From positions 11,489 through 75,488 of the forward strand of contig PMWW01000146.1 of NCBI GenBank assembly GCA_003165795.1: a stretch of 64,000 bases of DNA, read 5' to 3'. The notes below the pieces were generated by a model, which had not been told where the DNA came from, searched no databases, and saw only the letters and a list, made by a program, of their open reading frames with translations. The stretch is from Acidobacteriaceae bacterium (GTDB lineage Bacteria; Acidobacteriota; Terriglobia; Terriglobales; Acidobacteriaceae). This document shows, piece by piece, positions 1 through 64,000 of this stretch (the first letter of the stretch is position 1; the number at the start of each line of letters is the position of its first letter). The position numbers and the translations under genes are program-made.

Positions 1-552
1 AGTCTTGGCTTCGGTCATGGTGACAACCGCTCGCGCCAATGCGCCCTCGGTGACCGGACAGTCAAGCAGCAGTTGTACATTGATGGTGCCAGTGCAGAGC
101 GCGGTTTCGGTCACGGACTCCGGCGTTTCGCGCCAAGTGGTGGGATCGCCTGCGCAGGCAGCGTTGCCCTGCACCCCGGCAGTCACGACCGCAGTCACCC
201 ATATGTCATCCTCACCGCGCTGGACGGCCATGGCATAGTTCATGTTGGCCGCGGTCCCCATGGTCGCGACGCACTCCGGATCGAGATCGAGCTCCCGGCA
301 AACCGCGCGATGGTACTCTTCCAGCCCCAGCTTCATCATGCAAGCGTGGCGCTCGTGATGGGCCGATCCTTCGCAACTTTGGTGGTTCACTAAGTAACGT
401 ATGCTGTCCGACTGACCGCCATTGCAAGCGGAAGTGCTGAGGACGCGATGAGGCGTCAGCAGCGCCATCACCAGGAACCGGCCCGAACGGCGGAGGGAGA
501 AGGCCGGACCTTCGAGTAGAGTTTCCCAGTGCATAGGAACCATAGAGATCAT
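1..552 (-). CDS. CbiZ-like adenosylcobinamide amidohydrolase (N-terminal part; gene runs off the window start)
   Basis: Not in the ORF track because it is edge-truncated. My own minus-strand translation gives ...RVLSTSACNGGQSDSIRYLVNHQSCEG...TMGTAANMNYAMAVQ...VTAVVTAGVQGNAACAGDP...GTINVQLLLDCPVTEGALARAVVTMTEAKT. This fits the CbiZ-family motifs I remember (S..nGG, TAGv.NA..aGD, GTIN, TEAK). ATG start candidates lie at 534-552. Same strand as, and downstream of, the acs genes. Confidence 0.5.
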   Translation of the reverse strand, partial: MISMVPMHWETLLEGPAFSLRRSGRFLVMALLTPHRVLSTSACNGGQSDSIRYLVNHQSCEGSAHHERHACMMKLGLEEYHRAVCRELDLDPECVATMGTAANMNYAMAVQRGEDDIWVTAVVTAGVQGNAACAGDPTTWRETPESVTETALCTGTINVQLLLDCPVTEGALARAVVTMTEAKT

Positions 553-712
553 AACAAGCGGTAGTCCGTTGATGGACTTGGCCGACCGCCGGGCAGCCGC
601 CGGATACTCGGGAAAAAAGGTGGCCGTCAGCGAAAAGTGGTGGCAAGAAAGTCAGCGGCCGCTCTCAACAGCCGCTGACCGGGTCAGGAGATCGAAGATC
701 AGTCGTTCAGTC

Positions 713-1618
713 TTACGCGTTCGCGTTAACCGGGAGGGCCCGCGCCACCTTAGCCATAGCCGTAATGTGGGCCGGAGTGCTCCCGCAGCAGCCACCGATA
801 ATGTTGGCGCCGGCTTGCACCAACTCGGCCACAAAGGAAGCCATGAGTTCGGGCGTCTCCTTGAATACCGTCTTGCCGTCTTCCATGACCGGCGGACCGG
901 CGTTGGCATGGATAAGAATCGGTACGTTGGGCGCGGCAGCCCGCATTTGCCGCGTGATTTCGATCATGTTGGAAATGCCATTACCGCAGTTGGCGCCTAC
1001 GATATCGGCTCCCGCCGCTGCCGCTACCTTGGCCGCGCGATCAGGCTTGACTCCCATCATGGTACGGAAACCCTTGATGCCCGGCTCGAAGGCGAAGGTG
1101 CAGATCACCGGCAGTTTGGTATTTTCCTTGGTGGCTTTGATGGCCTGCTCGGCTTCCACCACAGAGGACATAGTCTCTATGCAAATGGCGTCAGCCCCAC
1201 CTTCGGCCAGAGCAACTACCTGGGCCTTGAACGCTTCATACAACTGCTCGGCGGTGGTATCGCCGCCCTCCTCGATCACGATGTGCCCGGTTGGACCCAC
1301 CGACGCGGCTACATAGCCCTTGTCGCCCATGGCATGTTTCGCCAGCTTAGCGGCGGCAACGTTGATTTCATGGACCTTGTCGGACAGTCCATAACCCTTC
1401 AGTTTGAACGAAGTGGCGCCGAACGAATTAGTTTCCACTACGTCGGAACCGGCGGTTACGTACGCCTCGGCGATTTCTTCTACCTCTTTGGGATGGCTGA
1501 CGCACCACGATTCGGGGCATTCCCCTCCTTCCATCCCTTTGGCAAACAGGAAGGTACCCATAGCTCCATCGGAGATAAGGATCTCGCCTGCCTTGATACG
1601 TTCCAAAAGACTCTTCAC
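713..1618 (-). CDS. Stand-alone homocysteine S-methyltransferase domain protein (MetH N-terminal/BHMT-type, Zn-thiol methyltransferase)
   Basis: 301 aa. ISDGAMGT...ETNSFGA...DAICIETM...GANCGNG...IGGCCGSTPAHI match the S-methyl_trans TIM barrel with its Zn-binding Cys (C...CC). The start overlaps the RACo stop by 4 nt (1615-1618). Confidence 0.8.
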   Translation of the reverse strand: MKSLLERIKAGEILISDGAMGTFLFAKGMEGGECPESWCVSHPKEVEEIAEAYVTAGSDVVETNSFGATSFKLKGYGLSDKVHEINVAAAKLAKHAMGDKGYVAASVGPTGHIVIEEGGDTTAEQLYEAFKAQVVALAEGGADAICIETMSSVVEAEQAIKATKENTKLPVICTFAFEPGIKGFRTMMGVKPDRAAKVAAAAGADIVGANCGNGISNMIEITRQMRAAAPNVPILIHANAGPPVMEDGKTVFKETPELMASFVAELVQAGANIIGGCCGSTPAHITAMAKVARALPVNANA

Positions 1619-3483
1619 GATGCTTTCCTCCTTCGACTTTCAAATGTTTCTGCTACCGTTGGAAACTGCTCCAAGTCCGTGTGGGGAAGGAATAGAGCCT
1701 TCACATAGCTGTCCATGTATTGCGGATTGGAGCTCATATCGACATAGGTTATGCGGGCGGCAATCTCCGCCAGACGACGGCGATGCTCCCGCGACAGCAG
1801 CGCAATATACGCGCCAGTAAGAGAAGAATTCCCGATGTAACGGAACCGGTCCAGCGGCAAGTCGGGCAGCATGCCGATGAAAACCGCGTCCGCGATCCGC
1901 ATGTATCGCCCAAAGCCGCCCGCGATGTAGACGCGAGCGACAGCGTCCCAAGTGAGGCCGACGTTTTCGAGAACCAGTGAGCAGGCGGCATAGATCGCCG
2001 CTTTGGTGCGGATCAGGTTCTCCAAGTCAGCCTCGGTGATTACCAGGTCCTTGCCGGTCCGGGTTTGCTCGGCAGTGGCCAACCGGAACGCGCGGCGACT
2101 GTCTTGTTGCACGATCCGGCCCGTGCCGGGTGACTCGAAGAAGCGGCCGGAGCGGTCCACAACTTCCTGCCGAAACAGTTCGCCCACCAGCGAGATGAGA
2201 CCGGATCCGCAGATGCCTGCCGGCTTGCCGCCACCGATCACGGAGAACTCTAAGCGGGCCCCGTTGTCGCCAATAGCCACCCGCTCGATGGCGCCTTCGG
2301 CCGCCCGCATTCCGCACTTAATTCCCGCTCCCTCGAACGCCGGACCCGCCGAGCAGGCGCAAGCCACCATCCAATCCGCATTGCCGATTACGATCTCGCC
2401 ATTGGTACCAATATCCATGAAGAGAAAGACATCGTGGGCGTTGGTAGACAAGTCGGTGCATAACAGGCCGGAAGTAATGTCGCCTCCGACGTAGCTGCCC
2501 ACGCCGGGGGCACAAACCACGATGGCCTGCGGATCGATATTTAGGCCGACGTCCTGGGCGCGCAGTTCGGGAACGGAGTTCACCGTCGGGACGTAAGGCG
2601 CCTCCCGGATGTAGCGCGGAGGCAAACCGAGCAGCAGGTGAGTCATGGTCGTGTTGCCGGCAACAAAGGCCGCGCGAATGTTCTGCGGCTCAATCGAAAT
2701 TTCGCCGGCCAGCTGCCGGACCAGACCATTGATGGTTTCCAGCACCAGGCCGCGGAGTTCCTCCAGGCGTTCCGGATTGCGGGCGTAGTCGATGCGACTG
2801 ATTACGTCCGACCCCCGCCGGATCTGCAGATTGTAGGAAGTCTGCGTGGCCAGCAACGATCCGTCATCCAAGTCAATCAGTTGCACCGCCACGGTGGTGG
2901 TGCCGATATCGACGGCCAAACCGAGCGGATGCTCGGGGCTGTCCCCCGCTTGCACATGGCGGACGCGCAACCCCGATGCGGATTCCTCGACGCCAACCGT
3001 GATGTCGCCATTGGCGGCCCGAACCGCTTCCGCCAACTCGCGCAGCACCGTGAGCTCGCTAGTGATGGGAGCAGGCCCGCCATTACGGCTCAATTCGCGG
3101 GTGAGGCGTGTCCAATCGCTATAGTGCTCCTCGATGGAAGCCGGCGGCACGGCCAGCCGCTGGTTTCGGTACAGCGGCGTGAGGCGGTCCCGGTCCGGCA
3201 GCAGCTTGGGGTCGATCAGGGAATGGCTGTCGCCCAGCACCCGTAATCCCTGTTGGCTGCGATCGGGCAGCCGTACCACAATGTCTGACACGACTTTGGT
3301 CTGGCAAGCCAGAACGGAGGTCGGGCGTCCCTCCACTTCTACGGAACACAACCCGCAGGAACCTTCGCCTCCACACGGCAACTCCAAGTCGAGGATGCCG
3401 GCACGCAACGCTGCCTCGTGGATCAGCGTTCCGGCCGGCACCTCGGCCACGACGTTGGCGGGCTGGAAGCGAACCGATGGCAT
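1615..3483 (-). CDS. RACo/AcsV-type ATP-dependent reductive activator of corrinoid proteins (2Fe-2S ferredoxin domain plus ASKHA ATPase domain)
   Basis: 622 aa. N-terminal plant-type ferredoxin motif LPCGGEGSCGLCSV...LACQ. ASKHA phosphate motifs AVDIGTTTVAV and FMDIGTNGEIVIG. Lies 4 nt downstream of acsC. Confidence 0.85.
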   Translation of the reverse strand: MPSVRFQPANVVAEVPAGTLIHEAALRAGILDLELPCGGEGSCGLCSVEVEGRPTSVLACQTKVVSDIVVRLPDRSQQGLRVLGDSHSLIDPKLLPDRDRLTPLYRNQRLAVPPASIEEHYSDWTRLTRELSRNGGPAPITSELTVLRELAEAVRAANGDITVGVEESASGLRVRHVQAGDSPEHPLGLAVDIGTTTVAVQLIDLDDGSLLATQTSYNLQIRRGSDVISRIDYARNPERLEELRGLVLETINGLVRQLAGEISIEPQNIRAAFVAGNTTMTHLLLGLPPRYIREAPYVPTVNSVPELRAQDVGLNIDPQAIVVCAPGVGSYVGGDITSGLLCTDLSTNAHDVFLFMDIGTNGEIVIGNADWMVACACSAGPAFEGAGIKCGMRAAEGAIERVAIGDNGARLEFSVIGGGKPAGICGSGLISLVGELFRQEVVDRSGRFFESPGTGRIVQQDSRRAFRLATAEQTRTGKDLVITEADLENLIRTKAAIYAACSLVLENVGLTWDAVARVYIAGGFGRYMRIADAVFIGMLPDLPLDRFRYIGNSSLTGAYIALLSREHRRRLAEIAARITYVDMSSNPQYMDSYVKALFLPHTDLEQFPTVAETFESRRRKAS

Positions 3484-3487
3484 GGCT

Positions 3488-4828
3488 TTACCGTGCGTCT
3501 TGGATCTTCATGTACGAGCCGAGATCCGAGGCCTCACCCGGACCAACCAGCACCTCCCAGCCGGGCAAGCCTTCCTCGATTTCGCCGCTGATTTGCGAGA
3601 CATAGCCGGGAATGATGATGCGGTGTTTTCCCTGGTCGGCAAGGTCAGTGGCCTTCACCGCATTAGCCACCTTTTCGCCCGAGAACTTGCCCGCGGCCCA
3701 TCCCGTTAGCACGCTCATGCCTTCGGTATCCACGACGAGTAAGTTCGCCGGGATGCCCGAGTTTTCAATTTCGCCGGAGACCAGGAAGTAGGTCAGGGAG
3801 AAATTGGTGGTGACCAGCACCGGAGAGTCCTTGCCGGTCTCGCCGATGGGATAGACCTTGGGATCGACCTGAATCGGCTTCTGCGGGTCGGTGTAGATGT
3901 TCTGCCGCAGCATCATCAAAGGCAGCAGGACTTCGAGCTTGATGCGGTCGAGCACTACGATGGACCCGTATTTGCACAGGAAAGTCGAGGCATCGGCAAC
4001 CACCGACGCGTCGTCCAGCGCGGTCACGAAGTTAATGATGGGATAGCCCAGCGGCTCGAAGGAATTCTTCAGCGCCGCCTTGCGGATGAGGGTGTTGTAC
4101 TGCAAGGTGGCTGCGGGATTGTCGGCCGGCAGGTCGAGCACGATGTCCTTCAGCCCCAGAGCGGCCAACTTGGTGGTCAGGGCCACCAACTCGTCGATGG
4201 TGGCCGCGCGGGCCACAATCGGCGCATCATACTTCAACGCCAAGGCCGCGACGGCATCGGCGTTAGCCGGGGTGGCGGCGTGAATCAAGGGCCGCTGGCC
4301 TGGCAACTCTTTCAGCCCGGCTTCCAGCGCGTCCAGGTTCGAGCTCCGCAGGATAATGCCCATGCCGGTAGAACCCGCTGCGGTCTTCACCAGATCGACG
4401 AAGGGTTTGACCTCTTCGCTGAAGTTGTCGACCAGCACCAGGTTGACGCGCAGTTGCTCGCCTACCCGTTCCAGGCAATAGTCCCGCACCTCGGCGATGC
4501 CGTGGCCACAATTGGAGAGCGGCTCATTGTCGGCAAAAGCGATGGCGATGGCGGTGGGGTGAACAAAGGTTTTGTCGTGGCGGAACATGACCGTCTCGTT
4601 GCCGATCAGGACTTCGCGTTCCGGCGGTCCGATCTTCACCAGGCGGATGGGCGGCTTGCTGGCCGCCCCGACAGTTTTGATGGCTTCTTCCGAAGCGTAA
4701 GGACAAGCCGCAAGTTCGGCGTTCTTGGCGGCCAGCTTCATGGCGAAAGCCATGCAGGTGGGTACACCACACTCGCCGCAGTTGGTCTTGGGCAGCAGCT
4801 TAAAGATTTGTAAACCAGTCATTGCCAT
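3488..4828 (-). CDS. acsC: Corrinoid iron-sulfur protein large subunit (AcsC/CdhE)
   Basis: 446 aa. N-terminal 4Fe-4S motif KTNCGECGVPTCMAFAMKLA...ACPY followed by TIM-barrel and corrinoid-binding parts. Lies 12 nt downstream of the acsB-acsD ORF. Confidence 0.9.
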   Translation of the reverse strand: MAMTGLQIFKLLPKTNCGECGVPTCMAFAMKLAAKNAELAACPYASEEAIKTVGAASKPPIRLVKIGPPEREVLIGNETVMFRHDKTFVHPTAIAIAFADNEPLSNCGHGIAEVRDYCLERVGEQLRVNLVLVDNFSEEVKPFVDLVKTAAGSTGMGIILRSSNLDALEAGLKELPGQRPLIHAATPANADAVAALALKYDAPIVARAATIDELVALTTKLAALGLKDIVLDLPADNPAATLQYNTLIRKAALKNSFEPLGYPIINFVTALDDASVVADASTFLCKYGSIVVLDRIKLEVLLPLMMLRQNIYTDPQKPIQVDPKVYPIGETGKDSPVLVTTNFSLTYFLVSGEIENSGIPANLLVVDTEGMSVLTGWAAGKFSGEKVANAVKATDLADQGKHRIIIPGYVSQISGEIEEGLPGWEVLVGPGEASDLGSYMKIQDAR

Positions 4829-4840
4829 TTTGTGGTCACC

Positions 4841-7800
4841 TCACTTACCAGAGCACATCATTTCGTCAATCTTGCGCTTGAGGGTGCGAGCAGCCAGCGG
4901 GTGGTAAACCACCAGCAGGTCCGCTCCCGCATTCAGGTAACACGCCGCCGTGGCGATCTCCAGCAGGGCTTCGCGCTCGTCTTCGCTTCCCCACAGGGGG
5001 AAGTCCTTACGTGCGGCCCGGCTCTCCTTCACCTTCGACACTTCAAAGCCGGAGTTCACCATCATGGGCATGGCCAGCATCGGATCGCCGGTAAAGGCCG
5101 AGGAGCGAATGCGTTCCATCACCGAGTAGGTGTATTCCAAGCCGTAGCCCACGGAGCTGGTCAGGGGATCGACGAGAATGTGGTCGGGTTGTACGCCCAT
5201 GGTGGTAAGCAGGATGTTGAGCTGCTTGCACATGTTGACGTCGATGGGAGTCTGCGCCACTACGCAGTGGCCGTAAGCCATGACGGTGGCGGCGATGGTC
5301 TTGTAGTTGTCGGTTTCCACCCAGTTCAACAGCAGGTTTTCTCCGGCAAAGGTGGAAGCGATGTGCTTCATCACGGAGTTGTTCTTTTCGAAGTGGCTGC
5401 AACCGGTAACGATTATCGGTACCCCCACCGCGCCCAGAATGTCCTTCACGATGTCGCCGGCCGCTTCCGCAGACATGTCGCCATTGTCAGGATGGCAGGT
5501 CGCCAGGCGGACACTGATGATTTCCGCACCCAGCTTCTCCACCAGATGGCGGGCCATGGCCTTCGGGTCCTTGAGCAGGTCTCCATAAGCGTTGCGCAGG
5601 AGATCAGGATACGACTTCGGCGGGCTGTCCAACACCTCCATGGCAATCACGGGTTTGTGACCCACGTTGCCCTCATAGTGGCGGAAGGGCAATACCTCAG
5701 CCCCGCCCAGGACGACCGACGAAGTGCGGGTCCCGCTGCCGCCCAGAGTGATGGTGCGGACGGCGACATTGGCTTTGTCCGGAACCACGGTCACTGACTT
5801 CGGCAACACGATGGCCGCCGAAGTGATGGGCCGTTCCACGCCTTCTGGTGGCGGCGCGGGCTTGGACGGGCGCGGCTTAACTTCGGCCGCTTTGGTTGGG
5901 GCGGCACTGGAGGCGGTGATCTGGGCTTCCAATTCCGCTTCGGTCGGCAGGCAGCTCGGACAGCTGTCCGTGGCAGGCACGGCGGCGGCCGAGGCCGAAG
6001 CTAACATGCCGGTTTGCATCAGCAGCATGTTGGCGCCGGCGTGCAGCAAGTGCATGGCAGTCGAGGCTTGCAGGACCGCCATCTGCTGCATCGGCGTCAT
6101 TCCCGGTTGAATCTCGGTGGCGGGAGGAGCGCTGCGCAGCTGTTCCAGTAGGCTGATAAGGGCCCCCATACCGTCATTACTTGGCGGAATGGGCGGTGCC
6201 GCTTGCCCGGCGGACGGCGCCGCAGCCGGGGACTTGGCCACGGGAGGCTTGGTACCCGTTGTACTGGCGGCGATGGTCGTCGTCGGCGTCGCAGCCGGAG
6301 GTTCGGCCACCGCTACGGCGGTATCGGCGACGGTGGTGGTCGAGGCCCCTCCACCCGAGGCTGCAGCTTGTACCACGGCGCCGCGGGCAGCGTCGACGGC
6401 GGCAGCTTCCTCTGACGGAGTGGTAATGTCCCACATTGTCAGAGCAGGGTGGCTAACCTTCTCCATGAAGGCCTGCACCGAGGTGATATCGGTACCGTTG
6501 GTCTCGTCGGCGATCAGGTCGGTGAAGTTTTCGACGCCAAAGGTCTTGCCGACTTTGTCGAGATCTTCCCGCAGAAAGTCCTTGAGGTCTTTGGGCATCC
6601 AGACAATGCGCTTGTGGCCGCCCTCGGCGGAGATGAACTTACGGCTGGTGATGTAGGCCTTGCCTACGCCGACGAATCCCGGTACCTGCTGACCGCCGCC
6701 GGCCGTGTTCGCTAGGGTGGAAAACTTCATCCCAGCGGGCGTTTCGCCCAGGTATTCGCGATTCACGATCATGACCCCGTTGACTTCCGGCATCAAGGCC
6801 ACGATGGCCTCGAAGCAGCCGCAACTGGTCATGGGATCTTCCAGCAGCGAGTAAGCGTTGAAGCGGGCCAGCGTCTGCTTGGAATTGGCGTAAACGTAAT
6901 CGTTGATGTTGGCCCACTGCCCGCGCACGGGATCGATGCACTCGCCTTTGATCAGCGGCTGATTGGGGCCGGTAGGATCGATCTCGTAGGCCGCCTTGCC
7001 GTCCAGCCAGTTGTAGGCGCCGCACAATCCCAGCCGTTCCGGGGTGATGACGCAAACATGGTTGGGAGCGAAGCTCTGACAGAGCAGGCAGGAGTAGAAG
7101 GTATCGACGCTCTCGTCGGTAAGCGACTCCATGCGTTGATTGCGGGCGCGATAGGAGTGGCGGGCGACGTCGATCCGCTCGGTTACATCTTTGGCGTCGG
7201 TGAACAGTGTCACCTGCACCTTGTCCACGATGGCGGGATAGTCGTTCAGGAACTTGGCATGCAGGATCTCGCCCAGGTGACGGATCTTGAAGCCCTTGTC
7301 CTTAGCGCCCTTGCTGATACGGATCCAGTTGATGTCGCGCTGACCCATGTGCCAGATACCTTCGGCGCCATTGATCAAGTGATGGATCTGGCGTTCGAGA
7401 ATCGGCTCGAAGTCAGGCTGCATTTTGCGCCCGGCAACTTCCACCCAAATGCCGATGGGCAGTGCGGGCAGCTCTTTGCTGTCGGGGTCGACTACAACAT
7501 CGTCGATTTCGGGGCCGACCACGGTGATCTTGCCGTCTTCCACCTCGGTGATATCCAGCGTGGTGACGTACTCGAAGCCCGGCGTCTTGTTGCCGCCGAA
7601 CTCGACGTAGGTTTGCTCCTTGCGGATGCGCTCGCCTTCGAAGGCGGCGCCAAACGCCACCGGGATGGGCACCTTGGCGACTTTGATCTTGCAGCCGCGG
7701 ACTTCCAGGCACTTCTCCACGATGTGGTCGATGGGCACGTTGGAGACAACATGCTCGTAGGTACAAATGCCGGTGGGCAGGATCTGCGGAATGTCAGTAT

Positions 7801-8617
7801 CGGCAATGGTGGGAAAGCCGTAACTGATCGCGCCCGCGGCGGCGGCGTATTTCTCTTCGGTCACTTCGCCTAGCGCCATAACGAAGGCGAAAGTGCGGTT
7901 CTTATTGTATTTAAGATTGCGTGCGTAATCGCCCGGCTTGACTCCGCCGAAGCTGAGGGCCACGCGGTTGGCAAATCCCAAGGCATAGACCGCTGCCGAG
8001 ATCTCCTTACCGAAGGGCACCAGCCGGGTATCCCAACCTAGTTCAACCTCCGCCTCCGCCAACTGCTCGGAGAAAGATGTGCCGTGACTATGCCCGGCCA
8101 TGAAGACGTAAAGGTTCTTCTCTTGCAACTCGCGGGCGATGCGGACGGCGTGCTCGACCGACGGTGCGGCGCCCACGATGGCAGCGAAGCCGGGGGCGGA
8201 GCCGTCGACAAACTCGACACCGCGTTCGCGAATGATCACGTCATTGGCTGCTCCCAGCCAGATGCCGTTGACCGGATTGGGGCCGATGAGATATTTGCAA
8301 GCCTCGATAATTTCGAAGGCGAACAGAGTGGCGATACCCGAATCGAGGGTGCCACCCAGGTAAGGTAACCAGTTATTGTCGCTGGGTACGGCCGGCAGCA
8401 GCCGGTTGCACTCATCGAGAATTTTCTGCATGTCCGAGAGCCGGTCCACTCGTTCGCCCAACAGCGAGTAAATGACCGGCAGGGAGTAAGCGGTGTCTGG
8501 AAAGCCCACTTCACAATCGCTGCCTTTGGCCGCGATGGCTTTTGCCAGGTAGTCTTCCGCGTCGCGCACAATCTGGTGGGCGCCGCGGATTGCCGACGAT
8601 GCGATGATTTTGCTCAT
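4841..8617 (-). CDS. acsB: Fused acetyl-CoA synthase (AcsB) and CFeSP small subunit (AcsD) joined by a low-complexity linker
   Basis: 1258 aa uninterrupted ORF. Residues 1-735 (nt about 6412-8617) are ACS, with the A-cluster motifs SCLLCQSFAPNHVCVITPERLGLCGA and MTSCGCFEAIV. Residues about 740-930 (nt about 5820-6400) are an Ala/Pro/Thr/Met/Gln-rich linker. The last about 320 aa (nt 4841 to about 5820) look like AcsD/CdhD (...VIAMEVLD...IISVRLATCHPD...VPIIVTGCSH...VDPLTSSVGYGLEY...). Confidence 0.85.
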   Translation of the reverse strand: MSKIIASSAIRGAHQIVRDAEDYLAKAIAAKGSDCEVGFPDTAYSLPVIYSLLGERVDRLSDMQKILDECNRLLPAVPSDNNWLPYLGGTLDSGIATLFAFEIIEACKYLIGPNPVNGIWLGAANDVIIRERGVEFVDGSAPGFAAIVGAAPSVEHAVRIARELQEKNLYVFMAGHSHGTSFSEQLAEAEVELGWDTRLVPFGKEISAAVYALGFANRVALSFGGVKPGDYARNLKYNKNRTFAFVMALGEVTEEKYAAAAGAISYGFPTIADTDIPQILPTGICTYEHVVSNVPIDHIVEKCLEVRGCKIKVAKVPIPVAFGAAFEGERIRKEQTYVEFGGNKTPGFEYVTTLDITEVEDGKITVVGPEIDDVVVDPDSKELPALPIGIWVEVAGRKMQPDFEPILERQIHHLINGAEGIWHMGQRDINWIRISKGAKDKGFKIRHLGEILHAKFLNDYPAIVDKVQVTLFTDAKDVTERIDVARHSYRARNQRMESLTDESVDTFYSCLLCQSFAPNHVCVITPERLGLCGAYNWLDGKAAYEIDPTGPNQPLIKGECIDPVRGQWANINDYVYANSKQTLARFNAYSLLEDPMTSCGCFEAIVALMPEVNGVMIVNREYLGETPAGMKFSTLANTAGGGQQVPGFVGVGKAYITSRKFISAEGGHKRIVWMPKDLKDFLREDLDKVGKTFGVENFTDLIADETNGTDITSVQAFMEKVSHPALTMWDITTPSEEAAAVDAARGAVVQAAASGGGASTTTVADTAVAVAEPPAATPTTTIAASTTGTKPPVAKSPAAAPSAGQAAPPIPPSNDGMGALISLLEQLRSAPPATEIQPGMTPMQQMAVLQASTAMHLLHAGANMLLMQTGMLASASAAAVPATDSCPSCLPTEAELEAQITASSAAPTKAAEVKPRPSKPAPPPEGVERPITSAAIVLPKSVTVVPDKANVAVRTITLGGSGTRTSSVVLGGAEVLPFRHYEGNVGHKPVIAMEVLDSPPKSYPDLLRNAYGDLLKDPKAMARHLVEKLGAEIISVRLATCHPDNGDMSAEAAGDIVKDILGAVGVPIIVTGCSHFEKNNSVMKHIASTFAGENLLLNWVETDNYKTIAATVMAYGHCVVAQTPIDVNMCKQLNILLTTMGVQPDHILVDPLTSSVGYGLEYTYSVMERIRSSAFTGDPMLAMPMMVNSGFEVSKVKESRAARKDFPLWGSEDEREALLEIATAACYLNAGADLLVVYHPLAARTLKRKIDEMMCSGK

Positions 8618-10563
8618 TGCAGTTCGCGCCTCGATTTCATGTCGTACATCTTGCGTTCCTTTTGAGTATTGATGTGGAGTGCATCGCGCTTGCGCTCGAT
8701 GTGGGCTAGCATCTTGTCGGCTGCGACTACCGGATCAGGCTCCCACTCGAAGCGTCCGCCGGTAATGCTTTCCATCTCACTGCACAGCAGGTCGTGGACG
8801 TTCTTGCTGCCCTCGACGTAGAGAGGATGGCCGAGCACGACATACATTCCGCTAGCTACGAAGTAATGGCCGATAGCGACGGCCTTCTCGCTCATCCATT
8901 CCGGCGCGGCGCCGGCCACGGGCAGGTCGGCGATGTCATCGCCCAGACCGCCTTCGGCTACCAGGTTAGTGGCTGCCATCAGGATGCGGCTGTTGTCGAC
9001 GCACGAGCCCATGTGCAAGACGGGAGGAATGCCGACCGCCTCGCAGACTTCGCGCAAGCTGTCGCCGGCCTGGGCCAGCGCGGCTTCCGGTGTCAGCAGC
9101 CCCGCCTTGGCACAGGCGATGGCGGCGCACCCGGTTTGCAGCACCAGCACGTTACGCTTGATCAATTCCTGGGCCAGCCTGACGTGGCCCTGATCGGCCA
9201 CTACCTTGGGATTGCTGCATCCGATGATGCCGGCCACGCCGCGAATGCGGCCATCGATGATGGCATCGTTCAGCGGACGGAAAGTACTGCGGAAGCGGCC
9301 GCCCAGCATGTGAAAGATGGTTTCGTTGGAGAAGCCGGCCACCAGTTCCATTGACTCGTTGGGAATGTGGACGCGTTGCGGATCGCGATTTTCGAAGTTG
9401 TCGATGGCCTTGCGAATCAGCTCGCTGGCTTGCTCGTAACCGGTGTTCGAGTGGAACGTGATCTGCTCGGCTTCGGCGGTGTGGGCGATCTCCGAGGTGC
9501 TGACCAGTTGGGTGTGGAAGCACTTGGAGACTTGCGCCAGCGATGGCATCACGCACTGCACATCGATCACCATGACTTCTACTGCACCGGTAAGAATGGC
9601 CAGCTCCTGTTGCAGGAAGTTGCCCACGATGGGCAGCCCATGGCGCATCAGAACTTCGTTGGCGGTACAGCAGATGCCGGCAACATTGATTCCCTCGGCG
9701 CCCTTGGACTTCGCGTAATCGATCAACTCCTGGTCCCCGGCGGCCACGGCCAGCATCTCTGACAATGTGGGTTCGTGTCCGTGGACGATGATGTTGACTT
9801 TGTTTCCAGCCAGCACGCCCAGGTTCACCCGGCTGCGCACCGGCTTGGGAGTGCCGAAGAGAATGTCTGACACTGTGGTAGCGATGGCCGAGCCTACCCA
9901 GCCGTCAGCCAGGCTGCACTTTAATCCACCCATGATCAGATGGCGATAGTCGTGGTCAACGCCCATGTTGGTGCGATGCATCAGCTCCACCACCGCGGAG
10001 TCGATGCCATTGGGATTGATGTTTAGCTTGTTCCACACCGCCTGGCGTTTTTCCGGGGCCAGCTTCAGGGTGGCGTTGGGCTCTTCCGACCAGGCGAATT
10101 GGGTCAGAAAGAAGTCCGCCAGATCGCTGGCGATGGTCAGGTCGTCTTTGCCTTCGGTAGCAATCTCGAAGAAACGCGCCGCCTCGTGCAAGCGCAGTGG
10201 CTCGACGATTTTGTAGTCGCCGCCTTTGCCCTGCGACACCGCCTTGAGGGTGCGCACCAGCATGCGGCCATGGTCGGAGTGAGCGGCAGTACCGGCGGCA
10301 ATCTCACGCAGCAGGTTGCGCGCAGTAATAGTATCGGCGTCGGCGCCGCAAATGCCGAGGTGGGCTTTGGGGGTGATGCGGCAAGGGCCCATGTGACACA
10401 GCCGGCAGCAAACGCCGTCTGTGCCGAACTTACACTGGGGTTTTTGCAGCTCATAGCGGTCGAAGACCGTACTTATCTCGGCTGCACCCGCAATGCTTAC
10501 CATATCGATTGTTGCTGGGTCCGTCGAAACCGGTAACCCTGCTTTTCGACCGGTGGTCGCCAT
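8614..10563 (-). CDS. acsA: Ni-Fe carbon monoxide dehydrogenase catalytic subunit (CooS/AcsA)
   Basis: The track ORF 8614-10761 carries a 66-aa Arg-rich extension. The likely start is the internal ATG at 10561-10563 (MATTGRKAG...), which overlaps the cooC stop as ATGA. CODH motifs CKFGTDGVCCRLCHMGPCRI, plus IVHGHE and CTANE regions. The stop overlaps the acsB start (8614-8617). Confidence 0.9.
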   Translation of the reverse strand: MATTGRKAGLPVSTDPATIDMVSIAGAAEISTVFDRYELQKPQCKFGTDGVCCRLCHMGPCRITPKAHLGICGADADTITARNLLREIAAGTAAHSDHGRMLVRTLKAVSQGKGGDYKIVEPLRLHEAARFFEIATEGKDDLTIASDLADFFLTQFAWSEEPNATLKLAPEKRQAVWNKLNINPNGIDSAVVELMHRTNMGVDHDYRHLIMGGLKCSLADGWVGSAIATTVSDILFGTPKPVRSRVNLGVLAGNKVNIIVHGHEPTLSEMLAVAAGDQELIDYAKSKGAEGINVAGICCTANEVLMRHGLPIVGNFLQQELAILTGAVEVMVIDVQCVMPSLAQVSKCFHTQLVSTSEIAHTAEAEQITFHSNTGYEQASELIRKAIDNFENRDPQRVHIPNESMELVAGFSNETIFHMLGGRFRSTFRPLNDAIIDGRIRGVAGIIGCSNPKVVADQGHVRLAQELIKRNVLVLQTGCAAIACAKAGLLTPEAALAQAGDSLREVCEAVGIPPVLHMGSCVDNSRILMAATNLVAEGGLGDDIADLPVAGAAPEWMSEKAVAIGHYFVASGMYVVLGHPLYVEGSKNVHDLLCSEMESITGGRFEWEPDPVVAADKMLAHIERKRDALHINTQKERKMYDMKSRRELQ

Positions 10564-11330
10564 CAGTTTTTCTCCTGTTGATTGGTAAATAACTTGGCTA
10601 ATAAATCGTTCATGGCTATGCGCGCCGGGGAGCCCGGCGCAATCGTGGAAACCGGCACGCCGTCGGCATCGAGGGCGGCAACGTCCTGGTCCAGTGGAAT
10701 GCTGGCCAGCAAAGTAAGTCCTGTAGCTTTGACGGCCTCGGCAATAGCCTCGGGCAGGCATCCTCCGGGCACGCGATTGACGATCAGGCCGCGTTGTTTG
10801 GTAGGCAGGGCGACTTCATCGGCCAGCGCCGAGATACGTCCCGCGGTCCTAATTCCCCGCACCGTACAGTCGGAAACAATCAGCAGATAATCTACGGAGA
10901 GCAAGGTGCGGCGGGAGATATGCTCCAAGCCAGCTTCGCTGTCGATGACGATGTTGCGGTAGTTGCTGGCCAGGCGGTCCAGCACCTCACGCAATACATT
11001 ATTGGCAAAGCAGTAACAACCCTGGCCTTCGGGCCGGCCCATCACGATCAGGTCATAGCCCTTCTGTTCTACCAGAGCTTCCTGCACGCGCAGGTCGAGA
11101 AACTCTTGCTTGGAGACGCCTTTCAGCGCGGTTGCTTCCTTGCGGGCGCTTTCGCGAATGCCGCCCACGGTTGCGCAATAGGCAATGCCCATCGCCTCGT
11201 TCAGGTTGGCATTGGAGTCGGCATCGACCGCCAGCACCGGCGACTCGCCGTGCGTCGCCAGCCAGCTCAGGGTGAGAGCCGCCAGCGTTGTCTTCCCTAC
11301 CCCACCTTTTCCTGTCATTGCCAAAATCAT
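10563..11330 (-). CDS. cooC: CooC-type Ni-insertion ATPase (CODH maturation)
   Basis: 255 aa. Deviant Walker A GKGGVGKTT, CxC metal motif GQGCYCF, MinD/ParA fold. Confidence 0.85.
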   Translation of the reverse strand: MILAMTGKGGVGKTTLAALTLSWLATHGESPVLAVDADSNANLNEAMGIAYCATVGGIRESARKEATALKGVSKQEFLDLRVQEALVEQKGYDLIVMGRPEGQGCYCFANNVLREVLDRLASNYRNIVIDSEAGLEHISRRTLLSVDYLLIVSDCTVRGIRTAGRISALADEVALPTKQRGLIVNRVPGGCLPEAIAEAVKATGLTLLASIPLDQDVAALDADGVPVSTIAPGSPARIAMNDLLAKLFTNQQEKN

Positions 11331-11347
11331 GACTACCCATCCTCGGC

Positions 11348-11409
11348 GGTGGGTGGATGATGAAGAGAACCAGGAGCGCGCTCGGCTCCCACTCGGTCAC
11401 CCACCCACC
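11348..11409 (-). promoter_or_regulatory. Intercistronic inverted repeat (GGTGGGTGG ... CCACCCACC) in the 89-nt gap between the MetE-like gene and cooC
   Basis: 9-nt perfect arms at 11348-11356 and 11401-11409. A GAGCGCGCTC palindrome lies between them. This is the only sizeable gap inside the otherwise overlapping operon. Confidence 0.4.
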
Positions 11410-11419
11410 GCAGTTGCTC

Positions 11420-12499
11420 TTAAGCGCCCGTACCGATCAAGGCTGGGGCGCCAATTTCCTGCCGCAGCTTGGTGCTCATTTGGTGCAGCGTTTGGAAAAC
11501 CAATTCAGCGTCGGCGACCGGCAGCGATCCCGTGCCACAAGACGGCGTGATGAACGATTGCCGGCAAATGAGCTGCGTATCCAACCCCGTTATCTTGGCC
11601 AGCTTCTCGATCAGTGCGCAAAACTTGGCGACCAGCGAATCGACCGTCTGGGCATGGATTTTGGCGCTGTTCGTGGGCACGATTCCGACCGCCAGCGCCT
11701 TTCCAGCTTTAAGGTGCGCCTTGAAGTTGTCGGGATAGAGCAGAATGGTTTCGCCATAATCAAAGGCATCAAAGTTAATGATGTCCACACCCGCATCCAT
11801 CAGGATCGGCCACTCGGTATTGCCGCAGCAATGCACTCCCGACAGGGCTCCCTCGGCATGGATCGCCTCAATTACTTCACCCAGTTTGGCCACGGTGTCG
11901 TCGCGGGTCACGCTGACATAAGTGGAGGAGCCGAAGGCGGACAGGATGGGCTCGTCTACAAAGCAAATGACTTTCTCGGCGTAGGGCTGGAACTTGCGAA
12001 TCTGCCAGCGACATTTCATGGTCAATCCCTTGACCACCACGTCGACGAATTCCGGATTGTAGTAAATCGCCCGTTTTTTCTCGTCCACAATGCTGAGGCC
12101 GACGCTGAGCGGGCCCGTGGTCTGTACCTTCACGAAGGGACGCTTGATGCCGGAAGCTTTGAGGGCCGCCTCCATGGCATAAATGCCTTTCGAGAAGTCA
12201 GGGGTGATGCGAAAAGCCTCGAGGTCGTCGGCGCAGAACTTTTCGTAAAACTCCGCCAGGTCCTGGCTGGTGTCGCCGGTGGTGTCGAAGTACATGCGGC
12301 CCTTCACCGGGTCGAGGACCACCCGCGGAATGCCTTCGCTGTACTGGATTTCCATCTGTTCATGAAGCCCGAAGGCCGGCAGCTGCGGCCAGATCGGCGC
12401 GTTGGGGATGTTCTCTAGAACGACTTTGACGGCCTGCTCTGGATCTTTGTGAGGCAAGCTGCCGATTGCGGTAGCGGTACAGCAGGGCTCGAAACTCAT
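11420..12499 (-). CDS. Core-MetE-like (Meth_synt_2, single barrel) Zn-dependent methyltransferase; candidate folate-independent methionine synthase (Mes-like)
   Basis: 359 aa. MetE C-terminal-barrel motifs TAIGSLPHKD, FVDEPIL, GVHCCGN (His-x-Cys) and ITPSCGTG. No N-terminal folate-binding barrel. The start overlaps the stop of the upstream CooC-like gene (12496-12499). Confidence 0.7.
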   Translation of the reverse strand: MSFEPCCTATAIGSLPHKDPEQAVKVVLENIPNAPIWPQLPAFGLHEQMEIQYSEGIPRVVLDPVKGRMYFDTTGDTSQDLAEFYEKFCADDLEAFRITPDFSKGIYAMEAALKASGIKRPFVKVQTTGPLSVGLSIVDEKKRAIYYNPEFVDVVVKGLTMKCRWQIRKFQPYAEKVICFVDEPILSAFGSSTYVSVTRDDTVAKLGEVIEAIHAEGALSGVHCCGNTEWPILMDAGVDIINFDAFDYGETILLYPDNFKAHLKAGKALAVGIVPTNSAKIHAQTVDSLVAKFCALIEKLAKITGLDTQLICRQSFITPSCGTGSLPVADAELVFQTLHQMSTKLRQEIGAPALIGTGA

Positions 12500-13296
12500 A
12501 ACACGCTCTCTTTCTCGGTGCAGTACGACTGCAATGTTTTCTGAAGCGATCGGAATGGATTGAGTAAATCCGGATAGCCCAGGTCGACCAGCGCTACACC
12601 CTGGCGGTCAGCCCGAGCTATGCGTACATCGAGGGGAATGGTGCCGAGCAGGTGCTCGGCCCCGAACTCGGAGGCGATCCAGCGGCTATCTTCTTCCGGA
12701 TCGGCGGTCTTGTTGAGCACCACGCCGAAGCGTCCGATGCCCAGATCGGCGGACATCTGGCGGACCCGCTCGGCGGTCTCCACGCTGCGCTTGCCCGGCT
12801 CGACCACCACCATCATTAAGTCCACACCCATGGCTGTGCCGCGCCCCAGGTGCTCGATGCCGGCTTCCATGTCGAGGATCACGATCTCGCCGTGGCGCAG
12901 TACCAGATGCGAGACCAGGCTTTTCAGCAGCACGCTCTCCGGACAGGCGCAGCCGCCGAGAGCGTGCTCCACCGCGCCCAGCACCAGCAGGTCGACTCCC
13001 TTGTAATGGACGGCGTATTTCTCGGCGATATCGGCAACTTCAGGATTGATCTTGAACATCTGCCCGAACTGCTTGACTTTGGCGCCGGTGCGCTCTTCGA
13101 TCAGCTTGCGTTCGGTGGAAATGGTGTGGACTTGAGAACGGAGTTCGGAAGGTAAGCCGATGGCGGAAGCCAGATTTGCGTCGGGGTCGGCGTCAACTGC
13201 TAATACCCGGTGACCGTCGGCCGCATACAGCCTGGCCAGGGTTCCCGCCACGGTGGACTTTCCGACTCCGCCTTTGCCTGAGATTGCAAGTTTCAT
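12496..13296 (-). CDS. Second CooC/AcsF-type Ni-insertion ATPase
   Basis: 266 aa. GKGGVGKST Walker A, CxC motif LGGCACPES. The start overlaps the GntR stop (13293-13296). Confidence 0.85.
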   Translation of the reverse strand: MKLAISGKGGVGKSTVAGTLARLYAADGHRVLAVDADPDANLASAIGLPSELRSQVHTISTERKLIEERTGAKVKQFGQMFKINPEVADIAEKYAVHYKGVDLLVLGAVEHALGGCACPESVLLKSLVSHLVLRHGEIVILDMEAGIEHLGRGTAMGVDLMMVVVEPGKRSVETAERVRQMSADLGIGRFGVVLNKTADPEEDSRWIASEFGAEHLLGTIPLDVRIARADRQGVALVDLGYPDLLNPFRSLQKTLQSYCTEKESVL

Positions 13297-14129
13297 GGTT
13301 CGAGCCTCGATCGAGCAATGTGTATGCCGTACTGCTTGCGGCGGCGCCGGGACGACACCGAAGTGTTCTTCCGGGCGCTCTCCTGGTCGCGGATGACCTG
13401 TTCAACGGCCAGCATGGCGAAGCCGACGATTTCTTCGGAAGAACGCCGCGCCGCCAGTGGATTGCGCTGTTCGATGGCCTCGGTCAGCTTGCGGTACTCT
13501 TCCAGTTCGAGGGCCACGGATGCCGGCAAGAGCAAGGTGTAGGAAAGAGCCACCCGATAAGGGGCGTGGATGGTGGCATTCAATTGCCGGAACAACGGAT
13601 TGTGCGAGGCGGCAACCACCGCAGTGTGATACTGCAGGTCCGCGTCGATGGCCCCTTCCAGGTCCTGAGCTGCCAGGATCTCCAGCCGCCGCGACAGACA
13701 CTGACGAATGCAGGCAATCTCCTCCTGATCGGCGCGCAGCGCGGCGAATCCGGAAGCAATCGGTTCAATCGCCAAGCGGACTTCGCACAGGTCGCGCAGG
13801 AAGCGCGCATCCGGTTTCAGCTCCGACTGCCAGGCGAGAATGTCGGGATCGAGTTGGTTCCAGTCGGTGCGGGGCCGGGCGCGCGTCCCGGAGCGGGGAC
13901 GCACCTGCACCATGCCCTTGTTTTCTAAAACCTTGACCGCTTCGCGCAGGATGCTGCGGCTTACCCCCACCTGTTTACACAATTCCGCTTCGTTGGGGAA
14001 GGCGATCTGTTGCTCGTTCCGCTCCGCTTGGATGACCTGCAGGGCCAAGGCCCGGGTCACCCGGCTGTGCAGACTTTCGGTGGTGTCGAGCTGCGCGAAT
14101 AATGTAGCGGGTCCCTTCATCTCAGTCAT
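13293..14129 (-). CDS. GntR-family transcriptional regulator with FCD (FadR C-terminal) ligand domain
   Basis: 278 aa. Winged helix-turn-helix ...FPNEAELCKQVGVSRSILREAVKVLENKGMVQVRPRSGT... followed by an all-helical FCD-like domain. First gene of the acs operon. Confidence 0.85.
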   Translation of the reverse strand: MTEMKGPATLFAQLDTTESLHSRVTRALALQVIQAERNEQQIAFPNEAELCKQVGVSRSILREAVKVLENKGMVQVRPRSGTRARPRTDWNQLDPDILAWQSELKPDARFLRDLCEVRLAIEPIASGFAALRADQEEIACIRQCLSRRLEILAAQDLEGAIDADLQYHTAVVAASHNPLFRQLNATIHAPYRVALSYTLLLPASVALELEEYRKLTEAIEQRNPLAARRSSEEIVGFAMLAVEQVIRDQESARKNTSVSSRRRRKQYGIHIARSRLEP

Positions 14130-14171
14130 ATCATATGCTCAGTTTAGAGGTGCACAAGAGAAATCGCGGCG

Positions 14172-14235
14172 CCGACTACAAAAATTTGCCGCCTTTCCCA
14201 AAATGGGAATTAAGCTCTTGACGCCTTGTAGTCGG
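14172..14235 (-). promoter_or_regulatory. Nested inverted repeats upstream of the gntR/acs operon: outer arms CCGACTACAA / TTGTAGTCGG, inner palindrome TTCCCA-AAA-TGGGAA
   Basis: Outer 10-nt arms at 14172-14181 and 14226-14235. Inner 6-3-6 palindrome at 14195-14209, 66-80 nt upstream of the gntR ATG (14129). Confidence 0.5.
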
Positions 14236-14322
14236 GGCTTTGACTTCGCATCCCCCATCCCGACGTATTTCTGGATGGTTGTCAAGTACCAAATCAGGAA
14301 ATCGTCAGAGATGACATTCCGC

Positions 14323-17300
14323 CTAAAACGAGAAGCGCAGCGCCAGCTGTTGCACTCGCGGAGTGGTGAGAGTGGCGCCATAGACGCCGAACGAACCGCT
14401 GGTGGTCAGGTTCTGCAGCGAGTTCAGCGGATTCACGTCAAAGCGCACGGAGTTGGTAACGTTGTAAACATCCCAGGCAAATTGCATTCCCCAGCGTTCG
14501 CTTAGCTTCCAGTTCTTGGCCAGGCGAGCATCGATTCCGAAGTAGCCGTCGCCGCGGAAGTTGTTGCGCTCGCCGGCCTCGCCGGGATAGGGGTTTTGCA
14601 GGCTGGCCAATGCCTCAGCCGGATTGGAGAACACATTGGGAGCGCCGTTGGCGCCAATGTAGGTGCCGGTCTGGATGGCTCCGGTTTCAATCATGTTACT
14701 TTTTTCCAGCCAATTGGTCCCCCACCCCGCTCCGCTGATAACGCTGAACGGCAAACCGCTGGTCCAGCGGCCTACGCCCGACAGTTGCCAGCCGCCGATA
14801 ATTCGGTCCCATCCCGCACTGGAATGGCTGCCCAGCAGTTTGCCTTTGCCGAACGGCAAGTCGACAACCCAGCTGGCGGTAATCAGGTGGCGAATGTCAT
14901 AGTCAGAAGGACCATAGCTCAGCCCGGGATTCCAGGCATTCAGGATTGCGCTAAAACTGCTGCCCACCGTGCTGCCGGTGCTGGACGAGTACACGGTGCG
15001 CTCGTCGTCGGAGCCCATGTCCAACGATTTGGAGTAGGTGTAGCTGAGCTCCATTTGCATTCCGTGGCGCATGGCGTGGCGCAACACCAACTGTCCACCG
15101 TTGTAATTGCTATCGCCGATGGAGGCCCATGTGTACATGCTGGCAAACTGGGTGGGCCAGAAGCGTCCAGTCTGGCCGCCGCATCCGGGATAGCAAAGGA
15201 TATCGAGCGCGTAGAGCGCGCCGGTCTCGTTGCCCAGGTTATATTTCCAAATGCTGTTGTAGATGTTCTGGGTGGCGCTCATGCCGCCGGTCGCCGCGTC
15301 GGGGAACATGTCCTCGAAATAGGGGATGGGCGCGACGGTGGTCTGGCCGGCATAGCCGTCCTTGGAAAGTTGGGTCGCAGCCGAGAAATAATCCTGACCC
15401 GACTTGGGATCGACCAGATCGAGCGGCTGCGCCAGGTCGATCTGCTGCAGCTGATGACGGCCGAATCGCCCCAGATAAGCCGCCTCCAGAACGAATCCAT
15501 CCGGCAGTTGGCGCTGCCACGAAACATTCACCACGTGCGAATAAGGAGTTTGCATCTGGCTATCGATTCCGTGGGTGATGGCGAATCCGGTAGTCAGCGG
15601 GTCGGTGGGCGACAGCGCCGGATAGCTGACGACCTGTTCCGGAGTGCCAGTCAAGTCAGGAATATTGTGCGCGCCGGTGTAGCGGGGCGAGGTATCGGGC
15701 GTCAGCACATTGGTTGGATTGGTAATGCTGTCGCTCAGACCGTAGGAGCCGTACTGATCGAAGAGATTGACGATGCTTTCGCCGAAGTGGTCGTAATACT
15801 TGCCATAACCGGCGCGCAGCACGCTGTCGCCGGGATTGCCGAAAAGTTTGTGCCAGAACCCCTGTCCCACATTGGGGGAGTAGGCAAATGACAAGTGCGG
15901 GGCCAGATTGGCCTTCTGCATGGGCCAATACGGCTGCAGTCCGCGGGCCTGGCCGGACGGCGCGAAAGAAATGTAGGGCTGCACACTGTTGCCTAGCGCG
16001 GCTTGCGCCCCGCGGGTTTCAAACCACTGGTAGAGATCGGTGGTGGGTTGCACCTGCTGGCCATTGACTTCGTAGGGAGTCTGCAACAGGGTGTGCCGCA
16101 GTCCGTAGTTGACGGTCAGGTTGGGCGAGATGCGCCAGGAGTCCTGCGCATAGTACTCGAATTCGTTGTTCTTGAAATCGCGATCGATCATCGCGCCCGG
16201 TGGCAACAGGGTTCCCGTCTTCCCGTTGGCCGATACCTGATAGTTCGATTGCGAGGTCACATAGTCCAGCAGGCCGGCCAGGTTGGTCATCGAGAAGTTA
16301 TAGGAGCCGGCAAAACTGTTATCGACCGAGGGAAATCCAAACACGGTGGGATCGAAGCTTCCGCCCACGCCGACGATGCCGGCATCGACCAGCGCGTAGG
16401 AATTGGTGACCGCGGAATTGTAGGACAGCGCGTTGCTCTGGTTCTGATTGTGGATGAGGCGATAGTTAGCGCCGAACTGAATGGTGTGACGGGAATGCGT
16501 CCAAGTCAGGTCATCGACCAGATTTTGCACCGGCACATCGACGATGGTGGTCCGAGTCTGGGCATCAATGGTGCTCATGCCGTAGAAATTGGCGTACGAG
16601 CCTTGCCCGATGCCGTAGCTGGAATAGCCTTGGCGGATATAGCTGTAACGCAGGCTGTTCATCAGGGTGGGAGAGATCGCAGAGTTAAGCCCCACGGCCA
16701 GTCCCTTGCTGTCGCTCGAGTTGTTGGAGCTGGCCGGCTGCCCGGGAAACTGTGGTACTCCCAAGGAGCTGTCTCTTTGCAGATTGCCGCGGATGAACAA
16801 CCAGTTCCGGTTGGACAGCGCGTAGTCAACCCGGGTGATGTACGTATTCAGCGAGGCGGGGTCCGGTGCCGACCAGGTGTAGGAAGCGGTATTCAGACCA
16901 TCGCCGGCAGAATAGCCGTTAGGCAGCGGATATTGCTTAAAGGCCGCCAGCGAATAAGGGTCGGCTCCTGGTCCCCAAGGGCAAGTGCCAGTCCCAGTGC
17001 AGTTCGGGTCCATCGAGGCAATTTGCGCGGCGTTTAAGGTGACGATCTGAGTGGCCTCATTGCTGGTGCTGGGATATTTGATTTCCCCGGCGCGTAGTGA
17101 CGCGGTAGGCACAATCATCGTCATCTGCTGGTTTTCGTCGATCTTCTCGCCCTCGTAGGTGGTAAAGAAGAACAGCTTGTTTTTCTTGATGGGACCGCCG
17201 AGCGATGCGCCGTAGGCGTTGCGATCCAGCGTGCCGGGAACGTTGGGCAAGCCTTGCGCCAGCTCCGCCTGCTTGTTGAACCAATCGTTGGCGGGAGTGA

Positions 17301-18096
17301 TTAAGTTTCGGGTGCGTCCGTAGATGCTGCCGTGGAAGTCGTTGGTGCCGCTCTTAGTGGCAATGTTGATTTGCGCTCCCGACGAGCGGCCCGTGTCGGC
17401 GTTGAAGCCGGCGGTGCTCACGCGGAACTCCTGCACCGAGTCGAGGGTGGAGCGCAGCACTCCGGTGAAAGCGTAGCCGCGCACCTGGTCATTGTTGTCC
17501 AAGCCGTCCAAGGTGGAGTTGTTTTGATCGGACCGGGCCCCGGCGGCGCTGCCGCTGCGGCTGTCGTGACTTTGATCGTTGTGCAGGCCGAGATACAAAA
17601 CTCCGGGCTGCAGGCTGAGCAGGTCCGGAATGTCGCCCTCGACCGGCAGCGCCAGAATGGTGGCGCTGTCAAAGGCATTGCCCATGGTGGCGTCGGTGGA
17701 GTTCAGAGAAGGCGCCTGGCCGCTGACACTGACAGTGGTGGCCGCGGCTTCCACCGGCAGGGAAAAATTGAGGGTCAACGGCTGATTGATCAGCAGCTCA
17801 ATCGACTGCGATTGCTTAGCAAATCCCGGGGCCTCGACCGCAATGGCGTACTTCCCGGGAGGAAGCTGCTGAAACTGATACGTTCCGTTGTTGCCGGCAA
17901 CGTGAGTTTCCGTAAAACCATTTTCGCTGTTGACCAATGAAACTCTTGCCGAGGCAATCACCGCTCCTGAGGGATCGGAAATCGTTCCTCGCAAAGATGT
18001 GCTTGGGCTTTGCGCTGCGGCGAATGGTGCGGACAACAAAACAAGGACGCCCAGGATGGATGTTAATGCGAAGCGGGGCCGTGCTGTCAAAACCAA
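14323..18096 (-). CDS. Large TonB-dependent receptor with N-terminal carboxypeptidase-regulatory-like (CarboxypepD_reg) domain
   Basis: 1257 aa. Signal peptide, then SLRGTISDPSGAVIASARVSLVN...GTYQFQQLPPGKYAI (CarboxypepD_reg), a plug-like segment, a long beta-barrel and a C-terminal ...LALRFSF. Starts 3 nt after the btuD stop. Confidence 0.8.
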   Translation of the reverse strand: MVLTARPRFALTSILGVLVLLSAPFAAAQSPSTSLRGTISDPSGAVIASARVSLVNSENGFTETHVAGNNGTYQFQQLPPGKYAIAVEAPGFAKQSQSIELLINQPLTLNFSLPVEAAATTVSVSGQAPSLNSTDATMGNAFDSATILALPVEGDIPDLLSLQPGVLYLGLHNDQSHDSRSGSAAGARSDQNNSTLDGLDNNDQVRGYAFTGVLRSTLDSVQEFRVSTAGFNADTGRSSGAQINIATKSGTNDFHGSIYGRTRNLITPANDWFNKQAELAQGLPNVPGTLDRNAYGASLGGPIKKNKLFFFTTYEGEKIDENQQMTMIVPTASLRAGEIKYPSTSNEATQIVTLNAAQIASMDPNCTGTGTCPWGPGADPYSLAAFKQYPLPNGYSAGDGLNTASYTWSAPDPASLNTYITRVDYALSNRNWLFIRGNLQRDSSLGVPQFPGQPASSNNSSDSKGLAVGLNSAISPTLMNSLRYSYIRQGYSSYGIGQGSYANFYGMSTIDAQTRTTIVDVPVQNLVDDLTWTHSRHTIQFGANYRLIHNQNQSNALSYNSAVTNSYALVDAGIVGVGGSFDPTVFGFPSVDNSFAGSYNFSMTNLAGLLDYVTSQSNYQVSANGKTGTLLPPGAMIDRDFKNNEFEYYAQDSWRISPNLTVNYGLRHTLLQTPYEVNGQQVQPTTDLYQWFETRGAQAALGNSVQPYISFAPSGQARGLQPYWPMQKANLAPHLSFAYSPNVGQGFWHKLFGNPGDSVLRAGYGKYYDHFGESIVNLFDQYGSYGLSDSITNPTNVLTPDTSPRYTGAHNIPDLTGTPEQVVSYPALSPTDPLTTGFAITHGIDSQMQTPYSHVVNVSWQRQLPDGFVLEAAYLGRFGRHQLQQIDLAQPLDLVDPKSGQDYFSAATQLSKDGYAGQTTVAPIPYFEDMFPDAATGGMSATQNIYNSIWKYNLGNETGALYALDILCYPGCGGQTGRFWPTQFASMYTWASIGDSNYNGGQLVLRHAMRHGMQMELSYTYSKSLDMGSDDERTVYSSSTGSTVGSSFSAILNAWNPGLSYGPSDYDIRHLITASWVVDLPFGKGKLLGSHSSAGWDRIIGGWQLSGVGRWTSGLPFSVISGAGWGTNWLEKSNMIETGAIQTGTYIGANGAPNVFSNPAEALASLQNPYPGEAGERNNFRGDGYFGIDARLAKNWKLSERWGMQFAWDVYNVTNSVRFDVNPLNSLQNLTTSGSFGVYGATLTTPRVQQLALRFSF

Positions 18097-18099
18097 TCC

Positions 18100-18885
18100 T
18101 TACCAGACTTGCGCCAATCCATCCGAGGGTGGTGAGACACAGTATTGAGCCAGGTCTGACTGGCTGACGCAAAATGTGCGTCCCAGCAGGTCGGGCCGCA
18201 TAACCTCCGCGGTTGGACCTGCGATCCACGCCGGCTCCGGGGTGAGCATGATGACGGAGGAGAAGTTCTCGGCCACCAGATGGAGGTCGTGGACGGCGGC
18301 GATGATGGTGATCCCACGCTTATTGAGCCGCCGCAGCAGGGCGATCAACTCGATCTGGCGGCCGACGTCGAGATGCTGAGTGGGCTCGTCGAGCAGCATA
18401 AGCTTGGATTGCTGGGCCAGGCCGATGGCGATTTTCACTCGCTGGCGCTCGCCGCCCGACAGCTGCGAGAAAGGCCGATCACGCAGTCCCACGATGTCCA
18501 CCGCTTCCATCGCGCTCTCGATGGCCTCACGGTCCCGCGTCGTGCCGGCTCCGAACAGCGGCAGATAAGGCACCCGGCCTTGGGCGACGATCTCTTCCAC
18601 GCGAAAGTTGAAGGGCAGCTCAAGTTCCTGCGGGACCAGAGCAATCGAGCGCGGAAGGTGTTGCCGCGACCAGTCCGCCAGTGGCTTGCCTTGCAGCAAG
18701 ACGTTGCCGCTGGCGGGCTGCAGCAATCGCGAGGCCAGCTTCAGCATGGTGGTCTTGCCCACGCCGTTGGGGCCCAGCAGGGCAACCATCTCTTGCGTCT
18801 CGATGGCGAAAGACAGGCGGTCCAGCAGAAGCCGCGAGCCGCGCGAGAACGAAACATTTTGGAATTCGAGAATGGTGGAGATCAT
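18100..18885 (-). CDS. btuD: ABC transporter ATP-binding protein, BtuD/FecE type
   Basis: 261 aa. Walker A GPNGVGKTT, signature LSGGERQRV, Walker B MLLDEPT. Adjacent to a FecCD permease. Confidence 0.8.
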   Translation of the reverse strand: MISTILEFQNVSFSRGSRLLLDRLSFAIETQEMVALLGPNGVGKTTMLKLASRLLQPASGNVLLQGKPLADWSRQHLPRSIALVPQELELPFNFRVEEIVAQGRVPYLPLFGAGTTRDREAIESAMEAVDIVGLRDRPFSQLSGGERQRVKIAIGLAQQSKLMLLDEPTQHLDVGRQIELIALLRRLNKRGITIIAAVHDLHLVAENFSSVIMLTPEPAWIAGPTAEVMRPDLLGRTFCVSQSDLAQYCVSPPSDGLAQVW

Positions 18886-20081
18886 TAACCAGACTCCTGC
18901 GAGCGATGGTGTAAGAGATAGAGAAACGCCGGACCGCCCAAGAACGCAGTAAACACACCTACCGGGATTTCCGTCGGCGCAAAGGCAGTGCGGGCCAGGG
19001 TGTCTGCCAGGATAAGAAAGGTTGCGCCGCCCAAGGCTGCAGCCGGCAACAGCCGAACATGATTAGGTCCGATCAGGATGCGGAGAAAATGCGGCACCAG
19101 CAGTCCCACGAATCCGATCAGGCCGCCCAGCGACACCGCCGCCGCCGTCAACAAAGATCCCAAAATCACCGTGGCCACGCGGACCCGGCCCACATGCACA
19201 CCCAGTTGCGAAGCATATTCCTCGCCCAACGCGAGCGTGTTCAACCGTCCCGCCACCGGCAGGGCGAAAACGATGGCGATGATGGTGAGCGGAGCGATCA
19301 GGCCCAGCTGACTCCAGGCGGGAATGCTGAGCTGGCCATGCAGCCAGGCGGCCAGCACTCGCAGGCCCGAGCTGGACGCTTCTTCGCGCAACTCGAAGAC
19401 GACGGTGGCCGAATTCAGCATGGTGCCGATGGCGAAACCTGCCAGCAGCAAAGTTTCCATGGCGAAGGCGCCGCTGGTGCGGGCCAGATACCACACCAGG
19501 ACCATGGTCAGCACCGAACCCACAAAGGCCAACACAGCCGTAGCGCTGAATCCGGCGAAGGAGAGCGTCGGAATCAGGAAGATTCCGATCGCTCCGCCGA
19601 GAGCGGCGCCGCCTGAGGTGCCCAGCACAAAAGGATCGGCCAGGGGGTTCCGAAACAGGCCCTGAAACAAAACGCCAGTCGCCGACAGGGCCGCTCCCAC
19701 CAGGGCCGCCGCCAGCACCCGGGGAAGACGCAAGGCAAAAATGATCTCGCCCGCTTCACCCGCCTGGGACGGGTGCAGAAAAGCGTGCAGCACTTCGTTG
19801 ACCGGCAGGCGGACAGCTCCCAAGCTGGTCGCGAGAACAATGGAGAGTAACAGCGCAACCAGCAAGATGAGGTTGACCGTATTGGTGCGAGCTCGGCTTC
19901 CCCGTTTCGACTGACTCCCCAACCTTGCCTCCGGCAGCCCTTGGCTGCTCTCCTGACTGGCTTCTGTTTGCGGTAGGGCCGCTTGCCCAGCCCATCTGTC
20001 CGGCCCATGCGGTGACTTCGGCCCGCGCTTCCCGCCTAGGTCACGATATGTCTGCAGCCCGGTCAAGATATGTGTCCTCAA
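18885..20081 (-). CDS. btuC: FecCD/BtuC-family ABC permease (corrinoid/siderophore type)
   Basis: Multi-TM FecCD-like sequence (...RLPRVLAALVGAALS..GVLFQGLFRNPLADPFVLG...). The track start is a TTG and adds about 65 non-membrane residues, so the true start is probably near 19900. Confidence 0.75.
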   Translation of the reverse strand: MRTHILTGLQTYRDLGGKRGPKSPHGPDRWAGQAALPQTEASQESSQGLPEARLGSQSKRGSRARTNTVNLILLVALLLSIVLATSLGAVRLPVNEVLHAFLHPSQAGEAGEIIFALRLPRVLAAALVGAALSATGVLFQGLFRNPLADPFVLGTSGGAALGGAIGIFLIPTLSFAGFSATAVLAFVGSVLTMVLVWYLARTSGAFAMETLLLAGFAIGTMLNSATVVFELREEASSSGLRVLAAWLHGQLSIPAWSQLGLIAPLTIIAIVFALPVAGRLNTLALGEEYASQLGVHVGRVRVATVILGSLLTAAAVSLGGLIGFVGLLVPHFLRILIGPNHVRLLPAAALGGATFLILADTLARTAFAPTEIPVGVFTAFLGGPAFLYLLHHRSQESG

Positions 20082-20740
20082 TCACTCATCTGCCGTCGTC
20101 CGTCACATGACATGGCGATGGCGAAGTGGTTTTCAGTCGGCAGACTCCACTGCCCTGCTTCGCGCCAGACCTCCCAGCACGAGGTGTAGTCGCATTTGGA
20201 AAAGTCAGCCGGGCTGGGGCTGAGCTGAGCCAGATCTCCCAGAGATGTCCGTATAACGCCGGCGTGGGTTACCACCACCGCACAGCCCTCTTGCACCTGG
20301 TCGGCAATCGCGTCCATCGCGTTCTGGATGCGCTTGCGGAAGTCTTCAAAATGTTCGCCTCCGGGAGCTGGGATGGAAGGATAAAGATCCAGCCAGCGTT
20401 GCGCGTATACGGGGTCCCGCGCCATGACTTGGTCCCAATCCAGTCCCTCCCAGCTCCCGAAGGCAAGCTCGCGGAGAGAAACGAGCCACTTTGGCTGCAG
20501 GCCGCAGCGTTGCGCGATCGGCTCCGCCGTCTGCCGCGTGCGTTGCAGATCGCTGCAAAAAATGTGGGTCAATGGAACAGATCTGAGCCGCTGGCTCAGA
20601 TCGGCCAGCTGCGCCAGTCCCTGTGGGCTGAGCGGAGGATCGCTGTGGCCACAGAAACTTCCGGCCAGATCGGTATGCGCGTGGCGCACCAGGATCAGGG
20701 TGCTGCGTGCTGCCGGAACTGGCGTGTTGATGCGGCTCAT
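20078..20740 (-). CDS. cobC: Alpha-ribazole phosphatase (histidine phosphatase family, CobC)
   Basis: The internal ATG (MSRINTP...) gives 220 aa with LILVRHAHTD and ...VVVTHAGVIR motifs. The ATG overlaps the cobS stop. The longer track ORF (to 21127) is a reading-frame extension through cobS. Confidence 0.75.
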   Translation of the reverse strand: MSRINTPVPAARSTLILVRHAHTDLAGSFCGHSDPPLSPQGLAQLADLSQRLRSVPLTHIFCSDLQRTRQTAEPIAQRCGLQPKWLVSLRELAFGSWEGLDWDQVMARDPVYAQRWLDLYPSIPAPGGEHFEDFRKRIQNAMDAIADQVQEGCAVVVTHAGVIRTSLGDLAQLSPSPADFSKCDYTSCWEVWREAGQWSLPTENHFAIAMSCDGRRQMSD

Positions 20741-21474
20741 GCCCACACCCCGCAGACGTAAACCGCGATTTCGGCCAACTGGTTGGTGGCGCCAAAACAA
20801 TCTCCCGTGATGCCGCCAATCTGCGAGCGGTAGTACAAGCCGCTGAGCAGCGTGATCAGGCTGACTACCGCGATTGGAACCAGAGCTTGCATGCGCAGCG
20901 CCCAGCCCACAATGAGAAATGCCAGCAGCGTACCGATGGCGGCCGACGATAGCGGAACCTTGTGGGCCAGCTTGGCTCCCAGGCCGTCGCTGCGCGCCGA
21001 GATCATGAAAGCGCCCATGGGCAACGTGGTCCAGCGGCACAGCACATGGGCGGTCAGCAGGTAGAACGGAAATCGCGCCACCGGCATGGCAGACAGCAGC
21101 GCCCAACGCGCCAGCAACGACAGACAAATGGCCAGCGTGCCGAAGCTACCGATGCGGCTGTCGTGCATGATCTCTAACATGCGCGGCTTGGTCCATCCCC
21201 CGCCCAGAGCGTCGGCCGTATCGGCGAGTCCATCTTCGTGAAAGCCGCCGGTGACGGTGACAAGATAGATGAGCACCGCCAAGGCAATCACGGCCGCGGG
21301 CAAGTGCGAGCGCAAACCGCGCTCGATGCCGATCCCTCCCAGTGCGACCACGGCTCCTATCAGCGGAAAAAACTTGGCTCCGCCCAACACCATGTCGGGC
21401 TCAAAGCGGAAGGCGGGCAGAGGAATGCGGGTCATGAACTGCACCGCCGCCGCCAGCTGCCGTAAGGTCTTCAC
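20737..21474 (-). CDS. cobS: Adenosylcobinamide-GDP ribazoletransferase (cobalamin synthase)
   Basis: 245 aa polytopic membrane protein. N-terminus AVQFMTRIPLP, then ...GLADTADALGGGW... Confidence 0.85.
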   Translation of the reverse strand: MKTLRQLAAAVQFMTRIPLPAFRFEPDMVLGGAKFFPLIGAVVALGGIGIERGLRSHLPAAVIALAVLIYLVTVTGGFHEDGLADTADALGGGWTKPRMLEIMHDSRIGSFGTLAICLSLLARWALLSAMPVARFPFYLLTAHVLCRWTTLPMGAFMISARSDGLGAKLAHKVPLSSAAIGTLLAFLIVGWALRMQALVPIAVVSLITLLSGLYYRSQIGGITGDCFGATNQLAEIAVYVCGVWA

Positions 21475-22577
21475 GCTTCGCTCGCCTCGCTGATGCCAGC
21501 CGAGCTGAAGGTCGCCATTTCGTTGTAAATCCGCACCGCCGACTCGATCAGCGGGAAGGTCAACACCGCGCCAGTGCCTTCGCCCAGCCGCATATCAAGC
21601 TGCACCAGAGGCCGCAGTTGCATGTGATCGAGCAGGGCACCGTGCCCCGGCTCCTGCGAGAGGTGGGCCGCGAAGATGGCATGCCGGGCGTTAGGTGCAA
21701 TGGCACAAGCAACCGCCGCGCCGGCGGTGCAGATGAAGCCGTCGATGACGATCGCGATACGCCGCGCCGCCGCGCCCAGAATCATGCCGGCGATGGCCGC
21801 GATTTCCAAACCGCCGACGCACGCCAGCACATCGAGCGCATCCGGTTTCGTGGTGGGGAAATCTCCGAAGTGAAAGCGCAATGCTTTATCGATGATCTGC
21901 GACTTCAGCAAGCGGCGCTGATCGTCTACCCCAGTACCCCGGCCGGTCAACTCGGCTACCGGCCTGCCGGTGAGAGCGGCGGTGATGGCGGTGGCTGCGC
22001 TGGTGTTGCCGATGCCCATCTCGCCCAAGGCGATCAGGGTGCGGCCTTGGGCGCTGGCGTCGGCGGCGAGATCGATGCCCACTTGCAGCGCGGCGTTGAG
22101 TTCAGCTTCCGACATCGCCGCTTCGCGGGCGAAGTTGCGGGTCCCGCGGCGCACCTTGCGATGCAGCAGGCCGGGGACGCCGTCGAAGTCAGCATCTACT
22201 CCCACATCGACTACCACAACGTCAGACTGCGTCTGCCGCGCCAGAACGTTAATCGCGGCTCCGCCATTCAGGAAGTTTCGCACCATCTGCTGCGTCACTT
22301 CGCGCGGATAAGCGCTGACGCCCTCGTCGGTGATGCCATGATCGGCGGCAAAGACGTAGACCGCCTTATGCGCAATCCGCGGAGGTTCTTCTTCCCGCCA
22401 GGCCACGTACTGCGCGGCCACTTCTTCCAGCTGACCCAGGCTGCCCAACGGCTTGGTCAGACAGTCCAGGTGTTGCTGCGCTTTTTTTCTGCGCTCGTGG
22501 TCAATCCCGCGAATGCAGGACACCACACTCTGCACCGCTGGGTTCAGCTTGATAACAGTTCTTAGTTCAGCTTCCAT
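21471..22577 (-). CDS. cobT: Nicotinate-nucleotide:dimethylbenzimidazole phosphoribosyltransferase
   Basis: 368 aa. LTKPLGSLGQLEE, GEMGIGNTSAATAI, LRLGEGTGA motifs. Confidence 0.85.
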   Translation of the reverse strand: MEAELRTVIKLNPAVQSVVSCIRGIDHERRKKAQQHLDCLTKPLGSLGQLEEVAAQYVAWREEEPPRIAHKAVYVFAADHGITDEGVSAYPREVTQQMVRNFLNGGAAINVLARQTQSDVVVVDVGVDADFDGVPGLLHRKVRRGTRNFAREAAMSEAELNAALQVGIDLAADASAQGRTLIALGEMGIGNTSAATAITAALTGRPVAELTGRGTGVDDQRRLLKSQIIDKALRFHFGDFPTTKPDALDVLACVGGLEIAAIAGMILGAAARRIAIVIDGFICTAGAAVACAIAPNARHAIFAAHLSQEPGHGALLDHMQLRPLVQLDMRLGEGTGAVLTFPLIESAVRIYNEMATFSSAGISEASEA

Positions 22578-25042
22578 GACTCGCCTCCGAAGGTCAGCTT
22601 AATGCCGGCCCTGATGGTGAACGGCAGGGACGGATATCCGTACACTTCCTGATAGTGCTGGTTCAAAATATTGGACAGCGAGGTATAGGCGCTGAGGAAT
22701 TTCTTGATCTGGTAGCTGCCGTACAAATCGACTTTCTGATAGCTCGAGTCGAGATTGCGGTTAGGCAGCAGCAAGGTGTTGCCGAAGTCAGTGTCCAGCA
22801 AGAAGGTGCTGTCGTCGCGGCGGGAAACGAAGGTCCCCATGGCCGAAACGAACAAGCGGCGATAGGTCCAATCCACCCCGGCAAATCCGGTGTTAGGTGC
22901 GATGCGGAACGGCCTGGCTCCTACCAGCGGGGAGTAGGCCCCGATCGGGATGTTGGGGAACAACGGATTGATGGCCGGGGCCAGGGCACTGCTGGCGAAT
23001 GACTGCTGTACCACTGCGTCGGTATAAGTCCAGCCGCTGCGCACCATGAGCTTAGGGCCCACCTGATATTGGAAGGCCACTTCGGCGCCTTGGGCGCGAT
23101 AGTCCAGGGTATTTACCGCCGCCCCAAAGACGCCTTCCGCCATGGCCACGGCCTCGGGCACTCCCAACTGCACCAGGTATTGCGAGTCGACGAATTCGGC
23201 TTGATTGGTAAATTCGTTATGGAAGTAGGTGACCGAGAGCCGCGCCTTGCCGTCAAACAATTGCTGCTGCACTCCGCCATCATAGGTACGCGAGTTCTCC
23301 GACAGAAAAGGATGAATGTGATACTGCGCGATCAATTGCGGACCGTTGGGGACCACCGCGGTGTTTTCCAACAGGCCATACAGCGAGTTGTTCTGGTAGT
23401 AGATGCTGGGCTCTTTAATACCCTTGGCGAAGTTGAAGGTAACCCGGGTCCCGGTGAAGACGCCGCTGCTGCCGGGGCGCACCAGGTAATAGGCCAGCGA
23501 GGCGCGCGGGGTGCCGGCGACGCCGAATACCGCGTTGTTCTCGATTCCTCCACCTAGCGTGTAAAACAGCCGGTTCCATAGCCCGCCCTGGATCTCCATC
23601 AGATAGCTGAAATTGTTGCGGTCGGTAGATTCGATTCCCACGAACGGGTTGTAGGTGAAACCGGTTTCGTTGGTATAACGAAAGCCAAACAGCGCAGTCA
23701 ACTTTTCATTCACCCGGTAGTCGGTTTGCGCATAGACGGTATTGGTGTTGGTCAAGTACGACGACAGCTGCGGGTAGACTCCGGCATATTGAAAGATGGC
23801 CTGGCCCGGGTAGGGCAAACCGGGGTCAACCTGCGCCACCGCTGCTGGGGTAATAACATACCCATTGGCACCTTGCTGGGTGACCGGAGCTCCCAGATAA
23901 ACGCCCGCCAGCGGGTAAGGAATTCCGGTAGGCGCCCAGTCGTTGAATTGGGAACGCAGCCGCAGTCCGCCATAGCTGAACAGGTTGTGCCAGCGCGAAG
24001 TGGCATGATTGTCCAGAGTGACGCCAAAAAGCAGGTTTTGCTGGTCGTTGGCCGCATCGTCGGGAATGCCATACGCGGCAATCTCGTTGGCGGCATTGTA
24101 GCCGGCTACGACTCGTTCCGCCGTCGCCCGCAAGCTGGTGTTCGGGGTTATCTGAAACCCCAGGTTGGCCATATAAGCGTCCCGGTGAAACTGGCTGTCG
24201 GGAGCGCTGTTCTGCGTGCCGTATCCCGAATAATCGGAGAAATAGTCCAGTCGTTTCCAATAGCCGCCAACGCTGCCATTCTCGTGATAGGTGCCAAATG
24301 TCCCGCCATCGGAGGCAAAGGTGAACAGCGGCAAGGGAGTGTCGCCATGTTGCATGGTGATGCTGACTACACTGGCCAGAGCGTCGGAGCCATACAGCGC
24401 GCTGTTAGGTCCGCGCTGGAATTCCACCCGGTCAAAACCGTCGGCCTGCAGATAAGAAAAATCCACCAGGCCGCCAACGTCGTTGACGGGAATACCGTCG
24501 ACCAACACTTTGTTGGCATCGTTGGGGCCGCCGCGGACATTGAGCGCAGTCAGGGCCCCCATCTGTCCGGTCTGCGATGTCTGCCCACCCACCTGATCGC
24601 GCAGCGACCCTTGCAGATCGATCCGCGTACTTAGGTCAGTGCTGGTAATGACGCTGATCGACGTCCCCGTCTGCGCCTCCGGCGTCTCCAGTCCGGTAGC
24701 CGTGACCACAATATTTTGCGCGACGACGGAGGGCGAAAGGATGAGGGTGACGTCCACCCCGTGCCCTGGCTCGGCAAACGTCTCCTGGCTGGTAGAGGGA
24801 GCGAAGGTCTTGGCCTCTGCCCGCACTGCGTAGCGGCCGGCTTGCTCAATCTTGAATCGGAACTTGCCGGTGGAGTCCGTGGTGGCGGTGTGAATGTCTT
24901 GGCCGCCCTGGGTCAAGACTACGGTTGCTCCGGTGATGACGGCGCCTAACGAATCGGTGACGGTGCCGGAGATGCCCGGCTCAGCCGACCAGGCTGGAAC
25001 TGAAATTGCCAGCAGCAGAAGAGCAGTAAGAATGCGTTGCAT
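22562..25042 (-). CDS. btuB: TonB-dependent outer-membrane receptor, BtuB-like by context (CarboxypepD_reg N-terminal domain)
   Basis: 826 aa. Signal peptide, CarboxypepD_reg segment, plug (...NVRGGPNDANKVLVDGIPVND...), barrel, C-terminal aromatic end. Directly preceded by a cobalamin riboswitch. Confidence 0.7.
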   Translation of the reverse strand: MQRILTALLLLAISVPAWSAEPGISGTVTDSLGAVITGATVVLTQGGQDIHTATTDSTGKFRFKIEQAGRYAVRAEAKTFAPSTSQETFAEPGHGVDVTLILSPSVVAQNIVVTATGLETPEAQTGTSISVITSTDLSTRIDLQGSLRDQVGGQTSQTGQMGALTALNVRGGPNDANKVLVDGIPVNDVGGLVDFSYLQADGFDRVEFQRGPNSALYGSDALASVVSITMQHGDTPLPLFTFASDGGTFGTYHENGSVGGYWKRLDYFSDYSGYGTQNSAPDSQFHRDAYMANLGFQITPNTSLRATAERVVAGYNAANEIAAYGIPDDAANDQQNLLFGVTLDNHATSRWHNLFSYGGLRLRSQFNDWAPTGIPYPLAGVYLGAPVTQQGANGYVITPAAVAQVDPGLPYPGQAIFQYAGVYPQLSSYLTNTNTVYAQTDYRVNEKLTALFGFRYTNETGFTYNPFVGIESTDRNNFSYLMEIQGGLWNRLFYTLGGGIENNAVFGVAGTPRASLAYYLVRPGSSGVFTGTRVTFNFAKGIKEPSIYYQNNSLYGLLENTAVVPNGPQLIAQYHIHPFLSENSRTYDGGVQQQLFDGKARLSVTYFHNEFTNQAEFVDSQYLVQLGVPEAVAMAEGVFGAAVNTLDYRAQGAEVAFQYQVGPKLMVRSGWTYTDAVVQQSFASSALAPAINPLFPNIPIGAYSPLVGARPFRIAPNTGFAGVDWTYRRLFVSAMGTFVSRRDDSTFLLDTDFGNTLLLPNRNLDSSYQKVDLYGSYQIKKFLSAYTSLSNILNQHYQEVYGYPSLPFTIRAGIKLTFGGESWKLN

Positions 25043-25225
25043 AACTTCCCCCTCGGAAGTTCGTTAGGTTTTTCACCGGGCCGGTCTCCTGACTCAGGAC
25101 CCAACCTGTCACCTTCCCGCTGGGCGCAGTGGTTGTCGACAGTTGGTGCTTCGTCCTTTACAGTTGCGGGGCAGTGGCGGATTCTTACCGCGCTTCCCAT
25201 ACACCCTGTGAATTCAGTGGTTGTC
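25043..25225 (-). promoter_or_regulatory. Cobalamin riboswitch 1 with an RBS-sequestering helix, upstream of the btuB-like receptor
   Basis: The minus strand reads ...GGGAAGCGCGGTAAGAATCCGCCACTGCCCCGCAACTGTAAAGG...CCACTGCGCCCAGCGGGAAGGTGAC...AGTCAGGAGACCGGCC (B12 box). It is followed by AACTTCC-GAGGG-GGAAGTT abutting the ATG (25043-25061). Confidence 0.85.
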
Positions 25226-25237
25226 TTCCATGCCATC

Positions 25238-26113
25238 TCACCGAGATTGCACGGCATGTATTTGCCGGGCCAAATCCTCCAATCCATCGAACGCTACCGG
25301 GGCGGCGATCTGGATACGGTCGTCGGCGACAATCACTCGGCCGCGGCGCACCGCCTCCAGCGAACTCCAGCCCGCCCGTTGTTGCAGGTCCTTTAAGGTG
25401 ACGGGACCGGTATGCATGAACATGATGTAATCCGGCTTTCTGGGCAGAATGGATTCGATGTTCATGTGCAGCCAGTCTTGCGCCAGATCGTCGGTCACCG
25501 ATTTCCCCCCGGCCGCCGAGATCATTTCGGTGATGAAGGCATTGCGCCCCGCAGTAATCAGCGGGTCAATCGACAGGACCAACAGCACCGTCGGTTTGTC
25601 CTTGCTGGTGGACTGGGCGCGGACCTTGCTTTCTCGCATCCGCAGGCTGGCGATCAACGCAGTGGCTTCGCGTTCCCGCCCCATGATCCGGCCCACCAGC
25701 TCGACCGTGTGATAAATATTGGAAAGATTGCCGGTATTGAACAGAAAAACCGGAATGCCGAGCCGCTGCAGGGCTTCAATGGTTTCCGCGCCGTTGAAAT
25801 CGGGCAGCGCCAGCACCATGTCGGGATGCAAGGCCACGATCTTTTCCAGCGAAGGCCCCACCACGGCCCCCACGCTGGGCTTCTCGCGGGCCGCCTCATG
25901 GGGATAGACGGTGTAATTGGTGATGCCAACCAGATCGGATTGGGCCCCCAGCGCATAAACCGTATTGGTGAGGCTGGGCGAAAGACTGACCACGCGATGG
26001 ACTTGATCGGGCACGGCCACCGACCGCCCGGCATCGTCGCGCTCTAAGTGGGACGCCCAGGCGCACGAGGTCAGCGCCAGCAAAATGGGGATGCACCGCC
26101 AGAGCTTTCTCAT
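25238..26113 (-). CDS. btuF: Periplasmic corrinoid/siderophore-binding protein (BtuF-like, ABC substrate-binding)
   Basis: 291 aa. Signal/lipoprotein-like N-terminus, then RVVSLSPSLTNTVYALGAQSDLVGITNY..., typical of the class III PBP (Peripla_BP_2). Confidence 0.75.
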   Translation of the reverse strand: MRKLWRCIPILLALTSCAWASHLERDDAGRSVAVPDQVHRVVSLSPSLTNTVYALGAQSDLVGITNYTVYPHEAAREKPSVGAVVGPSLEKIVALHPDMVLALPDFNGAETIEALQRLGIPVFLFNTGNLSNIYHTVELVGRIMGREREATALIASLRMRESKVRAQSTSKDKPTVLLVLSIDPLITAGRNAFITEMISAAGGKSVTDDLAQDWLHMNIESILPRKPDYIMFMHTGPVTLKDLQQRAGWSSLEAVRRGRVIVADDRIQIAAPVAFDGLEDLARQIHAVQSR

Positions 26114-27489
26114 AGCGCCACCCTAGCTTGCCGGCAGCGCCGCGTGAAGTGGGCCGCCGCTTCCGGATGGGCGGCAAAGCTCACGTGGATGTAGCTGGCG
26201 AGAACACTGCCGGCGCAGTAGCCTTCGGGCTCTTCCGTTCCCGCCAGCACTCGCCGAGTATGGTATTGCCGCCTGACGTCCGCCTTAGGAGTCACGCACG
26301 AGTATTGAAAACTATGCCCCCGCAGGCGAGTTCCCCGTGACGCTATTGGACAATCGTCGAGCACCTGGACCTCGGTGTAGCCGAATCCCTCCAGCCGATC
26401 CTGCATCTCGACCGAAAGCGGCAATACGGAGGCCATGGCATGACAGCGTCCGTCCAGGGTCTGCAAGTTGTCGGCGAGGTACATCAAGCCGCCGCATTCG
26501 CCGTAAACCGGATGGCCAGTTCGGGCAAACTTGCGGACCGATTCCAGGAACGAATGGTTTTCCGCCAGTTCCGCCGCGTAGACTTCAGGATGGCCGCCCC
26601 CCAGGTAAAGGCCGTCGAGCGTGGCGGGCAACGACCTATCCGCTAGCGGACTGACTTCCACCAGCTCCGCCCCGGCCCGGCGCAACGCATCGAGCGAGGA
26701 CTGGTAATAGAAGGAAAACGCGCGGTCCCTGGCGATGCCGATGTGTACCCGGCGGTTTCGCCCAGCGGAGCGCTGGGGAGAAATTGTCTCCGGCTCTTCG
26801 CCCGGGGCAATGACGTCGCAACTTGCCAGCAAGCGATCCAGTTCGACGTGGCTCTCGACGGCCCGGATCACGAGCTTGACTTGCTCGGAGTTCCAGGTCC
26901 TCTCGGCGGCCGTGACCAATCCCAGATGCCGCTCCCGCAGGCCCAACTCGGGCAAATTGGGGAACCAGCCCAGGACTGGCACGCCGATGGGAGGGCTGGC
27001 CTCGCGCAGTAGGTCCACCTGAAGCGGCCCCGCGGCACCGTTCAAAATGACGCCCAGCAGCCGCACTGTGGGACCGAACTCGGCGAAGCCTTTCACCATC
27101 GCGGCGACGCTGCGCGCCGCATTGGAAGCATCTACCACCAGCACAATCGGTAATCCCAAGAGCTTGGCGATCTCGGCGGTGCTGCCTTCGTCCGAGCTTC
27201 CATTCACGCCGTCGAACAGTCCCGTGACGCCTTCCACTACGCCAACGTCGGCGTCACGCATGGCTTGGCGGAAGATGGAGAGGTTGGTCGCAACGGGCAA
27301 CATCCAAGTGTCCAGGTTGTACGAAGGACGTCCGGCGAGCGCGGCCTGGTGGGACGGGTCGATGTAGTCGGGGCCGCACTTGAACGGCTGCACGGTGTGC
27401 CTCCGTGCTCGTAATGCGGCCAGCAGCGCCGCGGTGATGGTGGTCTTACCAACTCCAGGGCCGGTCCCGGCGACCACGAAGCCCTTCAT
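26110..27489 (-). CDS. cbiA: Cobyrinate a,c-diamide synthase (CbiA/CobB family amidotransferase)
   Basis: 459 aa. AGTGPGVGKTTITAAL...FKCGPDYIDPSH...NLDTWM N-terminal ATPase domain and C-terminal GATase (...YGECGGLMYL...). Confidence 0.8.
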   Translation of the reverse strand: MKGFVVAGTGPGVGKTTITAALLAALRARRHTVQPFKCGPDYIDPSHQAALAGRPSYNLDTWMLPVATNLSIFRQAMRDADVGVVEGVTGLFDGVNGSSDEGSTAEIAKLLGLPIVLVVDASNAARSVAAMVKGFAEFGPTVRLLGVILNGAAGPLQVDLLREASPPIGVPVLGWFPNLPELGLRERHLGLVTAAERTWNSEQVKLVIRAVESHVELDRLLASCDVIAPGEEPETISPQRSAGRNRRVHIGIARDRAFSFYYQSSLDALRRAGAELVEVSPLADRSLPATLDGLYLGGGHPEVYAAELAENHSFLESVRKFARTGHPVYGECGGLMYLADNLQTLDGRCHAMASVLPLSVEMQDRLEGFGYTEVQVLDDCPIASRGTRLRGHSFQYSCVTPKADVRRQYHTRRVLAGTEEPEGYCAGSVLASYIHVSFAAHPEAAAHFTRRCRQARVAL

Positions 27490-28040
27490 GCCGGCACCGC
27501 CATTGCCTGCTTGATAACGAGGGGGCAGCCGGCGACTAGCAGAATGACTTCGTCCGCGGCGGCGGCGATACGCTGGTTCACGCCGCCCAGCAGATCGCGG
27601 TAGGTGCGGGCCATCTCATTAGCGGGGACGATCCCGCTGCCCACCTCATTGGAAACCAGCACCACGGAGCCGGAGACGCCCAGCAGCACCTGGGCCAGGC
27701 GATCGGCGTGGGCCAGAACGCGGGCCCTGTCCGACGCCTCGTGCTCCATCAGGTTCGCGGTCCATACCGTGAGGCAGTCGATCACGATGGTGTCGAACTG
27801 GCCGCCGCACTGCAGCAGAGCGTCTTCCAGCAAAATTGGGGCTTCGATGGTCGTCCACCCGGCCGGCCGCTCGGCACGATGCTTGGCGATACGATCGCGC
27901 ATCTCGTCATCGCCGGCTTGGGCCGTAGCCAGAAAGGCCACGCGCCGGCCGCGGGTGGCGAATTCCTGCGCGTACTGGCTCTTCCCGCTGCGAACACCAC
28001 CCAGCACCAGAACGATTCTTCGGCCCACGTCTTCAGCCAT
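27486..28040 (-). CDS. cobU: Bifunctional adenosylcobinamide kinase / cobinamide-phosphate guanylyltransferase
   Basis: 184 aa. P-loop LGGVRSGKSQYAQ, then ...VIDCLTVW..., ...VLVSNEVGSGIVP... Confidence 0.85.
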   Translation of the reverse strand: MAEDVGRRIVLVLGGVRSGKSQYAQEFATRGRRVAFLATAQAGDDEMRDRIAKHRAERPAGWTTIEAPILLEDALLQCGGQFDTIVIDCLTVWTANLMEHEASDRARVLAHADRLAQVLLGVSGSVVLVSNEVGSGIVPANEMARTYRDLLGGVNQRIAAAADEVILLVAGCPLVIKQAMAVPA

Positions 28041-28164
28041 ACTTCATCCCGCGCACAAGTCACGTCTCGGACGGGAAAGCTCGTGCCGCAAATCTTCCAG
28101 AAGACCCTAGCGAGCAGGTCGTCAAGATGCCGATTGACCCTCCCATCGAGACCAAATCGGACAA

Positions 28165-28317
28165 TAGGTAAGTGCCTGGCCGGAATCCTGACTTGCGCCT
28201 CAGCGATCCGGAACCGCCTTCCTAGAACCTTTAGCTCCAGTGGCTTGCTGGTCGGACCTCCGCGCTTACAGTTGCGGGGCAGTGGCGGATTTTCACCGCG
28301 CTTCTCAACTGCCAGAC
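28165..28317 (-). promoter_or_regulatory. Cobalamin riboswitch 2, leader of the cobU-cbiA-btuF operon
   Basis: The minus strand reads ...GAGAAGCGCGGTGAAAATCCGCCACTGCCCCGCAACTGTAAGCG...GCCACTGGAGCTAAAGGTTCTAGGAAGGCGG...AAGTCAGGATTCCGGCC (B12 box). The core is near-identical to riboswitch 1. Confidence 0.85.
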
Positions 28318-28323
28318 ATTCCG

Positions 28324-28352
28324 GTTATAGCTCCCGGAAAATGCGGTGTCAA
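28324..28352 (-). promoter_or_regulatory. Sigma70-like promoter P1 (TTGACA-17-TATAAC) just upstream of riboswitch 2
   Basis: The minus strand reads TTGACA ccgcattttccgggagc TATAAC. The -35 is at 28347-28352 and the -10 at 28324-28329. Confidence 0.6.
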
Positions 28353-28390
28353 TCTTCGTCATATGATCGGCGTACAACTTGAGGGTAGCT

Positions 28391-28405
28391 TTCCCATATT
28401 GGGAA
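28391..28405. promoter_or_regulatory. Palindrome TTCCCA-TAT-TGGGAA between tandem promoters P2 and P1
   Basis: Perfect 6-3-6 inverted repeat with half-sites identical to the palindrome at 14195-14209 upstream of the acs operon. Confidence 0.5.
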
Positions 28406-28421
28406 GGCAGCCAGGTTTCAA

Positions 28422-28450
28422 AGTATAGCTCTCGGAAAAGCGGCGTTCAA
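28422..28450 (-). promoter_or_regulatory. Sigma70-like promoter P2 (TTGAAC-17-TATACT), a duplicated copy about 98 nt upstream of P1
   Basis: The minus strand reads TTGAAC gccgcttttccgagagc TATACT. The spacer is homologous to the P1 spacer. The surrounding unit of about 100 nt is an imperfect tandem duplication. Confidence 0.5.
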
Positions 28451-28487
28451 CTATCGTCGTAGGATTGTCGCTGCAAGCCGCAAGATG

Positions 28488-28520
28488 GGAAGTTCCGCTT
28501 TCTGCAAAGTAGGAAGTTCC
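28488..28520. promoter_or_regulatory. Two copies of the palindromic GGAAGTTCC box (within the repeated GGAAGTTCCGCTTT), 24 nt apart, upstream of P2
   Basis: GGAAGTTCC at 28488-28496 and 28512-28520. Each is a 4-1-4 inverted repeat. Confidence 0.4.
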
Positions 28521-28668
28521 GCTTTGCTAAGACAATACAACTGCTAACATCGCGCAGACCGCCCAAGGAGAACTTGCTCCAATGGAAGCGCACTTTTTCT
28601 GCCTTCGCAAGGCTAACGAGCAGAAATTAAGATCTGCCGGTCCCACGCTCCCCTTTCTTTGTTTTGTC

Positions 28669-30966
28669 TCACTTGCCAAAGTAGTACGTGAAACTCGCGC
28701 TAATGTAGGACTTCAAGGGAACGCCAACGACTTGCTCGACCGGAGCGACATTGGGCGGATAAGAGAACACCTCGGTTGTCTGGCCGGTGTAACCGTTGGC
28801 GATCAGGAAGTTGGCCGCAATGGACATGCGGTTTTCCAGAAACGGCCGGAGCACGGCGCCGCGAAACTCGGTAACCGGAGTTCCGATAAATCCGTCGCCG
28901 AGCGGCTTGGCTCGAACGTATTCGTACTCGCCGCGAAGCTGCAGACGCAGCGGCAGCTTGGTCAGAGAGCCGACCGTGTCCCAAATGAAGCGGGGCGCTT
29001 CCGGAATAGGCTGGCCGGTTTGCACGTCGCGGGCATCGGCTTGAGCGTAGGAAACATAGATCGACCCTACCGGGAAGTTTCTTTGCGCGGAGACGGAAAT
29101 GACCTTGTTGGTGGACGGGCCAACGATTTCCTGCAGTCCGGTGTCGGGATCGATCTTCGCCAGCTCTTGCGAGTTCGAGGTGCGTCGCAGAGTGACATAG
29201 AACTGCGTCTGCTTGAGCATTTTGGAAAGTACAAGTTGCTCGGCCCGCGAGGGGTCCAGAAGCGTTGGTATACCCGTGCCATTGCCGATTCGAGGATCTT
29301 CCGTGTGGAAGCCAAAGCCGTAGCTGAAAGCCACGGTTGGCAAGTACCAGCGGTCCGGCGGGAGGATGGTGAACGTTCCCTTGGGCAGCGTCAGCGTCGC
29401 CAGTTTGTCGAAGGAGTTTTGTGGATTGAGAAAGTCCTGGTTGTCCATCCAGACTTCTTCCTGACGAACACCCAGGTTGTAATGGAAATACTTCGCGACA
29501 GGACCGTCGACGGAGATGAAGGGCTCGACGAACGACAACGTCAGGTTATTGCTGGTCGTCAGTTGGTACTGGCCCTCGTCGCTGATGTGGTACAGGTCCA
29601 GATTGCGTGGTGCGTCGCGGCGAAGATCGACGCCGGCGAGCACGGCAAGCCACGGACGCAGGCTCTGAATGTAGGTAGCCTCGCCGCCGATAACGTTGCG
29701 CTTCTCGCTCTGCTGGATCAAGCCATCGCCGAAATCTGACCGTAGCGTAAGAGCGTAGTTGCGGAAGAAGCCCGAGAAGGAGAATTGCCGCTGTTCGTCC
29801 AACTTCCAGTTGTCGCTGGCGACCACCAGAGCGTTATGGGTGTAGTCGAGCTGACGGCTGTCGATGGTATCGCCCGCGACCGGGACGGTGATGGGAATCA
29901 ATCCTGGAACGTAAGAGGAACCGTAATAGCCGATGCCGAACAGGGTCAATTGGTGACGCCCGAAGTTGAATTGGCGCAGCCCGTTCAGCTTGTACTGCTG
30001 GCGATGCTCCAGGCGCTCCAGAAATCCGTTGCCGAAAGAAACTTCCATCGCGATCCATTCGTTGACCTGGGGCTTCGGCGAACTCCAACCGGCCATAAGG
30101 TCTCCGTCGCGATAGTCGCCGGTGAGCTGAACAAAGCTGATGAGATGCGACCGGGGAATGTAGTTAGCGGCCAGATCGACAGCATTGTTACCCTCGCGAA
30201 CGTTGAAAGCGCCGCCATCAATCGTCACCGCTTCAATGATCGGCGGGATGAGCACGTTGGGATCGGAATAGCCGTTGCCATGAGCATTGGCGGGAAGGTT
30301 GTTGGGAAAAAGGAAGGCCCCGATTTGAAAATATTGCGCGATGGGCTCGCCATGATCTCCGGCCACGCCGGGCGCAAAATACTGCGGCGCTTTAATTCCG
30401 CCCGACGCGGTTTCAATCGGCAGGCCGGGTATGGAAATGGGCGCTCCGGGGCGGCCGGGATTGGCGTCGAGCACCTGATCGTGAATGACCACCGTCTGCG
30501 AGGGATCGGGCGTCTCCAGCGCCGGAACGGAAGCGACGACCGTAACTTGCTGCTGGGCCGAAACTAGTTGCTGGAATTGCACGGTGACCTGCTGCGGCTG
30601 GCCAGAAGCCACGGAAACGCTCGCGACCACGGTGACATAGGACGGGTCCTCCGCCGTGATTTGATAGACCCCAGGGTCTACCGCGGCAAGCAGAAAGTTC
30701 CCCGCTTGGTCGCTGGCTGTCTCGACGACCTTGGTTCCGGCGGCGTTCAGCAACTTGATCTTGACCCCGGCAACGGAAGCGCCCTGGGGATCGAGGATTC
30801 GTCCGTGAATAGTTTCGGTGTCAGCCAAGGCGTTCGTGCCAAGACAGACCATGCAGACTGCAATCTGTAACACTTGACAGACTGACCGCAGCCGCCGTAG
30901 GCGAACGTGCGCAGTGAATAAGGAATGAGTGCGGGATGAAACGCCTCTCGTAATATCTTCCATCAT
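28669..30966 (-). CDS. TonB-dependent-receptor-like outer-membrane beta-barrel with CarboxypepD_reg domain
   Basis: 765 aa. Signal-like ...VCMVCLGTNALA, then IHGRILDPQGASVAGVKIKLLNAAGT...GNFLLAAVDPGVYQI, a long barrel, and a C-terminal ...FTYYFGK. The exact start is uncertain. Confidence 0.65.
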   Translation of the reverse strand: MMEDITRGVSSRTHSLFTAHVRLRRLRSVCQVLQIAVCMVCLGTNALADTETIHGRILDPQGASVAGVKIKLLNAAGTKVVETASDQAGNFLLAAVDPGVYQITAEDPSYVTVVASVSVASGQPQQVTVQFQQLVSAQQQVTVVASVPALETPDPSQTVVIHDQVLDANPGRPGAPISIPGLPIETASGGIKAPQYFAPGVAGDHGEPIAQYFQIGAFLFPNNLPANAHGNGYSDPNVLIPPIIEAVTIDGGAFNVREGNNAVDLAANYIPRSHLISFVQLTGDYRDGDLMAGWSSPKPQVNEWIAMEVSFGNGFLERLEHRQQYKLNGLRQFNFGRHQLTLFGIGYYGSSYVPGLIPITVPVAGDTIDSRQLDYTHNALVVASDNWKLDEQRQFSFSGFFRNYALTLRSDFGDGLIQQSEKRNVIGGEATYIQSLRPWLAVLAGVDLRRDAPRNLDLYHISDEGQYQLTTSNNLTLSFVEPFISVDGPVAKYFHYNLGVRQEEVWMDNQDFLNPQNSFDKLATLTLPKGTFTILPPDRWYLPTVAFSYGFGFHTEDPRIGNGTGIPTLLDPSRAEQLVLSKMLKQTQFYVTLRRTSNSQELAKIDPDTGLQEIVGPSTNKVISVSAQRNFPVGSIYVSYAQADARDVQTGQPIPEAPRFIWDTVGSLTKLPLRLQLRGEYEYVRAKPLGDGFIGTPVTEFRGAVLRPFLENRMSIAANFLIANGYTGQTTEVFSYPPNVAPVEQVVGVPLKSYISASFTYYFGK

Positions 30967-31349
30967 TTCGTGCTACTTCATGTCAAAGCAGTGCCCTGAT
31001 TTGTCATGGCCTTCGCTTCGGATTAAGCAATCAGACCGCTTCAAGCGATCGGAATCGAGAGCAACGCCGGTTCGGCCTAGTCCCATTGGATTCGCCTCTC
31101 AACACTGAAAAGTAGCACACAACTTGAGAAAGTAACACCAAGAAAATGTCCCGAGCGGTGCCAGCTCGCCCGTTATGGTAATACGTCGGCTATTTCGAGT
31201 CTTGGATTCAATGGAGCGGCCCGGTAACGCCAGGCGGCCCGGTGCCGGAAATGTGGATGCAACTGAAACAGCGGAACTGTAGATACAAGCAAGACGGTAT
31301 GCTACTGATAGCGCGCTATTGGGTTATGCAAGGGACAAGCAAGGGTCAA

Positions 31350-32120
31350 ATGCGGATCGCTTTCCTTCACCTGGCGCCCCTCCCCGGAGAGGTCGAGCAC
31401 AATCAGCGACTGATCGAAACGGGCATTACCATGGCTGCCGAGGCGGGTGCGCATTTGGTGCTGACTCCGGAGCTGGCAACTACCGGCTACGGGTTTAGTG
31501 ATCGCATTGGTACAGATTGGATTGCGACTCAGCCCGACGCTTGGGTACGCGGTATTTGCGATCTGGCCCGTCGCCACGGAACTGCCGTTCTCCTTGGCCA
31601 TGTGGAGCGAGATGAAACTCAAGGCACCCTGCACAATAGCCTATTCGCGATCTCCGCCGCTGGAGAGCTCCTGGGTCGGCACCGGAAGATAAATACGCTC
31701 CGGGTCGGCTCAGAGGCTTGGTCTGTCCCAGATAGTAAAGCCACAGTCCTCGACTTGTGTCCCAACGTGAAGGCGGGCATCCTGATTTGCGCGGACGCGT
31801 GTACGACTGAGATTGCTCGGCAGATGAAAGCATCAGGCGCTACGCTCCTGCTTTCCGCCGCAGCCTGGGCGCCCGGTCTGCATGGTCCGAATGGCGAGTG
31901 GGAGCAAATTACCCAAGCGACGGGATTGCCGCTATTCGTCTGCAATCGTACTGGGCAAGACGTCATGCTGAACTTTGGCGGCGCCGCGAGCGCTGTCGTT
32001 TATCGAGGATCTCGTCTCCTGTCCATGACATCGGCCCAGTCGGCGCTCTTTGTGGTTGATTGGAATGTTGAAGAAGAAAAATTGGAAACTAGCCAGCCCT
32101 TTAGGTTCGACATTCCCTAG
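31350..32120 (+). CDS. Carbon-nitrogen hydrolase (nitrilase superfamily) protein
   Basis: Starting at the internal ATG (MRIAFLHLAP...). Glu-Lys-Cys triad contexts LTPELATTGY, HRKINT, GILICADA. Confidence 0.75.
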   Translation: MRIAFLHLAPLPGEVEHNQRLIETGITMAAEAGAHLVLTPELATTGYGFSDRIGTDWIATQPDAWVRGICDLARRHGTAVLLGHVERDETQGTLHNSLFAISAAGELLGRHRKINTLRVGSEAWSVPDSKATVLDLCPNVKAGILICADACTTEIARQMKASGATLLLSAAAWAPGLHGPNGEWEQITQATGLPLFVCNRTGQDVMLNFGGAASAVVYRGSRLLSMTSAQSALFVVDWNVEEEKLETSQPFRFDIP

Positions 32121-32542
32121 AACGCATATCAACTTAGTTTGCCGTGGATCTCATCAGCGCAGGCGGTGATTTCCTGGATCCAACGATTGAGATCGTGAGC
32201 GCCGTAGCCATGCAATCGCTGCCGCTACAGGGCGGGAAATTTGTCGGTATTGTCATAATCATCGAATGGCGGTCTTCCAAGATCCTGATGGCGGGGAAAT
32301 TTGCTCATCAAACGTAAGGATCGGAATGAAGATCACATGCACGATGTCTAACCGTCACAGACAGGCGGGAAACTTCCTATTATAGCCCACGACAGTTCTT
32401 CGATTTGGATTTGCAGTATCTCGCGCAGGCGCAGGGAACGCCGTGAGAATCGGCGACAGTGGCGCTGCTGTAACTGGCTACGAAACCTCAAGTAACCACT
32501 CGGCCGTCCGGGGAAGGCGAGGCGTAGGTCCGAAGCCAGAAG

Positions 32543-32887
32543 TCAGAACAACGGTCGGCGCGACCAACTTGGAAACTTCGCTCCAAAGGAGACCGCTTTT
32601 GTGTATTTCCCCTGCGTATTCCCCTCGATCCGGGATACCCACGAGTTTAGCAAGGGGCCGGAGCAACTCCGGCCGCCACGCAATTCGGACACTACCTGTC
32701 TTCGACACTCGACGCGCCGCTTTACTTTGATGGCTGGCACCGGTCTTTCGACGAAAGTCGAGATGACGATTATCGCGTCGGAATCAACCGCAATTGCGGC
32801 CACAACTTCGTCTCTCTCAACGGATCGTAGCAAGCGGCCGAACAGGTCGCCCCGTATCAGCGGATTAGTAGTTTCACTAATGAGCAT
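32543..32887 (-). pseudogene. Degenerate PIN-domain (VapC-like) toxin remnant
   Basis: The N-terminus LISETTNPLIRGD resembles the PIN motif llDTNvli, and ...DEVVAAIAVDSDAIIVISTFVERPVPAIKV resembles the PIN C-terminus. About 70 central residues are missing and the tail is unrelated. Confidence 0.3.
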
Positions 32888-32950
32888 GATGAGCCGGCGC
32901 CTGGATACGCCGCTTGGTCGCGGAATGCATCCGGAGGCTTAAGGGATGAC

Positions 32951-33547
32951 ATGGTGACGCCTTACTTTTATGCTCTGTGCCTGCTCAGCGTTGTTGCAGC
33001 CGTGATTCTTGCGGCTGTCTCAGCTGGGCACGGGCCGGTATGGATTTCCGCATTGTCTCTGGTGACAGGGTTTGCCGCAAGCGCTGCATGGTTCCGTCCG
33101 GAGCGGCTCCACGAACCGGTATGGGTGCCCGGCCTGTGCGCGGCGGTGGCAGCGCTCCATCTGGTGAGGCCAAAGTACGCCCCCCTCACCGCGTTATTCG
33201 CAGGAGTGATGGCAGGTCTGTCCGCGTCGCTGCTGTCGGCATATGGACTGCCGTTTGCCACGTCCCTGACCGCGGCGGCAATGCCTCCGGCAATTGCGGT
33301 TCTGCTGGCGGCAACGCGGCCTGAGTTCGTTCCGGCTGATCTTCGGGAAGAAGCCCTTCTTGGATTGCTCACTCTGAGTCTTCTGGTGGCTTTGGCGCCG
33401 GGGCTGATCGGAGGCTGGCAGTCGGCTCTGGCGCTGAACGTGGAGGAAAAGGGTCGCGCGACTCTGGCTATTCCCGTTTGGACATTTTCTTTAGGGCTGG
33501 CGTCTATGGCCTTGGGCGGGGCCTACGCCGCATGGAGGCGCCGGTGA
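32951..33547 (+). CDS. Hypothetical polytopic membrane protein
   Basis: 198 aa with about 6 hydrophobic helices rich in Ala/Leu. No recognisable motif. Confidence 0.5.
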   Translation: MVTPYFYALCLLSVVAAVILAAVSAGHGPVWISALSLVTGFAASAAWFRPERLHEPVWVPGLCAAVAALHLVRPKYAPLTALFAGVMAGLSASLLSAYGLPFATSLTAAAMPPAIAVLLAATRPEFVPADLREEALLGLLTLSLLVALAPGLIGGWQSALALNVEEKGRATLAIPVWTFSLGLASMALGGAYAAWRRR

Positions 33548-34589
33548 ATCTGCAACAAGTGCTTGAAAACGGTCTGTTTGCCCTGGGACATGTCCTGCGC
33601 TTCCCCGTAATGGTGTTGTTGTGGGTGTGCGTCGTGGCCGCTTTGTTCATGGCGGGAAGCTGCATGGTCGATTTTGTGGCTAGCGAGCGGCACGGAAAGA
33701 GTCCGGAAGTGGTCATCACCAACACGCGCGATCCCGGCAAGCCGGAGATGACCTCCATGGACAAGTTCCTCGGACCGAGTTTCGCACGCGCTACATAAAC
33801 CCCACCTGGATTGAAGGCATGAAGAAAGAGGGTTATGCCGGCGCCGGTGAGATGCGTCAGTTCGTCGAATATTTGTGGGGTTGGAATGCTACCGTTACCG
33901 GGCTGGTCGACGCCAAAATGTGGCAAGAGACCTTCGAAGTTTACGTGCAGGACAAGCACAAGCTCGGCATGAAGGAATTCTTCGAGAAGAACTCGCCATT
34001 CGCCTACCAGGATATGACCGCACGCATGGTCGAGACGGTTCGCAAGGGCTACTGGAAGGCCGATGCCGCGACCGAAAAGAAGCTTTTGTCGGAATACATG
34101 CTGAGCGTCAATCAGCATGGCGTTGGTTGCGCCGCGCACACCTGCGGCAATCCCCGCCTGTCGAAGTACGTTATGGACCGTGCCAAAGCCATGGGCATTC
34201 CGGTTCCCAGCATCGAAGGTTTCCAGCGGGCCATGGAAAAGGCGATGGGGACGCAGATATCGAAAGCCGCCGGCTCCGCGGAGAATTTCGTGGCCCACAA
34301 CGAGGCCGCAAAAGAGCCTGCAAAAAAGCCCGCCAAAGACTCCGCTCCCACGCAGATCAGCAAACGCCAGGCGCCTGCCGCGAACCAGGCCCCCTCACCT
34401 CAGCAACTCCACGGTTATTTGATGGAAGCCAAAGATCAAGCTTCTCGCGCGGTGGCCAAAACCACCCAGAACGTCACGCGAAAACAGGGCTGGGAAGCGT
34501 TCTGGATTTTCGCGCCGGTGCTGCTTGCTCTGTTCGTCTGGCAACGGCATCGGAGAACAAGCATCCTAGGACGAGGTTCGTCCGGATAG
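33520..34589 (+). pseudogene. Chimeric, frameshifted remnant: N-terminus of a MotA/ExbB-like membrane protein joined to the C-terminal ~300 aa of a CobN/Mg-chelatase-H-like protein
   Basis: Frame 1 (ORF 33478-33798) reads ...LRFPVMVLLWVCVVAALFMAG then CobN-like ...GKSPEVVITNTRDPGKPEMTSMDKFLG. After a 1-nt frame change near 33770 it continues ...TEFRTRYINPTWIEGMKKEGYAGAGEMRQFVEYLWGWNATV... (ORF 33819-34589). That is the conserved CobN C-terminus (NPkWieGm..hGYkGa.Em). The ~1000 N-terminal CobN residues are absent. Confidence 0.55.
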
Positions 34590-34812
34590 ATTGGTCAGTA
34601 CTCGTCTTGAATTTGCCACTACGCCGCGGTTGATAATTTTTCGCGTCGCGCGGCGCGCGATCAACCTTGCCAGCCTCGACTCTTTAAAATACATTTACCT
34701 CCATCACCAGCGCAGCGATTTTGCGCCCGAGGAACTCCAAGAGCCAACTTTGCTCAGGGTCAGGGACATCTTCTCTTCGCAGCGTCAGCCTATGTGACTG
34801 GCGGACCATCGC

Positions 34813-36189
34813 ATGCCGGCGAACCACCAAGCGCTAACCCGCCTCCGTCTCCAGCGCAAGCTGAAGGTCACGGATGGGACCGCGCTGATTATCTCCAACG
34901 TGATCGGGGTGGGCATCTTTACCACGCCGGCGGTGATTGCCAAGTTGGTGCCACACCCCGGAGCGATGTTGCTACTGTGGGTGGCCGGCGGGCTGCTCTC
35001 GCTGGCGGGGGCCTTCACCTACGCCGAACTTGCGCGGCTTTGCCCCGAGGCGGGCGGTGAGTACAACTATCTGTCACACGCTTTCGGTCCGCTGGCTGGT
35101 TTCCTCTCCGGCTGGGTTTCCTTGATTGCAGGCTTTTCCGGTGCCGTGGCCGCGAACGCGGTTGCGCTGATGGGCTATCTGGGACCTTACCTGCCTAAGC
35201 AGATCTCGACTTCTCCTTTGGCCATCATTCCGTTGGGCCTTGCCCGCATCAGCATCTCCCGGCAAAGCCTGCTGGCGTCAGCCATCATTCTGCTGTTCGC
35301 CCTGATTCATTTGTTGGGACTCGGCCCCGGCAAGCTTGTCCAGCGAGCGCTGGCGGCCTTCGTCCTCGGTGCGATCGCGGTCTTCGTAGTGGCAGGGTTC
35401 TATTTCGGCCGTGGGTCCTGGTCGCACTTCCATGCCAGTGGCGCTACGTTTCGCACTCGCGACTGGCTGCTGGCGCTGATCCCGGTCATGTTCACTTACA
35501 GTGGATGGAACGCGGCGGCCTACGTCTCCGAAGAGATGCACGACTCGGAGCGCTCGGTGGGAACCGCACTGGCCCTCGGCACCAGCATCGTTGTCCTGGT
35601 TTACCTCGCTCTAAATACTCTCTACGTGCTGGCGATAAGCATGCCGGAGATGGGCGCGAGCATTAACGTAGCTGCCGTCGCTATGCAGCGGCTGGTTGGG
35701 GCGGGGGGAAATTACCTGGTCCCGGTGCTGGTGATCGCGCTGCTCGGGGCCATAAGCGCCATGACCATCGCCGGCCCGCGCGTGTATTTCGCCATGGCGC
35801 GCGATGGCGTGTTCCTTCCGGTATTCGCGCGGATCAACCCAAGATTTCACACCCCGGACCTCGCCATTCTCTTGCAGGCCGCGTGCAGCGTTGGGCTGGT
35901 CCTGCTGGGCAGCTTCGAACAGATCCTCATCTATACCGGTTTCGCCATCACTTTGTCCGTCGGCGCGACAGCTACGGCTCTGTATGTTATTCGGCGGCGG
36001 CGGAAAGTCCATGGACCCACCCTGGCCATGCTCGCCATCCCCGGCACTTTCGCGGCGGTGAGCTTTCTTATGGTGGCTAACGCTATTTACAATGCGCCCC
36101 GCCTGAGCCTGTTCGGACTGGCGCTGATTGCCGCCGGGGTCCCAGTTTTCCTGTTCTCGCGGCGCCGGCTTGCGCGAACCAGTAGTTAG
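34813..36189 (+). CDS. APC-superfamily amino acid/polyamine permease
   Basis: 458 aa, 12 TM. N-terminal GTALIISNVIGVGIFTTPA and AELARLCPEAGGEYNYL motifs. Confidence 0.8.
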   Translation: MPANHQALTRLRLQRKLKVTDGTALIISNVIGVGIFTTPAVIAKLVPHPGAMLLLWVAGGLLSLAGAFTYAELARLCPEAGGEYNYLSHAFGPLAGFLSGWVSLIAGFSGAVAANAVALMGYLGPYLPKQISTSPLAIIPLGLARISISRQSLLASAIILLFALIHLLGLGPGKLVQRALAAFVLGAIAVFVVAGFYFGRGSWSHFHASGATFRTRDWLLALIPVMFTYSGWNAAAYVSEEMHDSERSVGTALALGTSIVVLVYLALNTLYVLAISMPEMGASINVAAVAMQRLVGAGGNYLVPVLVIALLGAISAMTIAGPRVYFAMARDGVFLPVFARINPRFHTPDLAILLQAACSVGLVLLGSFEQILIYTGFAITLSVGATATALYVIRRRRKVHGPTLAMLAIPGTFAAVSFLMVANAIYNAPRLSLFGLALIAAGVPVFLFSRRRLARTSS

Positions 36190-36206
36190 GCACGAGACTA
36201 TCGGCA

Positions 36207-37679
36207 ATGATCCTGACTGCGAGCACGCTGCCAGCGAGCAAACGTTCACCCTTGGCCTGCCCTGAGCGAAGCCTAAGGAAGGCTTTGTTCACCGGCAAAC
36301 AAAAGCTGTCGCTTTACTTGGTTCTGTTGGTCCTGTCTTCTTCTCCACTGGCTTTCGGCCAGAGCGCTCCAAAGACCGAGTTCATCCCCTACCAGTCAGC
36401 CAAGCCGATTGTCGAAGCTATGGGCGACTCACTGCCGCAGGAGTTGAAGGCAGCGGGCAACCTCGACGCCACCAAGTGGTCAGCCTGGGTGCAGAGCCGG
36501 GACCAGGAAATCCGCGACCGGCTCGACCGCGGCGAGGAGGACACGCTTACCAACCTCCTGCGCTTTGGCGTCACCTACACTAAGGAATACCGCATCGACG
36601 ACGATTATCTCGTGCGCTACGGCAACAGTTCGCTGGTGAATGCTTTCGCCCAGAGTCGCGCCGACGATTTGGTTCGCGCCCTGGCGGCGTCCAACCCGCC
36701 GGCTGGGCTGGCCGAGATGAAGAGCTTCCTTTTGAACAAGGGCTTTTCGTTCAACACCCCGCAGCAGCGCGCCGTGGTAAAGAAATACCTGCTCGACAAT
36801 CTGGCGCGCCTGCGCGATGAATTCCTGAAGTACCGCGCCCAACCCAAAGACGAGAAACGCTTCCAGCTCTTCCAGGACCGCGGCATTTCGCTGGACACTA
36901 ACTTGTGGCCTGACTATCAGCTCGACGCGGCCTTCCGCGAGATGGTCAGCCAGGGCCTGTTGAAGCCGGGCAGTATTCGCCGCGTGGCCATCATCGGTCC
37001 GGGGCTGGACTTCGTTAATAAGGAATCGGGCAACGACTTCTATCCGCCGCAGACCATCCAGCCATTCGCCGTCCTGGATTCGCTGTTCCAGCTTGGCTTG
37101 GCCGATCCGGCAACGGTCGAGCTCTTCACCTTCGACATCAGCCCAAGCGTGAATGCGCATGTTGAGCGCATCCGCAAGAACGCGCTCCAGGGCACTCCCT
37201 ACATTGTCCAACTGCCATGGAACACGCAACGGCCCATGAGTGATGAGTATCGCCACGCATTCGTGGCTTACTGGGAGAAGCTAGGCAACCAAATCGGGGC
37301 GCCAGTGCCGGCGATTTCCGTCCCAGCGGGCGCAACCGGGACGAGCACCCGTGCCGTCAAGATCAGGGCGCAGGTGGTGCAAAGAATCGCCAGCCCCGTC
37401 GACATGAACATCGTTTATCAGCGGCTGACGCTGCCGCCGGAGCAGGCCTTCGACCTGCTAATCGGTACCAACATCTTTCTTTACTACGGAAACTTCGAAC
37501 AGGAATTGGCCCGCGCCAACGCGGCTTCCATGCTCCGGCCCGGCGGCTTTCTGCTGTCCAACGGCAAACTACCCGACACCGTCGCCAGCGGTCTCAAGGA
37601 TGTGCTGGACGCCCCGATCACCAGTTCTGTCAACCCGCTGATAACCGACACCATTTTCTGCTATCAGCGCGTGAAGTAA
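36207..37679 (+). CDS. Exported hypothetical protein with C-terminal CheR-like/class I methyltransferase-like fold
   Basis: 490 aa. Signal-like LSLYLVLLVLSSSPLAFGQ. The C-terminal part has VAIIGPGLDF (GxGxG-like) and DLLIGTNIFLYYGNFEQ...MLRPGGFLLSNG (CheR-like). Confidence 0.5.
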   Translation: MILTASTLPASKRSPLACPERSLRKALFTGKQKLSLYLVLLVLSSSPLAFGQSAPKTEFIPYQSAKPIVEAMGDSLPQELKAAGNLDATKWSAWVQSRDQEIRDRLDRGEEDTLTNLLRFGVTYTKEYRIDDDYLVRYGNSSLVNAFAQSRADDLVRALAASNPPAGLAEMKSFLLNKGFSFNTPQQRAVVKKYLLDNLARLRDEFLKYRAQPKDEKRFQLFQDRGISLDTNLWPDYQLDAAFREMVSQGLLKPGSIRRVAIIGPGLDFVNKESGNDFYPPQTIQPFAVLDSLFQLGLADPATVELFTFDISPSVNAHVERIRKNALQGTPYIVQLPWNTQRPMSDEYRHAFVAYWEKLGNQIGAPVPAISVPAGATGTSTRAVKIRAQVVQRIASPVDMNIVYQRLTLPPEQAFDLLIGTNIFLYYGNFEQELARANAASMLRPGGFLLSNGKLPDTVASGLKDVLDAPITSSVNPLITDTIFCYQRVK

Positions 37680-37769
37680 GGGAAAGGTTTCTCTCTACTC
37701 TTCAGAAACCGCCTGCGCGGCCGGGTAGGTGATCGTGGGCCGATTGCGTTATGGAGATACGAACGTTAA

Positions 37770-37815
37770 GAAGTCAAGTCGCTTTCGCCGGAGGTTCGGT
37801 TTGTAATCGCTAAGC
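37770..37815. repeat. Copy A of a ~46-nt conserved element (partner at 45570-45615)
   Basis: gaagtcaagTCGCTTTCGCCGGAGGTTCGGtttgtaatcgcTaagc versus gaagtcaagGCGGATTCGCCCTACGTCGGGtttgtaatcgcCaagc. Both lie just 3' of a plus-strand gene. Both encode ...DYKPxxxRxRLDFL on the minus strand. Confidence 0.5.
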
Positions 37816-38082
37816 ATTCGCTTGAACCGGTTCTTGAAATCGGACCACCAATGGAGGCCCCGAAGAAAAACCGCTGCAACGGGAGCGAAGCCGCTCGCTC
37901 GAGAAGTGTCTTCGAGATGGGCCGTTTGGCCCCTGACTATCACGTGATTCTTCCCGACTTTTTCAGCAGCCTGTTAGGGCTCGTGGCGAGTTCCTCTTTA
38001 ATCCCGTTGGCTTTTTCCAAGCCTTTTGTCAACGGCTTGTATTATCTATTATCCAAGTTGAGCAGTCGGGAAAGGAGAGGTC

Positions 38083-38574
38083 ATGTCATCCAGGTTGGCT
38101 CTGAGGTACTTCGCTGTCCTGATGTTCGCAACTGGCGCTTGGCAAGTGGCGGGCGGGCAGATGCCGAATCCCTATGGCTCGTCGATTACCGTTGACGATG
38201 CCAAGAAAGCGGCGGCTCCGGCGCTGGCGGAAGCGACGAAAAACCACTGGGCAGTTGCGGTAGCGATCGTAGATCCCGCCGGAACGCTCGTCTATTACGA
38301 GAAGATGGACAACACGCAATTGGGCAGCGCCATCGTCGCGGTTGATAAGGCGCGTTCTGCCGCTCGATTCAAGCGGCCTACCAAAGCCTTTCAAGATGCT
38401 CTGGCTGCGGGCGGCGAAGGACTGCGTATTCTGGGCATCGAGGGGGCTGTACCCGTCGAGGGTGGCTTTCCGCTGATCGTCGAGGGAAAAATTGTGGGTG
38501 CAATCGGCGTTTCGGGCGCGACCAGCGCACAGGACGCACAATGCTCCAAGGCAGGGGCAGACACTCTGAAATAG
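38083..38574 (+). CDS. GlcG/HbpS-like (DUF336) heme-binding family protein, exported
   Basis: 163 aa. Signal peptide, then ...AVAIVDPAGTLVYYEKMDNTQLGSAIVAVDKARSAARF...GGFPLIVEGKIVGAIGVSG... Confidence 0.7.
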   Translation: MSSRLALRYFAVLMFATGAWQVAGGQMPNPYGSSITVDDAKKAAAPALAEATKNHWAVAVAIVDPAGTLVYYEKMDNTQLGSAIVAVDKARSAARFKRPTKAFQDALAAGGEGLRILGIEGAVPVEGGFPLIVEGKIVGAIGVSGATSAQDAQCSKAGADTLK

Positions 38575-38597
38575 GGACGAGCAACGAGCCACGGGCG

Positions 38598-39479
38598 TCA
38601 GGCGGGATGGGCGGCGGCCAATTCTTGAATAGTGGCCGCTAGCTTCTCGGTAATCGGGACAGCGACTCGGTGTTGTGTCCCGCCACGAAGAATGGGGCCT
38701 ACGATGCCATCCAGCTCCAGTTGCCGCCCGGCGGCCAGGTCTTTGGCCATGGAGCTGCGCATGGTTGCCGGCAACGTATCGAAGATGGCCTGCGTCTTCG
38801 CCACGTCCACCTCCGCCCCGGACGCATTGGCGACGTCGCAGGCTTCGGCAACGGCGGAGTGCAGCGTGGCCTTCCATGCCGGGTCGGCGGAGATCTCACC
38901 CAGGTCCTTGCCGGAAGCGGAAGTCACCAAAGCGAAGGGCGCCAGGAAACACACTTTGCCCCACAGCAGGCTAAGCTCGTTCGCAACAAACTGGCAGACG
39001 AAGCCTATCTCGCCCAAGCGCTGCACGGTCCCTCCCAACACGGGCTCGCCGCTGGCCGCAATGTTCAAGCGAACAGGCGAACGCTGCACAAAGCGACCCG
39101 GCGCCAGCTGTTCGGCCTCCACTGCAATGGTTGCCGAGACCACGCGATCGCTCCCATAGCGCACCCGTAATGTCGCAACATGGTCCACCCCATTGAGCAG
39201 CGGAACGATGATCCCAGGTGTCGCTTCCACCCTCGCCAGTGCGGCTTCCAACTGATAGGTCTTGGTTGCTACCCACAGCACGCCCACCGGCTTGGTCAGT
39301 TTGTCCACGGCCCTCGCCTTTGCGGTGAGTGTACCTGAGGGCTGCTCCAGCGACAGGGTTCCAGGATAGGCAGACAGCTTCTCGGGGCGCACAATCAGCG
39401 TGACGTCTTCGCCGAGCGATGCCAAAGCCGTACCGACGAGGCCGCCAATTGCTCCCGCTCCTAAGATTGCGTGATCCAT
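38598..39479 (-). CDS. Ketopantoate reductase (PanE/ApbA) family oxidoreductase
   Basis: Starts at the internal ATG (MDHAILGAGAIGGLVG..., Rossmann GxGxxG). The C-terminal ApbA_C-like helical domain includes ...SSMAKDLAAGRQLELD... Confidence 0.7.
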   Translation of the reverse strand: MDHAILGAGAIGGLVGTALASLGEDVTLIVRPEKLSAYPGTLSLEQPSGTLTAKARAVDKLTKPVGVLWVATKTYQLEAALARVEATPGIIVPLLNGVDHVATLRVRYGSDRVVSATIAVEAEQLAPGRFVQRSPVRLNIAASGEPVLGGTVQRLGEIGFVCQFVANELSLLWGKVCFLAPFALVTSASGKDLGEISADPAWKATLHSAVAEACDVANASGAEVDVAKTQAIFDTLPATMRSSMAKDLAAGRQLELDGIVGPILRGGTQHRVAVPITEKLAATIQELAAAHPA

Positions 39480-39807
39480 CCTGGGTTCCTTCATCAGTAT
39501 CGTTAGTATCGTTTCGATACCACGACAAGTCAAAGGGCACACCCAAACCGCACGGGGCGATGACCCTTTTCAGATTCTGCGCGCCGACGCCACCCTGAAA
39601 CCGATCGTGAGCGCACCCCCTACCGCAACTTCTTGATTTACAATGTGTTTTCTGCTGGCATGGGTTAGCGCTCGTCTGCGAAGGGCCCTTGCCGGCGGCA
39701 GGGATGCCTGGCTCAGGGGGACGGCGTGGGTGCGTGGTAGCCTCGGGGAAGTTCATGCCCCGACCGTCGCTTCGCAGTCCAAGGCCCGGTGCTTTAGATT
39801 GAGTCTT

Positions 39808-41082
39808 ATGCGTCCACCGCGCTTTCGGATGAACGTTGTGGCGGCTGTGAGTTGGCTGCTACTACTCGCGCCGGCGGTTCACGCGCAAAGCACGGCCATG
39901 ATCACTCTTGATCAGGCAATTGACTTGGCGCTCGTGCATAATCACGCGCTCAAGGCGACCCGCACCCTCATTCTTCAGAACCAGGCGCAGGAGATTACCG
40001 CGAACCTCCGCCCCAACCCTACTCTCAATTTTGATTCCCAGTTCTTGCCGATTTTTTCTCCGTCCAACTTCTCGTCCGATAATCTGAGTGAAGTTCAGCA
40101 GTTCGATGCCGGAATCGGATACCTCTTTGAGCGCGGGCGTAAACGGCAACATCGCTTGCTGGCCGCCCAGGACCAAACCGCCGTCACCCGCGCCCAGGTT
40201 ACGGACGCCGAGCGTACCCTGGCCTTCAACGTTGGCCAGCAATTCATCAGTGTCTTGCTGGCGGAGTCGACCTTGCGCTTTGCTCTGCAGGACTTGCAGA
40301 GCTTCCAGCAGACGGTTGATATCGGCCAAGCGCAATATGAAGCGGGCTACATCAGTGAGGGCGATTACCTCAAGATCAAGTTGCAGCTGCTGCAGTTTCA
40401 AACCGATGTCTCTTCCGCCCGTTTGGCGAGAGTACAGGCCCTCATCGATCTACGGACATTGCTCGGCTATGATGCTGTTCCTGCCAATTACGACGTGGTG
40501 GGCGATTTATCGTATCAGGCCGTGCCGGCGAAGGTGGAAGACTTGCAAGCCAAGGCGCTCCAGGATCGTCCCGATTATCGTGCTGCCGAACTGGGGACGA
40601 CTGCTGCTCAAAGCCAGATTCTGCTGGCCAAGGCGAACGGCAAACAGGACGTGACCGCTTCCGCTGATTACTCTCACACTGCGGACCAGAACAGCGCTTC
40701 GTTTTTTGTAAGTTTCCCTATAGCAATCTTCAACCGGAACCAAGGTGAGATCGCGCGCACTCAGTATGCTCTGACCCAGGCCCAGGAGACACAGGCATCG
40801 ACCAGCGACGTCGTGCTGTCCGATGTTAGCGATGCCTATGAAGCGCTACGCAGCAACGACGAAGTGGTGCAGCTATATACTTCGGGCTACCTGAAAGAGG
40901 CCCAGGATTCGCGCGACATCAGTGAGTACGCTTACAAACGCGGAGCGGCAAGCCTGTTGGATTTTCTGGACGCCGAACGCAGCTACCGCGCGGTTCAACT
41001 GGCCTATCGCCAGGCTTTGTCCTCTTACATGACTGCGCTTGAGCAGCTCAAGGAAGCCGTAGGAACGAGGAACCTTCCGTGA
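39808..41082 (+). CDS. TolC/CzcC-family outer membrane efflux protein
   Basis: Signal peptide MRPPRFRMNVVAAVSWLLLLAPAVHAQ, then ITLDQAIDLALVHNHALKA and two OEP repeats. The stop overlaps the adaptor start (41079-41082). Confidence 0.8.
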   Translation: MRPPRFRMNVVAAVSWLLLLAPAVHAQSTAMITLDQAIDLALVHNHALKATRTLILQNQAQEITANLRPNPTLNFDSQFLPIFSPSNFSSDNLSEVQQFDAGIGYLFERGRKRQHRLLAAQDQTAVTRAQVTDAERTLAFNVGQQFISVLLAESTLRFALQDLQSFQQTVDIGQAQYEAGYISEGDYLKIKLQLLQFQTDVSSARLARVQALIDLRTLLGYDAVPANYDVVGDLSYQAVPAKVEDLQAKALQDRPDYRAAELGTTAAQSQILLAKANGKQDVTASADYSHTADQNSASFFVSFPIAIFNRNQGEIARTQYALTQAQETQASTSDVVLSDVSDAYEALRSNDEVVQLYTSGYLKEAQDSRDISEYAYKRGAASLLDFLDAERSYRAVQLAYRQALSSYMTALEQLKEAVGTRNLP

Positions 41083-42245
41083 AGAAGTTTCATGATCGCT
41101 GGCAATATCGGGCTGCGCTAACCGTCCTGTCCGCGGTCGTGCTGGCGCTTGCCGGCTGCAGCGGCGCAGGTTCGGACAACGCCGCCAAGAATGAAGCGAA
41201 CAACGCCAACACGGCCGAGTTGTTCTCCATCCCGGCGGACCAGATGGCTCACGTGCAGGTGCTGCAGGTCCAGCCCACAAGCCTGACGCGCACCCTTCGG
41301 CTAACCGGAGCCGTCGCCTACAACAGCTTTCATACCACGCCGGTCATCACCCAGGTGAGCGGCCCGGTAAGCCGCATCGTAGTTGTTCCCGGCCAGCGAG
41401 TGGAGCGCAGTCAGCCCATGCTGTACGTCGCAAGTCCTGACTACTCCCAGAGCCGCACCAATTATCTGAAGGCCAAGGATGCGTATGCGCTGGCGCAAAA
41501 GGCTTACGCGCGAGCCAAAGATCTTTATCAGCATCATGCTATTGCGGAGCAGAATCTGGAGCAGGCTGAATCTGCCGAGGTGCAAGCCGGCGGCGACTTG
41601 GTAGCGGCAGAGGCCGCTCTCAAGGTGCTGGGAATCACCGATCCGGAAGCGCTGGTGAAGGCGCCACCTTCTTTCGAGGTCCCGGTGCGGGCTCCTATTA
41701 GCGGCGAAGTGGTCGAGCAGGACGTTGCGGCGGGACAACTGCTCCAGCTTAGCGCCACCCAGTGTTTCATGATTTCCGATATCAGCACCGTCTGGGTGTT
41801 AGTGAATGTTTATCAAAAGGATTTGCCCTACGTGAAGGTGGGCGATCCTGTCACCATTCAGACCGAGGCCTATCCCGATGTTTTTCAGGGCCACATTGCC
41901 TATGTGGCGGCGTCGCTGGATCCGAACACGCGCACTCTGCAGGCGCGTATCGAAACCAGCAACCCCGGAGAAAAGTTGAAGAAGGACATGTTCGTAGCGG
42001 CGACGGTGAATGCGGGCACCATTCAGAACGCGATTGCCGTACCCGATTCCGCGGTGTTGCGCGACAGCGAAAATCAGCCTTTCGTGTATGTCGAAGCGTC
42101 TGCCAATCAGTTTGCCAAGCGCCCGGTCACGCTTGGCGAAAGCTTGAAGGGACAAACGCAAGTTACCGGTGGATTAAAAGCTGGCGATCGCGTCATTGGC
42201 GACGGTAGCCTGTTCTTGCAGTTTGCCAACTCATTGCAGCGTTAG
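41079..42245 (+). CDS. RND efflux periplasmic adaptor (HlyD/CzcB family)
   Basis: 388 aa. Lipoprotein-like LALAGCSG, coiled-coil hairpin, and beta-barrel domain (...RAPISGEVVEQDVAAGQ...). Confidence 0.8.
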   Translation: MKKFHDRWQYRAALTVLSAVVLALAGCSGAGSDNAAKNEANNANTAELFSIPADQMAHVQVLQVQPTSLTRTLRLTGAVAYNSFHTTPVITQVSGPVSRIVVVPGQRVERSQPMLYVASPDYSQSRTNYLKAKDAYALAQKAYARAKDLYQHHAIAEQNLEQAESAEVQAGGDLVAAEAALKVLGITDPEALVKAPPSFEVPVRAPISGEVVEQDVAAGQLLQLSATQCFMISDISTVWVLVNVYQKDLPYVKVGDPVTIQTEAYPDVFQGHIAYVAASLDPNTRTLQARIETSNPGEKLKKDMFVAATVNAGTIQNAIAVPDSAVLRDSENQPFVYVEASANQFAKRPVTLGESLKGQTQVTGGLKAGDRVIGDGSLFLQFANSLQR

Positions 42246-42455
42246 AACGGTAGATCTGGCCTACAGGCCGGCGTCTAGCGGATGTAACACCCAGGGAGTT
42301 TACGAAGCTGCCGCAAAGGTCGGGTGTCAAGTGTTTTGAAGGGGCGCACCTTTAGAGGTGCGCTGTATAAGGACTTATTCTTATTTTTCCGAGTGGGCTT
42401 CAGCCCGCGAGGATTGCAAACGGACCGTGATAAGGACCGTGGCGTCCACCTCCGA

Positions 42456-45400
42456 ATGATCCATCGAATCGTACAAGCCGCCCTTCGTCAACGGTTCCTG
42501 GTCTTGATGCTGACCGCCTTCATGATGACCGCTGGAATTATCTCCTTCCAGCGCATGCCGGTTGACGCTTATCCCGACCTTGCTCCTCCGCAGGTCGAAC
42601 TGATTACGCAATGGCCTGATCACGCCGCCGAAGAAGTAGAACGCCTGGTCACGCTGCCTCTCGAACTGGAGATGAATGGGGTGCCGCACATGGTGGTGAT
42701 GCGGTCCATCTCGCTCTACGGCCTGTCCGATGTGATCCTCACCTTCGACGACAAGACGGAGGACTATTTCGCGCGGCAAATCGTCTTCCAGCGAATCGCG
42801 CAAGCCACTCTGCCGGCGGGAGTGACGCCGTCCATGGCTCCTCTGTTCAGCCCCAGTGGCCTGGTGTACCGCTATGTTCTGGAGAGTCCCGATCGCAGTC
42901 CGCAGGAATTGAAGACCTTCGAGGATTGGGTGGTGGAGCGCGCGTACCGCTCGGTCCCGGGTGTTGCCGACGACTCCGGTTTCGGCGGCACGGTCATGCA
43001 GTACCAGGTGTTGCTCGATCCTGCCCGCATCTACGGCTACCACTTGACCGTTCCGCAGGTCGAAGCAGCTTTGGCCGCCAACAACGCCAACGCCGGAGGC
43101 GGCTTCTTTTCCCAGGGTGGCCAGTTCTATTACGTTCGCGGTATCGGGTTGGTGCGCGACACCAGCGATATCGGCAACGTTGTGGTTGGCAGCAATAACG
43201 GGGTACCGATCCGAATCAAGGATGTCGGTGATGTCGCTATCGGGCACGCGCCCCGGCTGGGCGAATTCGGTTACGAGAAGAATGACGATGCCGTCGAGGG
43301 CGTCATTCTGATGTTGCGCGGTGAGCAGACCCAGAACGTCTTAAAGGGCGTGGAAGCAAAAACGGATGAATTGAACCGCACGATCCTGCCGCCGGACGTC
43401 AAAATCCATCCTTATTACGATCGCAGCGAACTGGTAACGCTGACCACGGGTACGGTGGAAGACAATCTGCTGCGCGGCATGATACTGGTGCTGATCGTTC
43501 TGATGTTCTTCCTGGTCAGCTTTCGTGCAGCCATTATCGTGGCGCTTACGATTCCGCTCTCGCTCTTGTTCGCGTTTATCGTGCTCCATGCCCACGATGG
43601 GGCCGCCAACTTGCTTTCGATTGGCGCCATCGATTTCGGCATCATTATCGACGGCACCGTAGTGATGGTGGAGAATATCTACCGCGAACTTGCACTGCGG
43701 GAAGGACAAAGCTACCAACTGCACGAAGTCATCCTTGCGGCCGCGAAAGATGTCGATCGGCCAATTTTTTACTCGGTCGCAGTTATCCTCGCTGGATATC
43801 TTCCTATTTACGCTCTCAGCGGCCCTTCGGGAAAGTTGTTTCATCCCATGGCCGAGACCATGTCGTTTGCCCTGGTGGGCGCGCTGATCCTGACCCTCAC
43901 CCTGGTTCCAGTTCTGGCTTCTTATTGGTTCAAGAGCGGCATCCGAGAGCACCGGAATCGTGCCTACGAATGGATGAAGCGCGTATACGCGACCCAGTTA
44001 GACTGGGCCCTGGCGCGCCCTAAGCTCACTCTATTGATCGCGGCGCTGATTTTCGGTGCCACCCTGCTGCTCGTTCCCTTTATCGGCGGCGAATTCATGC
44101 CCCACCTTGACGAGGGCGCACTCTGGGTGCGGGCAACCATGCCCTACACCATTTCCTTCGAGGAAGCGAGCAGCATCGCTCCTCAGATCCGCGCAATTCT
44201 AGCGTCGTATCCGCAAGTCACTACGGTGGCCTCAGAGTTGGGACGACCGGATGACGGCACCGATCCCACCGGGTTTTTTAACTGCGAGTTTTATGTCGGG
44301 CTGAAACCTTACAAAGACAAAGCGTGGCGCGGCGATTTCGATACCAAGGACAAGTTAATCGAAGCGATTAATAAGAAGCTAACCGCGTTTCCCGGAATTA
44401 TCTTTAACTATACTCAGCCGGCGGAAGATGCCGTGGACGAGGCGTTGACTGGACTGAAGAGTTCGCTGGCGGTGAAGGTTTATGGTGACGATTTAAACAT
44501 TCTTCAGGACAAAGCCGTGCAGATCAAGAATGCATTGGCCAAAATACCTGGCTTTACTGACTTGACCGTGGTGCGCGAGTTAGGCCAGCCCAGCCTACTG
44601 ATCGATGTAGATCGTGACAAGATTGCCCGCTATGGCATCAACGTCGCCGATGTGGAAGCCGTAATTTCCGCGGCGGTAGGCGGACAGGCCGTGACCCAGG
44701 TCATTCAAGGCGAGAAGTTGTTTGACCTGGTCGTCCGCATGCAGCCTCAATTCCGCAGTAGCGCGCATGAGATCGGTAACCTACTGGTAGGAACACCAGA
44801 TGGAAAGCAGGTCCCGCTCAGTCAGCTGGCCGACATCCGGCAGGGAAATGGCGCAGCGTTTATCTACCGCGAAAATAATTCCCGCTACATTGGGGTTCAA
44901 TACAGTATTGAAGGAAGAGATTTGGAGCGCGCCGTAAGAGATGGCCAAAAGGCAGTCGATCAAGCTGTCACCTTACCTCAGGGGTACTGGCTCAATTGGG
45001 GCGGCGAGTACAGCCAATTTCTGGAAGCGAAGTCGCAGCTGATATTAATTGGTCCACTCGCGGTAGTACTCATTTTCATGATCTTGTTCGCGCTCTATGG
45101 AAATTTTAAGTTCCCCGTCACCATTGCCTTGGGCGTCATCATGACCGAGCCCGTGGGTGCATTGATAGCTTTAAAGCTCACGCATACGCCCTTCAGTGTG
45201 TCATCGGTTCTAGGCTTGCTGGCGCTACTAGGTGTCTCGGTGGAAACGGCAGTGATTCTGGTCTCCTATATCAACAAGCTTCGCCTGGAAGGCATGGACA
45301 TTCCTACGGCAACGCGAGAGGCCTCGTTGCTGCGGCTTCGTCCCATCATGATGACGGCGCTGGTAGCCTGTCTGGGGCTGCTCCCGGCCGCGCTCTCTAC

Positions 45401-45539
45401 CGGAATTGGCTCGGACACCCAGAAACCCTTCGCCATCGTCATCGTGGCCGGGCTGATCTCGCGTCTCTTTATCGGCTTCTTCGTCAATCCTGTGTTATAT
45501 CAGTTGGTCGCCCGTGAAGGGGATGTACTGCAGGTATAG
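42456..45539 (+). CDS. RND inner-membrane efflux pump, CzcA/CusA (heavy-metal efflux) family
   Basis: Starts at the internal ATG (MIHRIVQAALRQRFLVLML...PVDAYPDLAPPQVELITQWPDHAAEEVERLVTLPLE). 12-TM ACR_tran architecture of about 1027 aa. Confidence 0.8.
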   Translation: MIHRIVQAALRQRFLVLMLTAFMMTAGIISFQRMPVDAYPDLAPPQVELITQWPDHAAEEVERLVTLPLELEMNGVPHMVVMRSISLYGLSDVILTFDDKTEDYFARQIVFQRIAQATLPAGVTPSMAPLFSPSGLVYRYVLESPDRSPQELKTFEDWVVERAYRSVPGVADDSGFGGTVMQYQVLLDPARIYGYHLTVPQVEAALAANNANAGGGFFSQGGQFYYVRGIGLVRDTSDIGNVVVGSNNGVPIRIKDVGDVAIGHAPRLGEFGYEKNDDAVEGVILMLRGEQTQNVLKGVEAKTDELNRTILPPDVKIHPYYDRSELVTLTTGTVEDNLLRGMILVLIVLMFFLVSFRAAIIVALTIPLSLLFAFIVLHAHDGAANLLSIGAIDFGIIIDGTVVMVENIYRELALREGQSYQLHEVILAAAKDVDRPIFYSVAVILAGYLPIYALSGPSGKLFHPMAETMSFALVGALILTLTLVPVLASYWFKSGIREHRNRAYEWMKRVYATQLDWALARPKLTLLIAALIFGATLLLVPFIGGEFMPHLDEGALWVRATMPYTISFEEASSIAPQIRAILASYPQVTTVASELGRPDDGTDPTGFFNCEFYVGLKPYKDKAWRGDFDTKDKLIEAINKKLTAFPGIIFNYTQPAEDAVDEALTGLKSSLAVKVYGDDLNILQDKAVQIKNALAKIPGFTDLTVVRELGQPSLLIDVDRDKIARYGINVADVEAVISAAVGGQAVTQVIQGEKLFDLVVRMQPQFRSSAHEIGNLLVGTPDGKQVPLSQLADIRQGNGAAFIYRENNSRYIGVQYSIEGRDLERAVRDGQKAVDQAVTLPQGYWLNWGGEYSQFLEAKSQLILIGPLAVVLIFMILFALYGNFKFPVTIALGVIMTEPVGALIALKLTHTPFSVSSVLGLLALLGVSVETAVILVSYINKLRLEGMDIPTATREASLLRLRPIMMTALVACLGLLPAALSTGIGSDTQKPFAIVIVAGLISRLFIGFFVNPVLYQLVAREGDVLQV

Positions 45540-45569
45540 CGGTATAGCATCGGAAACTCAAACCGCCAG

Positions 45570-45615
45570 GAAGTCAAGGCGGATTCGCCCTACGTCGGGT
45601 TTGTAATCGCCAAGC
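45570..45615. repeat. Copy B of the ~46-nt conserved element (partner at 37770-37815)
   Basis: See copy A. Lies 31 nt downstream of the RND pump stop, within the small minus ORF 45558-45743. Confidence 0.5.
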
Positions 45616-45929
45616 CGAAGAGGCGGCTCTAAAAGCCTTAAACCGAACAGGGAATTATCACGAGGCATATCAAGGAATTCAAAGTCGCTTATCAGGGAAT
45701 TAAGTTCCCCCCGCAAGGGCCCGGTGAGAAGGATAGAGAACAAGGGATTGCGTGGCCTTGCCTGGTTGGAGCAAACTTGTGGGCCCGGAGATTCGGACAG
45801 CGTTTCGCGCGTGGTATCTTCATAAATATTTCTGCTAAGAGTAAGGCGATTCTTAAGCAGGCCTCGGCGGAGCTGCGACAGTCACTTTTCCGCCTGAGGA
45901 TTTCGTATCTTGAGCCAAGGAGAGTAGCT

Positions 45930-46250
45930 ATGAAGGCAATGTTGATCGCAGTGGTTGCAGCCACCCTGGCAGTCGGGACCGCCGTCTGCGCGCAGGACCT
46001 GACCCAGGACACCAAGAAAGCAGCCGACAAAACTGCCGACGCCACCAAAGACACCAGCAAGGATGTCGCCCACGGAACCAAGAAGGCCGCCGTCAAGACT
46101 GCGGACGTGACCAAAGACACCAGCAAAGATGTTGCTCACGGAACCACGAAGGCCGCCACGAAGACGGGCAATGCCGTGGGCACGGCCGCCAAGGACACCG
46201 GCAAGACCGTCAAAACAGGCGCCGACAAAACCGCTGATGCCGTGAAGTAA
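45930..46250 (+). CDS. Small exported Lys/Thr/Ala-rich repeat protein
   Basis: The internal ATG is preceded by AAGGAGAG. MKAMLIAVVAATLAVGTAVCAQ signal, then the tandem repeat KTADATKDTSKDVAHGTKKAA / KTADVTKDTSKDVAHGTTKAA. Confidence 0.6.
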   Translation: MKAMLIAVVAATLAVGTAVCAQDLTQDTKKAADKTADATKDTSKDVAHGTKKAAVKTADVTKDTSKDVAHGTTKAATKTGNAVGTAAKDTGKTVKTGADKTADAVK

Positions 46251-46494
46251 GCTCAGCGCTTGTCAGGTTTTCACGGTTAGGTTGGCCTTCGTGAAACCTT
46301 CAGATTGCAGGCCGGCGCCGGACAGTCGTAGACCGGCGCGAGGCCTCCGTTTGCCGCGATAAACGGCAGACCCGCAGTTCCGTTGGAGAAAATCCCGAAG
46401 ACTCCGTTAGCGCCCCAAGCGCACGGCGCTGCCCGCCCGAAGTGGTGAGGGTGAAGATCGGGCGACCTAAAGGCCGGGAGTGCGTCCAATTACT

Positions 46495-47316
46495 ATGGTC
46501 TTTTTATGGCGACGGAGTATAGCAGCGCTCGCGGTGTGTGCGTTGCTGGCATTCGCCGGGATCTCATACGCGCAGTTGCCCGCAGGGCCGCACGTTAAGG
46601 TTGAGTTGATCTCCGAGCAGGCGGCGGCACCTCCAGGTCAACCTTTGTGGGTCGGTCTGTTGTTTCGGCTAGAGCCGGGTTGGCACATCTATTGGCAAAA
46701 CCCGGGAGATTCAGGCGAGCCTCCCAATATCCAATGGGAGCTGCCGAAGGGATTTACGGCTGGCTCGATTCGCTGGCCGCAGCCAATACGTCTGGGGAGT
46801 GGATCGGTTGTAGATTACGGCTACGAACAACCGGTCCTACTGATGGCTCCCATTGAGGGGCCATCAAGGCGCAACGCGACTTCGATTCCACCCCTCTCCG
46901 CCGACGTGAAATACATCGTTTGTCGCGAGGTGTGCATACCCGGGAAAATTCATCTTATGCTCTCAGCCCCAGCGGGCGCAGACTGGGCTGCTTGGCGCAA
47001 GATCTTCGAGCAAACACGGGCACAGCTTCCAAAGCTTACGCCCACTGGTTGGAAAGTGAGGGCAGTATCGGACAAGCAACATTTCACATTGTCAGTGCGA
47101 GCCAGGCCGCAAGTAGCAAGCGCGAGCTTTTTTCCGCTCGAGCCGAGCCAGATCGACAACTCAAGCCCGCAGGATTTTGCACCAACTCACAATGGATTTC
47201 GCCTCACCCTGAAGAAGTCGGAGCAGCTAACAGAGCCGATTACCACCTTGAGAGGCGTCATCATTCTCGGGCCGGGCCGTGTATTCGAAATTGCGGCTCC
47301 CGTCGTTGCGCAATAG
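46495..47316 (+). CDS. DsbD N-terminal-domain-like (DsbC/ScsB-type) thiol-disulfide protein
   Basis: Signal peptide MVFLWRRSIAALAVCALLAFAGISYAQ. WHIYWQNPGDSGEPP...W..P and VKYIVCREVCIPG motifs typical of the DsbD-alpha fold. Confidence 0.65.
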   Translation: MVFLWRRSIAALAVCALLAFAGISYAQLPAGPHVKVELISEQAAAPPGQPLWVGLLFRLEPGWHIYWQNPGDSGEPPNIQWELPKGFTAGSIRWPQPIRLGSGSVVDYGYEQPVLLMAPIEGPSRRNATSIPPLSADVKYIVCREVCIPGKIHLMLSAPAGADWAAWRKIFEQTRAQLPKLTPTGWKVRAVSDKQHFTLSVRARPQVASASFFPLEPSQIDNSSPQDFAPTHNGFRLTLKKSEQLTEPITTLRGVIILGPGRVFEIAAPVVAQ

Positions 47317-47397
47317 GGGGAAGCAACCAGGTGTAAAATTTTGCATGAAACATTGGGTGAGAGCTCCTAACGAGGAAGGTCGGGAGGCCGAAGAAGA

Positions 47398-48009
47398 ATG
47401 AGAAAATGGCTTGCTGCATCGACGGTGATAGGGTTCGCTTTGATCGCGTTTTCGGTAGGATGGGCAGCGCGAGTGGGCGAACCTGCCCCTGACTTCACCG
47501 CAACAGACAGCAATGGTAAAGTCCATAAGCTTTCCGAATATCAGGGCAAGTACGTGGCCCTGGAATGGACAAATCGGGGCTGCCCTTATACGCAGAAGCA
47601 ATATAACAGCGGAAACATGCAACGCCTGCAGCGTGAATGGACTGGCCGGGGGGTCATCTGGCTAACTGTAGTTTCGTCTGCGCCGGGGAAGCAGGGTTAC
47701 GTCACCGCATCCGAAGAGAACGCCTATCTTAAGCAGGCTAACGCCGCCCCCACCGCTGTTTTGCTGGATTCCGCCGGCACTCTGGGTCACCTCTACGACG
47801 CCAAGACCACGCCACATATCTTCATCATCAGCCCCAAGGGGACCCTGATTTACAACGGGGCAATTGACGACCGGCCGACCACTGATCCTGCCGATGTGAA
47901 CGGGGCGAAAAACTATGTATCGCTTGCGCTCGAGGAGGCCACATCAGGCAAGGCCATTAGCATCCCGACAACCCGCCCCTACGGGTGCTCGGTCAAGTAT
48001 GCAGATTAG
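47398..48009 (+). CDS. Thioredoxin-fold (redoxin/TlpA-like) protein
   Basis: 203 aa. Signal anchor, APDFTATDSNGKVHKLSEYQGKYVALEWTNRGCPYT..., thioredoxin-like fold. Confidence 0.65.
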   Translation: MRKWLAASTVIGFALIAFSVGWAARVGEPAPDFTATDSNGKVHKLSEYQGKYVALEWTNRGCPYTQKQYNSGNMQRLQREWTGRGVIWLTVVSSAPGKQGYVTASEENAYLKQANAAPTAVLLDSAGTLGHLYDAKTTPHIFIISPKGTLIYNGAIDDRPTTDPADVNGAKNYVSLALEEATSGKAISIPTTRPYGCSVKYAD

Positions 48010-48036
48010 ACCTTCAATCCAAAAAGGAGAGACCGA

Positions 48037-48729
48037 ATGAAATGGGTCAGCAGATTTTCGAGGCGGACCGCGATTCCGTTTGTAGCGTGTTGTCTGCTGG
48101 CGTTCGTGGGCGTGGCGCGGGCGGGAGACAAGGCGCAATTAAGTGGTGACTGGAACTTCAACCTGGACCAGAGTGACGATGCGCAGCAAAAGGTGCAACA
48201 GGCGCAGCAGAGTAGCCAGCGCGGAAGCGGCGGCGGGGGTTACCCGGGAAGCGGGAATTACCCGGCCGGAGGTGGTTATCCGGGAGGCGGATCATACCCG
48301 GGAGGCGGGGGAATGGGGCGCGGTGGCATGGGTGGCGGGATGGGCCGTAGCGGCATGGGGAATCCGGGCGGAGGGGTAAGCAGTCAGGAGTGGAATCAAT
48401 TAGCTGCGAATCCGAAATACCTCAAGATCATCCAGGGTGCCGATCAGATCGTGATCAGTGATGATTCCGACTACACTCACACCCTTTATCCCGACGGCAA
48501 GAAGCACCAAGAAAAAGATGCGAATGGGAGGAAGATCTCAACCAAGACCGCGTGGCAGGGTGACGAGCTAATCGCCGAGACTAACATGGGGTCCGGGAAG
48601 CTCACGGAAACCTACCAAGTCAGCTCTGACGGCAAGCAACTCATCGTGGTTTCGCGCTATGAGAATTCCTCGCTTTCGGTACCGCTAAGTATCCGGCGGG
48701 AGTACGACCTGGGCAACGCGACGCGCTAG
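48037..48729 (+). CDS. Exported hypothetical protein with Gly/Tyr/Pro-rich low-complexity region
   Basis: 230 aa. Signal peptide, (GGYPG/GNYPAGG/GMGRGGMGGG) repeats, then a beta-rich C-terminal domain. Confidence 0.5.
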   Translation: MKWVSRFSRRTAIPFVACCLLAFVGVARAGDKAQLSGDWNFNLDQSDDAQQKVQQAQQSSQRGSGGGGYPGSGNYPAGGGYPGGGSYPGGGGMGRGGMGGGMGRSGMGNPGGGVSSQEWNQLAANPKYLKIIQGADQIVISDDSDYTHTLYPDGKKHQEKDANGRKISTKTAWQGDELIAETNMGSGKLTETYQVSSDGKQLIVVSRYENSSLSVPLSIRREYDLGNATR

Positions 48730-49061
48730 CAGGTTCCGGGTACGGATGCTATGTGCTCCTCTACCTCTGGCATGGTGGCTTGCACGTTATCGCTGGCGGC
48801 CGAGCGTTTGCTGCCTCGCATTGTCAGAAGGTGGCGTTCGACCGTCAGACCTGGCGGAAGAAGCCGGCGCGCAGCAAGCCGGGCAAGTCTCTGCGGTCGA
48901 CGGACTGAGTCGGACGGGAACTGGAGAAGTCGTAGTGTCGGCCGCTCACCGCACCACGCACTCGGATACGCGAGTTCCTGAGGTAGTGGAGGGTAACGGG
49001 CGTGCTCAACGCCGGTGGCGGCGCAGGACTGCGCCGGGGAGCAACGGGAACCTGTGCCGCA

Positions 49062-49511
49062 TTAAGGTTGCCCGTTACGCTCGTCGGGTGGATGGCCGGC
49101 GGCCTCACTGGAACCGAGGGCCTCGCTGGCATTGAGAGGCTCCGCAGAGCCGATCGTTTCTGACCGCAGCACATGGCTGGAATCTCCTTCCGAGGGTTCT
49201 AAAATCGGTTGAATCTCGACAGGCTGTTGGCCCAGGCGCTCCAGCAAACACGCGGCGCCGGAGAGCGCCAGCCACGTGAACAGCCAGTCGAGAAGACTTG
49301 GAGCTACAAAAAGCGCCGCCGGAGCCGCGATCCAGAGGCTGAGGCAGTGGAAGCAATCCATCAATTTGCCAACCAGACCGGGGCCCAGACGGGAGCGGAG
49401 CCGCACGATCAGGTCTGCCGGACCGTCTTCGCTGGCAAGCAAATGTGTCACACGCCAGGTGGCGAGCGAGGCGAGCACGAACCTGGCCCAGAAATCGAGT
49501 GCACCCATCAC
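49062..49511 (-). CDS. DUF1360-family membrane protein
   Basis: 149 aa. RFVLASLATWRVTHLLASEDGP...KLMDCFHCLSLWIAAP matches the DUF1360 pattern as I recall it. Confidence 0.6.
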   Translation of the reverse strand: MMGALDFWARFVLASLATWRVTHLLASEDGPADLIVRLRSRLGPGLVGKLMDCFHCLSLWIAAPAALFVAPSLLDWLFTWLALSGAACLLERLGQQPVEIQPILEPSEGDSSHVLRSETIGSAEPLNASEALGSSEAAGHPPDERNGQP

Positions 49512-49721
49512 GGCAACGATGCGAAGCGGCGGGAATTTGCGTAACGTCCCTTTTTCAAGTTGAGCGCGATCAATGCCATTGGATTCTTCCTCCCTTTTGA
49601 ATCAGCAGAACGGCACACAAGTTTCCATCGAGCCGCTTCCTACGGAAGGACCGCCCAGCTCGACCCCGAGCCGGACGGTCCTTCCGTCACGCGGCACAGT
49701 ACCGTATCCCTGCCCGCACCG

Positions 49722-51857
49722 TCACCCGTTCTCTGGAGCTGTTCGGCAAGGTGGACAAGGTGGGCAGGGAGCGATCAGGGCAAACGCGATGGTACCCGAA
49801 CTATCATATTCGCTTTGCCTGCTCCAGCCGTCGGTGCACCGGGAGGCGCAATACAGATTCACGGCAAACGCCGCCCGGGTACAGGGTCCGAGCAGGGTTG
49901 CAACCGTATTATCGAAATCCACGGGAGTACCCGGAGTACCCGCGCTTACGTTATCTGCAATAGCGGCAACCGAGCCCGTGAGCCCACGAACGACATCCAG
50001 GTCCCAGTCCAGGAAGTTACCAGGCTGATAGGCAACATATTCAATCTCCACCACGTCGCTCGGATTCGAGTAATCGAGCATCCCGCAGGCATCGGCCGCA
50101 AGTGAGTCGACTAACACGCCGGGCAACTGGGCTACCGTTGGCCGGTTGTCTACGAAAATGCTCATGATGAAGCTGTTGCCAGACACCAAGCCCAGAGTGG
50201 AGGCAGGCGCCGTGTCAATCGTTCCATCCGGCTCTGTGGTCGTCGGCACATAATAGGTGATGCCGGCCGTCGCGATATCGACGACATTTCCCGAGGAATC
50301 GAAGAGGTCCAGCTTAAGCTGATAAAGCCCGCTCGTTCCCCCGGTCACCGCGCTGGGCAGAACCGTGGTCGGAAATTGCGCGTTGGCCAAATCGTAGGGC
50401 GGATTGGGGTACGCCCAATCACCCACTGGAGGCAAAGCGGACGGAATCGCGAAAAGATTGGTCGTGGTCCCGACGGTTTGCGGCCCAAGGGACAAGGCCG
50501 TCGTGACCAATTCGGTGCCCACGAATTGGTTATAGTGGCGATAGATGTCGCCGGTGAGTGGTGTCCATGATCCGGTGGTGCCAAACCGATACGAGATTTG
50601 GTAGAAACTTGCCAACCCCATTTCAAGCAGAGAACTGTCGAATTCCACGCGGGGCAGGAGAAGACTGCCGAATGGAGAATCTTCCCCGGCCACAACCGCA
50701 CCGGCAGCGAGGCCCAGGTTGCTCGGCGTAGTTGTCAGCAGAGTGCTGGTCCCATAAATGTCGCTGAGCGGGACGTTGCCGATCGCGCGGAACAGTACGT
50801 AATTCTGCGCCGCGTTCACCGGTGCGCAGGGCGAGCAGCACGGCGCGAAAAAGTTGTCGGTGTAGAGCGTGACGGTTGTCCCGCACTCGTATCCCCAGTA
50901 CGTGTAGCAGGCAATCGGCGCCGGATCGTAAATGTAGATGGGGAAAAACAGGAAATTGGTGGTGGCCGTAAAGTACAGGTTCGGACTCGGGGAAAAGCAG
51001 CTTAGGAAGATAAACTCGCTGAAATTGCCGCACTGGTCCGTGGTGGTCGTAGCCACCAGGGTCTTTGTAACCCAAAGCGGTATCAACTCGCAAAGCCAGA
51101 ATCGAATGGAATCCAGGTTGGCGATCAACGCTTGCCGGAGAGTAGCTGCATCGGCAGTTTGCGCGATGACTTGCAAGTTCACGAGATCGGAAGCCGGAGC
51201 GGGGGCCAGCGTGGAAACAGGCTTAGCGTATTCGACTTGCACAGAGCGCGACGTCAAGCCCTGAGACCGAGACGGATTCGGGTTGATGGATGAGAGTCCG
51301 GATTTCGTTGTCGTGGGAGGGTTCAAAATCACCTGCCGCAGCTTCTCGATGATCGAGACCGGCACCTTCCCCAGGATGATCTCGAGCGGTTCGACCTCCC
51401 AGACCTGGACTTGTGCGTTGCAAACCGGCAAGTCCAACGGCAGGCCACCCGAAATGGCGCTCTTGAGCAGCGTTCCTTTCACCAGGCAAATACGTATCCA
51501 ACAACGCCAGATTTCCGAGGGGATATCGAAAGCCACGGTAGAGATCACAGCCCCGGGATCGACGCGCACAAACTGTTCCTGCGCGCCCCGGCGGGTAAGA
51601 TCGGACAACGCGGGCTGTTTCTCGCCCGTCAACTCCGGGCCCACGACGACGCGGACGTTCCGCGCAGATGAAACAGACGGTACAGTCAAAGTGACGGACC
51701 CATTATTGTCGATCGCAGCTTTGGTAACGAAGTGGCCAGTGTCCGTAAAGGCGTAGGCGACAGACTGGGGCGGCTTTTCGCTGGTCTGGGATTGCTGCAG
51801 AGTTACGCTTAACGGAATCGAAACTCCGGCTGAGGTGTCTTTCTTCGATTGCGGCAT
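49722..51857 (-). CDS. Orphan 711-aa Cys-rich hypothetical protein
   Basis: Long ORF with GGAGGAACACC before the ATG. No signal peptide or recognisable domain. Cys clusters (ACYTYWGYECG, APCCSPCAP, C-terminal APCPPCPPC). Confidence 0.6.
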   Translation of the reverse strand: MPQSKKDTSAGVSIPLSVTLQQSQTSEKPPQSVAYAFTDTGHFVTKAAIDNNGSVTLTVPSVSSARNVRVVVGPELTGEKQPALSDLTRRGAQEQFVRVDPGAVISTVAFDIPSEIWRCWIRICLVKGTLLKSAISGGLPLDLPVCNAQVQVWEVEPLEIILGKVPVSIIEKLRQVILNPPTTTKSGLSSINPNPSRSQGLTSRSVQVEYAKPVSTLAPAPASDLVNLQVIAQTADAATLRQALIANLDSIRFWLCELIPLWVTKTLVATTTTDQCGNFSEFIFLSCFSPSPNLYFTATTNFLFFPIYIYDPAPIACYTYWGYECGTTVTLYTDNFFAPCCSPCAPVNAAQNYVLFRAIGNVPLSDIYGTSTLLTTTPSNLGLAAGAVVAGEDSPFGSLLLPRVEFDSSLLEMGLASFYQISYRFGTTGSWTPLTGDIYRHYNQFVGTELVTTALSLGPQTVGTTTNLFAIPSALPPVGDWAYPNPPYDLANAQFPTTVLPSAVTGGTSGLYQLKLDLFDSSGNVVDIATAGITYYVPTTTEPDGTIDTAPASTLGLVSGNSFIMSIFVDNRPTVAQLPGVLVDSLAADACGMLDYSNPSDVVEIEYVAYQPGNFLDWDLDVVRGLTGSVAAIADNVSAGTPGTPVDFDNTVATLLGPCTRAAFAVNLYCASRCTDGWSRQSEYDSSGTIAFALIAPCPPCPPCRTAPENG

Positions 51858-52229
51858 GGTGTTCCTCCAGATTGAATTTGGGATGCAAAATATTCGCCGA
51901 AGCCTACGGCATTCGCTCGAGATCTGCAGCTGAGAGATAGTGAAGAACGAGGCGCTTCCGTTTCAAATTGTCGAGTCTCTTTTTAGTTTCTTGCGGCGTT
52001 CATCCCAGACCGGTTCTTCCGCACGGTTTGCGAAAGAGAGAGCAGACAGCGATTGGGCGGTGCCAGCACGGTTAGTTCGCGAATGGCGGAGTACCAACAA
52101 GTGTGCCAGTTGCTTCAGTCCACAAATCCCGCACAATCCTTCATCCGAAGTCGACGAAATGTGCTTGGCCGCAGCTCAGGCGCGGGGGACGGTTAGCTGC
52201 CTGGCGAGCGGTCGGCAATGCGGAAGTTA

Positions 52230-52662
52230 TCCAGGAATGGGCTTCTGAGAAATGTGCAGGGCTGCTCAATGTCCGAAGCCACAATCGGGCCACGGCAGCT
52301 CCATGGTGGCGGCTTCGCTTTTCGCAACCATCAAGGGTTCTACCATATCGGTAGCTTCCCGGTGAAGTCCTCGGTAGTAAAGGCCGTGAAGGGCTTGGTG
52401 CGGTAGACTCCGGCGTTATTCACCAGAACATCGATGGTCCCGAAGTGCTTGATCGCTGCTTCGACAGCTTTAGCAGCGGTCTCTGCTTACCTATATCGCC
52501 ATCCATTGGAACTAGGTTGGATGAGACAGTCAACGATTCACTGGCATCAAGCGCCGTCGCGACGACGGTATAACCCTGCTTCAGGAAGGCCTCGACCAAC
52601 CCCGCGCGCCAATACCGTGCGGTACTCACGTGATGATCGCTGTTTTCTTGTCGGACATACAT
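52230..52662 (-). pseudogene. Short-chain dehydrogenase/reductase pseudogene (multiple frameshifts, internal deletion)
   Basis: The minus strand reads MSDKKTAIIT* in one frame, then GLVEAFLKQGYTVVATALDAS...GDIGKQ in a second frame. A third frame gives AETAAKAVEAAIKHFGTIDVLVNNAGVYRTKPFTAFTTEDFTG. The catalytic YxxxK region is not found. Confidence 0.65.
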
Positions 52663-52804
52663 ACCTTAGTAGCCGGCGTTCTCATAGCGGCGCCAGCCAA
52701 TGTGCCGCTCGCAGGACCCTCAAGGTGAAGACCCGAGAAAGCCGCGGACCGCTGATGCGACTCTCGTCGAACCAGGCTCGCAGTGTTTCTCATCCTCGCC
52801 AACC

Positions 52805-53839
52805 TCACATGGTCAGAACGACGCGAAATTGTGCCTTGCCGCTCATCATGCGCGCGTAAGCCTCGACCGCCTTTTCGAGCGGATAGGTTTCAATCATGGG
52901 ACGCACGCCGGTTAGTTCGGCGAAGAGCAGGGTGTCCTCGGAGTCGGCTGGTGTTCCCGCGGCCCAACCCTGAATCGTTCGACTTCCACTAATCAGCTGT
53001 ATCGGTGTGACCTCGATGGGATCGAATGTCGCACCGATCACCATGAGCTTGCCGTTCGGCGCCAGACCGTCGATCAGTTCGGACATCGCTTTCGAACTTG
53101 GGGCCGTCGCCAGAATCACCCGTGCGCCGCCCAACTTTTGCAATTCTTCGGCTGCGTTTGTCGATTGGCTGTCGATGTACACGCTTGCTCCAAGTTTCTT
53201 CGCAAGCGAAGCGTTTTCCGACCCGCGCCCGATGGCCGCTACTTTATAACCAAACTTGTTCGCGAATTGAATTCCGAGATGACCCAGGCCGCCGATGCCC
53301 TGCACTGCGACCAGGTCGCCCGGCAATGCACCACTGTGCCGCAGCGCATTGTAGGTAGTGATTCCCGCGCAGAGAAGTGGTGCGGCGTCGACATCACTTA
53401 AACTGTCGGGTATAGGTACCAGCGCCTCCACGGGAGCCAACATATATTGCTGGTATCCGCCGTCATAGCTGATGCCGCAAATTTTCAGATTGCGGCAGTT
53501 GCGAAAATCTCCGCGCCGACACTCGCCACACGTGTTGTCCTGGCCGCCATGCCAGCCGACACCGACGCGCTGCCCCTTCTTCCACGCGGAAACGCCGGCT
53601 CCTATTTCATCGATGATGCCTGCGACTTCGTGCCCGGGAACGCGGGGATACTGAATTCCAGGCCAGGAACCTTCTTTCGTGAGCACGTCACTGTGGCAAA
53701 CACCACAAGCCTGTACCTTGATCCGCACCTGTCCTGCACCCGGCTTAGGAATCTCGCGCTCGACGATCTGGAAATCCGCTCCGGGCCTGGAAACCTGCGC
53801 CGCTTTCATTGTTGCTACTGCGACTGTTGTCGTTGCCAT
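52805..53839 (-). CDS. Zinc-dependent alcohol dehydrogenase (MDR family)
   Basis: 344 aa. GVCHSDV, GHEVAGII, structural-Zn CGECRRGDFRNC, GIGGLGHLGIQFA Rossmann motif. Confidence 0.85.
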   Translation of the reverse strand: MATTTVAVATMKAAQVSRPGADFQIVEREIPKPGAGQVRIKVQACGVCHSDVLTKEGSWPGIQYPRVPGHEVAGIIDEIGAGVSAWKKGQRVGVGWHGGQDNTCGECRRGDFRNCRNLKICGISYDGGYQQYMLAPVEALVPIPDSLSDVDAAPLLCAGITTYNALRHSGALPGDLVAVQGIGGLGHLGIQFANKFGYKVAAIGRGSENASLAKKLGASVYIDSQSTNAAEELQKLGGARVILATAPSSKAMSELIDGLAPNGKLMVIGATFDPIEVTPIQLISGSRTIQGWAAGTPADSEDTLLFAELTGVRPMIETYPLEKAVEAYARMMSGKAQFRVVLTM

Positions 53840-54214
53840 AAAATCCTCCTATGAATTCTCAGCCATCGTTGAAAAGTCTTTACCTGCGACTGGGTTGAGG
53901 CGACAGGAACTGCTCGCCCGTGCCTTTGGCCTGCTACTACCTGGAAAATGAGTTCCAGTTCGACTGGGTCGCCGAGTGGAGGGCTTGCAATGCCATACAC
54001 CAGCGACAAGGGCTCTTGTCTTCTCCGAAGACCTCTCGCAGCAATACCGACGCGGCCTCAGCGACTTTCGTCCGGTATTGAAGACGTAAAGCCCGCAAGT
54101 GCTCAATCCGTCACACCTACGAAGCCTCTACCTGGTGCCCCCCTCACGTGTGGGGATCCGTGAAGTTGAAAGATCCCAGCCTGGATCGGCTCGAAATGGG
54201 TCCGACCCTGCATG

Positions 54215-55405
54215 TCACTTCGGCGCCGGCGCCTCCGCTGGTTTCACGAATTTCGCGTCGTCAATCGGCACGTTCTGCTCTACCTGATCGATTTGGATAG
54301 TGAAGCTGCCGCTCGGCCGGGCAATCGTCCAGCGATACGGCGTCGTCACTCCGCCGGCGGCGCGATAGTCGGCAAAATCCAACTGGGTCGGATTCAGTCC
54401 CAGCGGCGTGTCCGCATAGTGCACTATGCGTAACAGCAAGCCTGAGGTCTGGTCGAAGTAGAACTTCACCGGCGGCTGGCCCCTGGTTAGGCCAATCACA
54501 ACACTCGCCTCATGCTGGCCAACCTTCTCGGGGTGCTCCTGCAACTTCAGTTCAGCAAACTCATGTTCCAACTGCGTGGGATAAAACGCTTCGGCGTCGA
54601 GCTTCGCGGCCTCCTGATCGGGAGCCGACATCTCCCGCAGCGGACGCCCGGGAAATGCAATCCAGCCCGCTTGACCGTTATAAGCAGTGACGCTGTCTCC
54701 TTTCGGCGTATGCATTACGGACACGCGCTCGTCGGGAGCCTTGGTGTAGATATCGATGGGAATCGGTTGTCCCTCAGGCATCAGAGCGTTGCCCTTTTCC
54801 ACGCGACTGGAAACCTTGTCGAGAGCGGCCTGCCCTCCAAGGGCTTGAATGTACTTTGTGAAGAGCGGCGCGCCGGAAGGAAGCTTGGCGGGATCCATAT
54901 CGTGTTCGTGGTCGTGCATGGCTTCCATCGCCGGCGGCTTGGCAGCTTCCGCCATGATCGCAGGAATAGCCTGCGGATGCGGCGATCCCCGGTGACAGGT
55001 ATTGCAGGTGACCCCGCGTTTGCCGTCGAAGTTGTTCTGGTTGATGGCGAACATCATCTGCATCATCTCGCGGGCTGTCTTCTTCTCATCCTTGTCGTCC
55101 TTGTCGAACTCGAGCTTGCCCGCCGGGCTGGCGACGTGGCAAAACTCGCATTCCACTCCCAGCGCCGCGGTGATGAACTGCATCGACGGGATCAATTGAT
55201 CCGCCGGTATGTCCTTCAACACCTGAATGTTCTTGTACTTCTGCGCTGCGGTCTGGACTGCCGTCCCGACGTTTGCCGGCTGCAACTGCGCCGGTCGTGC
55301 GTGGGCGCCGATCATTGCTCCAGCAACAATAAATGCGAGAACGCCAACCACCACCGACGCGAGATTCTTCCCCGGACGGCCCGGTCCTTTGACTTGTTTT
55401 TCCAC
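54215..55405 (-). CDS. Membrane-anchored di-heme c-type cytochrome (photosynthetic-reaction-centre cytochrome-c-like domain) with a beta-rich C-terminal domain
   Basis: 396 aa. N-terminal TM, YKNIQVLKDIP...MQFITAALGVECEFCH and ...GVTCNTCHRG (two CxxCH) as in the CytoC_RC family. About 230 aa of unknown C-terminal domain. Confidence 0.65.
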   Translation of the reverse strand: MEKQVKGPGRPGKNLASVVVGVLAFIVAGAMIGAHARPAQLQPANVGTAVQTAAQKYKNIQVLKDIPADQLIPSMQFITAALGVECEFCHVASPAGKLEFDKDDKDEKKTAREMMQMMFAINQNNFDGKRGVTCNTCHRGSPHPQAIPAIMAEAAKPPAMEAMHDHEHDMDPAKLPSGAPLFTKYIQALGGQAALDKVSSRVEKGNALMPEGQPIPIDIYTKAPDERVSVMHTPKGDSVTAYNGQAGWIAFPGRPLREMSAPDQEAAKLDAEAFYPTQLEHEFAELKLQEHPEKVGQHEASVVIGLTRGQPPVKFYFDQTSGLLLRIVHYADTPLGLNPTQLDFADYRAAGGVTTPYRWTIARPSGSFTIQIDQVEQNVPIDDAKFVKPAEAPAPK

Positions 55406-55453
55406 GTGTCCTCATCCCTCGATAAACCGAGTATTGGAAGTCTAACAAACGGC

Positions 55454-55504
55454 GACCGCCGGGCGGTCACTCGATCCTCCGACGGCCCTCACAGGTGCCT
55501 GTGA
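55454..55504. promoter_or_regulatory. Two palindromes in the divergent cytochrome/accC intergenic region: GACCGCC-G-GGCGGTC and TCACAGG-TG-CCTGTGA
   Basis: 7-1-7 palindrome at 55454-55468 and 7-2-7 palindrome at 55489-55504, both read directly from the sequence. Confidence 0.4.
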
Positions 55505-55658
55505 CGTTTCCCCTCCCGCGCGGTGACCCATGCAGTACAATCCAATCTTCTGTGGATGCGTGCGTTAGCCGCCCGCCTTCCGCCCTCTGCTTCCGCAGAA
55601 CATCTCTCGAGTTGCGCTCTGCCACGCAAGCCAGGCAAACGCCTCCGAGGCACAAGTC

Positions 55659-57188
55659 ATGTTCAAACGAGTGCTGGTCGCCAATCGTGGCGAAATTGCC
55701 GTGCGCATCATCCGGGCCTGTCGCGAGATGGGCATCGAGTCGGTGGCCGTCTTCTCCGACGTGGACCGCAAGGCGCTGCACGTCCGCAAAGCCGACTATG
55801 CCTATCACATCGGCCCGGCCACGGCGAGTGAGTCCTATCTTAACGTCGACAAGATTCTCGACGTGGCGCGGCGCAGCCAGGCCGAGGCGATTCATCCCGG
55901 CTACGGATTTCTCTCGGAGAATGCGCGCTTCGCGCGGGCCTGTGCCGATGCGGGAGTGAAGTTCATCGGGCCATCTCCCGAGTCGATGGAGATGATGGGC
56001 TCCAAGACACGGGCCCGCCAGAACATGAAGCGCGCCGGCGTGCCCTTTGTTCCCGGTTCCGAGCACGGCCTGGACATTGACGCCGCCGAGCGACTGGCGG
56101 AGCAGATCGGCTATCCCGTGATGCTGAAGGCCGCGGCCGGCGGCGGCGGTAAGGGCATGCGCATGGTGGCGTCGCCCGCGGATTTGCATTCCGCCTATGA
56201 GAATGCCCGCAGCGAGGCCCAACGCTCCTTCGGTGACAATGAGGTTTATCTGGAGAAGTTCATCGTCAACCCGCGCCACGTCGAGATGCAGATCTTCGGT
56301 GACCAGCACGGCAACGTAGTCTATCTCGGCGAGCGCGAGTGTTCCGTGCAGCGACGCCACCAGAAGGTGATGGAAGAATCGCCCTCGCCGATCGTCGACG
56401 AAGACATGCGCCGCCGCATGGGCGAGATCGCGGTCAGGGTTGCGAAGGCGGCTAATTATTACAATGCCGGTACGATTGAGTTTCTGGTCGACGAGCAACG
56501 CAACTTTTACTTCCTCGAAATGAACACCCGCCTTCAGGTGGAGCATCCCGTCACCGAGTTCGTGACCGGGCTCGATCTGGTGCACCTGCAAATGCACGTT
56601 GCCTCAGGCGAGAAGCTGCCGTTCAAGCAAGAAGACATCAAGTTGCGCGGCCACGCCATCGAGTGCCGTATCTACGCCGAAGATCCGGACAACAATTACT
56701 TTCCGTCGCCGGGGCAGATCACGCGCCTGATTTCGCCTTCGGGACCGGGCATCCGCCGCGACAGCGGCATGTATGAAGGCTGGACCGTGCCCATCGAGTA
56801 CGATCCCTTGCTGGCCAAGCTGGTCGGCTATGGTGAGGACCGCGAACAAGCCATTAATCGCCTGCTGCGGGCGCTGTACGAGTATTTCGTCGGCGGCATC
56901 AAGACCAACACCTCGCTGTTTCGCCGAATCCTGAAGGACCCGGATTTTCGCGCGGGCAATCTTGACACCGGCTTTCTTGATCGTCTGCTGGCCAAGCCGA
57001 GCAACGAAACCGACGTGCGCCGTCCCATCATGGCTGCTGTCGGTGCGGCCATCTTCGCCACGATGGAAGCCAAGGCGACATTGCCGGGCGTGACCGGCGC
57101 GCTACCGATGAATGGCAATTCGGCTTCGCCGCCGCCGATTTCGAACTGGCGGCGCACCGCCCGTGCCGAGGCGCTGCGCCAGCGTTAA
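55659..57188 (+). CDS. accC: Biotin carboxylase (acetyl/acyl-CoA carboxylase subunit)
   Basis: 509 aa. MFKRVLVANRGEIAVRIIRACREMGI..., ATP-grasp, ...EMNTRLQVEHPVTE... Confidence 0.9.
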   Translation: MFKRVLVANRGEIAVRIIRACREMGIESVAVFSDVDRKALHVRKADYAYHIGPATASESYLNVDKILDVARRSQAEAIHPGYGFLSENARFARACADAGVKFIGPSPESMEMMGSKTRARQNMKRAGVPFVPGSEHGLDIDAAERLAEQIGYPVMLKAAAGGGGKGMRMVASPADLHSAYENARSEAQRSFGDNEVYLEKFIVNPRHVEMQIFGDQHGNVVYLGERECSVQRRHQKVMEESPSPIVDEDMRRRMGEIAVRVAKAANYYNAGTIEFLVDEQRNFYFLEMNTRLQVEHPVTEFVTGLDLVHLQMHVASGEKLPFKQEDIKLRGHAIECRIYAEDPDNNYFPSPGQITRLISPSGPGIRRDSGMYEGWTVPIEYDPLLAKLVGYGEDREQAINRLLRALYEYFVGGIKTNTSLFRRILKDPDFRAGNLDTGFLDRLLAKPSNETDVRRPIMAAVGAAIFATMEAKATLPGVTGALPMNGNSASPPPISNWRRTARAEALRQR

Positions 57189-57284
57189 GTTTGTTCGGAA
57201 GCGTTTGACTGCTAAGAGCTGAAAGCCAAGGGCAAAACGCGAAGAGTTGAGAGCGAAAGGCGACAAGCGAATAGCGAGACTTTC

Positions 57285-57785
57285 ATGACCTATGACGTTG
57301 TAGTGGACGGCAAGACCCATCAAGTTGAACTGGCGCGCGGCGATAAGACCTGGCTGTGCAAGATCGATGGCCAGGAGATGGAAGTCGACGCCGTGCTGAC
57401 GGCGCGTGATGTGCTTTCGGTCTTAGTCGAAGGGAAGGCCTACGAGATCAAGCGCGAACGCTCGCTGCAAGGCGAGCTGCACATGGTCATCGGGAGCGCC
57501 CGCTACGCGGTGGAAGTGCAAGATCCGCGGTCGCTACGCACGCGCCGCGCGGTCGCAGGGTCCGAAGCCGGTCCGCAAAAGGTAAAAGCCCCCATGCCGG
57601 GCAAGATCGTTCGCATCCTGGTCAATGAACAAGACGAAGTCAAAGCCGGGCAGAGCCTCATCGTGATGGAAGCGATGAAGATGCAGAACGAGATGAAATC
57701 GCCCAAGGACGGCAGGGTGCAGAAGATCCTCACCGCGGAAGGCTCAACCGTCAACGCCGGCGACACCCTGGCCATCGTGGAATAG
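57285..57785 (+). CDS. Biotin carboxyl carrier (biotinyl/lipoyl domain) protein
   Basis: 166 aa. C-terminal KAPMPGKIVRILV...LIVMEAMKMQNEMKSP (AMKM biotinylation motif). Confidence 0.8.
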   Translation: MTYDVVVDGKTHQVELARGDKTWLCKIDGQEMEVDAVLTARDVLSVLVEGKAYEIKRERSLQGELHMVIGSARYAVEVQDPRSLRTRRAVAGSEAGPQKVKAPMPGKIVRILVNEQDEVKAGQSLIVMEAMKMQNEMKSPKDGRVQKILTAEGSTVNAGDTLAIVE

Positions 57786-57844
57786 CCGTTCGTTATCCGC
57801 CGCCAGCCGTCAGCAACCCTCTTCCTTCCACCTATAATGTCTCG

Positions 57845-59014
57845 ATGGCAAAGCACTGGAAGACCAAGCTGATTCACTCGGACGTAAAGGTTCCGCAAGG
57901 ATTTCGGTCTTTGACCGTACCGATTTATCGCGGCTCGACCACGCTTTTTCCCGACGCCGCCGCGGTCACGGACGATTGGGACCAGTACGAAGCCGGTTAC
58001 ACCTACGGGCTCTACGGCACACCCACGACGCTTGAGTTGGCCAGCCGCATCTGCGAGTTGGAGCAGGGCTATCGCACCATCATCACACCGGGTGGGCAAG
58101 GAGCAATTTCCCTGATCAAACTTGCGCTTCTCCGGGCCGGCGATCACGTGTTGGTTCCCGAGAGCATCTACGGTCCCAATAGAAAGTTTGCCAACGATGT
58201 GCTACGCCGCTTTGGCGTGGAGACCTCGTTCTACTCGCCAGACATCGGAAATGGAATCGCCGAAGTGATCCAGGCGAATACCCGTCTGATCTGGTGCGAG
58301 AGTCCAGGGTCAATCACCATGGAAGTGCAAGATGTTCCCGCCATCGCCCAGGCGGCGCACAGGGCTGGGGTGTTGCTGGTCATCGATAACACGTGGTCAG
58401 CCGGTGTGTACTTCGACGCCTTCGCTCACGGCGCTGACGTAACTATGCAGGCGCTGACCAAGTATGTCGGCGGGCACAGCGACCTGCTGTTGGGGTCGGC
58501 CACGACCAAGGACAAGGCCATTTATGAGCGCTTGGGAGCTACTCATCAATTGCTAGGCTGCGCTGCCTCGCCCGATGACTGTAGTTTGGCGCTGCGCGGG
58601 ATGAAAACCCTGGCGGTGCGACTGGAGAAAATCGAGGCGTCGGCGTTGTCGATTGCCCGCTGGTTGGCGGAACGGGCTGAGGTGGAAAATGTCCTTCATC
58701 CCGCATTGCCGTCTTGCCCGGGACACGAGTTGTGGAAGCGCGACTTCACCGGCTCGGCTGGAGTGTTCTCGATAGTTCTGAAGCCAAAGTTTAGTAAGCA
58801 GCAGGTCTATGCTTTCGTGAACTCCCTTGAGCTGTTCAAGATTGGCCATAGTTGGGGAGGCGTGACTAGTCTTGCCGTAGCTTACGACTTCACCCACTAC
58901 AAAGGGCGGCCGGAATACCAGCATCGCATTGTCCGGTTAAACATTGGCCTGGAAGAAGGGGACGATCTGATCAGCGATCTTGCACAAGCTTTCGATCTTA
59001 TGAAGAATGCGTGA
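57845..59014 (+). CDS. metC: Cystathionine beta-lyase (Cys/Met-metabolism PLP enzyme)
   Basis: 389 aa. TKLIHSD...PIYRGSTTLF..., TKYVGGHSDLLLG (PLP-Lys context). Confidence 0.75.
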   Translation: MAKHWKTKLIHSDVKVPQGFRSLTVPIYRGSTTLFPDAAAVTDDWDQYEAGYTYGLYGTPTTLELASRICELEQGYRTIITPGGQGAISLIKLALLRAGDHVLVPESIYGPNRKFANDVLRRFGVETSFYSPDIGNGIAEVIQANTRLIWCESPGSITMEVQDVPAIAQAAHRAGVLLVIDNTWSAGVYFDAFAHGADVTMQALTKYVGGHSDLLLGSATTKDKAIYERLGATHQLLGCAASPDDCSLALRGMKTLAVRLEKIEASALSIARWLAERAEVENVLHPALPSCPGHELWKRDFTGSAGVFSIVLKPKFSKQQVYAFVNSLELFKIGHSWGGVTSLAVAYDFTHYKGRPEYQHRIVRLNIGLEEGDDLISDLAQAFDLMKNA

Positions 59015-59066
59015 GGATACGGGCTACAACAGGCCCCCTGCAACCGCGTTTGCCGACAAAGGCAGA

Positions 59067-60218
59067 CTACTTCATGGTGCCGGCCTGCTTCAGTATGTCT
59101 TCGGCGAAATAGTTCTCCACCGTGGCCTTGTCGCGGATGGACTCATAGTAGGCAGCCTTCAACAGCTGTTCGCGGCGGTCGCGGAGCTGTTCGCGTATGG
59201 CCTGCTGCACGCGAGGGTCTTTGAGTTCGCGTTGCCCCGAAACTTCCCTGCTGATCAGCTTTACGATGCGGAAACCGAAAAGCTGACGGCTATTGGGATC
59301 GAACACTGGCAGCACTACCGTGTACTGCCCGGGCTTGAGCTTTCCGATGGCTTCATAGGCGGCTTTGTCGCCCTTCAGTGACGATTCCGGGACAAATCCG
59401 AGGTCGCCACCGTTTTGCGCGGTCTCCGGCTGCTCCGAATAACTCATGGCGACGGTAGCAAAGTCTTCTCCACTATCGAGCCGGTTATCGATCATCTGGA
59501 TTTTCTTGCGGGCATCGGCCTCGTTTTGCGCCTTCATGTTTTTCACTTGGGGATTGGGCTGCGTGGTCACGAGGATTTGGGCAAGATGGTATTGCGGTTC
59601 GATCAGGTTGAACTCGGCTTTGTGCTGGTTGTAGTAGTTGGTGATGTCGTCATCGGAAATATTGATTTTGGAGGTGACTTCCTTGTTCAGCACCTTGTCG
59701 ATGGTGAGGGAGCGGCGCAAGTCGCGCTTAAAATCGTCGAGCGTCAACTGGCGGCCCTTTAGCCGGTTGTCGAATTCTTCCTGAGTATAGGGCGCTTTGA
59801 TCTCCGCCAGTTTGGTGTTGACCTCCTCGTCGGTGGCCAGCAGCCCCAGCTTTTCCGCCCGCTGCATCAGGATCTCATTATCGACAAGCTCGCGGAGGAT
59901 GTTCAGCCGTAGCGTATCAGCCTGCTCCAGGCTGGGTTTCTGCGGTGAATCGGCGGTCGTATTGTCGTAATATTTTTGGACTTCTGTCCGGGTGATCTTG
60001 CGGCCATTGACGCTGGCCATCACGTCGGCACCGTCCTGTTTGCCCGCACAGCCAAGGCTGGGGAGCAATAGACCGACGGCCATCGCCATGAGGGTCGTGG
60101 CGGCCAGACCATATATTCGCTTGCGTTTCAATTCCAAACTCCGCCCCTCCTGAGAGGCAAACTGTGTCGGCTGGTCGAACCAAGCTCGCCGATTACGCTG
60201 CGGACGGTCCTGTTCCAA
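59067..60218 (-). CDS. SurA-like periplasmic chaperone/peptidyl-prolyl isomerase (lipoprotein)
   Basis: Lipobox LLPSLGCAG. SurA_N-like region (VNGRKITRTEVQ...) and parvulin-like NGGDLGFVPES. The start codon is uncertain. Confidence 0.7.
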   Translation of the reverse strand: MEQDRPQRNRRAWFDQPTQFASQEGRSLELKRKRIYGLAATTLMAMAVGLLLPSLGCAGKQDGADVMASVNGRKITRTEVQKYYDNTTADSPQKPSLEQADTLRLNILRELVDNEILMQRAEKLGLLATDEEVNTKLAEIKAPYTQEEFDNRLKGRQLTLDDFKRDLRRSLTIDKVLNKEVTSKINISDDDITNYYNQHKAEFNLIEPQYHLAQILVTTQPNPQVKNMKAQNEADARKKIQMIDNRLDSGEDFATVAMSYSEQPETAQNGGDLGFVPESSLKGDKAAYEAIGKLKPGQYTVVLPVFDPNSRQLFGFRIVKLISREVSGQRELKDPRVQQAIREQLRDRREQLLKAAYYESIRDKATVENYFAEDILKQAGTMK

Positions 60219-61187
60219 CTACTTGCTGGGCGTTACCGGGTTTGGCGGCGTGATCGGCGGCGGCGGCTGGACACCCACAGCCAAAAGCTGCCGGTTCAGC
60301 GCAACCCTCACCGCGTCAGCGTCCACCGCTCCTTCCAGGCGTTCCCCGTTAATAAACACGGTCGGCGTAGCACTGACGTTCAGCGTGTCACCCTCGGCCA
60401 TGGATGCCTTGACGACGGCATCGGACTGCGCCTTGATGCACGCCTGCAACTGGGTCAAGTCGGCCCCATTTTTTTTCCCGAAGTCCATGGTAAGCCGGTC
60501 TAACTCGGTGAACGACGCTTGCACGTTTTGTTGCGGTCCGCTGATCGCACGCTGATTAGCGTGCAGGTAGTCCGCCAGTCCCCAGTACCCCGGGCTGCTT
60601 TCCTTGGCCAGACAGTTAGCGTCGTTGGCAGCATGCTGCGCCCACGGGTGTATCGAAATCAGCGGATAATCCTTGTAGATAATTCTTATCTTGTCTTGGT
60701 ATTGCGGCAGGATCTCGCTCATCAGGGTGGTGTGCATGCGAGCGCAGAATGGGCATTCGAAGTCGTCATAGTTGACGATCGTGACTTTGGCTTCGGGATT
60801 ACCGCGTACGGGCCGGTCCGCCAGCTTGATCTTGTTCATGGTTTCGGCGTACACGTCCTTGGTTAAATCCAGCTTCATCATCCGGACCAGCGTTTTGCCA
60901 TCCGCGGAAATCAGGAAGTCCAGCGTTTGAGTCTTGTCCTTCAGGCTCATGGTGACTGGCAAGGTCTGGTAGTTGGGAAACTCGCTGGCAGCCGGCTTGC
61001 CCAGCGTTATGGTCACGTCGGGGGGCATATTGAAGTAGGCCCGAACCTGCCGCTGAACCCGCACCGCCACCTCGGGAGAGATAGGAGGTACGCTAGATTG
61101 CGCCACGGCCACGGCGCACAAGAATAGACACAAGACAGCCGATCGTCTCAAGAGCAAAGTCAAGAACCACCTTTTAGGGAAAACCAT
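60219..61187 (-). CDS. DsbA-family thiol:disulfide oxidoreductase with N-terminal extension
   Basis: 322 aa. Signal peptide, VTIVNYDDFECPFCARMH (CxxC), thioredoxin fold. Confidence 0.75.
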   Translation of the reverse strand: MVFPKRWFLTLLLRRSAVLCLFLCAVAVAQSSVPPISPEVAVRVQRQVRAYFNMPPDVTITLGKPAASEFPNYQTLPVTMSLKDKTQTLDFLISADGKTLVRMMKLDLTKDVYAETMNKIKLADRPVRGNPEAKVTIVNYDDFECPFCARMHTTLMSEILPQYQDKIRIIYKDYPLISIHPWAQHAANDANCLAKESSPGYWGLADYLHANQRAISGPQQNVQASFTELDRLTMDFGKKNGADLTQLQACIKAQSDAVVKASMAEGDTLNVSATPTVFINGERLEGAVDADAVRVALNRQLLAVGVQPPPPITPPNPVTPSK

Positions 61188-61230
61188 TGACCTCTGATTA
61201 TCTCATGAGGGTTGGTTTTTCTGCCCGCGT

Positions 61231-62109
61231 TCAGCGGGTCGAACCTGGGCCCTTAAGCAAAGAGTCAATCGGCAGTATGGCGTTCATCGAACCCGAGCGA
61301 AACCCTTCGAGATCGAGGGTGACATATAAGAACCCCAGCGCCTTAAAGGTCCGCGTGAACTCGGCGGCCATTTCCACGGTCAGGGCGTGAGCCAGTTCTT
61401 CGCGAGCAATCTCAAGGCGGACAATCTGCCCATGGTGACGCACCCGGAACTGCCGAAATCCAAGTCGGCGGATTGCCTCTTCTCCCAGTTCCACCGCGGA
61501 AAGCGCTTCGCGCGTCACCGGGCGACCGTACTCAATCCGCGAGGAGAGGCAAGCCGAAGCCGGCTTGTTCCAAATACGCAAGCCTGCTTCCCGGGCCAGT
61601 TCACGGATGTCATGCTTGGTCAAGCCCACATCGAGCAAAGGCGCTGCCACCTGGTGTTGCCGGGCAGCCTGCTGGCCGGGACGGTAATCGCCCTGGTCGT
61701 CGAGGTTGACCCCATAGGCAATAGCATCAAACCCGACTTTCCGGCGATGCTGCTCCATCACGGTGAAAAGTTCGTCCTTGCAATGGAAGCAGCGCGCACC
61801 ATCGTTGCGGAGGTACTCAGGACGCGCCATCTCGTCGGTGTCGATGATCGTCAGGGGCATACCCTGTTCTTCGGCGAAGGCAGTTGCGTCGCGCATCTGC
61901 GAGCGTGCCAGGCTGGGGGAATCGGCCAGCACTGCCATCATGCCATTGCCTAACTCACGATGTGCGACCCAGGCAAGGAAGCCCGAATCCACACCACCGG
62001 AATAGGCAACCAGCAAGCGTCCCAGCGAACCCAGGCGGTGGCACAGAGAACGCATCTTGCCCTGGATATCTTCCCCTTCGGCAGGCAGGTTAGAACGGAG
62101 AGCCGACAT
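61231..62109 (-). CDS. larE: LarE-like PP-loop ATP pyrophosphatase (TIGR00268-type sulfur transferase)
   Basis: 292 aa. VAYSGGVDSGFLAW PP-loop, ...RCFHCKDELF..., C-terminal ...VRHHGQIVRLEI... Confidence 0.65.
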   Translation of the reverse strand: MSALRSNLPAEGEDIQGKMRSLCHRLGSLGRLLVAYSGGVDSGFLAWVAHRELGNGMMAVLADSPSLARSQMRDATAFAEEQGMPLTIIDTDEMARPEYLRNDGARCFHCKDELFTVMEQHRRKVGFDAIAYGVNLDDQGDYRPGQQAARQHQVAAPLLDVGLTKHDIRELAREAGLRIWNKPASACLSSRIEYGRPVTREALSAVELGEEAIRRLGFRQFRVRHHGQIVRLEIAREELAHALTVEMAAEFTRTFKALGFLYVTLDLEGFRSGSMNAILPIDSLLKGPGSTR

Positions 62110-62151
62110 GGTTCAATTGTAAGACACAACGTCGGATGCAGGGGGTTGTTC

Positions 62152-64000
62152 CTAGTACAACCTTTGCAAGCGCCTGAGGGTCCCGAAGCTCCCCACATTG
62201 GTGAGACTGAAAGTGAAGCGATAGGAATTTTCGGCGCTCACCACGGAGAGGTCGTAGCGCTGATACTGAAAGACAAACCCGCAGCAGTCCCAGTTGTAAT
62301 TCGTCTGAATGGTGGCCGCCTGAATGTAGGAGAGCCGTGCGTCCGCCGCTACGCTTACCCCGCCGCTAAAGCCCATCTTGTTCATGTTCCCGTATATCAC
62401 GCCGATGCGGTATTGATTGTAAACGTCAGGCGTGGCGACCCCGTTGACAATAGAGACTTCACCGGGGGCATCCAGATAAGCTTGTCCGCCATTTAAGTAC
62501 CAACTTCCCCAACGATGTCCGGCAAAAATGGTGCTGGCATTTATCTGATGTAACACCGGGTCGTAATCCAGAGACCACTGAAAGTCGGTAGCTCCGGACT
62601 GCACCTGCAGACGCGAAATGATAGGCGAGAATATCCGGGGTTCGGTGAGGAAGGCAATTCCCGTGAAATCGACGGTGCTGTCGAACACGTTGCGTTGGCC
62701 CGGCGCCAGCGCGCCGCCAAAGGTCGGGTTGGCAAAGTATTTTTGAGCGATCTCCCAGGTCACGATGTTGCTGGCGGGGCCCGAGCTGTCATCGCAGTTT
62801 GGGTGGTCCTTTGCGGCACTGCCTTCGGTGGCTTTTCCCGTAGCCGGCGAAAGGAAGTTGTATTGCGGATGGTGAAAGCATTGCGCGGTCGAGCGCGTTT
62901 TCTTGGAGTAGAGCCGATTGATGACGCCGTACTCCACTTCGTTGGTGTCGGCCAAAATGTCGCGATAGTCGAAGCGGATAATCTGACTAAAATCGTTGAT
63001 TCCGGTCTGATAACGGTAGATGGCAAAGGGCTCAATCGTATGCTTGAGCACCCGGCCAAAGGGCTTGTGGTCGAAGATCCGGGAGAGGGTGGGAGGCCGT
63101 ACCTCCAGCGATGCACTGGCAACATTGCGGTTGATAGGATTACTGACTGCCACTCCCAGGTCCTGTGTCGCACTGGGCTCCAGCCGCTGGGTGTAATAGG
63201 TTTCGCGCGCGCCGACCTCGGGGCGGAATGTCCAGCCATGAAGGAACTTGGGCAAGGCAATGTAAGGACTAGCGTCGATCCGTCCGACGATAGGAGCAGT
63301 GGAGAACCCGATTTCATTTCGTGAAACGCCAGCGGTATTTAGGTCATAGGCATACACCAAGTCAGTCCGGCTGAAAGTTCGCTCAACTGTCGAGAACTCA
63401 ACGCTGGGCGCATGGTTAATCGCGATGAAGTCGCCGGGCGCCGTGCTCTGATAGTCTTGATAGCGCGCCGCCAGGAAGCCGAGGCCGTAACCATTCCAGT
63501 TCTTGCTCACGAACCCAAACGTGTGCACTTCGGAATTGATGGCCTCGGTAAAGCCTTGGGCAAAAGCCAAACGGAAGAGGTAGGAGCTGAGATAGTCCAC
63601 CGAGATTACGCCACGAAAGCCGTCGGGCAGGTCCTTCCAGCCGTTTACCCTGAGGTCCTCACCACCTTGGTTCTGATGAGTAACTGGCGCACCTTTCTCA
63701 TCGATGACCCCGTAATAGGCGGCTTGCAAACCGTAGTTGTACCCAAGGGAGCGGAAGTCCCCCAACTGGGCCCAGCCGCGCGCCGCGTAGAGCGTCGCCC
63801 CCAGCGTGACGTCTGTGTTTCGGCTCAGCGCCCAAAAGAAGGCGTCTCCCAGGATGAAGCCCTTGATGCTGGAATCCCCGACCTCCGGGATCAGAAAGCC
63901 GCTCTTTCGCCCGAAGTCCACCGGATGTTCCGCATACGGAAGGTACAAGACCGCAATGCCATGCAACTTCAAGGTGGCATGGTGCATTTTAACTTCGTTG
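62152..64000 (-). CDS. lptD: LPS-assembly protein LptD (C-terminal barrel; gene continues beyond the window end)
   Basis: The ORF is open to the window edge. ...LYLPYAEHPVDFGRKSGFLIPEVGDSSIKGF... and the long beta-barrel are typical of the LptD/OstA C-terminal domain. Confidence 0.7.
   Translation of the reverse strand, partial: NEVKMHHATLKLHGIAVLYLPYAEHPVDFGRKSGFLIPEVGDSSIKGFILGDAFFWALSRNTDVTLGATLYAARGWAQLGDFRSLGYNYGLQAAYYGVIDEKGAPVTHQNQGGEDLRVNGWKDLPDGFRGVISVDYLSSYLFRLAFAQGFTEAINSEVHTFGFVSKNWNGYGLGFLAARYQDYQSTAPGDFIAINHAPSVEFSTVERTFSRTDLVYAYDLNTAGVSRNEIGFSTAPIVGRIDASPYIALPKFLHGWTFRPEVGARETYYTQRLEPSATQDLGVAVSNPINRNVASASLEVRPPTLSRIFDHKPFGRVLKHTIEPFAIYRYQTGINDFSQIIRFDYRDILADTNEVEYGVINRLYSKKTRSTAQCFHHPQYNFLSPATGKATEGSAAKDHPNCDDSSGPASNIVTWEIAQKYFANPTFGGALAPGQRNVFDSTVDFTGIAFLTEPRIFSPIISRLQVQSGATDFQWSLDYDPVLHQINASTIFAGHRWGSWYLNGGQAYLDAPGEVSIVNGVATPDVYNQYRIGVIYGNMNKMGFSGGVSVAADARLSYIQAATIQTNYNWDCCGFVFQYQRYDLSVVSAENSYRFTFSLTNVGSFGTLRRLQRLY

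Follow-up and report, generated by a model that had tools for sequence, protein, structure and literature searches.

A probable MesB-family core methionine synthase within a conserved CODH/ACS operon of an Acidobacteriaceae bacterium

What does a single-barrel relative of the methionine synthase MetE do inside an operon for Ni-CODH and acetyl-CoA synthase (ACS), and from which donor would it take a methyl group? The question is raised by one gene in the window, that is, the whole stretch of 64,000 nucleotides analysed here. The initial annotation had placed a 359-aa protein with MetE-type motifs at 11420–12499 and had suggested that it is a Mes-type methionine synthase using the corrinoid iron-sulfur protein (CFeSP) of the same operon.

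The gene and its operon

The plus-strand reading of 11420–12499 is ruled out by an internal stop. The minus-strand open reading frame at the same coordinates encodes 359 aa from an ATG start, and the strand was corrected accordingly. The protein has 3424 homologues, of which the best 120 are all at least 69% identical to it, and its orthologues are present in the genomes of at least 80 species. Thus, the gene is real. The AlphaFold2 model of the protein is one (beta/alpha)8 barrel (pLDDT 80, pTM 0.86), with low confidence in the active-site loops 50–52, 135–144 and 186–194. There is no second barrel in the model, which agrees with the earlier claim that the N-terminal barrel of MetE is missing. 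In MetE this barrel binds methyl-folate (Deobald et al. 2020, PMC7005905).

All genes of the operon lie on the minus strand. The first one encodes a GntR/FCD-family transcription regulator (13293..14129; Pfam FCD and GntR), and such a gene stands ahead of cooC1 in acidobacterial loci. Its stop overlaps by 4 nt the start of cooC1 (12496..13296), which encodes a CooC/AcsF-type Ni-insertion ATPase of 266 aa (Pfam CbiA, AAA_31 and ParA; GKGGVGKS and CAC motifs). The cooC1 stop and the start of the 359-aa gene share a 4-nt ATGA overlap (...GTTATGAGT...), which confirms the translational coupling proposed earlier. Next comes a spacer of 89 nt (11331..11419) with a long conserved hairpin (MFE -46.4 kcal/mol, z -2.9), the stem of which recurs with compensatory changes in related Acidobacteria loci. 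The hairpin may serve in attenuation or in stabilising the mRNA. The spacer is followed by cooC2 (10563..11330; 255 aa; GKGGVGKT and CYC motifs). Both flanking ATPases carry the deviant Walker A motif GKGGVGK[ST] and a CxC motif and are of the CooC/AcsF type by these motifs, so the gene does lie between two ATPases of Ni maturation.

The operon also encodes a full CODH, as had been stated: acsA, the Ni-CODH catalytic subunit (8614..10563; TIGR01702, 684 bits; Prismane family), likely starts with the ATG at 10563, which forms a TGATG overlap with the cooC2 stop and has AGGAG upstream. In the next gene (4841..8617; 1258 aa; Pfam CODH_A_N, CdhC, ACS_CODH_B_C and CdhD), AcsB is joined by an Ala/Pro/Thr-rich linker to an AcsD/CdhD-like small CFeSP subunit. 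It is followed by acsC for the large corrinoid iron-sulfur protein subunit (3488..4828; NF003195, 530 bits; Pfam CdhD and FeS), by the gene for RACo/AcsV, the reductive activator of the corrinoid protein (1615..3483; Pfam RACo_C_ter, Raco_middle and Fer2; NF040756), and by a gene for a stand-alone MetH-type homocysteine-binding domain of 301 aa (713..1618; PF02574, E 5e-68). With the order cooC2, acsA, acsB, acsC, RACo, AcsC is the fourth gene downstream, where the CFeSP had been placed, and the AcsD-like part belongs to the third. Three cobalamin riboswitches were found in the window, all at genes for B12 uptake or salvage that flank the acs operon. No SAM or cobalamin riboswitch was found ahead of the acs operon itself.

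We compared 80 loci, each with 10 kb on either side of the orthologous gene. The order cooC1-mesB-cooC2-acsA-acsB-acsD-acsC-RACo, together with the PF02574 gene, was present in almost all of them. The loci come from about nine phyla (Acidobacteriota, Armatimonadota, NC10, Planctomycetota, Hydrogenedentota, Lentisphaerota, Verrucomicrobiota, Bacillota and Raymondbacteria), and no classical acetogen group is among these. Roughly 500 species carry the operon, and complete or near-complete genomes with it are OW818647.1, OY760504.1, OW818698.1 and CAVWRA010000006.1. Several loci have neighbours of their own. The NC10 locus L041 has two MttB-family genes and an OpuAC transporter beside the cluster. 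Genes of the URO-D family occur in six loci, in one of which (L078) such a gene lies between acsD and acsC. In L017, the orthologue is near MtaC, MtaB and RamA and not near acs genes; the C-terminus of this copy is disrupted, and it may be a remnant. In a Methanomassiliicoccales genome, the gene of a CooC2-like ATPase comes after a MesB-like gene, with no CODH nearby. We found no earlier account of such an operon type in the literature, either for Acidobacteria or for other groups. The nearest works are a general prediction of the MesB–CoFeSP link (PMC7857596) and a description of split-MetH clusters (PMC9324843).

Catalytic residues and family placement

The four motifs quoted in the initial annotation are all present in the minus-strand translation: GSLPHKD at 13–19, FVDEPIL at 180–186, HCC at 223–225 and PSCGTG at 319–324. 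Motif comparison with E. coli MetE matches TAIGSLP to TTIGSFP (S433), VDEPIL to IDEPAL (D599), VHCC to HMCYC (H641/C643), DIINFD to DVITIE, with MetE E665 replaced by D244, and TPSCG to NPDCG (C726). From this we propose H223, C225, D244 and C321 as the zinc tetrad and S14, E47 and D182 as contacts of homocysteine. S14 is in IGSLP and D182 is in VDEP, and hhalign also pairs D182 with MetE D599. E47, which hardly varies, may be the equivalent of Glu484, an assignment made from the motif alone. Among 136 representatives, the serine is conserved in 125, E47 in 129, D182 in 132, the histidine in 135, C225 in 134, and D244 and C321 in all 136. Loss of the homocysteine-binding residues on alignment had been named as grounds for rejecting the methionine synthase reading. 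It turned out that the family keeps these residues and the zinc ligands with few or no exceptions.

In the account of MesB by Price et al. 2021 (PMC7857596), the signature is an Asp where MetE has Glu665, Glu484 is variable, and the equivalents of Ser433 and Asp599 serve as the criterion of homocysteine binding. MesB is further defined there by methyl transfer from methylcob(III)alamin to homocysteine, with methyl-THF not used. The protein has HC(E/D)C zinc ligands that align to MetE H641/C643/E665/C726, and S14 and D182 stand for Ser433 and Asp599. The zinc set of the characterised D. mccartyi enzyme is H215/C217/D236/C312 (PMC7005905). Its ligand spacing is 2/19/76, and the spacing in our protein is 2/19/77. 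In size, the protein is also as described for MesB, with a single barrel of 359 aa (the limit is about 386 aa) and no Met_synt_1 folate-side domain. AcsC and AcsD, the presence of which in the genome is a further criterion, are both encoded within the same operon.

Using phmmer, we obtained 264 bits and 40% identity over the full length with a Ca. Jettenia caeni protein (P0411), and 243 and 238 bits with two Methanomassiliicoccales proteins. Proteins of Dehalococcoidia/Dehalococcoidales that NCBI names 'methionine synthase' gave 213–234 bits at 34–37% identity, and these are scores against proxies standing in for DET0516. Over all three groups, the range is 213–264 bits and 34–40% identity. 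These taxa are carriers of MesB in Table S1 of Price et al. 2021, where the criterion is at least 173 bits to DET0516, with a looser cut at 130 bits. As proxies for DET0516/cbdbA481 we used P0380 and named Dehalococcoidia proteins. In P0380, obtained by screening about 540 retrieved proteins, the zinc ligands fall at the positions known from the characterised D. mccartyi enzyme (H215/C217/D236/C312).

In a Foldseek search with the model, MetE structures ranked first, and the best structural match is the C-terminal barrel of MetE (PF01717; PDB 1T7L, 4ZTX, 3PPH). The two have IGSxP, DEP, HxC and PxCG in common, whereas their identity is about 12% and the fourth zinc ligand is Asp and not Glu. 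Profile comparison with E. coli MetE aligned the KGxxTGP...IDEP catalytic stretch. Membership in MetE itself (PF01717/TIGR01371) was rejected, the protein having one barrel only and no Meth_synt_2 match. MesA was rejected as well: the archaeal core methionine synthase model PRK00957 gave 22.3 bits (E 6e-5) against a cut-off of 258 bits. No gene for DUF1852 (MesX, the partner of MesD) was found among the scanned open reading frames of the window. A Pfam scan of the protein at E 10 or less gave no match, PF01208 included, and phmmer and profile searches of the PDB gave no match to MetE; these empty searches show only how divergent the family is. Together, the MesB-family scores, the MetE-type residues and the MetE structures at the top of the Foldseek list bear out the proposed Mes-type identity. 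Thus, the protein is probably a MesB-family, folate-independent core methionine synthase, a zinc-dependent single TIM barrel with a methyl-Co(III) corrinoid as donor.

Within the family it belongs to a tight subclade, with at least 56% identity inside and at most about 44% to the remaining members, some of which adjoin genes for AdoMet synthetase and MtnA. This clade currently has no Pfam or NCBIfam model, and its genes are therefore annotated as hypothetical.

The proposed methyl donor and a putative second homocysteine methyltransferase

The protein is best read as a methyl-CFeSP:homocysteine methyltransferase. The MesB-like barrel would bind homocysteine and methylate it from a methyl-Co(III) corrinoid, giving methionine without folate. 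The donor would be the CFeSP of the same operon, in which AcsC pairs with the AcsD part of the AcsB fusion, and RACo would keep this CFeSP active. The CFeSP could be methylated by acetyl-CoA synthase through cleavage of acetyl-CoA, as has been proposed for Dehalococcoides, or alternatively by other corrinoid methyltransferases. What the data show is the fold, the catalytic residues, the kinship with the family and the conservation of the operon; we infer which corrinoid gives the methyl group, which way the reaction runs and where the methyl group comes from in the cell. As the proposed partner, the operon's own CFeSP, already suggested in the initial annotation, has the best support, since about 80 genomes from about nine phyla keep this gene order. 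A complete CODH/ACS would be costly if methionine were its only product, so the MesB enzyme may be a side branch of a broader C1 metabolism.

Two features of the operon had been overlooked earlier: the PF02574 gene at its end and the absence of acsE. In the PF02574 protein the zinc cysteines are intact (NCG...GGCCG), and its best PDB match is the homocysteine domain of T. maritima MetH (151 bits). It is a putative second homocysteine methyltransferase, and its gene is co-conserved with mesB across phyla. Neither the window nor the 10 kb on each side of mesB in the 80 loci yielded an AcsE-like (PF00809) gene. A tblastn search of the window and the 80 loci with the pterin-binding domain of E. 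coli MetH, which is weak for a distant AcsE, gave only chance-level matches (E at least 0.35), mostly over acsC/acsD. All-against-all clustering of the unexplained open reading frames revealed no recurrent extra gene of the AcsE kind. Since the inspection covered 10 kb per side, AcsE may lie elsewhere. A PF02574 domain alone could catalyse the same transfer from methyl-corrinoid to homocysteine, and one of the two enzymes may therefore differ in partner or in direction.

If they differ in partner, the PF02574 enzyme would move the CFeSP methyl group to homocysteine, and the MesB-like protein would serve another corrinoid protein or amino-acid thiol. PF02574 domains naturally use methyl-cobalamin, and the zinc site is kept here. 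For stand-alone PF02574 genes that adjoin a separate corrinoid protein, a role as methionine synthase has been suggested (PMC9324843). It also needs explaining why about 80 genomes would retain two enzymes for one reaction, and the L017 orthologue lies by MtaC/MtaB/RamA. However, that copy may be a remnant, and the homocysteine-binding residues of the MesB-like protein are intact. The MesB-like protein has also diverged less, with 61–93% identity across loci (about as much as AcsB) against 38–88% for the PF02574 protein, and its gene is fixed beside the acs genes, whereas the position of the PF02574 gene shifts. We consider this division of labour unlikely.

If they differ in direction, one of the two homocysteine methyltransferases would run in reverse and pass the methyl group of methionine or a methyl-thioether to Co(I)-CFeSP, so that methyl groups of betaines, methanol or methoxy compounds reach ACS via methionine and not via methyl-THF. 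The operon would then be a folate-independent methyl-corrinoid hub in which homocysteine/methionine replaces methyl-THF as the C1 carrier, with one enzyme loading the corrinoid and the other unloading it; the sole dedicated methyl-transfer partners would be two homocysteine methyltransferases of unrelated folds. No locus examined contains AcsE, both enzymes are co-conserved with CFeSP, and genes for donor-specific corrinoid methyltransferases lie by some clusters (L041, L017 and the six URO-D loci). Transfer from a thioether to Co(I) is chemically possible, as in archaeal MtsA, but demethylation of methionine by Co(I) is thermodynamically uphill. Besides, the sole characterised member of the family runs towards methionine, the neighbouring methyltransferase genes are found in a minority of loci, and AcsE may lie beyond the 10 kb inspected. 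Both the reversed transfer and the hub are slightly less probable still, and we hold them as doubtful.

It is far less likely that the protein acts alongside the CooC ATPases in an accessory or maturation function, such as metal handling for ACS/CODH, and not in methyl transfer. It does lie between two CooC genes with translational coupling to the first, the Methanomassiliicoccales MesB-like gene precedes a CooC2-like ATPase away from CODH, and one in-frame CooC1::MesB fusion exists (P0056). The fusion, though, is a single contig, the full homocysteine-binding and zinc set is under strong purifying selection, and relatives adjoin AdoMet synthetase genes. A pair of CooC-type ATPases would be expected in any case, since the C-cluster and the A-cluster each need one.

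An MT2-type methylcobamide:thiol methyltransferase (MtaA/MtbA/UroD clade) acting on a non-amino-acid thiol is largely refuted and scarcely credible: MT2 enzymes and UroD (PF01208) share the superfold and the HxC...C zinc-thiolate chemistry with methyl-corrinoid proteins, UroD 2inf is number 6 in Foldseek, weak matches to MtbA (two) or MtaA were obtained for 3 of 50 relatives, and some NCBI records call relatives 'uroporphyrinogen decarboxylase/cobalamin-independent methionine synthase family', but only one of 52 family members matches PF01208 (E 0.004) and the protein itself does not, hhalign finds no relation to a URO-D-family protein (probability 0.2%), 22 of 50 relatives match PRK00957, and IGSxP, DEP and PxCG with the Ser/Glu/Asp amino-acid-binding residues, which MT2 enzymes do not have, are MetE-type.

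Relation to known systems and biological meaning

The closest known counterpart of the proposed methyl-CFeSP:homocysteine methyltransferase is MesB/core-MetE of D. mccartyi (cbdbA481, DET0516; Deobald 2020, Price 2021). It is also a single barrel (~345 aa) with no folate domain, has the His-x-Cys...Asp...Cys zinc set at near-identical spacing and the Ser and Asp contacts of homocysteine, and D. mccartyi likewise encodes AcsC/AcsD. It differs in that its gene sits with AdoMet-cycle genes and outside any acs operon, that D. mccartyi has no CODH, whereas our operon has a full CODH and the PF02574 protein, and that it falls outside the subclade. From the papers citing Zhuang 2014, the methyl group of methionine in the incomplete Wood-Ljungdahl pathway of Dehalococcoides is proposed to come from acetyl-CoA; as described there, that pathway has ACS and CFeSP without AcsE, like our operon, in which, by contrast, CODH is present. 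Split MetH (PMC9324843) follows the same logic, in which a homocysteine methyltransferase is combined with a corrinoid protein and its activase, and the PF02574 gene of our operon is of the split-MetH type; the MesB-like protein has an unrelated fold, and in our operon the two-subunit CFeSP of ACS takes the place of the corrinoid protein.

The initial annotation considered the operon to be more explicit evidence for the corrinoid link than co-occurrence. This holds, since the operon is conserved in about nine phyla, but the novelty was overstated: Price et al. 2021 had already predicted the MesB–CoFeSP link and displayed mesB-acsC-acsD operons of methanogens (Fig 3B, PMC7857596). In both, the MesB gene is linked to both CFeSP subunits, while the operon described here is bacterial and contains a whole CODH/ACS, two CooC ATPases, RACo and a GntR regulator. 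Our data fit the published prediction of the MesB methyl source and extend it to many soil and sediment bacteria. [quoted passage not shown]

If the hub existed, it would connect methyl groups of betaines, methanol or methoxy compounds, or those from acetyl-CoA cleavage, to acetyl-CoA and methionine, and its hosts would be Acidobacteriota, Armatimonadota, Planctomycetota and further phyla that are not regarded as Wood-Ljungdahl organisms. The AcsE-less acs operon type is common in peat and soil Acidobacteria and in other non-acetogens. Thus, metagenomic surveys may score such an operon as 'Wood-Ljungdahl carbon fixation', while its real role may be in the metabolism of methionine and methyl groups.

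The MesB-like gene and its operon

The reading frame at 11420-12499 on the minus strand is certainly a genuine gene. As the initial annotation had stated, it encodes a product of 359 aa. The start codon is ATG; a plus-strand reading was rejected because a stop codon interrupts it. The motifs GSLPHKD, FVDEPIL, HCC and PSCGTG reported earlier are all present exactly in the minus-strand translation, and the suggested translational coupling to the upstream CooC-like gene is borne out by an ATGA overlap of the cooC1 stop with the MesB-like start.

The whole operon lies on the minus strand. It begins with a GntR/FCD regulator gene (13293-14129), followed by a CooC-type ATPase gene, cooC1 (12496-13296; GKGGVGKS and CAC motifs), the MesB-like gene, an 89-nt spacer (11331-11419), a second CooC-type ATPase gene, cooC2 (10563-11330; GKGGVGKT and CYC motifs), and the gene of the Ni-CODH AcsA (8614-10563), which overlaps cooC2 by TGATG. 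Next come a 1258-aa fusion of AcsB to an AcsD/CdhD-like domain (4841-8617), AcsC (3488-4828), RACo/AcsV (1615-3483) and, last, a 301-aa stand-alone MetH-type homocysteine-binding domain, PF02574 (713-1618). In the fusion, a low-complexity stretch of some 230 aa, rich in Ala, Pro and Thr, links AcsB to the AcsD/CdhD-like small subunit of the corrinoid iron-sulfur protein (CFeSP). The zinc cysteines are intact in the PF02574 protein, which among PDB entries scores best against the Hcy domain of T. maritima MetH (151 bits). It is a putative second homocysteine methyltransferase.

The spacer is filled by a long hairpin, GCGGUGGGUGGGUGA...UCAUCCACCCACCGC (-46 kcal/mol, z -2.9), whose stem recurs with compensatory base changes in the Korobacteraceae-like loci L001-L019, L050 and L054. 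As a possible attenuator or mRNA-stability element, it may split the operon.

Both flanks carry corrinoid uptake and salvage genes (TonB receptors, BtuF-like, CobU, CobQ, CobT, CobS, CobC, FecCD/ABC), with a partial CbiZ-like ORF at 1-650 on the minus strand. Three cobalamin riboswitches (25062-25223 and 28161-28331, minus strand; 32376-32570, plus strand) precede TonB-receptor, B12-salvage and other genes and control the corrinoid genes. The TonB-receptor and B12-salvage genes are on the strand of the acs operon and directly upstream of it. The operon is embedded within a corrinoid-acquisition island. The 64-kb window yielded no gene for AcsE (the methyl-THF:CFeSP methyltransferase, PF00809), MetF, MetE or MetH.

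Fold, catalytic residues and family

Pfam gave no match to the MesB-like protein even at E <=10, and PDB sequence and profile searches found nothing. The sole NCBIfam match was the archaeal 'methionine synthase' PRK00957, at 22 bits with a model cut-off of 258. The AlphaFold2 model is a single (beta/alpha)8 barrel (pLDDT 80, pTM 0.86). Foldseek ranked the MetE structures 4ZTX, 1T7L and 3PPH first (E 5e-8 to 1e-7, TM 0.55-0.58) and B. subtilis UroD sixth. Eight positions (S14, E47, D182, E183, H223, C225, D244 and C321) hardly vary, if at all, across 136 representatives; S14, E47 and D182 are the proposed homocysteine-binding residues, a set on whose retention the initial annotation had made its reading depend. 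By motif, the residues match S433 (IGSFP), D599 (IDEP), H641/C643, E665 and C726 (PDCG) of E. coli MetE; independently, hhalign aligned the KGxxTGP...IDEP stretch to MetE 546-605. The putative zinc ligands are spaced 2/19/77, with Asp where MetE has Glu665. The D. mccartyi core-MetE, the family prototype characterised by Deobald et al. 2020, has the same Asp and a spacing of 2/19/76 (H215, C217, D236, C312; PMC7005905). An HCDC zinc-ligand pattern was described for MesB by Price et al. (PMC7857596).

A search of a 90%-clustered protein collection gave 3424 homologues. The top 120 share >=69% identity with the MesB-like protein and are labelled 'hypothetical' almost throughout. An exhaustive profile search returned 2413 representatives at E <=1e-3 and 525 at <=1e-30. 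On clustering, the MesB-like protein falls in a tight clade (>=56% identity within). Beyond a gap lies a large and varied family whose members, of ~345 aa, show 33-44% identity. This broad family includes proteins of Ca. Jettenia, Scalinduaceae, Methanomassiliicoccales, Anaerolineae, Chloroflexi and Dehalococcoidia, some named 'methionine synthase' by NCBI; the MesB carriers in Table S1 of Price et al. include Brocadiales, Methanomassiliicoccales and Dehalococcoidales (PMC7857596). In phmmer, the protein scored 264 bits against Ca. Jettenia caeni P0411 (40% identity, full length), 243 and 238 bits against two Methanomassiliicoccales proteins (~36%), and 213-234 bits against four Dehalococcoidia/Dehalococcoidales proteins (34-37%). 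The published MesB cut-off is 173 bits to DET0516 (PMC7857596), for which these proteins serve only as proxies. One of the Dehalococcoidia proteins, P0380, has the exact H215/C217/D236/C312 numbering of the characterised enzyme. Other broad-family members sit in MtnA-lactamase-mesB-AdoMet synthetase clusters; the arrangement resembles the D. mccartyi core-MetE locus (PMC7005905) and is in line with a role in the methionine cycle.

Conservation of the operon across phyla

At least 80 species genomes proved to carry an orthologue. We ran the operon proteins by tblastn against 80 orthologue-bearing loci, and the order cooC1-mesB-like-cooC2-acsA-acsB-acsD-acsC-RACo was found in essentially all of sufficient length. 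The loci span Acidobacteriota (Korobacteraceae, Bryobacteraceae, Solibacteraceae), Armatimonadota, NC10, Planctomycetota, Hydrogenedentota, Lentisphaerota, Verrucomicrobiota, Bacillota and Raymondbacteria. Identity of the MesB-like protein across phyla is 61-93%, similar to AcsB and above CooC, AcsC and AcsD. The PF02574 gene is nearly always present in variable position: after RACo in Acidobacteria and Armatimonadota, and adjoining the MesB-like gene in Bacillota, Lentisphaerota, Verrucomicrobiota, Hydrogenedentota and Planctomycetota. No recurrent AcsE-like gene emerged on clustering all unexplained ORFs of the 80 loci (10-kb flanks), and a MetH pterin domain, a distant query, found none within 10 kb of the MesB-like gene.

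Donor-specific corrinoid methyltransferase genes adjoin some clusters. URO-D-family (MtaA-like) genes stand beside the cluster in six loci (L019, L032, L034, L052, L056, L078), in one case, in Verrucomicrobiota, between acsD and acsC (L078:17460-18731). In an NC10 MAG (L041:2-9142), a cluster ordered AraC-HcyMT-cooC1-mesB-like-acs is closely preceded, on its upstream side, by two MttB-family genes containing Rfam PYLIS_3 matches and by a betaine ABC transporter of the OpuAC type. An Acidobacteriaceae locus (L017:8377-18816) has GntR-cooC1-mesB-like without acs genes; the orthologue (77% identity) has a disrupted C-terminus, diverging after PVAD. Downstream are a cobalamin adenosyltransferase, CobQ, a frameshifted MtaC-like corrinoid protein, then MtaB (methanol:corrinoid methyltransferase), a RamA/RACo-like activase and DUF1638. 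In one Methanomassiliicoccales genome (L088:8001-9830), a MesB-family gene is directly followed by a CooC2-like ATPase gene (40% identity to the window CooC2, CYC motif), with no adjoining CODH. One 91-kb ENA contig encodes a 616-aa in-frame CooC1::MesB-like fusion (P0056). This may represent a genuine Rosetta-stone fusion, or else the loss of a stop codon or a misassembly.

Proposed methyl transfer to homocysteine

Price et al. 2021 introduced the name MesB, predicted that its methyl donor is CoFeSP, reported AcsC/AcsD in all MesB genomes and showed mesB-acsCD operons in methanogens (PMC7857596). The Mes-type, CFeSP-dependent enzyme proposed in the initial annotation is therefore supported but largely anticipated by that prediction and those operons. 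Four points appear to be unreported in the searchable literature: a distinct, highly conserved MesB subclade missed by Pfam and NCBIfam, its fixed place within a bacterial operon for the complete CODH/ACS, in some nine phyla that are not classical acetogens, the co-conserved PF02574 gene, and the absence of AcsE near the operon.

The best-supported reading, which we consider likely, is a methyl-CFeSP:homocysteine methyltransferase. The analysis establishes the fold, the catalytic residues, the family and the conservation of the operon; the methyl donor, the reaction direction and the origin of the methyl group are inferred. Three rivals arise from the co-conserved second homocysteine methyltransferase of different fold or from the position of the gene. 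The two enzymes might split the work between different corrinoid partners, which seems unlikely. Rather improbably, one of them could run in reverse and load CFeSP, a homocysteine/methionine shuttle replacing methyl-THF and AcsE; the absence of AcsE nearby and the MT1 genes beside some clusters make this attractive, but such loading is thermodynamically uphill. The more radical reading of the operon as a folate-free methyl hub is similarly doubtful. That the protein instead takes part in maturation together with the CooC ATPases, as suggested only by gene position, the single fusion and the archaeal MesB-CooC2-like pair, is very improbable. Placement as an MT2/UroD-type enzyme, raised in the initial annotation as the case against its reading, failed in profile comparisons and is essentially excluded: hhalign against a URO-D-family protein gave a probability of 0.2%, PF01208 matched 1/52 members marginally (PF01717, 4/52), and 22/50 relatives matched PRK00957 versus three weak MtbA/MtaA matches.

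As a methyl-CFeSP:homocysteine methyltransferase, the enzyme would let zinc-activated homocysteine attack the methyl-Co(III) of the operon's own CFeSP, yielding methionine and Co(I), and RACo would rescue the oxidised corrinoid cofactor. The methyl groups may come from other corrinoid methyltransferases or from ACS-catalysed acetyl-CoA cleavage, as already proposed for Dehalococcoides (PMC7857596), in which case CODH would dispose of the CO.

Follow-up and report, generated by a model that had tools for sequence, protein, structure and literature searches.

In Escherichia coli, CRP is a global dimeric regulator that occupies upstream sites and acts together with local repressors, and class I-type activator sites are centred at helical-phase positions upstream of the transcription start site (TSS), at approximately −61.5, −71.5, −82.5 and −92.5. 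The operators of FadR-subfamily GntR regulators are palindromes with a GT-Nx-AC core (Rigali-type consensus), and in the FCD-type examples FadR, PdhR and LldR short palindromic operators lie before the regulators' own genes, with autoregulation expected. Among response regulators, OmpR-family proteins, such as DrrD, PrrA, BasR and PhoP, usually bind direct repeats, BvgA (NarL/FixJ-type, not OmpR-type) binds inverted TTTCCTA heptads at approximately −88, and CusR/CopR recognise a palindromic box. The E. coli IclR box is a 15-bp palindrome, TGGAAATNATTTCCA. Our analysis centres on a palindrome, TTCCCR-WWW-YGGGAA, that recurs in the acs and B12-salvage promoters of an acidobacterial genome, and suggests that it is probably bound not by the adjacent GntR regulator but by a genus-wide transcription factor with two-fold symmetry whose gene lies elsewhere.

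The window analysed is a 64-kb stretch of DNA (64,000 nt; C35:11489-75488 of the assembly), and its host belongs to a genus of uncultured Koribacteraceae MAGs from soil and peat. All genes between 212 and 30966 lie on the minus strand. In gene order, the first part is cobU-cobQ-btuF, followed by a cobalamin riboswitch and the block TonB receptor-cobT-cobS-cobC-btuC-btuD, which ends with a 1257-aa outer-membrane barrel gene. After a 193-nt gap comes gntR (FCD family)-cooC-mesB-like-cooC-cooS-acsB fusion-acsC-RACo-homocysteine methyltransferase, an acs operon without AcsE and with MesB. The riboswitch leading into cobU is the second cobalamin riboswitch of the region. The first-pass annotation had singled out two palindromes here, and both 15-mers are present exactly where it placed them. 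The features discussed first are the following.

14195-14209, unstranded: palindrome site 1, TTCCCAAAATGGGAA, within the 193 nt that separate the outer-membrane barrel gene (14323-18096) from gntR
28391-28405, unstranded: palindrome site 2, TTCCCATATTGGGAA, with the −35 of the proximal cobU promoter 39 nt downstream of it
13293-14129, minus strand: GntR regulator of the FCD family, which heads the gntR-cooC-mesB-cooC-cooS-acs operon (Pfam FCD 3.5e-20, GntR 2.6e-10)
14130-14157, minus strand: candidate proximal gntR promoter, −35 TTGTGC (14152-14157), 16-nt spacer, −10 TATGAT (14130-14135), from consensus only
14258-14286, minus strand: alternative upstream gntR promoter-like element, TTGACA (14281-14286)-17-CGGGAT (14258-14263), from alignment
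28161-28331, minus strand: cobU-leader cobalamin riboswitch, which adds its own layer of cis control (Rfam RF00174, 81.7 bits)
28324-28352, minus strand: proximal cobU promoter, TTGACA-17-TATAAC, sigma70-like, feeding the riboswitch and the cobU operon (read from sequence, with a predicted TSS)
28422-28450, minus strand: distal promoter-like element, TTGAAC-17-TATACT, within a 98-nt tandem duplication specific to this genome

Site 1 lies 66-80 nt upstream of the annotated gntR ATG (14129, minus strand), as had been described, and so in the promoter region of the operon that the regulator gene heads. Site 2 lies between two sigma70-like promoters, upstream of the riboswitch and cobU; this placement between tandem promoters was also correct, the distal promoter being part of the duplication found only here. 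Relative to that distal promoter, site 2 would fall at approximately +10 to +24. The region upstream of the cobU palindrome does not align with congeners, and GGAAGTTCCGCTTT occurs twice upstream of site 2 in this genome only. Both hexamers of the proximal cobU promoter are kept in 13 of 13 cobU loci, including those without gntR. At gntR, a promoter scan returned nothing at its threshold for the candidate proximal promoter, whose −35 reads TTGGAC in aligned congeners; given this promoter, the centre of site 1 would be near −80. The alternative element TTGACA-17-CGGGAT is kept in eight of 11 genomes, with a poor −10 and a putative function, and would put site 1 in a leader position at approximately +42 to +56. 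The conserved TTGGACACTTCCAAAC was considered as a sigma-54 promoter, and no GG-N10-GC was found in the gntR upstream alignment by eye.

With at most one mismatch allowed, TTCCCANNNTGGGAA has exactly two matches in the window, namely sites 1 and 2, and dinucleotide shuffles of the window contain 0.08 matches on average, none of 100 reaching two. Across the whole 4.95-Mb assembly (208 contigs), there are three exact matches with a spacer of 3, two of which are the window sites, and 0-1 exact matches for each of the other spacers from 0 to 11; the expectation is approximately 0.37, giving a Poisson P(>=3) of 0.006. These figures, together with the retention of both sites in 10 congeners, bear out the earlier statement that the recurrence is unlikely by chance.

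GntR orthologues (75-88% identity) are present in 10 of the 36 congeners sampled, and site 1 is kept at an equal position upstream of gntR in all 10, with the consensus TTCCCRTTTYGGGAA in gene orientation; it also occurs in further Koribacteraceae MAGs. CobU orthologues were found in 12 congeners, 10 with gntR and two (G001 and G024) without gntR and cooS. In all 10 gntR-plus congeners, (T/G)TCCCAATAYGGGAA stands 362-410 nt upstream of cobU, its centre approximately 45 bp from the −35 of the universally kept TTGACA-17-TATAAC promoter. In G001 and G024, which carry cobU without gntR/acs, the promoter and riboswitch are kept and the palindrome is absent. Counted gene by gene, the palindrome is retained in 11/11 genomes at gntR and in 11/11 gntR-plus genomes at cobU, and in the 10 congeneric genomes both copies form conserved islands amid variable intergenic DNA. 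A third palindrome of the cluster, TTCCCAGAATGGGCT, lies just outside the window in the promoter of a corrinoid-protein gene (product of 352 aa, with a B12-binding domain) and is kept in most of eight genomes. This promoter also carries a ATCATATGAT box, and in the eight genomes both elements are kept, the palindrome more loosely. Comparison of orthologous intergenic regions, proposed at first pass as a check, therefore finds both window sites conserved in all 10 cluster-bearing congeners. Such fixed-position retention at gntR and cobU establishes a shared regulatory element, as far as comparative sequence allows, and supports the palindrome as a genuine cis-regulatory element common to the acs and B12-salvage promoters.

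The palindrome extends well beyond this cluster. A symmetrised position weight matrix (PWM) built from 22 orthologous sites and applied at a threshold of at least 15 bits, with a crude ORF map separating intergenic from coding DNA, gives 19 intergenic and 4 coding matches in this genome. The genome-wide scan thus shows a frequency that is neither random nor spread over coding DNA, since 25 column-permuted palindromic control PWMs of the same composition average 2.4 intergenic matches (maximum 6) and 13 coding matches, and the excess indicates a regulon of approximately 20 sites, not two. Among 41 genomes of the genus, TTCCCRNNNYGGGAA occurs in 2-14 copies per genome (mean 6.9; reversed control 0.9), and the motif is approximately 7-fold over-represented across all 41. 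Centres of the palindrome are A/T-rich in this genus; other families of the class have approximately three matches per genome, with GC-rich, random centres that resemble generic hairpins.

The promoters marked by the palindrome are heterogeneous, which weighs against its being the operator of a single factor. In gntR-minus genomes, it is found in the gap between iclR and isocitrate lyase (aceA), there in subclades only and not in this genome, between a GMC oxidoreductase gene and that for an AdhE-like aldehyde dehydrogenase or a wax-ester synthase (WS-DGAT), and upstream of an OsmC-like gene. It is kept in six GMC oxidoreductase promoters, in four OsmC-like promoters and in 30/30 promoters of an orphan OmpR-type response regulator. 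Further marked promoters are those of fadR-lcfA and etfB, and the targets also include smc, a TonB-type receptor and secreted proteins. A tally of neighbour families over 83 flanking ORFs revealed no dominant transcription-factor family, and no adjacent transcription factor emerged from the contexts of sites in other genera (G082, G142 and G079). The palindrome would be a new regulon motif in a poorly studied phylum, ordinary in kind but useful in its particulars.

The position of the palindrome relative to promoters suggests how such a factor may act. Measured from its centre to where the predicted −35 begins, it stands 35 bp away at OsmC, 37 bp at the response regulator, 45 bp at cobU, 46 bp at the proximal gntR promoter and 63 bp at aceA, so that, with predicted start sites, the centres fall at approximately −71, −73, −82, −83 and −100, respectively, within a range of roughly −70 to −100. 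In addition, the palindrome always accompanies a pathway-specific element, which may be the FadR box TGAATGAGTACTCATTC, the IclR-type TGTTCA-N6-TGAACA boxes at aceA, the B12 riboswitch or the GntR box. Upstream-activator-like geometry combined in every case with a local control element is why we propose a global co-regulator. A close analogy is with CRP and its class I-type sites, which share a two-fold symmetric 15-17 bp site with approximately 10 bp from one half-site centre to the other, a genome complement of about 20 promoter sites, a centre upstream of the −35 (at approximately −70 to −100) and combination with a pathway-specific operator or riboswitch. However, TGTGA-N6-TCACA and TTCCC-N5-GGGAA are unrelated in sequence, the spacer is odd here, and the Crp-like gene neighbouring one site is unconserved in the genus.

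In the proposed mechanism, the factor would hold approximately 20 intergenic sites in this genome. Within the acs/B12 supercluster it would mark all three promoters, those of gntR-acs, cobU and the corrinoid-protein gene, and elsewhere it would mark acyl-/acetyl-CoA metabolism (isocitrate lyase, GMC oxidoreductase/aldehyde dehydrogenase or wax-ester synthase, fadR-lcfA and etfB), as well as the promoters of OsmC and the orphan OmpR-type response regulator. Bound upstream, it would recruit or modulate RNA polymerase, a positive sign being suggested by the activator-like geometry, and would bring CODH/ACS and corrinoid salvage under a broader carbon/redox programme. Cluster-specific control would be supplied by GntR at the ATCATATGAT/TCATATGATATGA boxes, at or near core promoters, together with the B12 riboswitch. 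We infer from sequence the binding of a protein at the palindrome, the identity of that protein, the sign of regulation and the start sites; the latter were predicted from hexamers only, which leaves both the placement at −70 to −100 and the interpretation as an activator soft. Two observations count against an activator. The proximal cobU promoter is near-consensus and has no obvious need for one, and if TTGACA-17-CGGGAT is the real gntR promoter, site 1 at +42 to +56 would be placed as for a repressor or a roadblock.

The most promising candidate for the binder, albeit a weak one, is the product of the following gene.

Contig C67 of this genome (G000), 1-588: orphan OmpR-family response regulator, cut by the contig end

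That this regulator is the specific binder, autoregulating and acting globally through an inverted-repeat site, is a tentative proposal that we regard as doubtful. It is consistent with the near-universal presence of the gene, which is 83-98% identical in 39/41 genus genomes, and with the occurrence of TTCCCRAWTYGGNAN approximately 37 bp upstream of a conserved TTGACG −35 in 30/30 upstream regions, which makes it the only transcription-factor gene with a universally conserved palindrome. In other genera, TTCCCGTTTYGGAAC-like sites are retained by orthologues that share 71-74% identity, and family genomes without an orthologue have background motif counts. Inverted TTCC...GGAA-type repeats well upstream of the core promoter are likewise found for the response regulators BvgA and CusR/CopR, and the candidate here is a response regulator that would autoregulate; this likeness is a lead only. 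However, the closest solved relatives of the protein are DrrD, PrrA, BasR and PhoP, of the direct-repeat-binding kind, and no tandem direct repeats with the 10-11 bp period of an OmpR/PhoB-type site were found, the palindrome being an inverted repeat. The missing direct repeat lowers the claim to a typical OmpR box, though the regulator may still be the binder. A genome of another genus (G082) also has 11 A/T-centred sites, but its closest homologue is only 54% identical, and the conserved site could simply mark the gene as a conserved target of another factor.

Other candidate binders were considered and set aside. A Crp-like gene beside one site (C74) has true orthologues in only about seven of 41 genomes. 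The IclR regulator divergent from isocitrate lyase is universal in the genus, and its gap always has two TGTTCA-N6-TGAACA boxes; it was rejected because the palindrome is present in the iclR/aceA gap only in subclades and is absent there in this genome. The E. coli IclR box does share the 6-N3-6 length, the GGAA/TTCC content and occurrence in the iclR/aceA gap of some congeners, yet its half-sites have the opposite arrangement, and the universal elements of the gap here are the two TGTTCA-N6-TGAACA boxes. A FadR(YsiA)-like TetR regulator has its own classic FadR box, TGAATGAGTACTCATTC, and beside homologues of a BlaI-like neighbour (C87) the palindrome is unconserved.

In the model of the first-pass annotation, the adjacent FCD-GntR would use the palindrome as its autoregulatory operator and thereby co-control acs and cobU. 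Such an assignment is attractive in that the gntR promoter region contains site 1, that site 2 is found only in the cobU promoters of genomes with gntR/acs (absent in G001 and G024), and that the cluster encodes no transcription factor other than GntR. As for FadR, PdhR and LldR, a short palindrome stands in the promoter region of the regulator's gene, from which autoregulation would be expected. The distribution of the motif nevertheless largely refutes this model, and we consider it very unlikely. Sites number 7.6 per genome in the 11 gntR-plus genomes and 6.6 in the 30 gntR-minus genomes (Mann-Whitney p = 0.43), although the latter contain neither this GntR nor a close paralogue (E <= 1e-20) and have sites in conserved promoters. 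Outside Koribacteraceae, this palindrome is missing upstream of GntR orthologues of 46-65% identity, which come from Terriglobia, Bryobacteraceae, Solibacteraceae and other MAGs; it is absent at the conserved position in 19 such loci (L224-L237 and L240-L244, with L238, L239 and L245 uninformative). Finally, TTCCCAWWWTGGGAA is without the GT...AC core of FadR-subfamily operators. Binding of the palindrome by the regulator encoded at 13293-14129 is thus not supported, given its equal frequency without GntR, its absence upstream of distant orthologues and its lack of GT...AC, in each respect unlike a FadR/PdhR/LldR-type operator. Co-occurrence with the regulator and conservation upstream of its orthologues are instead found for a second element, TCATAT-G-ATATGA.

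14122-14142, minus strand: CATATG box, CTGAGCATATGATATGACTGA, with a 13-bp core, GCATATGATATGA (14126-14138); probable GntR operator
28358-28369, minus strand: CATATG box at cobU, CGATCATATGAC (TGATCATATGATCA in most congeners)

The gntR box overlaps the annotated ATG (14129) and the TATGAT −10-like hexamer (14130-14135), and it is 100% conserved in 11 genus genomes. The true gntR start is probably the second ATG, at 14120, and in distant orthologues the box stands upstream of the start. At cobU, the box lies upstream of the −35 hexamer, its end 5 nt away here and 3 nt away in congeners. Allowing at most one mismatch, the 10-mer core ATCATATGAT has only two matches in the window, at 14130-14139, where it abuts the gntR ATG, and at 28358-28367, by the cobU −35; the sole exact copy in the genome lies at C35:8902, 2.6 kb beyond the window start, in the corrinoid-protein promoter. 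Every gntR-plus genome (11/11) carries this 10-mer, with 23 copies in total, and at least 17 of these can be assigned to cobU or corrinoid-protein promoters; only 6/30 gntR-minus genomes have it (Fisher p = 3.9e-6). The box core CATATGATATG is essentially invariant, being kept upstream of 33-35 of 35 aligned GntR orthologues, down to 46% identity and in several families; it makes up the 13-bp palindrome TCATAT-G-ATATGA, which in some orthologues is lengthened to CTGATCATATGATATGATCAG. The gntR-cooC-mesB-cooC synteny holds down to 60% GntR identity, and more distant box-bearing orthologues adjoin mtaC/mtaB (methanol:corrinoid methyltransferase), homocysteine methyltransferase or formate-THF ligase.

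These observations indicate that GntR most likely binds the TCATAT-G-ATATGA box rather than the palindrome first reported. In the simplest reading, this GntR clade would autoregulate through the CATATG box and control corrinoid-dependent methyl-transfer genes, the box and the FCD-GntR forming a putative new regulator-operator pair that is likewise ordinary in kind but useful in its particulars. The box is shared by the gntR, cobU and corrinoid-protein promoters, and therefore the idea that GntR co-controls CODH/ACS and corrinoid acquisition survives through another element than the one proposed: it stands by way of the ATCATATGAT/TCATATGATATGA box, which tracks GntR across families, and falls by way of the palindrome. 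Co-regulation of CODH/ACS and B12 salvage thus probably exists, with GntR a likely part of it through the CATATG box.

A role for the palindrome as RNA, in which UUCCCA-UUU-UGGGAA would form a small leader hairpin or terminator, is likewise very unlikely. In this genome (G000), site 1 forms the tip of an extended hairpin of −25.2 kcal/mol (z = −4.8) computed for the 64-nt stretch 14172-14235, which lies between the cob operon and gntR; the outer stem of this hairpin has a single compensatory change within a four-genome subclade, and some changes at positions 6/10 convert A-U to G-C. However, the minimal hairpins are weak, at −6.4 and −9.5 kcal/mol (z = −1.9 and −2.5), and their stem letters are conserved, not covarying. 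Positions 6/10 hold A.C in 8/22 sites (gene orientation), and 29/30 response-regulator sites have uncompensated broken pairs, C3 being invariant and its partner varying between G, A and C. The outer stem is absent in most congeners and confined to the four-genome subclade, so the 64-nt hairpin is a local elaboration. No U-tract follows the hairpin, no minus-strand terminator was called, and at cobU, aceA and OsmC the palindrome stands upstream of a conserved promoter. A separate possibility, that GGGAA(C) is the GGAAC-like −35 of an ECF-sigma promoter, was judged by whether a conserved −10 (CGT/GTC) follows at a fixed spacing of 16-18 nt; information is approximately zero at +2 to +45 past GGGAA in 94 non-redundant sites, and this candidate was rejected. 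Coincidence, in which the two sites match by chance and without function, can be dismissed: by our arithmetic approximately 16 perfect 6-N3-6 palindromes arise by chance per 64 kb (64,000/4^6), which puts the chance of finding two that match post hoc at a few percent for each spacer length, but both loci are positionally kept in 10 genomes and the motif is enriched in intergenic DNA genome- and genus-wide.

Taken with the genus-wide factor proposed for the palindrome, the GntR box raises the possibility of two-layer control, which is conceivable although we lean against it in its full form. An FCD-GntR acting at TCATAT-G-ATATGA and a lineage-specific global regulator would together govern an unusual CODH/ACS-MesB 'methyl-to-methionine' operon and its dedicated B12 salvage/uptake block. 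In the first part of this joint proposal, the GntR would represent a previously undescribed FCD-GntR clade whose regulator-operator pair may be kept from Koribacteraceae to Bryobacteraceae, Solibacteraceae and some Alphaproteobacteria, everywhere beside corrinoid-dependent methyl-transfer genes (acs/CFeSP, MtaBC and homocysteine methyltransferase). In the second part, the global regulator, perhaps the orphan OmpR-type protein atypically reading an inverted repeat, might couple the acs/B12 genes to glyoxylate-shunt, fatty-acid and alcohol/aldehyde metabolism. Literature searches on the motif, the CATATG box and the GntR of acs operons returned only primer sequences or unrelated matches.

Regulation in Acidobacteriota, and especially in uncultured peat and soil Koribacteraceae, is almost unmapped, and the present analysis corrects a plausible but wrong regulator-operator assignment while adding two testable operator motifs. 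The GntR box marks corrinoid-dependent methyl-transfer operons across several families and is usable for regulon prediction in MAGs. The palindrome, as a regulon motif of approximately 20 sites, connects CODH/ACS and B12 salvage with the glyoxylate shunt and with lipid/alcohol oxidation. Knowing that the acs operon answers to a cluster-specific GntR as well as to a general regulator of carbon metabolism would help decide when the pathway runs.

A second palindrome is shared among promoter regions, ATCATATGAT / TCATAT-G-ATATGA, hereafter the CATATG box:

Window 14122-14142: CATATG box at gntR
Window 28358-28369: CATATG box upstream of cobU
Contig C35 of the source genome, 8902-8911: CATATG box outside the window

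Its distribution follows GntR across families, and on this pattern the CATATG box is the likelier operator of GntR, a role that the first-pass annotation had proposed for the TTCCCA-N3-TGGGAA palindrome. Distant GntR orthologues with 53-61% identity, found at five loci in Acidobacteriota/Bryobacteraceae MAGs (L234-L236, L240, L243), retain the box beside mtaC/mtaB (methanol:corrinoid methyltransferase), homocysteine S-methyltransferase or formate-THF ligase. The box at 14122-14142 and the annotated start codon of gntR overlap, which makes the ATG at 14120 the probable real start.

Further elements surround the TTCCCA-N3-TGGGAA palindrome upstream of gntR (site 1). In the 10 congeners, the stretch separating site 1 from the CATATG box contains a perfect palindrome, TTTGGA-CACT-TCCAAA, which can also be read as a -35 hexamer, TTGGAC, whereas the corresponding stretch in this genome (window 14144-14159) has diverged to CTTGTGCACCTCTAAA. 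Site 1 itself lies within a 64-nt extended hairpin at 14172-14235, with a folding energy of -25.2 kcal/mol and z = -4.8. The hairpin's outer stem, GACTACAA/TTGTAGTC, occurs only in a four-genome subclade, with one compensatory change. Elsewhere in the acs operon, the cooS orthologues of several congeners (G002, G010, G013, G014 and G019) have an in-frame stop or are split into pieces, which would reflect either MAG assembly errors or gene decay.

The cobU promoter unit is tandemly duplicated at a spacing of 98 nt and 70% identity (28326-28372 versus 28424-28470), with a degenerate CATATG box in the distal copy, and GCAAGATGGGAAGTTCCGCTTT occurs twice at 28480-28525. Neither the duplication nor the paired GCAAGATGGGAAGTTCCGCTTT copies are present in the congeners. 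The window holds two further cobalamin riboswitches:

32376-32570 (+): cobalamin riboswitch
25062-25223 (-): cobalamin riboswitch

Neither the palindrome nor the CATATG box lies near these two.

Promoters of other regulators were found elsewhere in the source genome:

C67:1-700: orphan response regulator of the OmpR type (L137-L166), with 83-98% identity within the genus
C60:52150-52400: iclR/isocitrate lyase gap (L256-L285)
C54:26760-29640: FadR(YsiA)-type TetR regulator and long-chain acyl-CoA synthetase gene

At all 30 OmpR-type loci, the promoter combines the palindrome with a strictly conserved GTAACC-N7-GGTTAC inverted repeat directly after the -10 element; in G002, this regulator adjoins flgFGAHI. 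Two TGTTCA-N6-TGAACA palindromes, 75 bp apart, flank a TTGCCT-17-TATGGT promoter in the iclR gap (27 of 30 genomes) and are probably IclR operators. TGAATGAGTACTCATTC, a FadR box of the Bacillus type, lies upstream of the TetR regulator together with two sites that resemble the palindrome.

One more promoter region lies 2.3-3.8 kb beyond the window start:

C35:7719-9206: gene, served by its own promoter region, for a corrinoid protein of 352 aa with a B12-binding domain

Here a copy of the palindrome, TTCCCAGAATGGGCT, is accompanied by an exact ATCATATGAT; both are conserved in 8 genomes, the palindrome more loosely. The corrinoid-protein promoter adds a third promoter to the local regulon of gntR and cobU.
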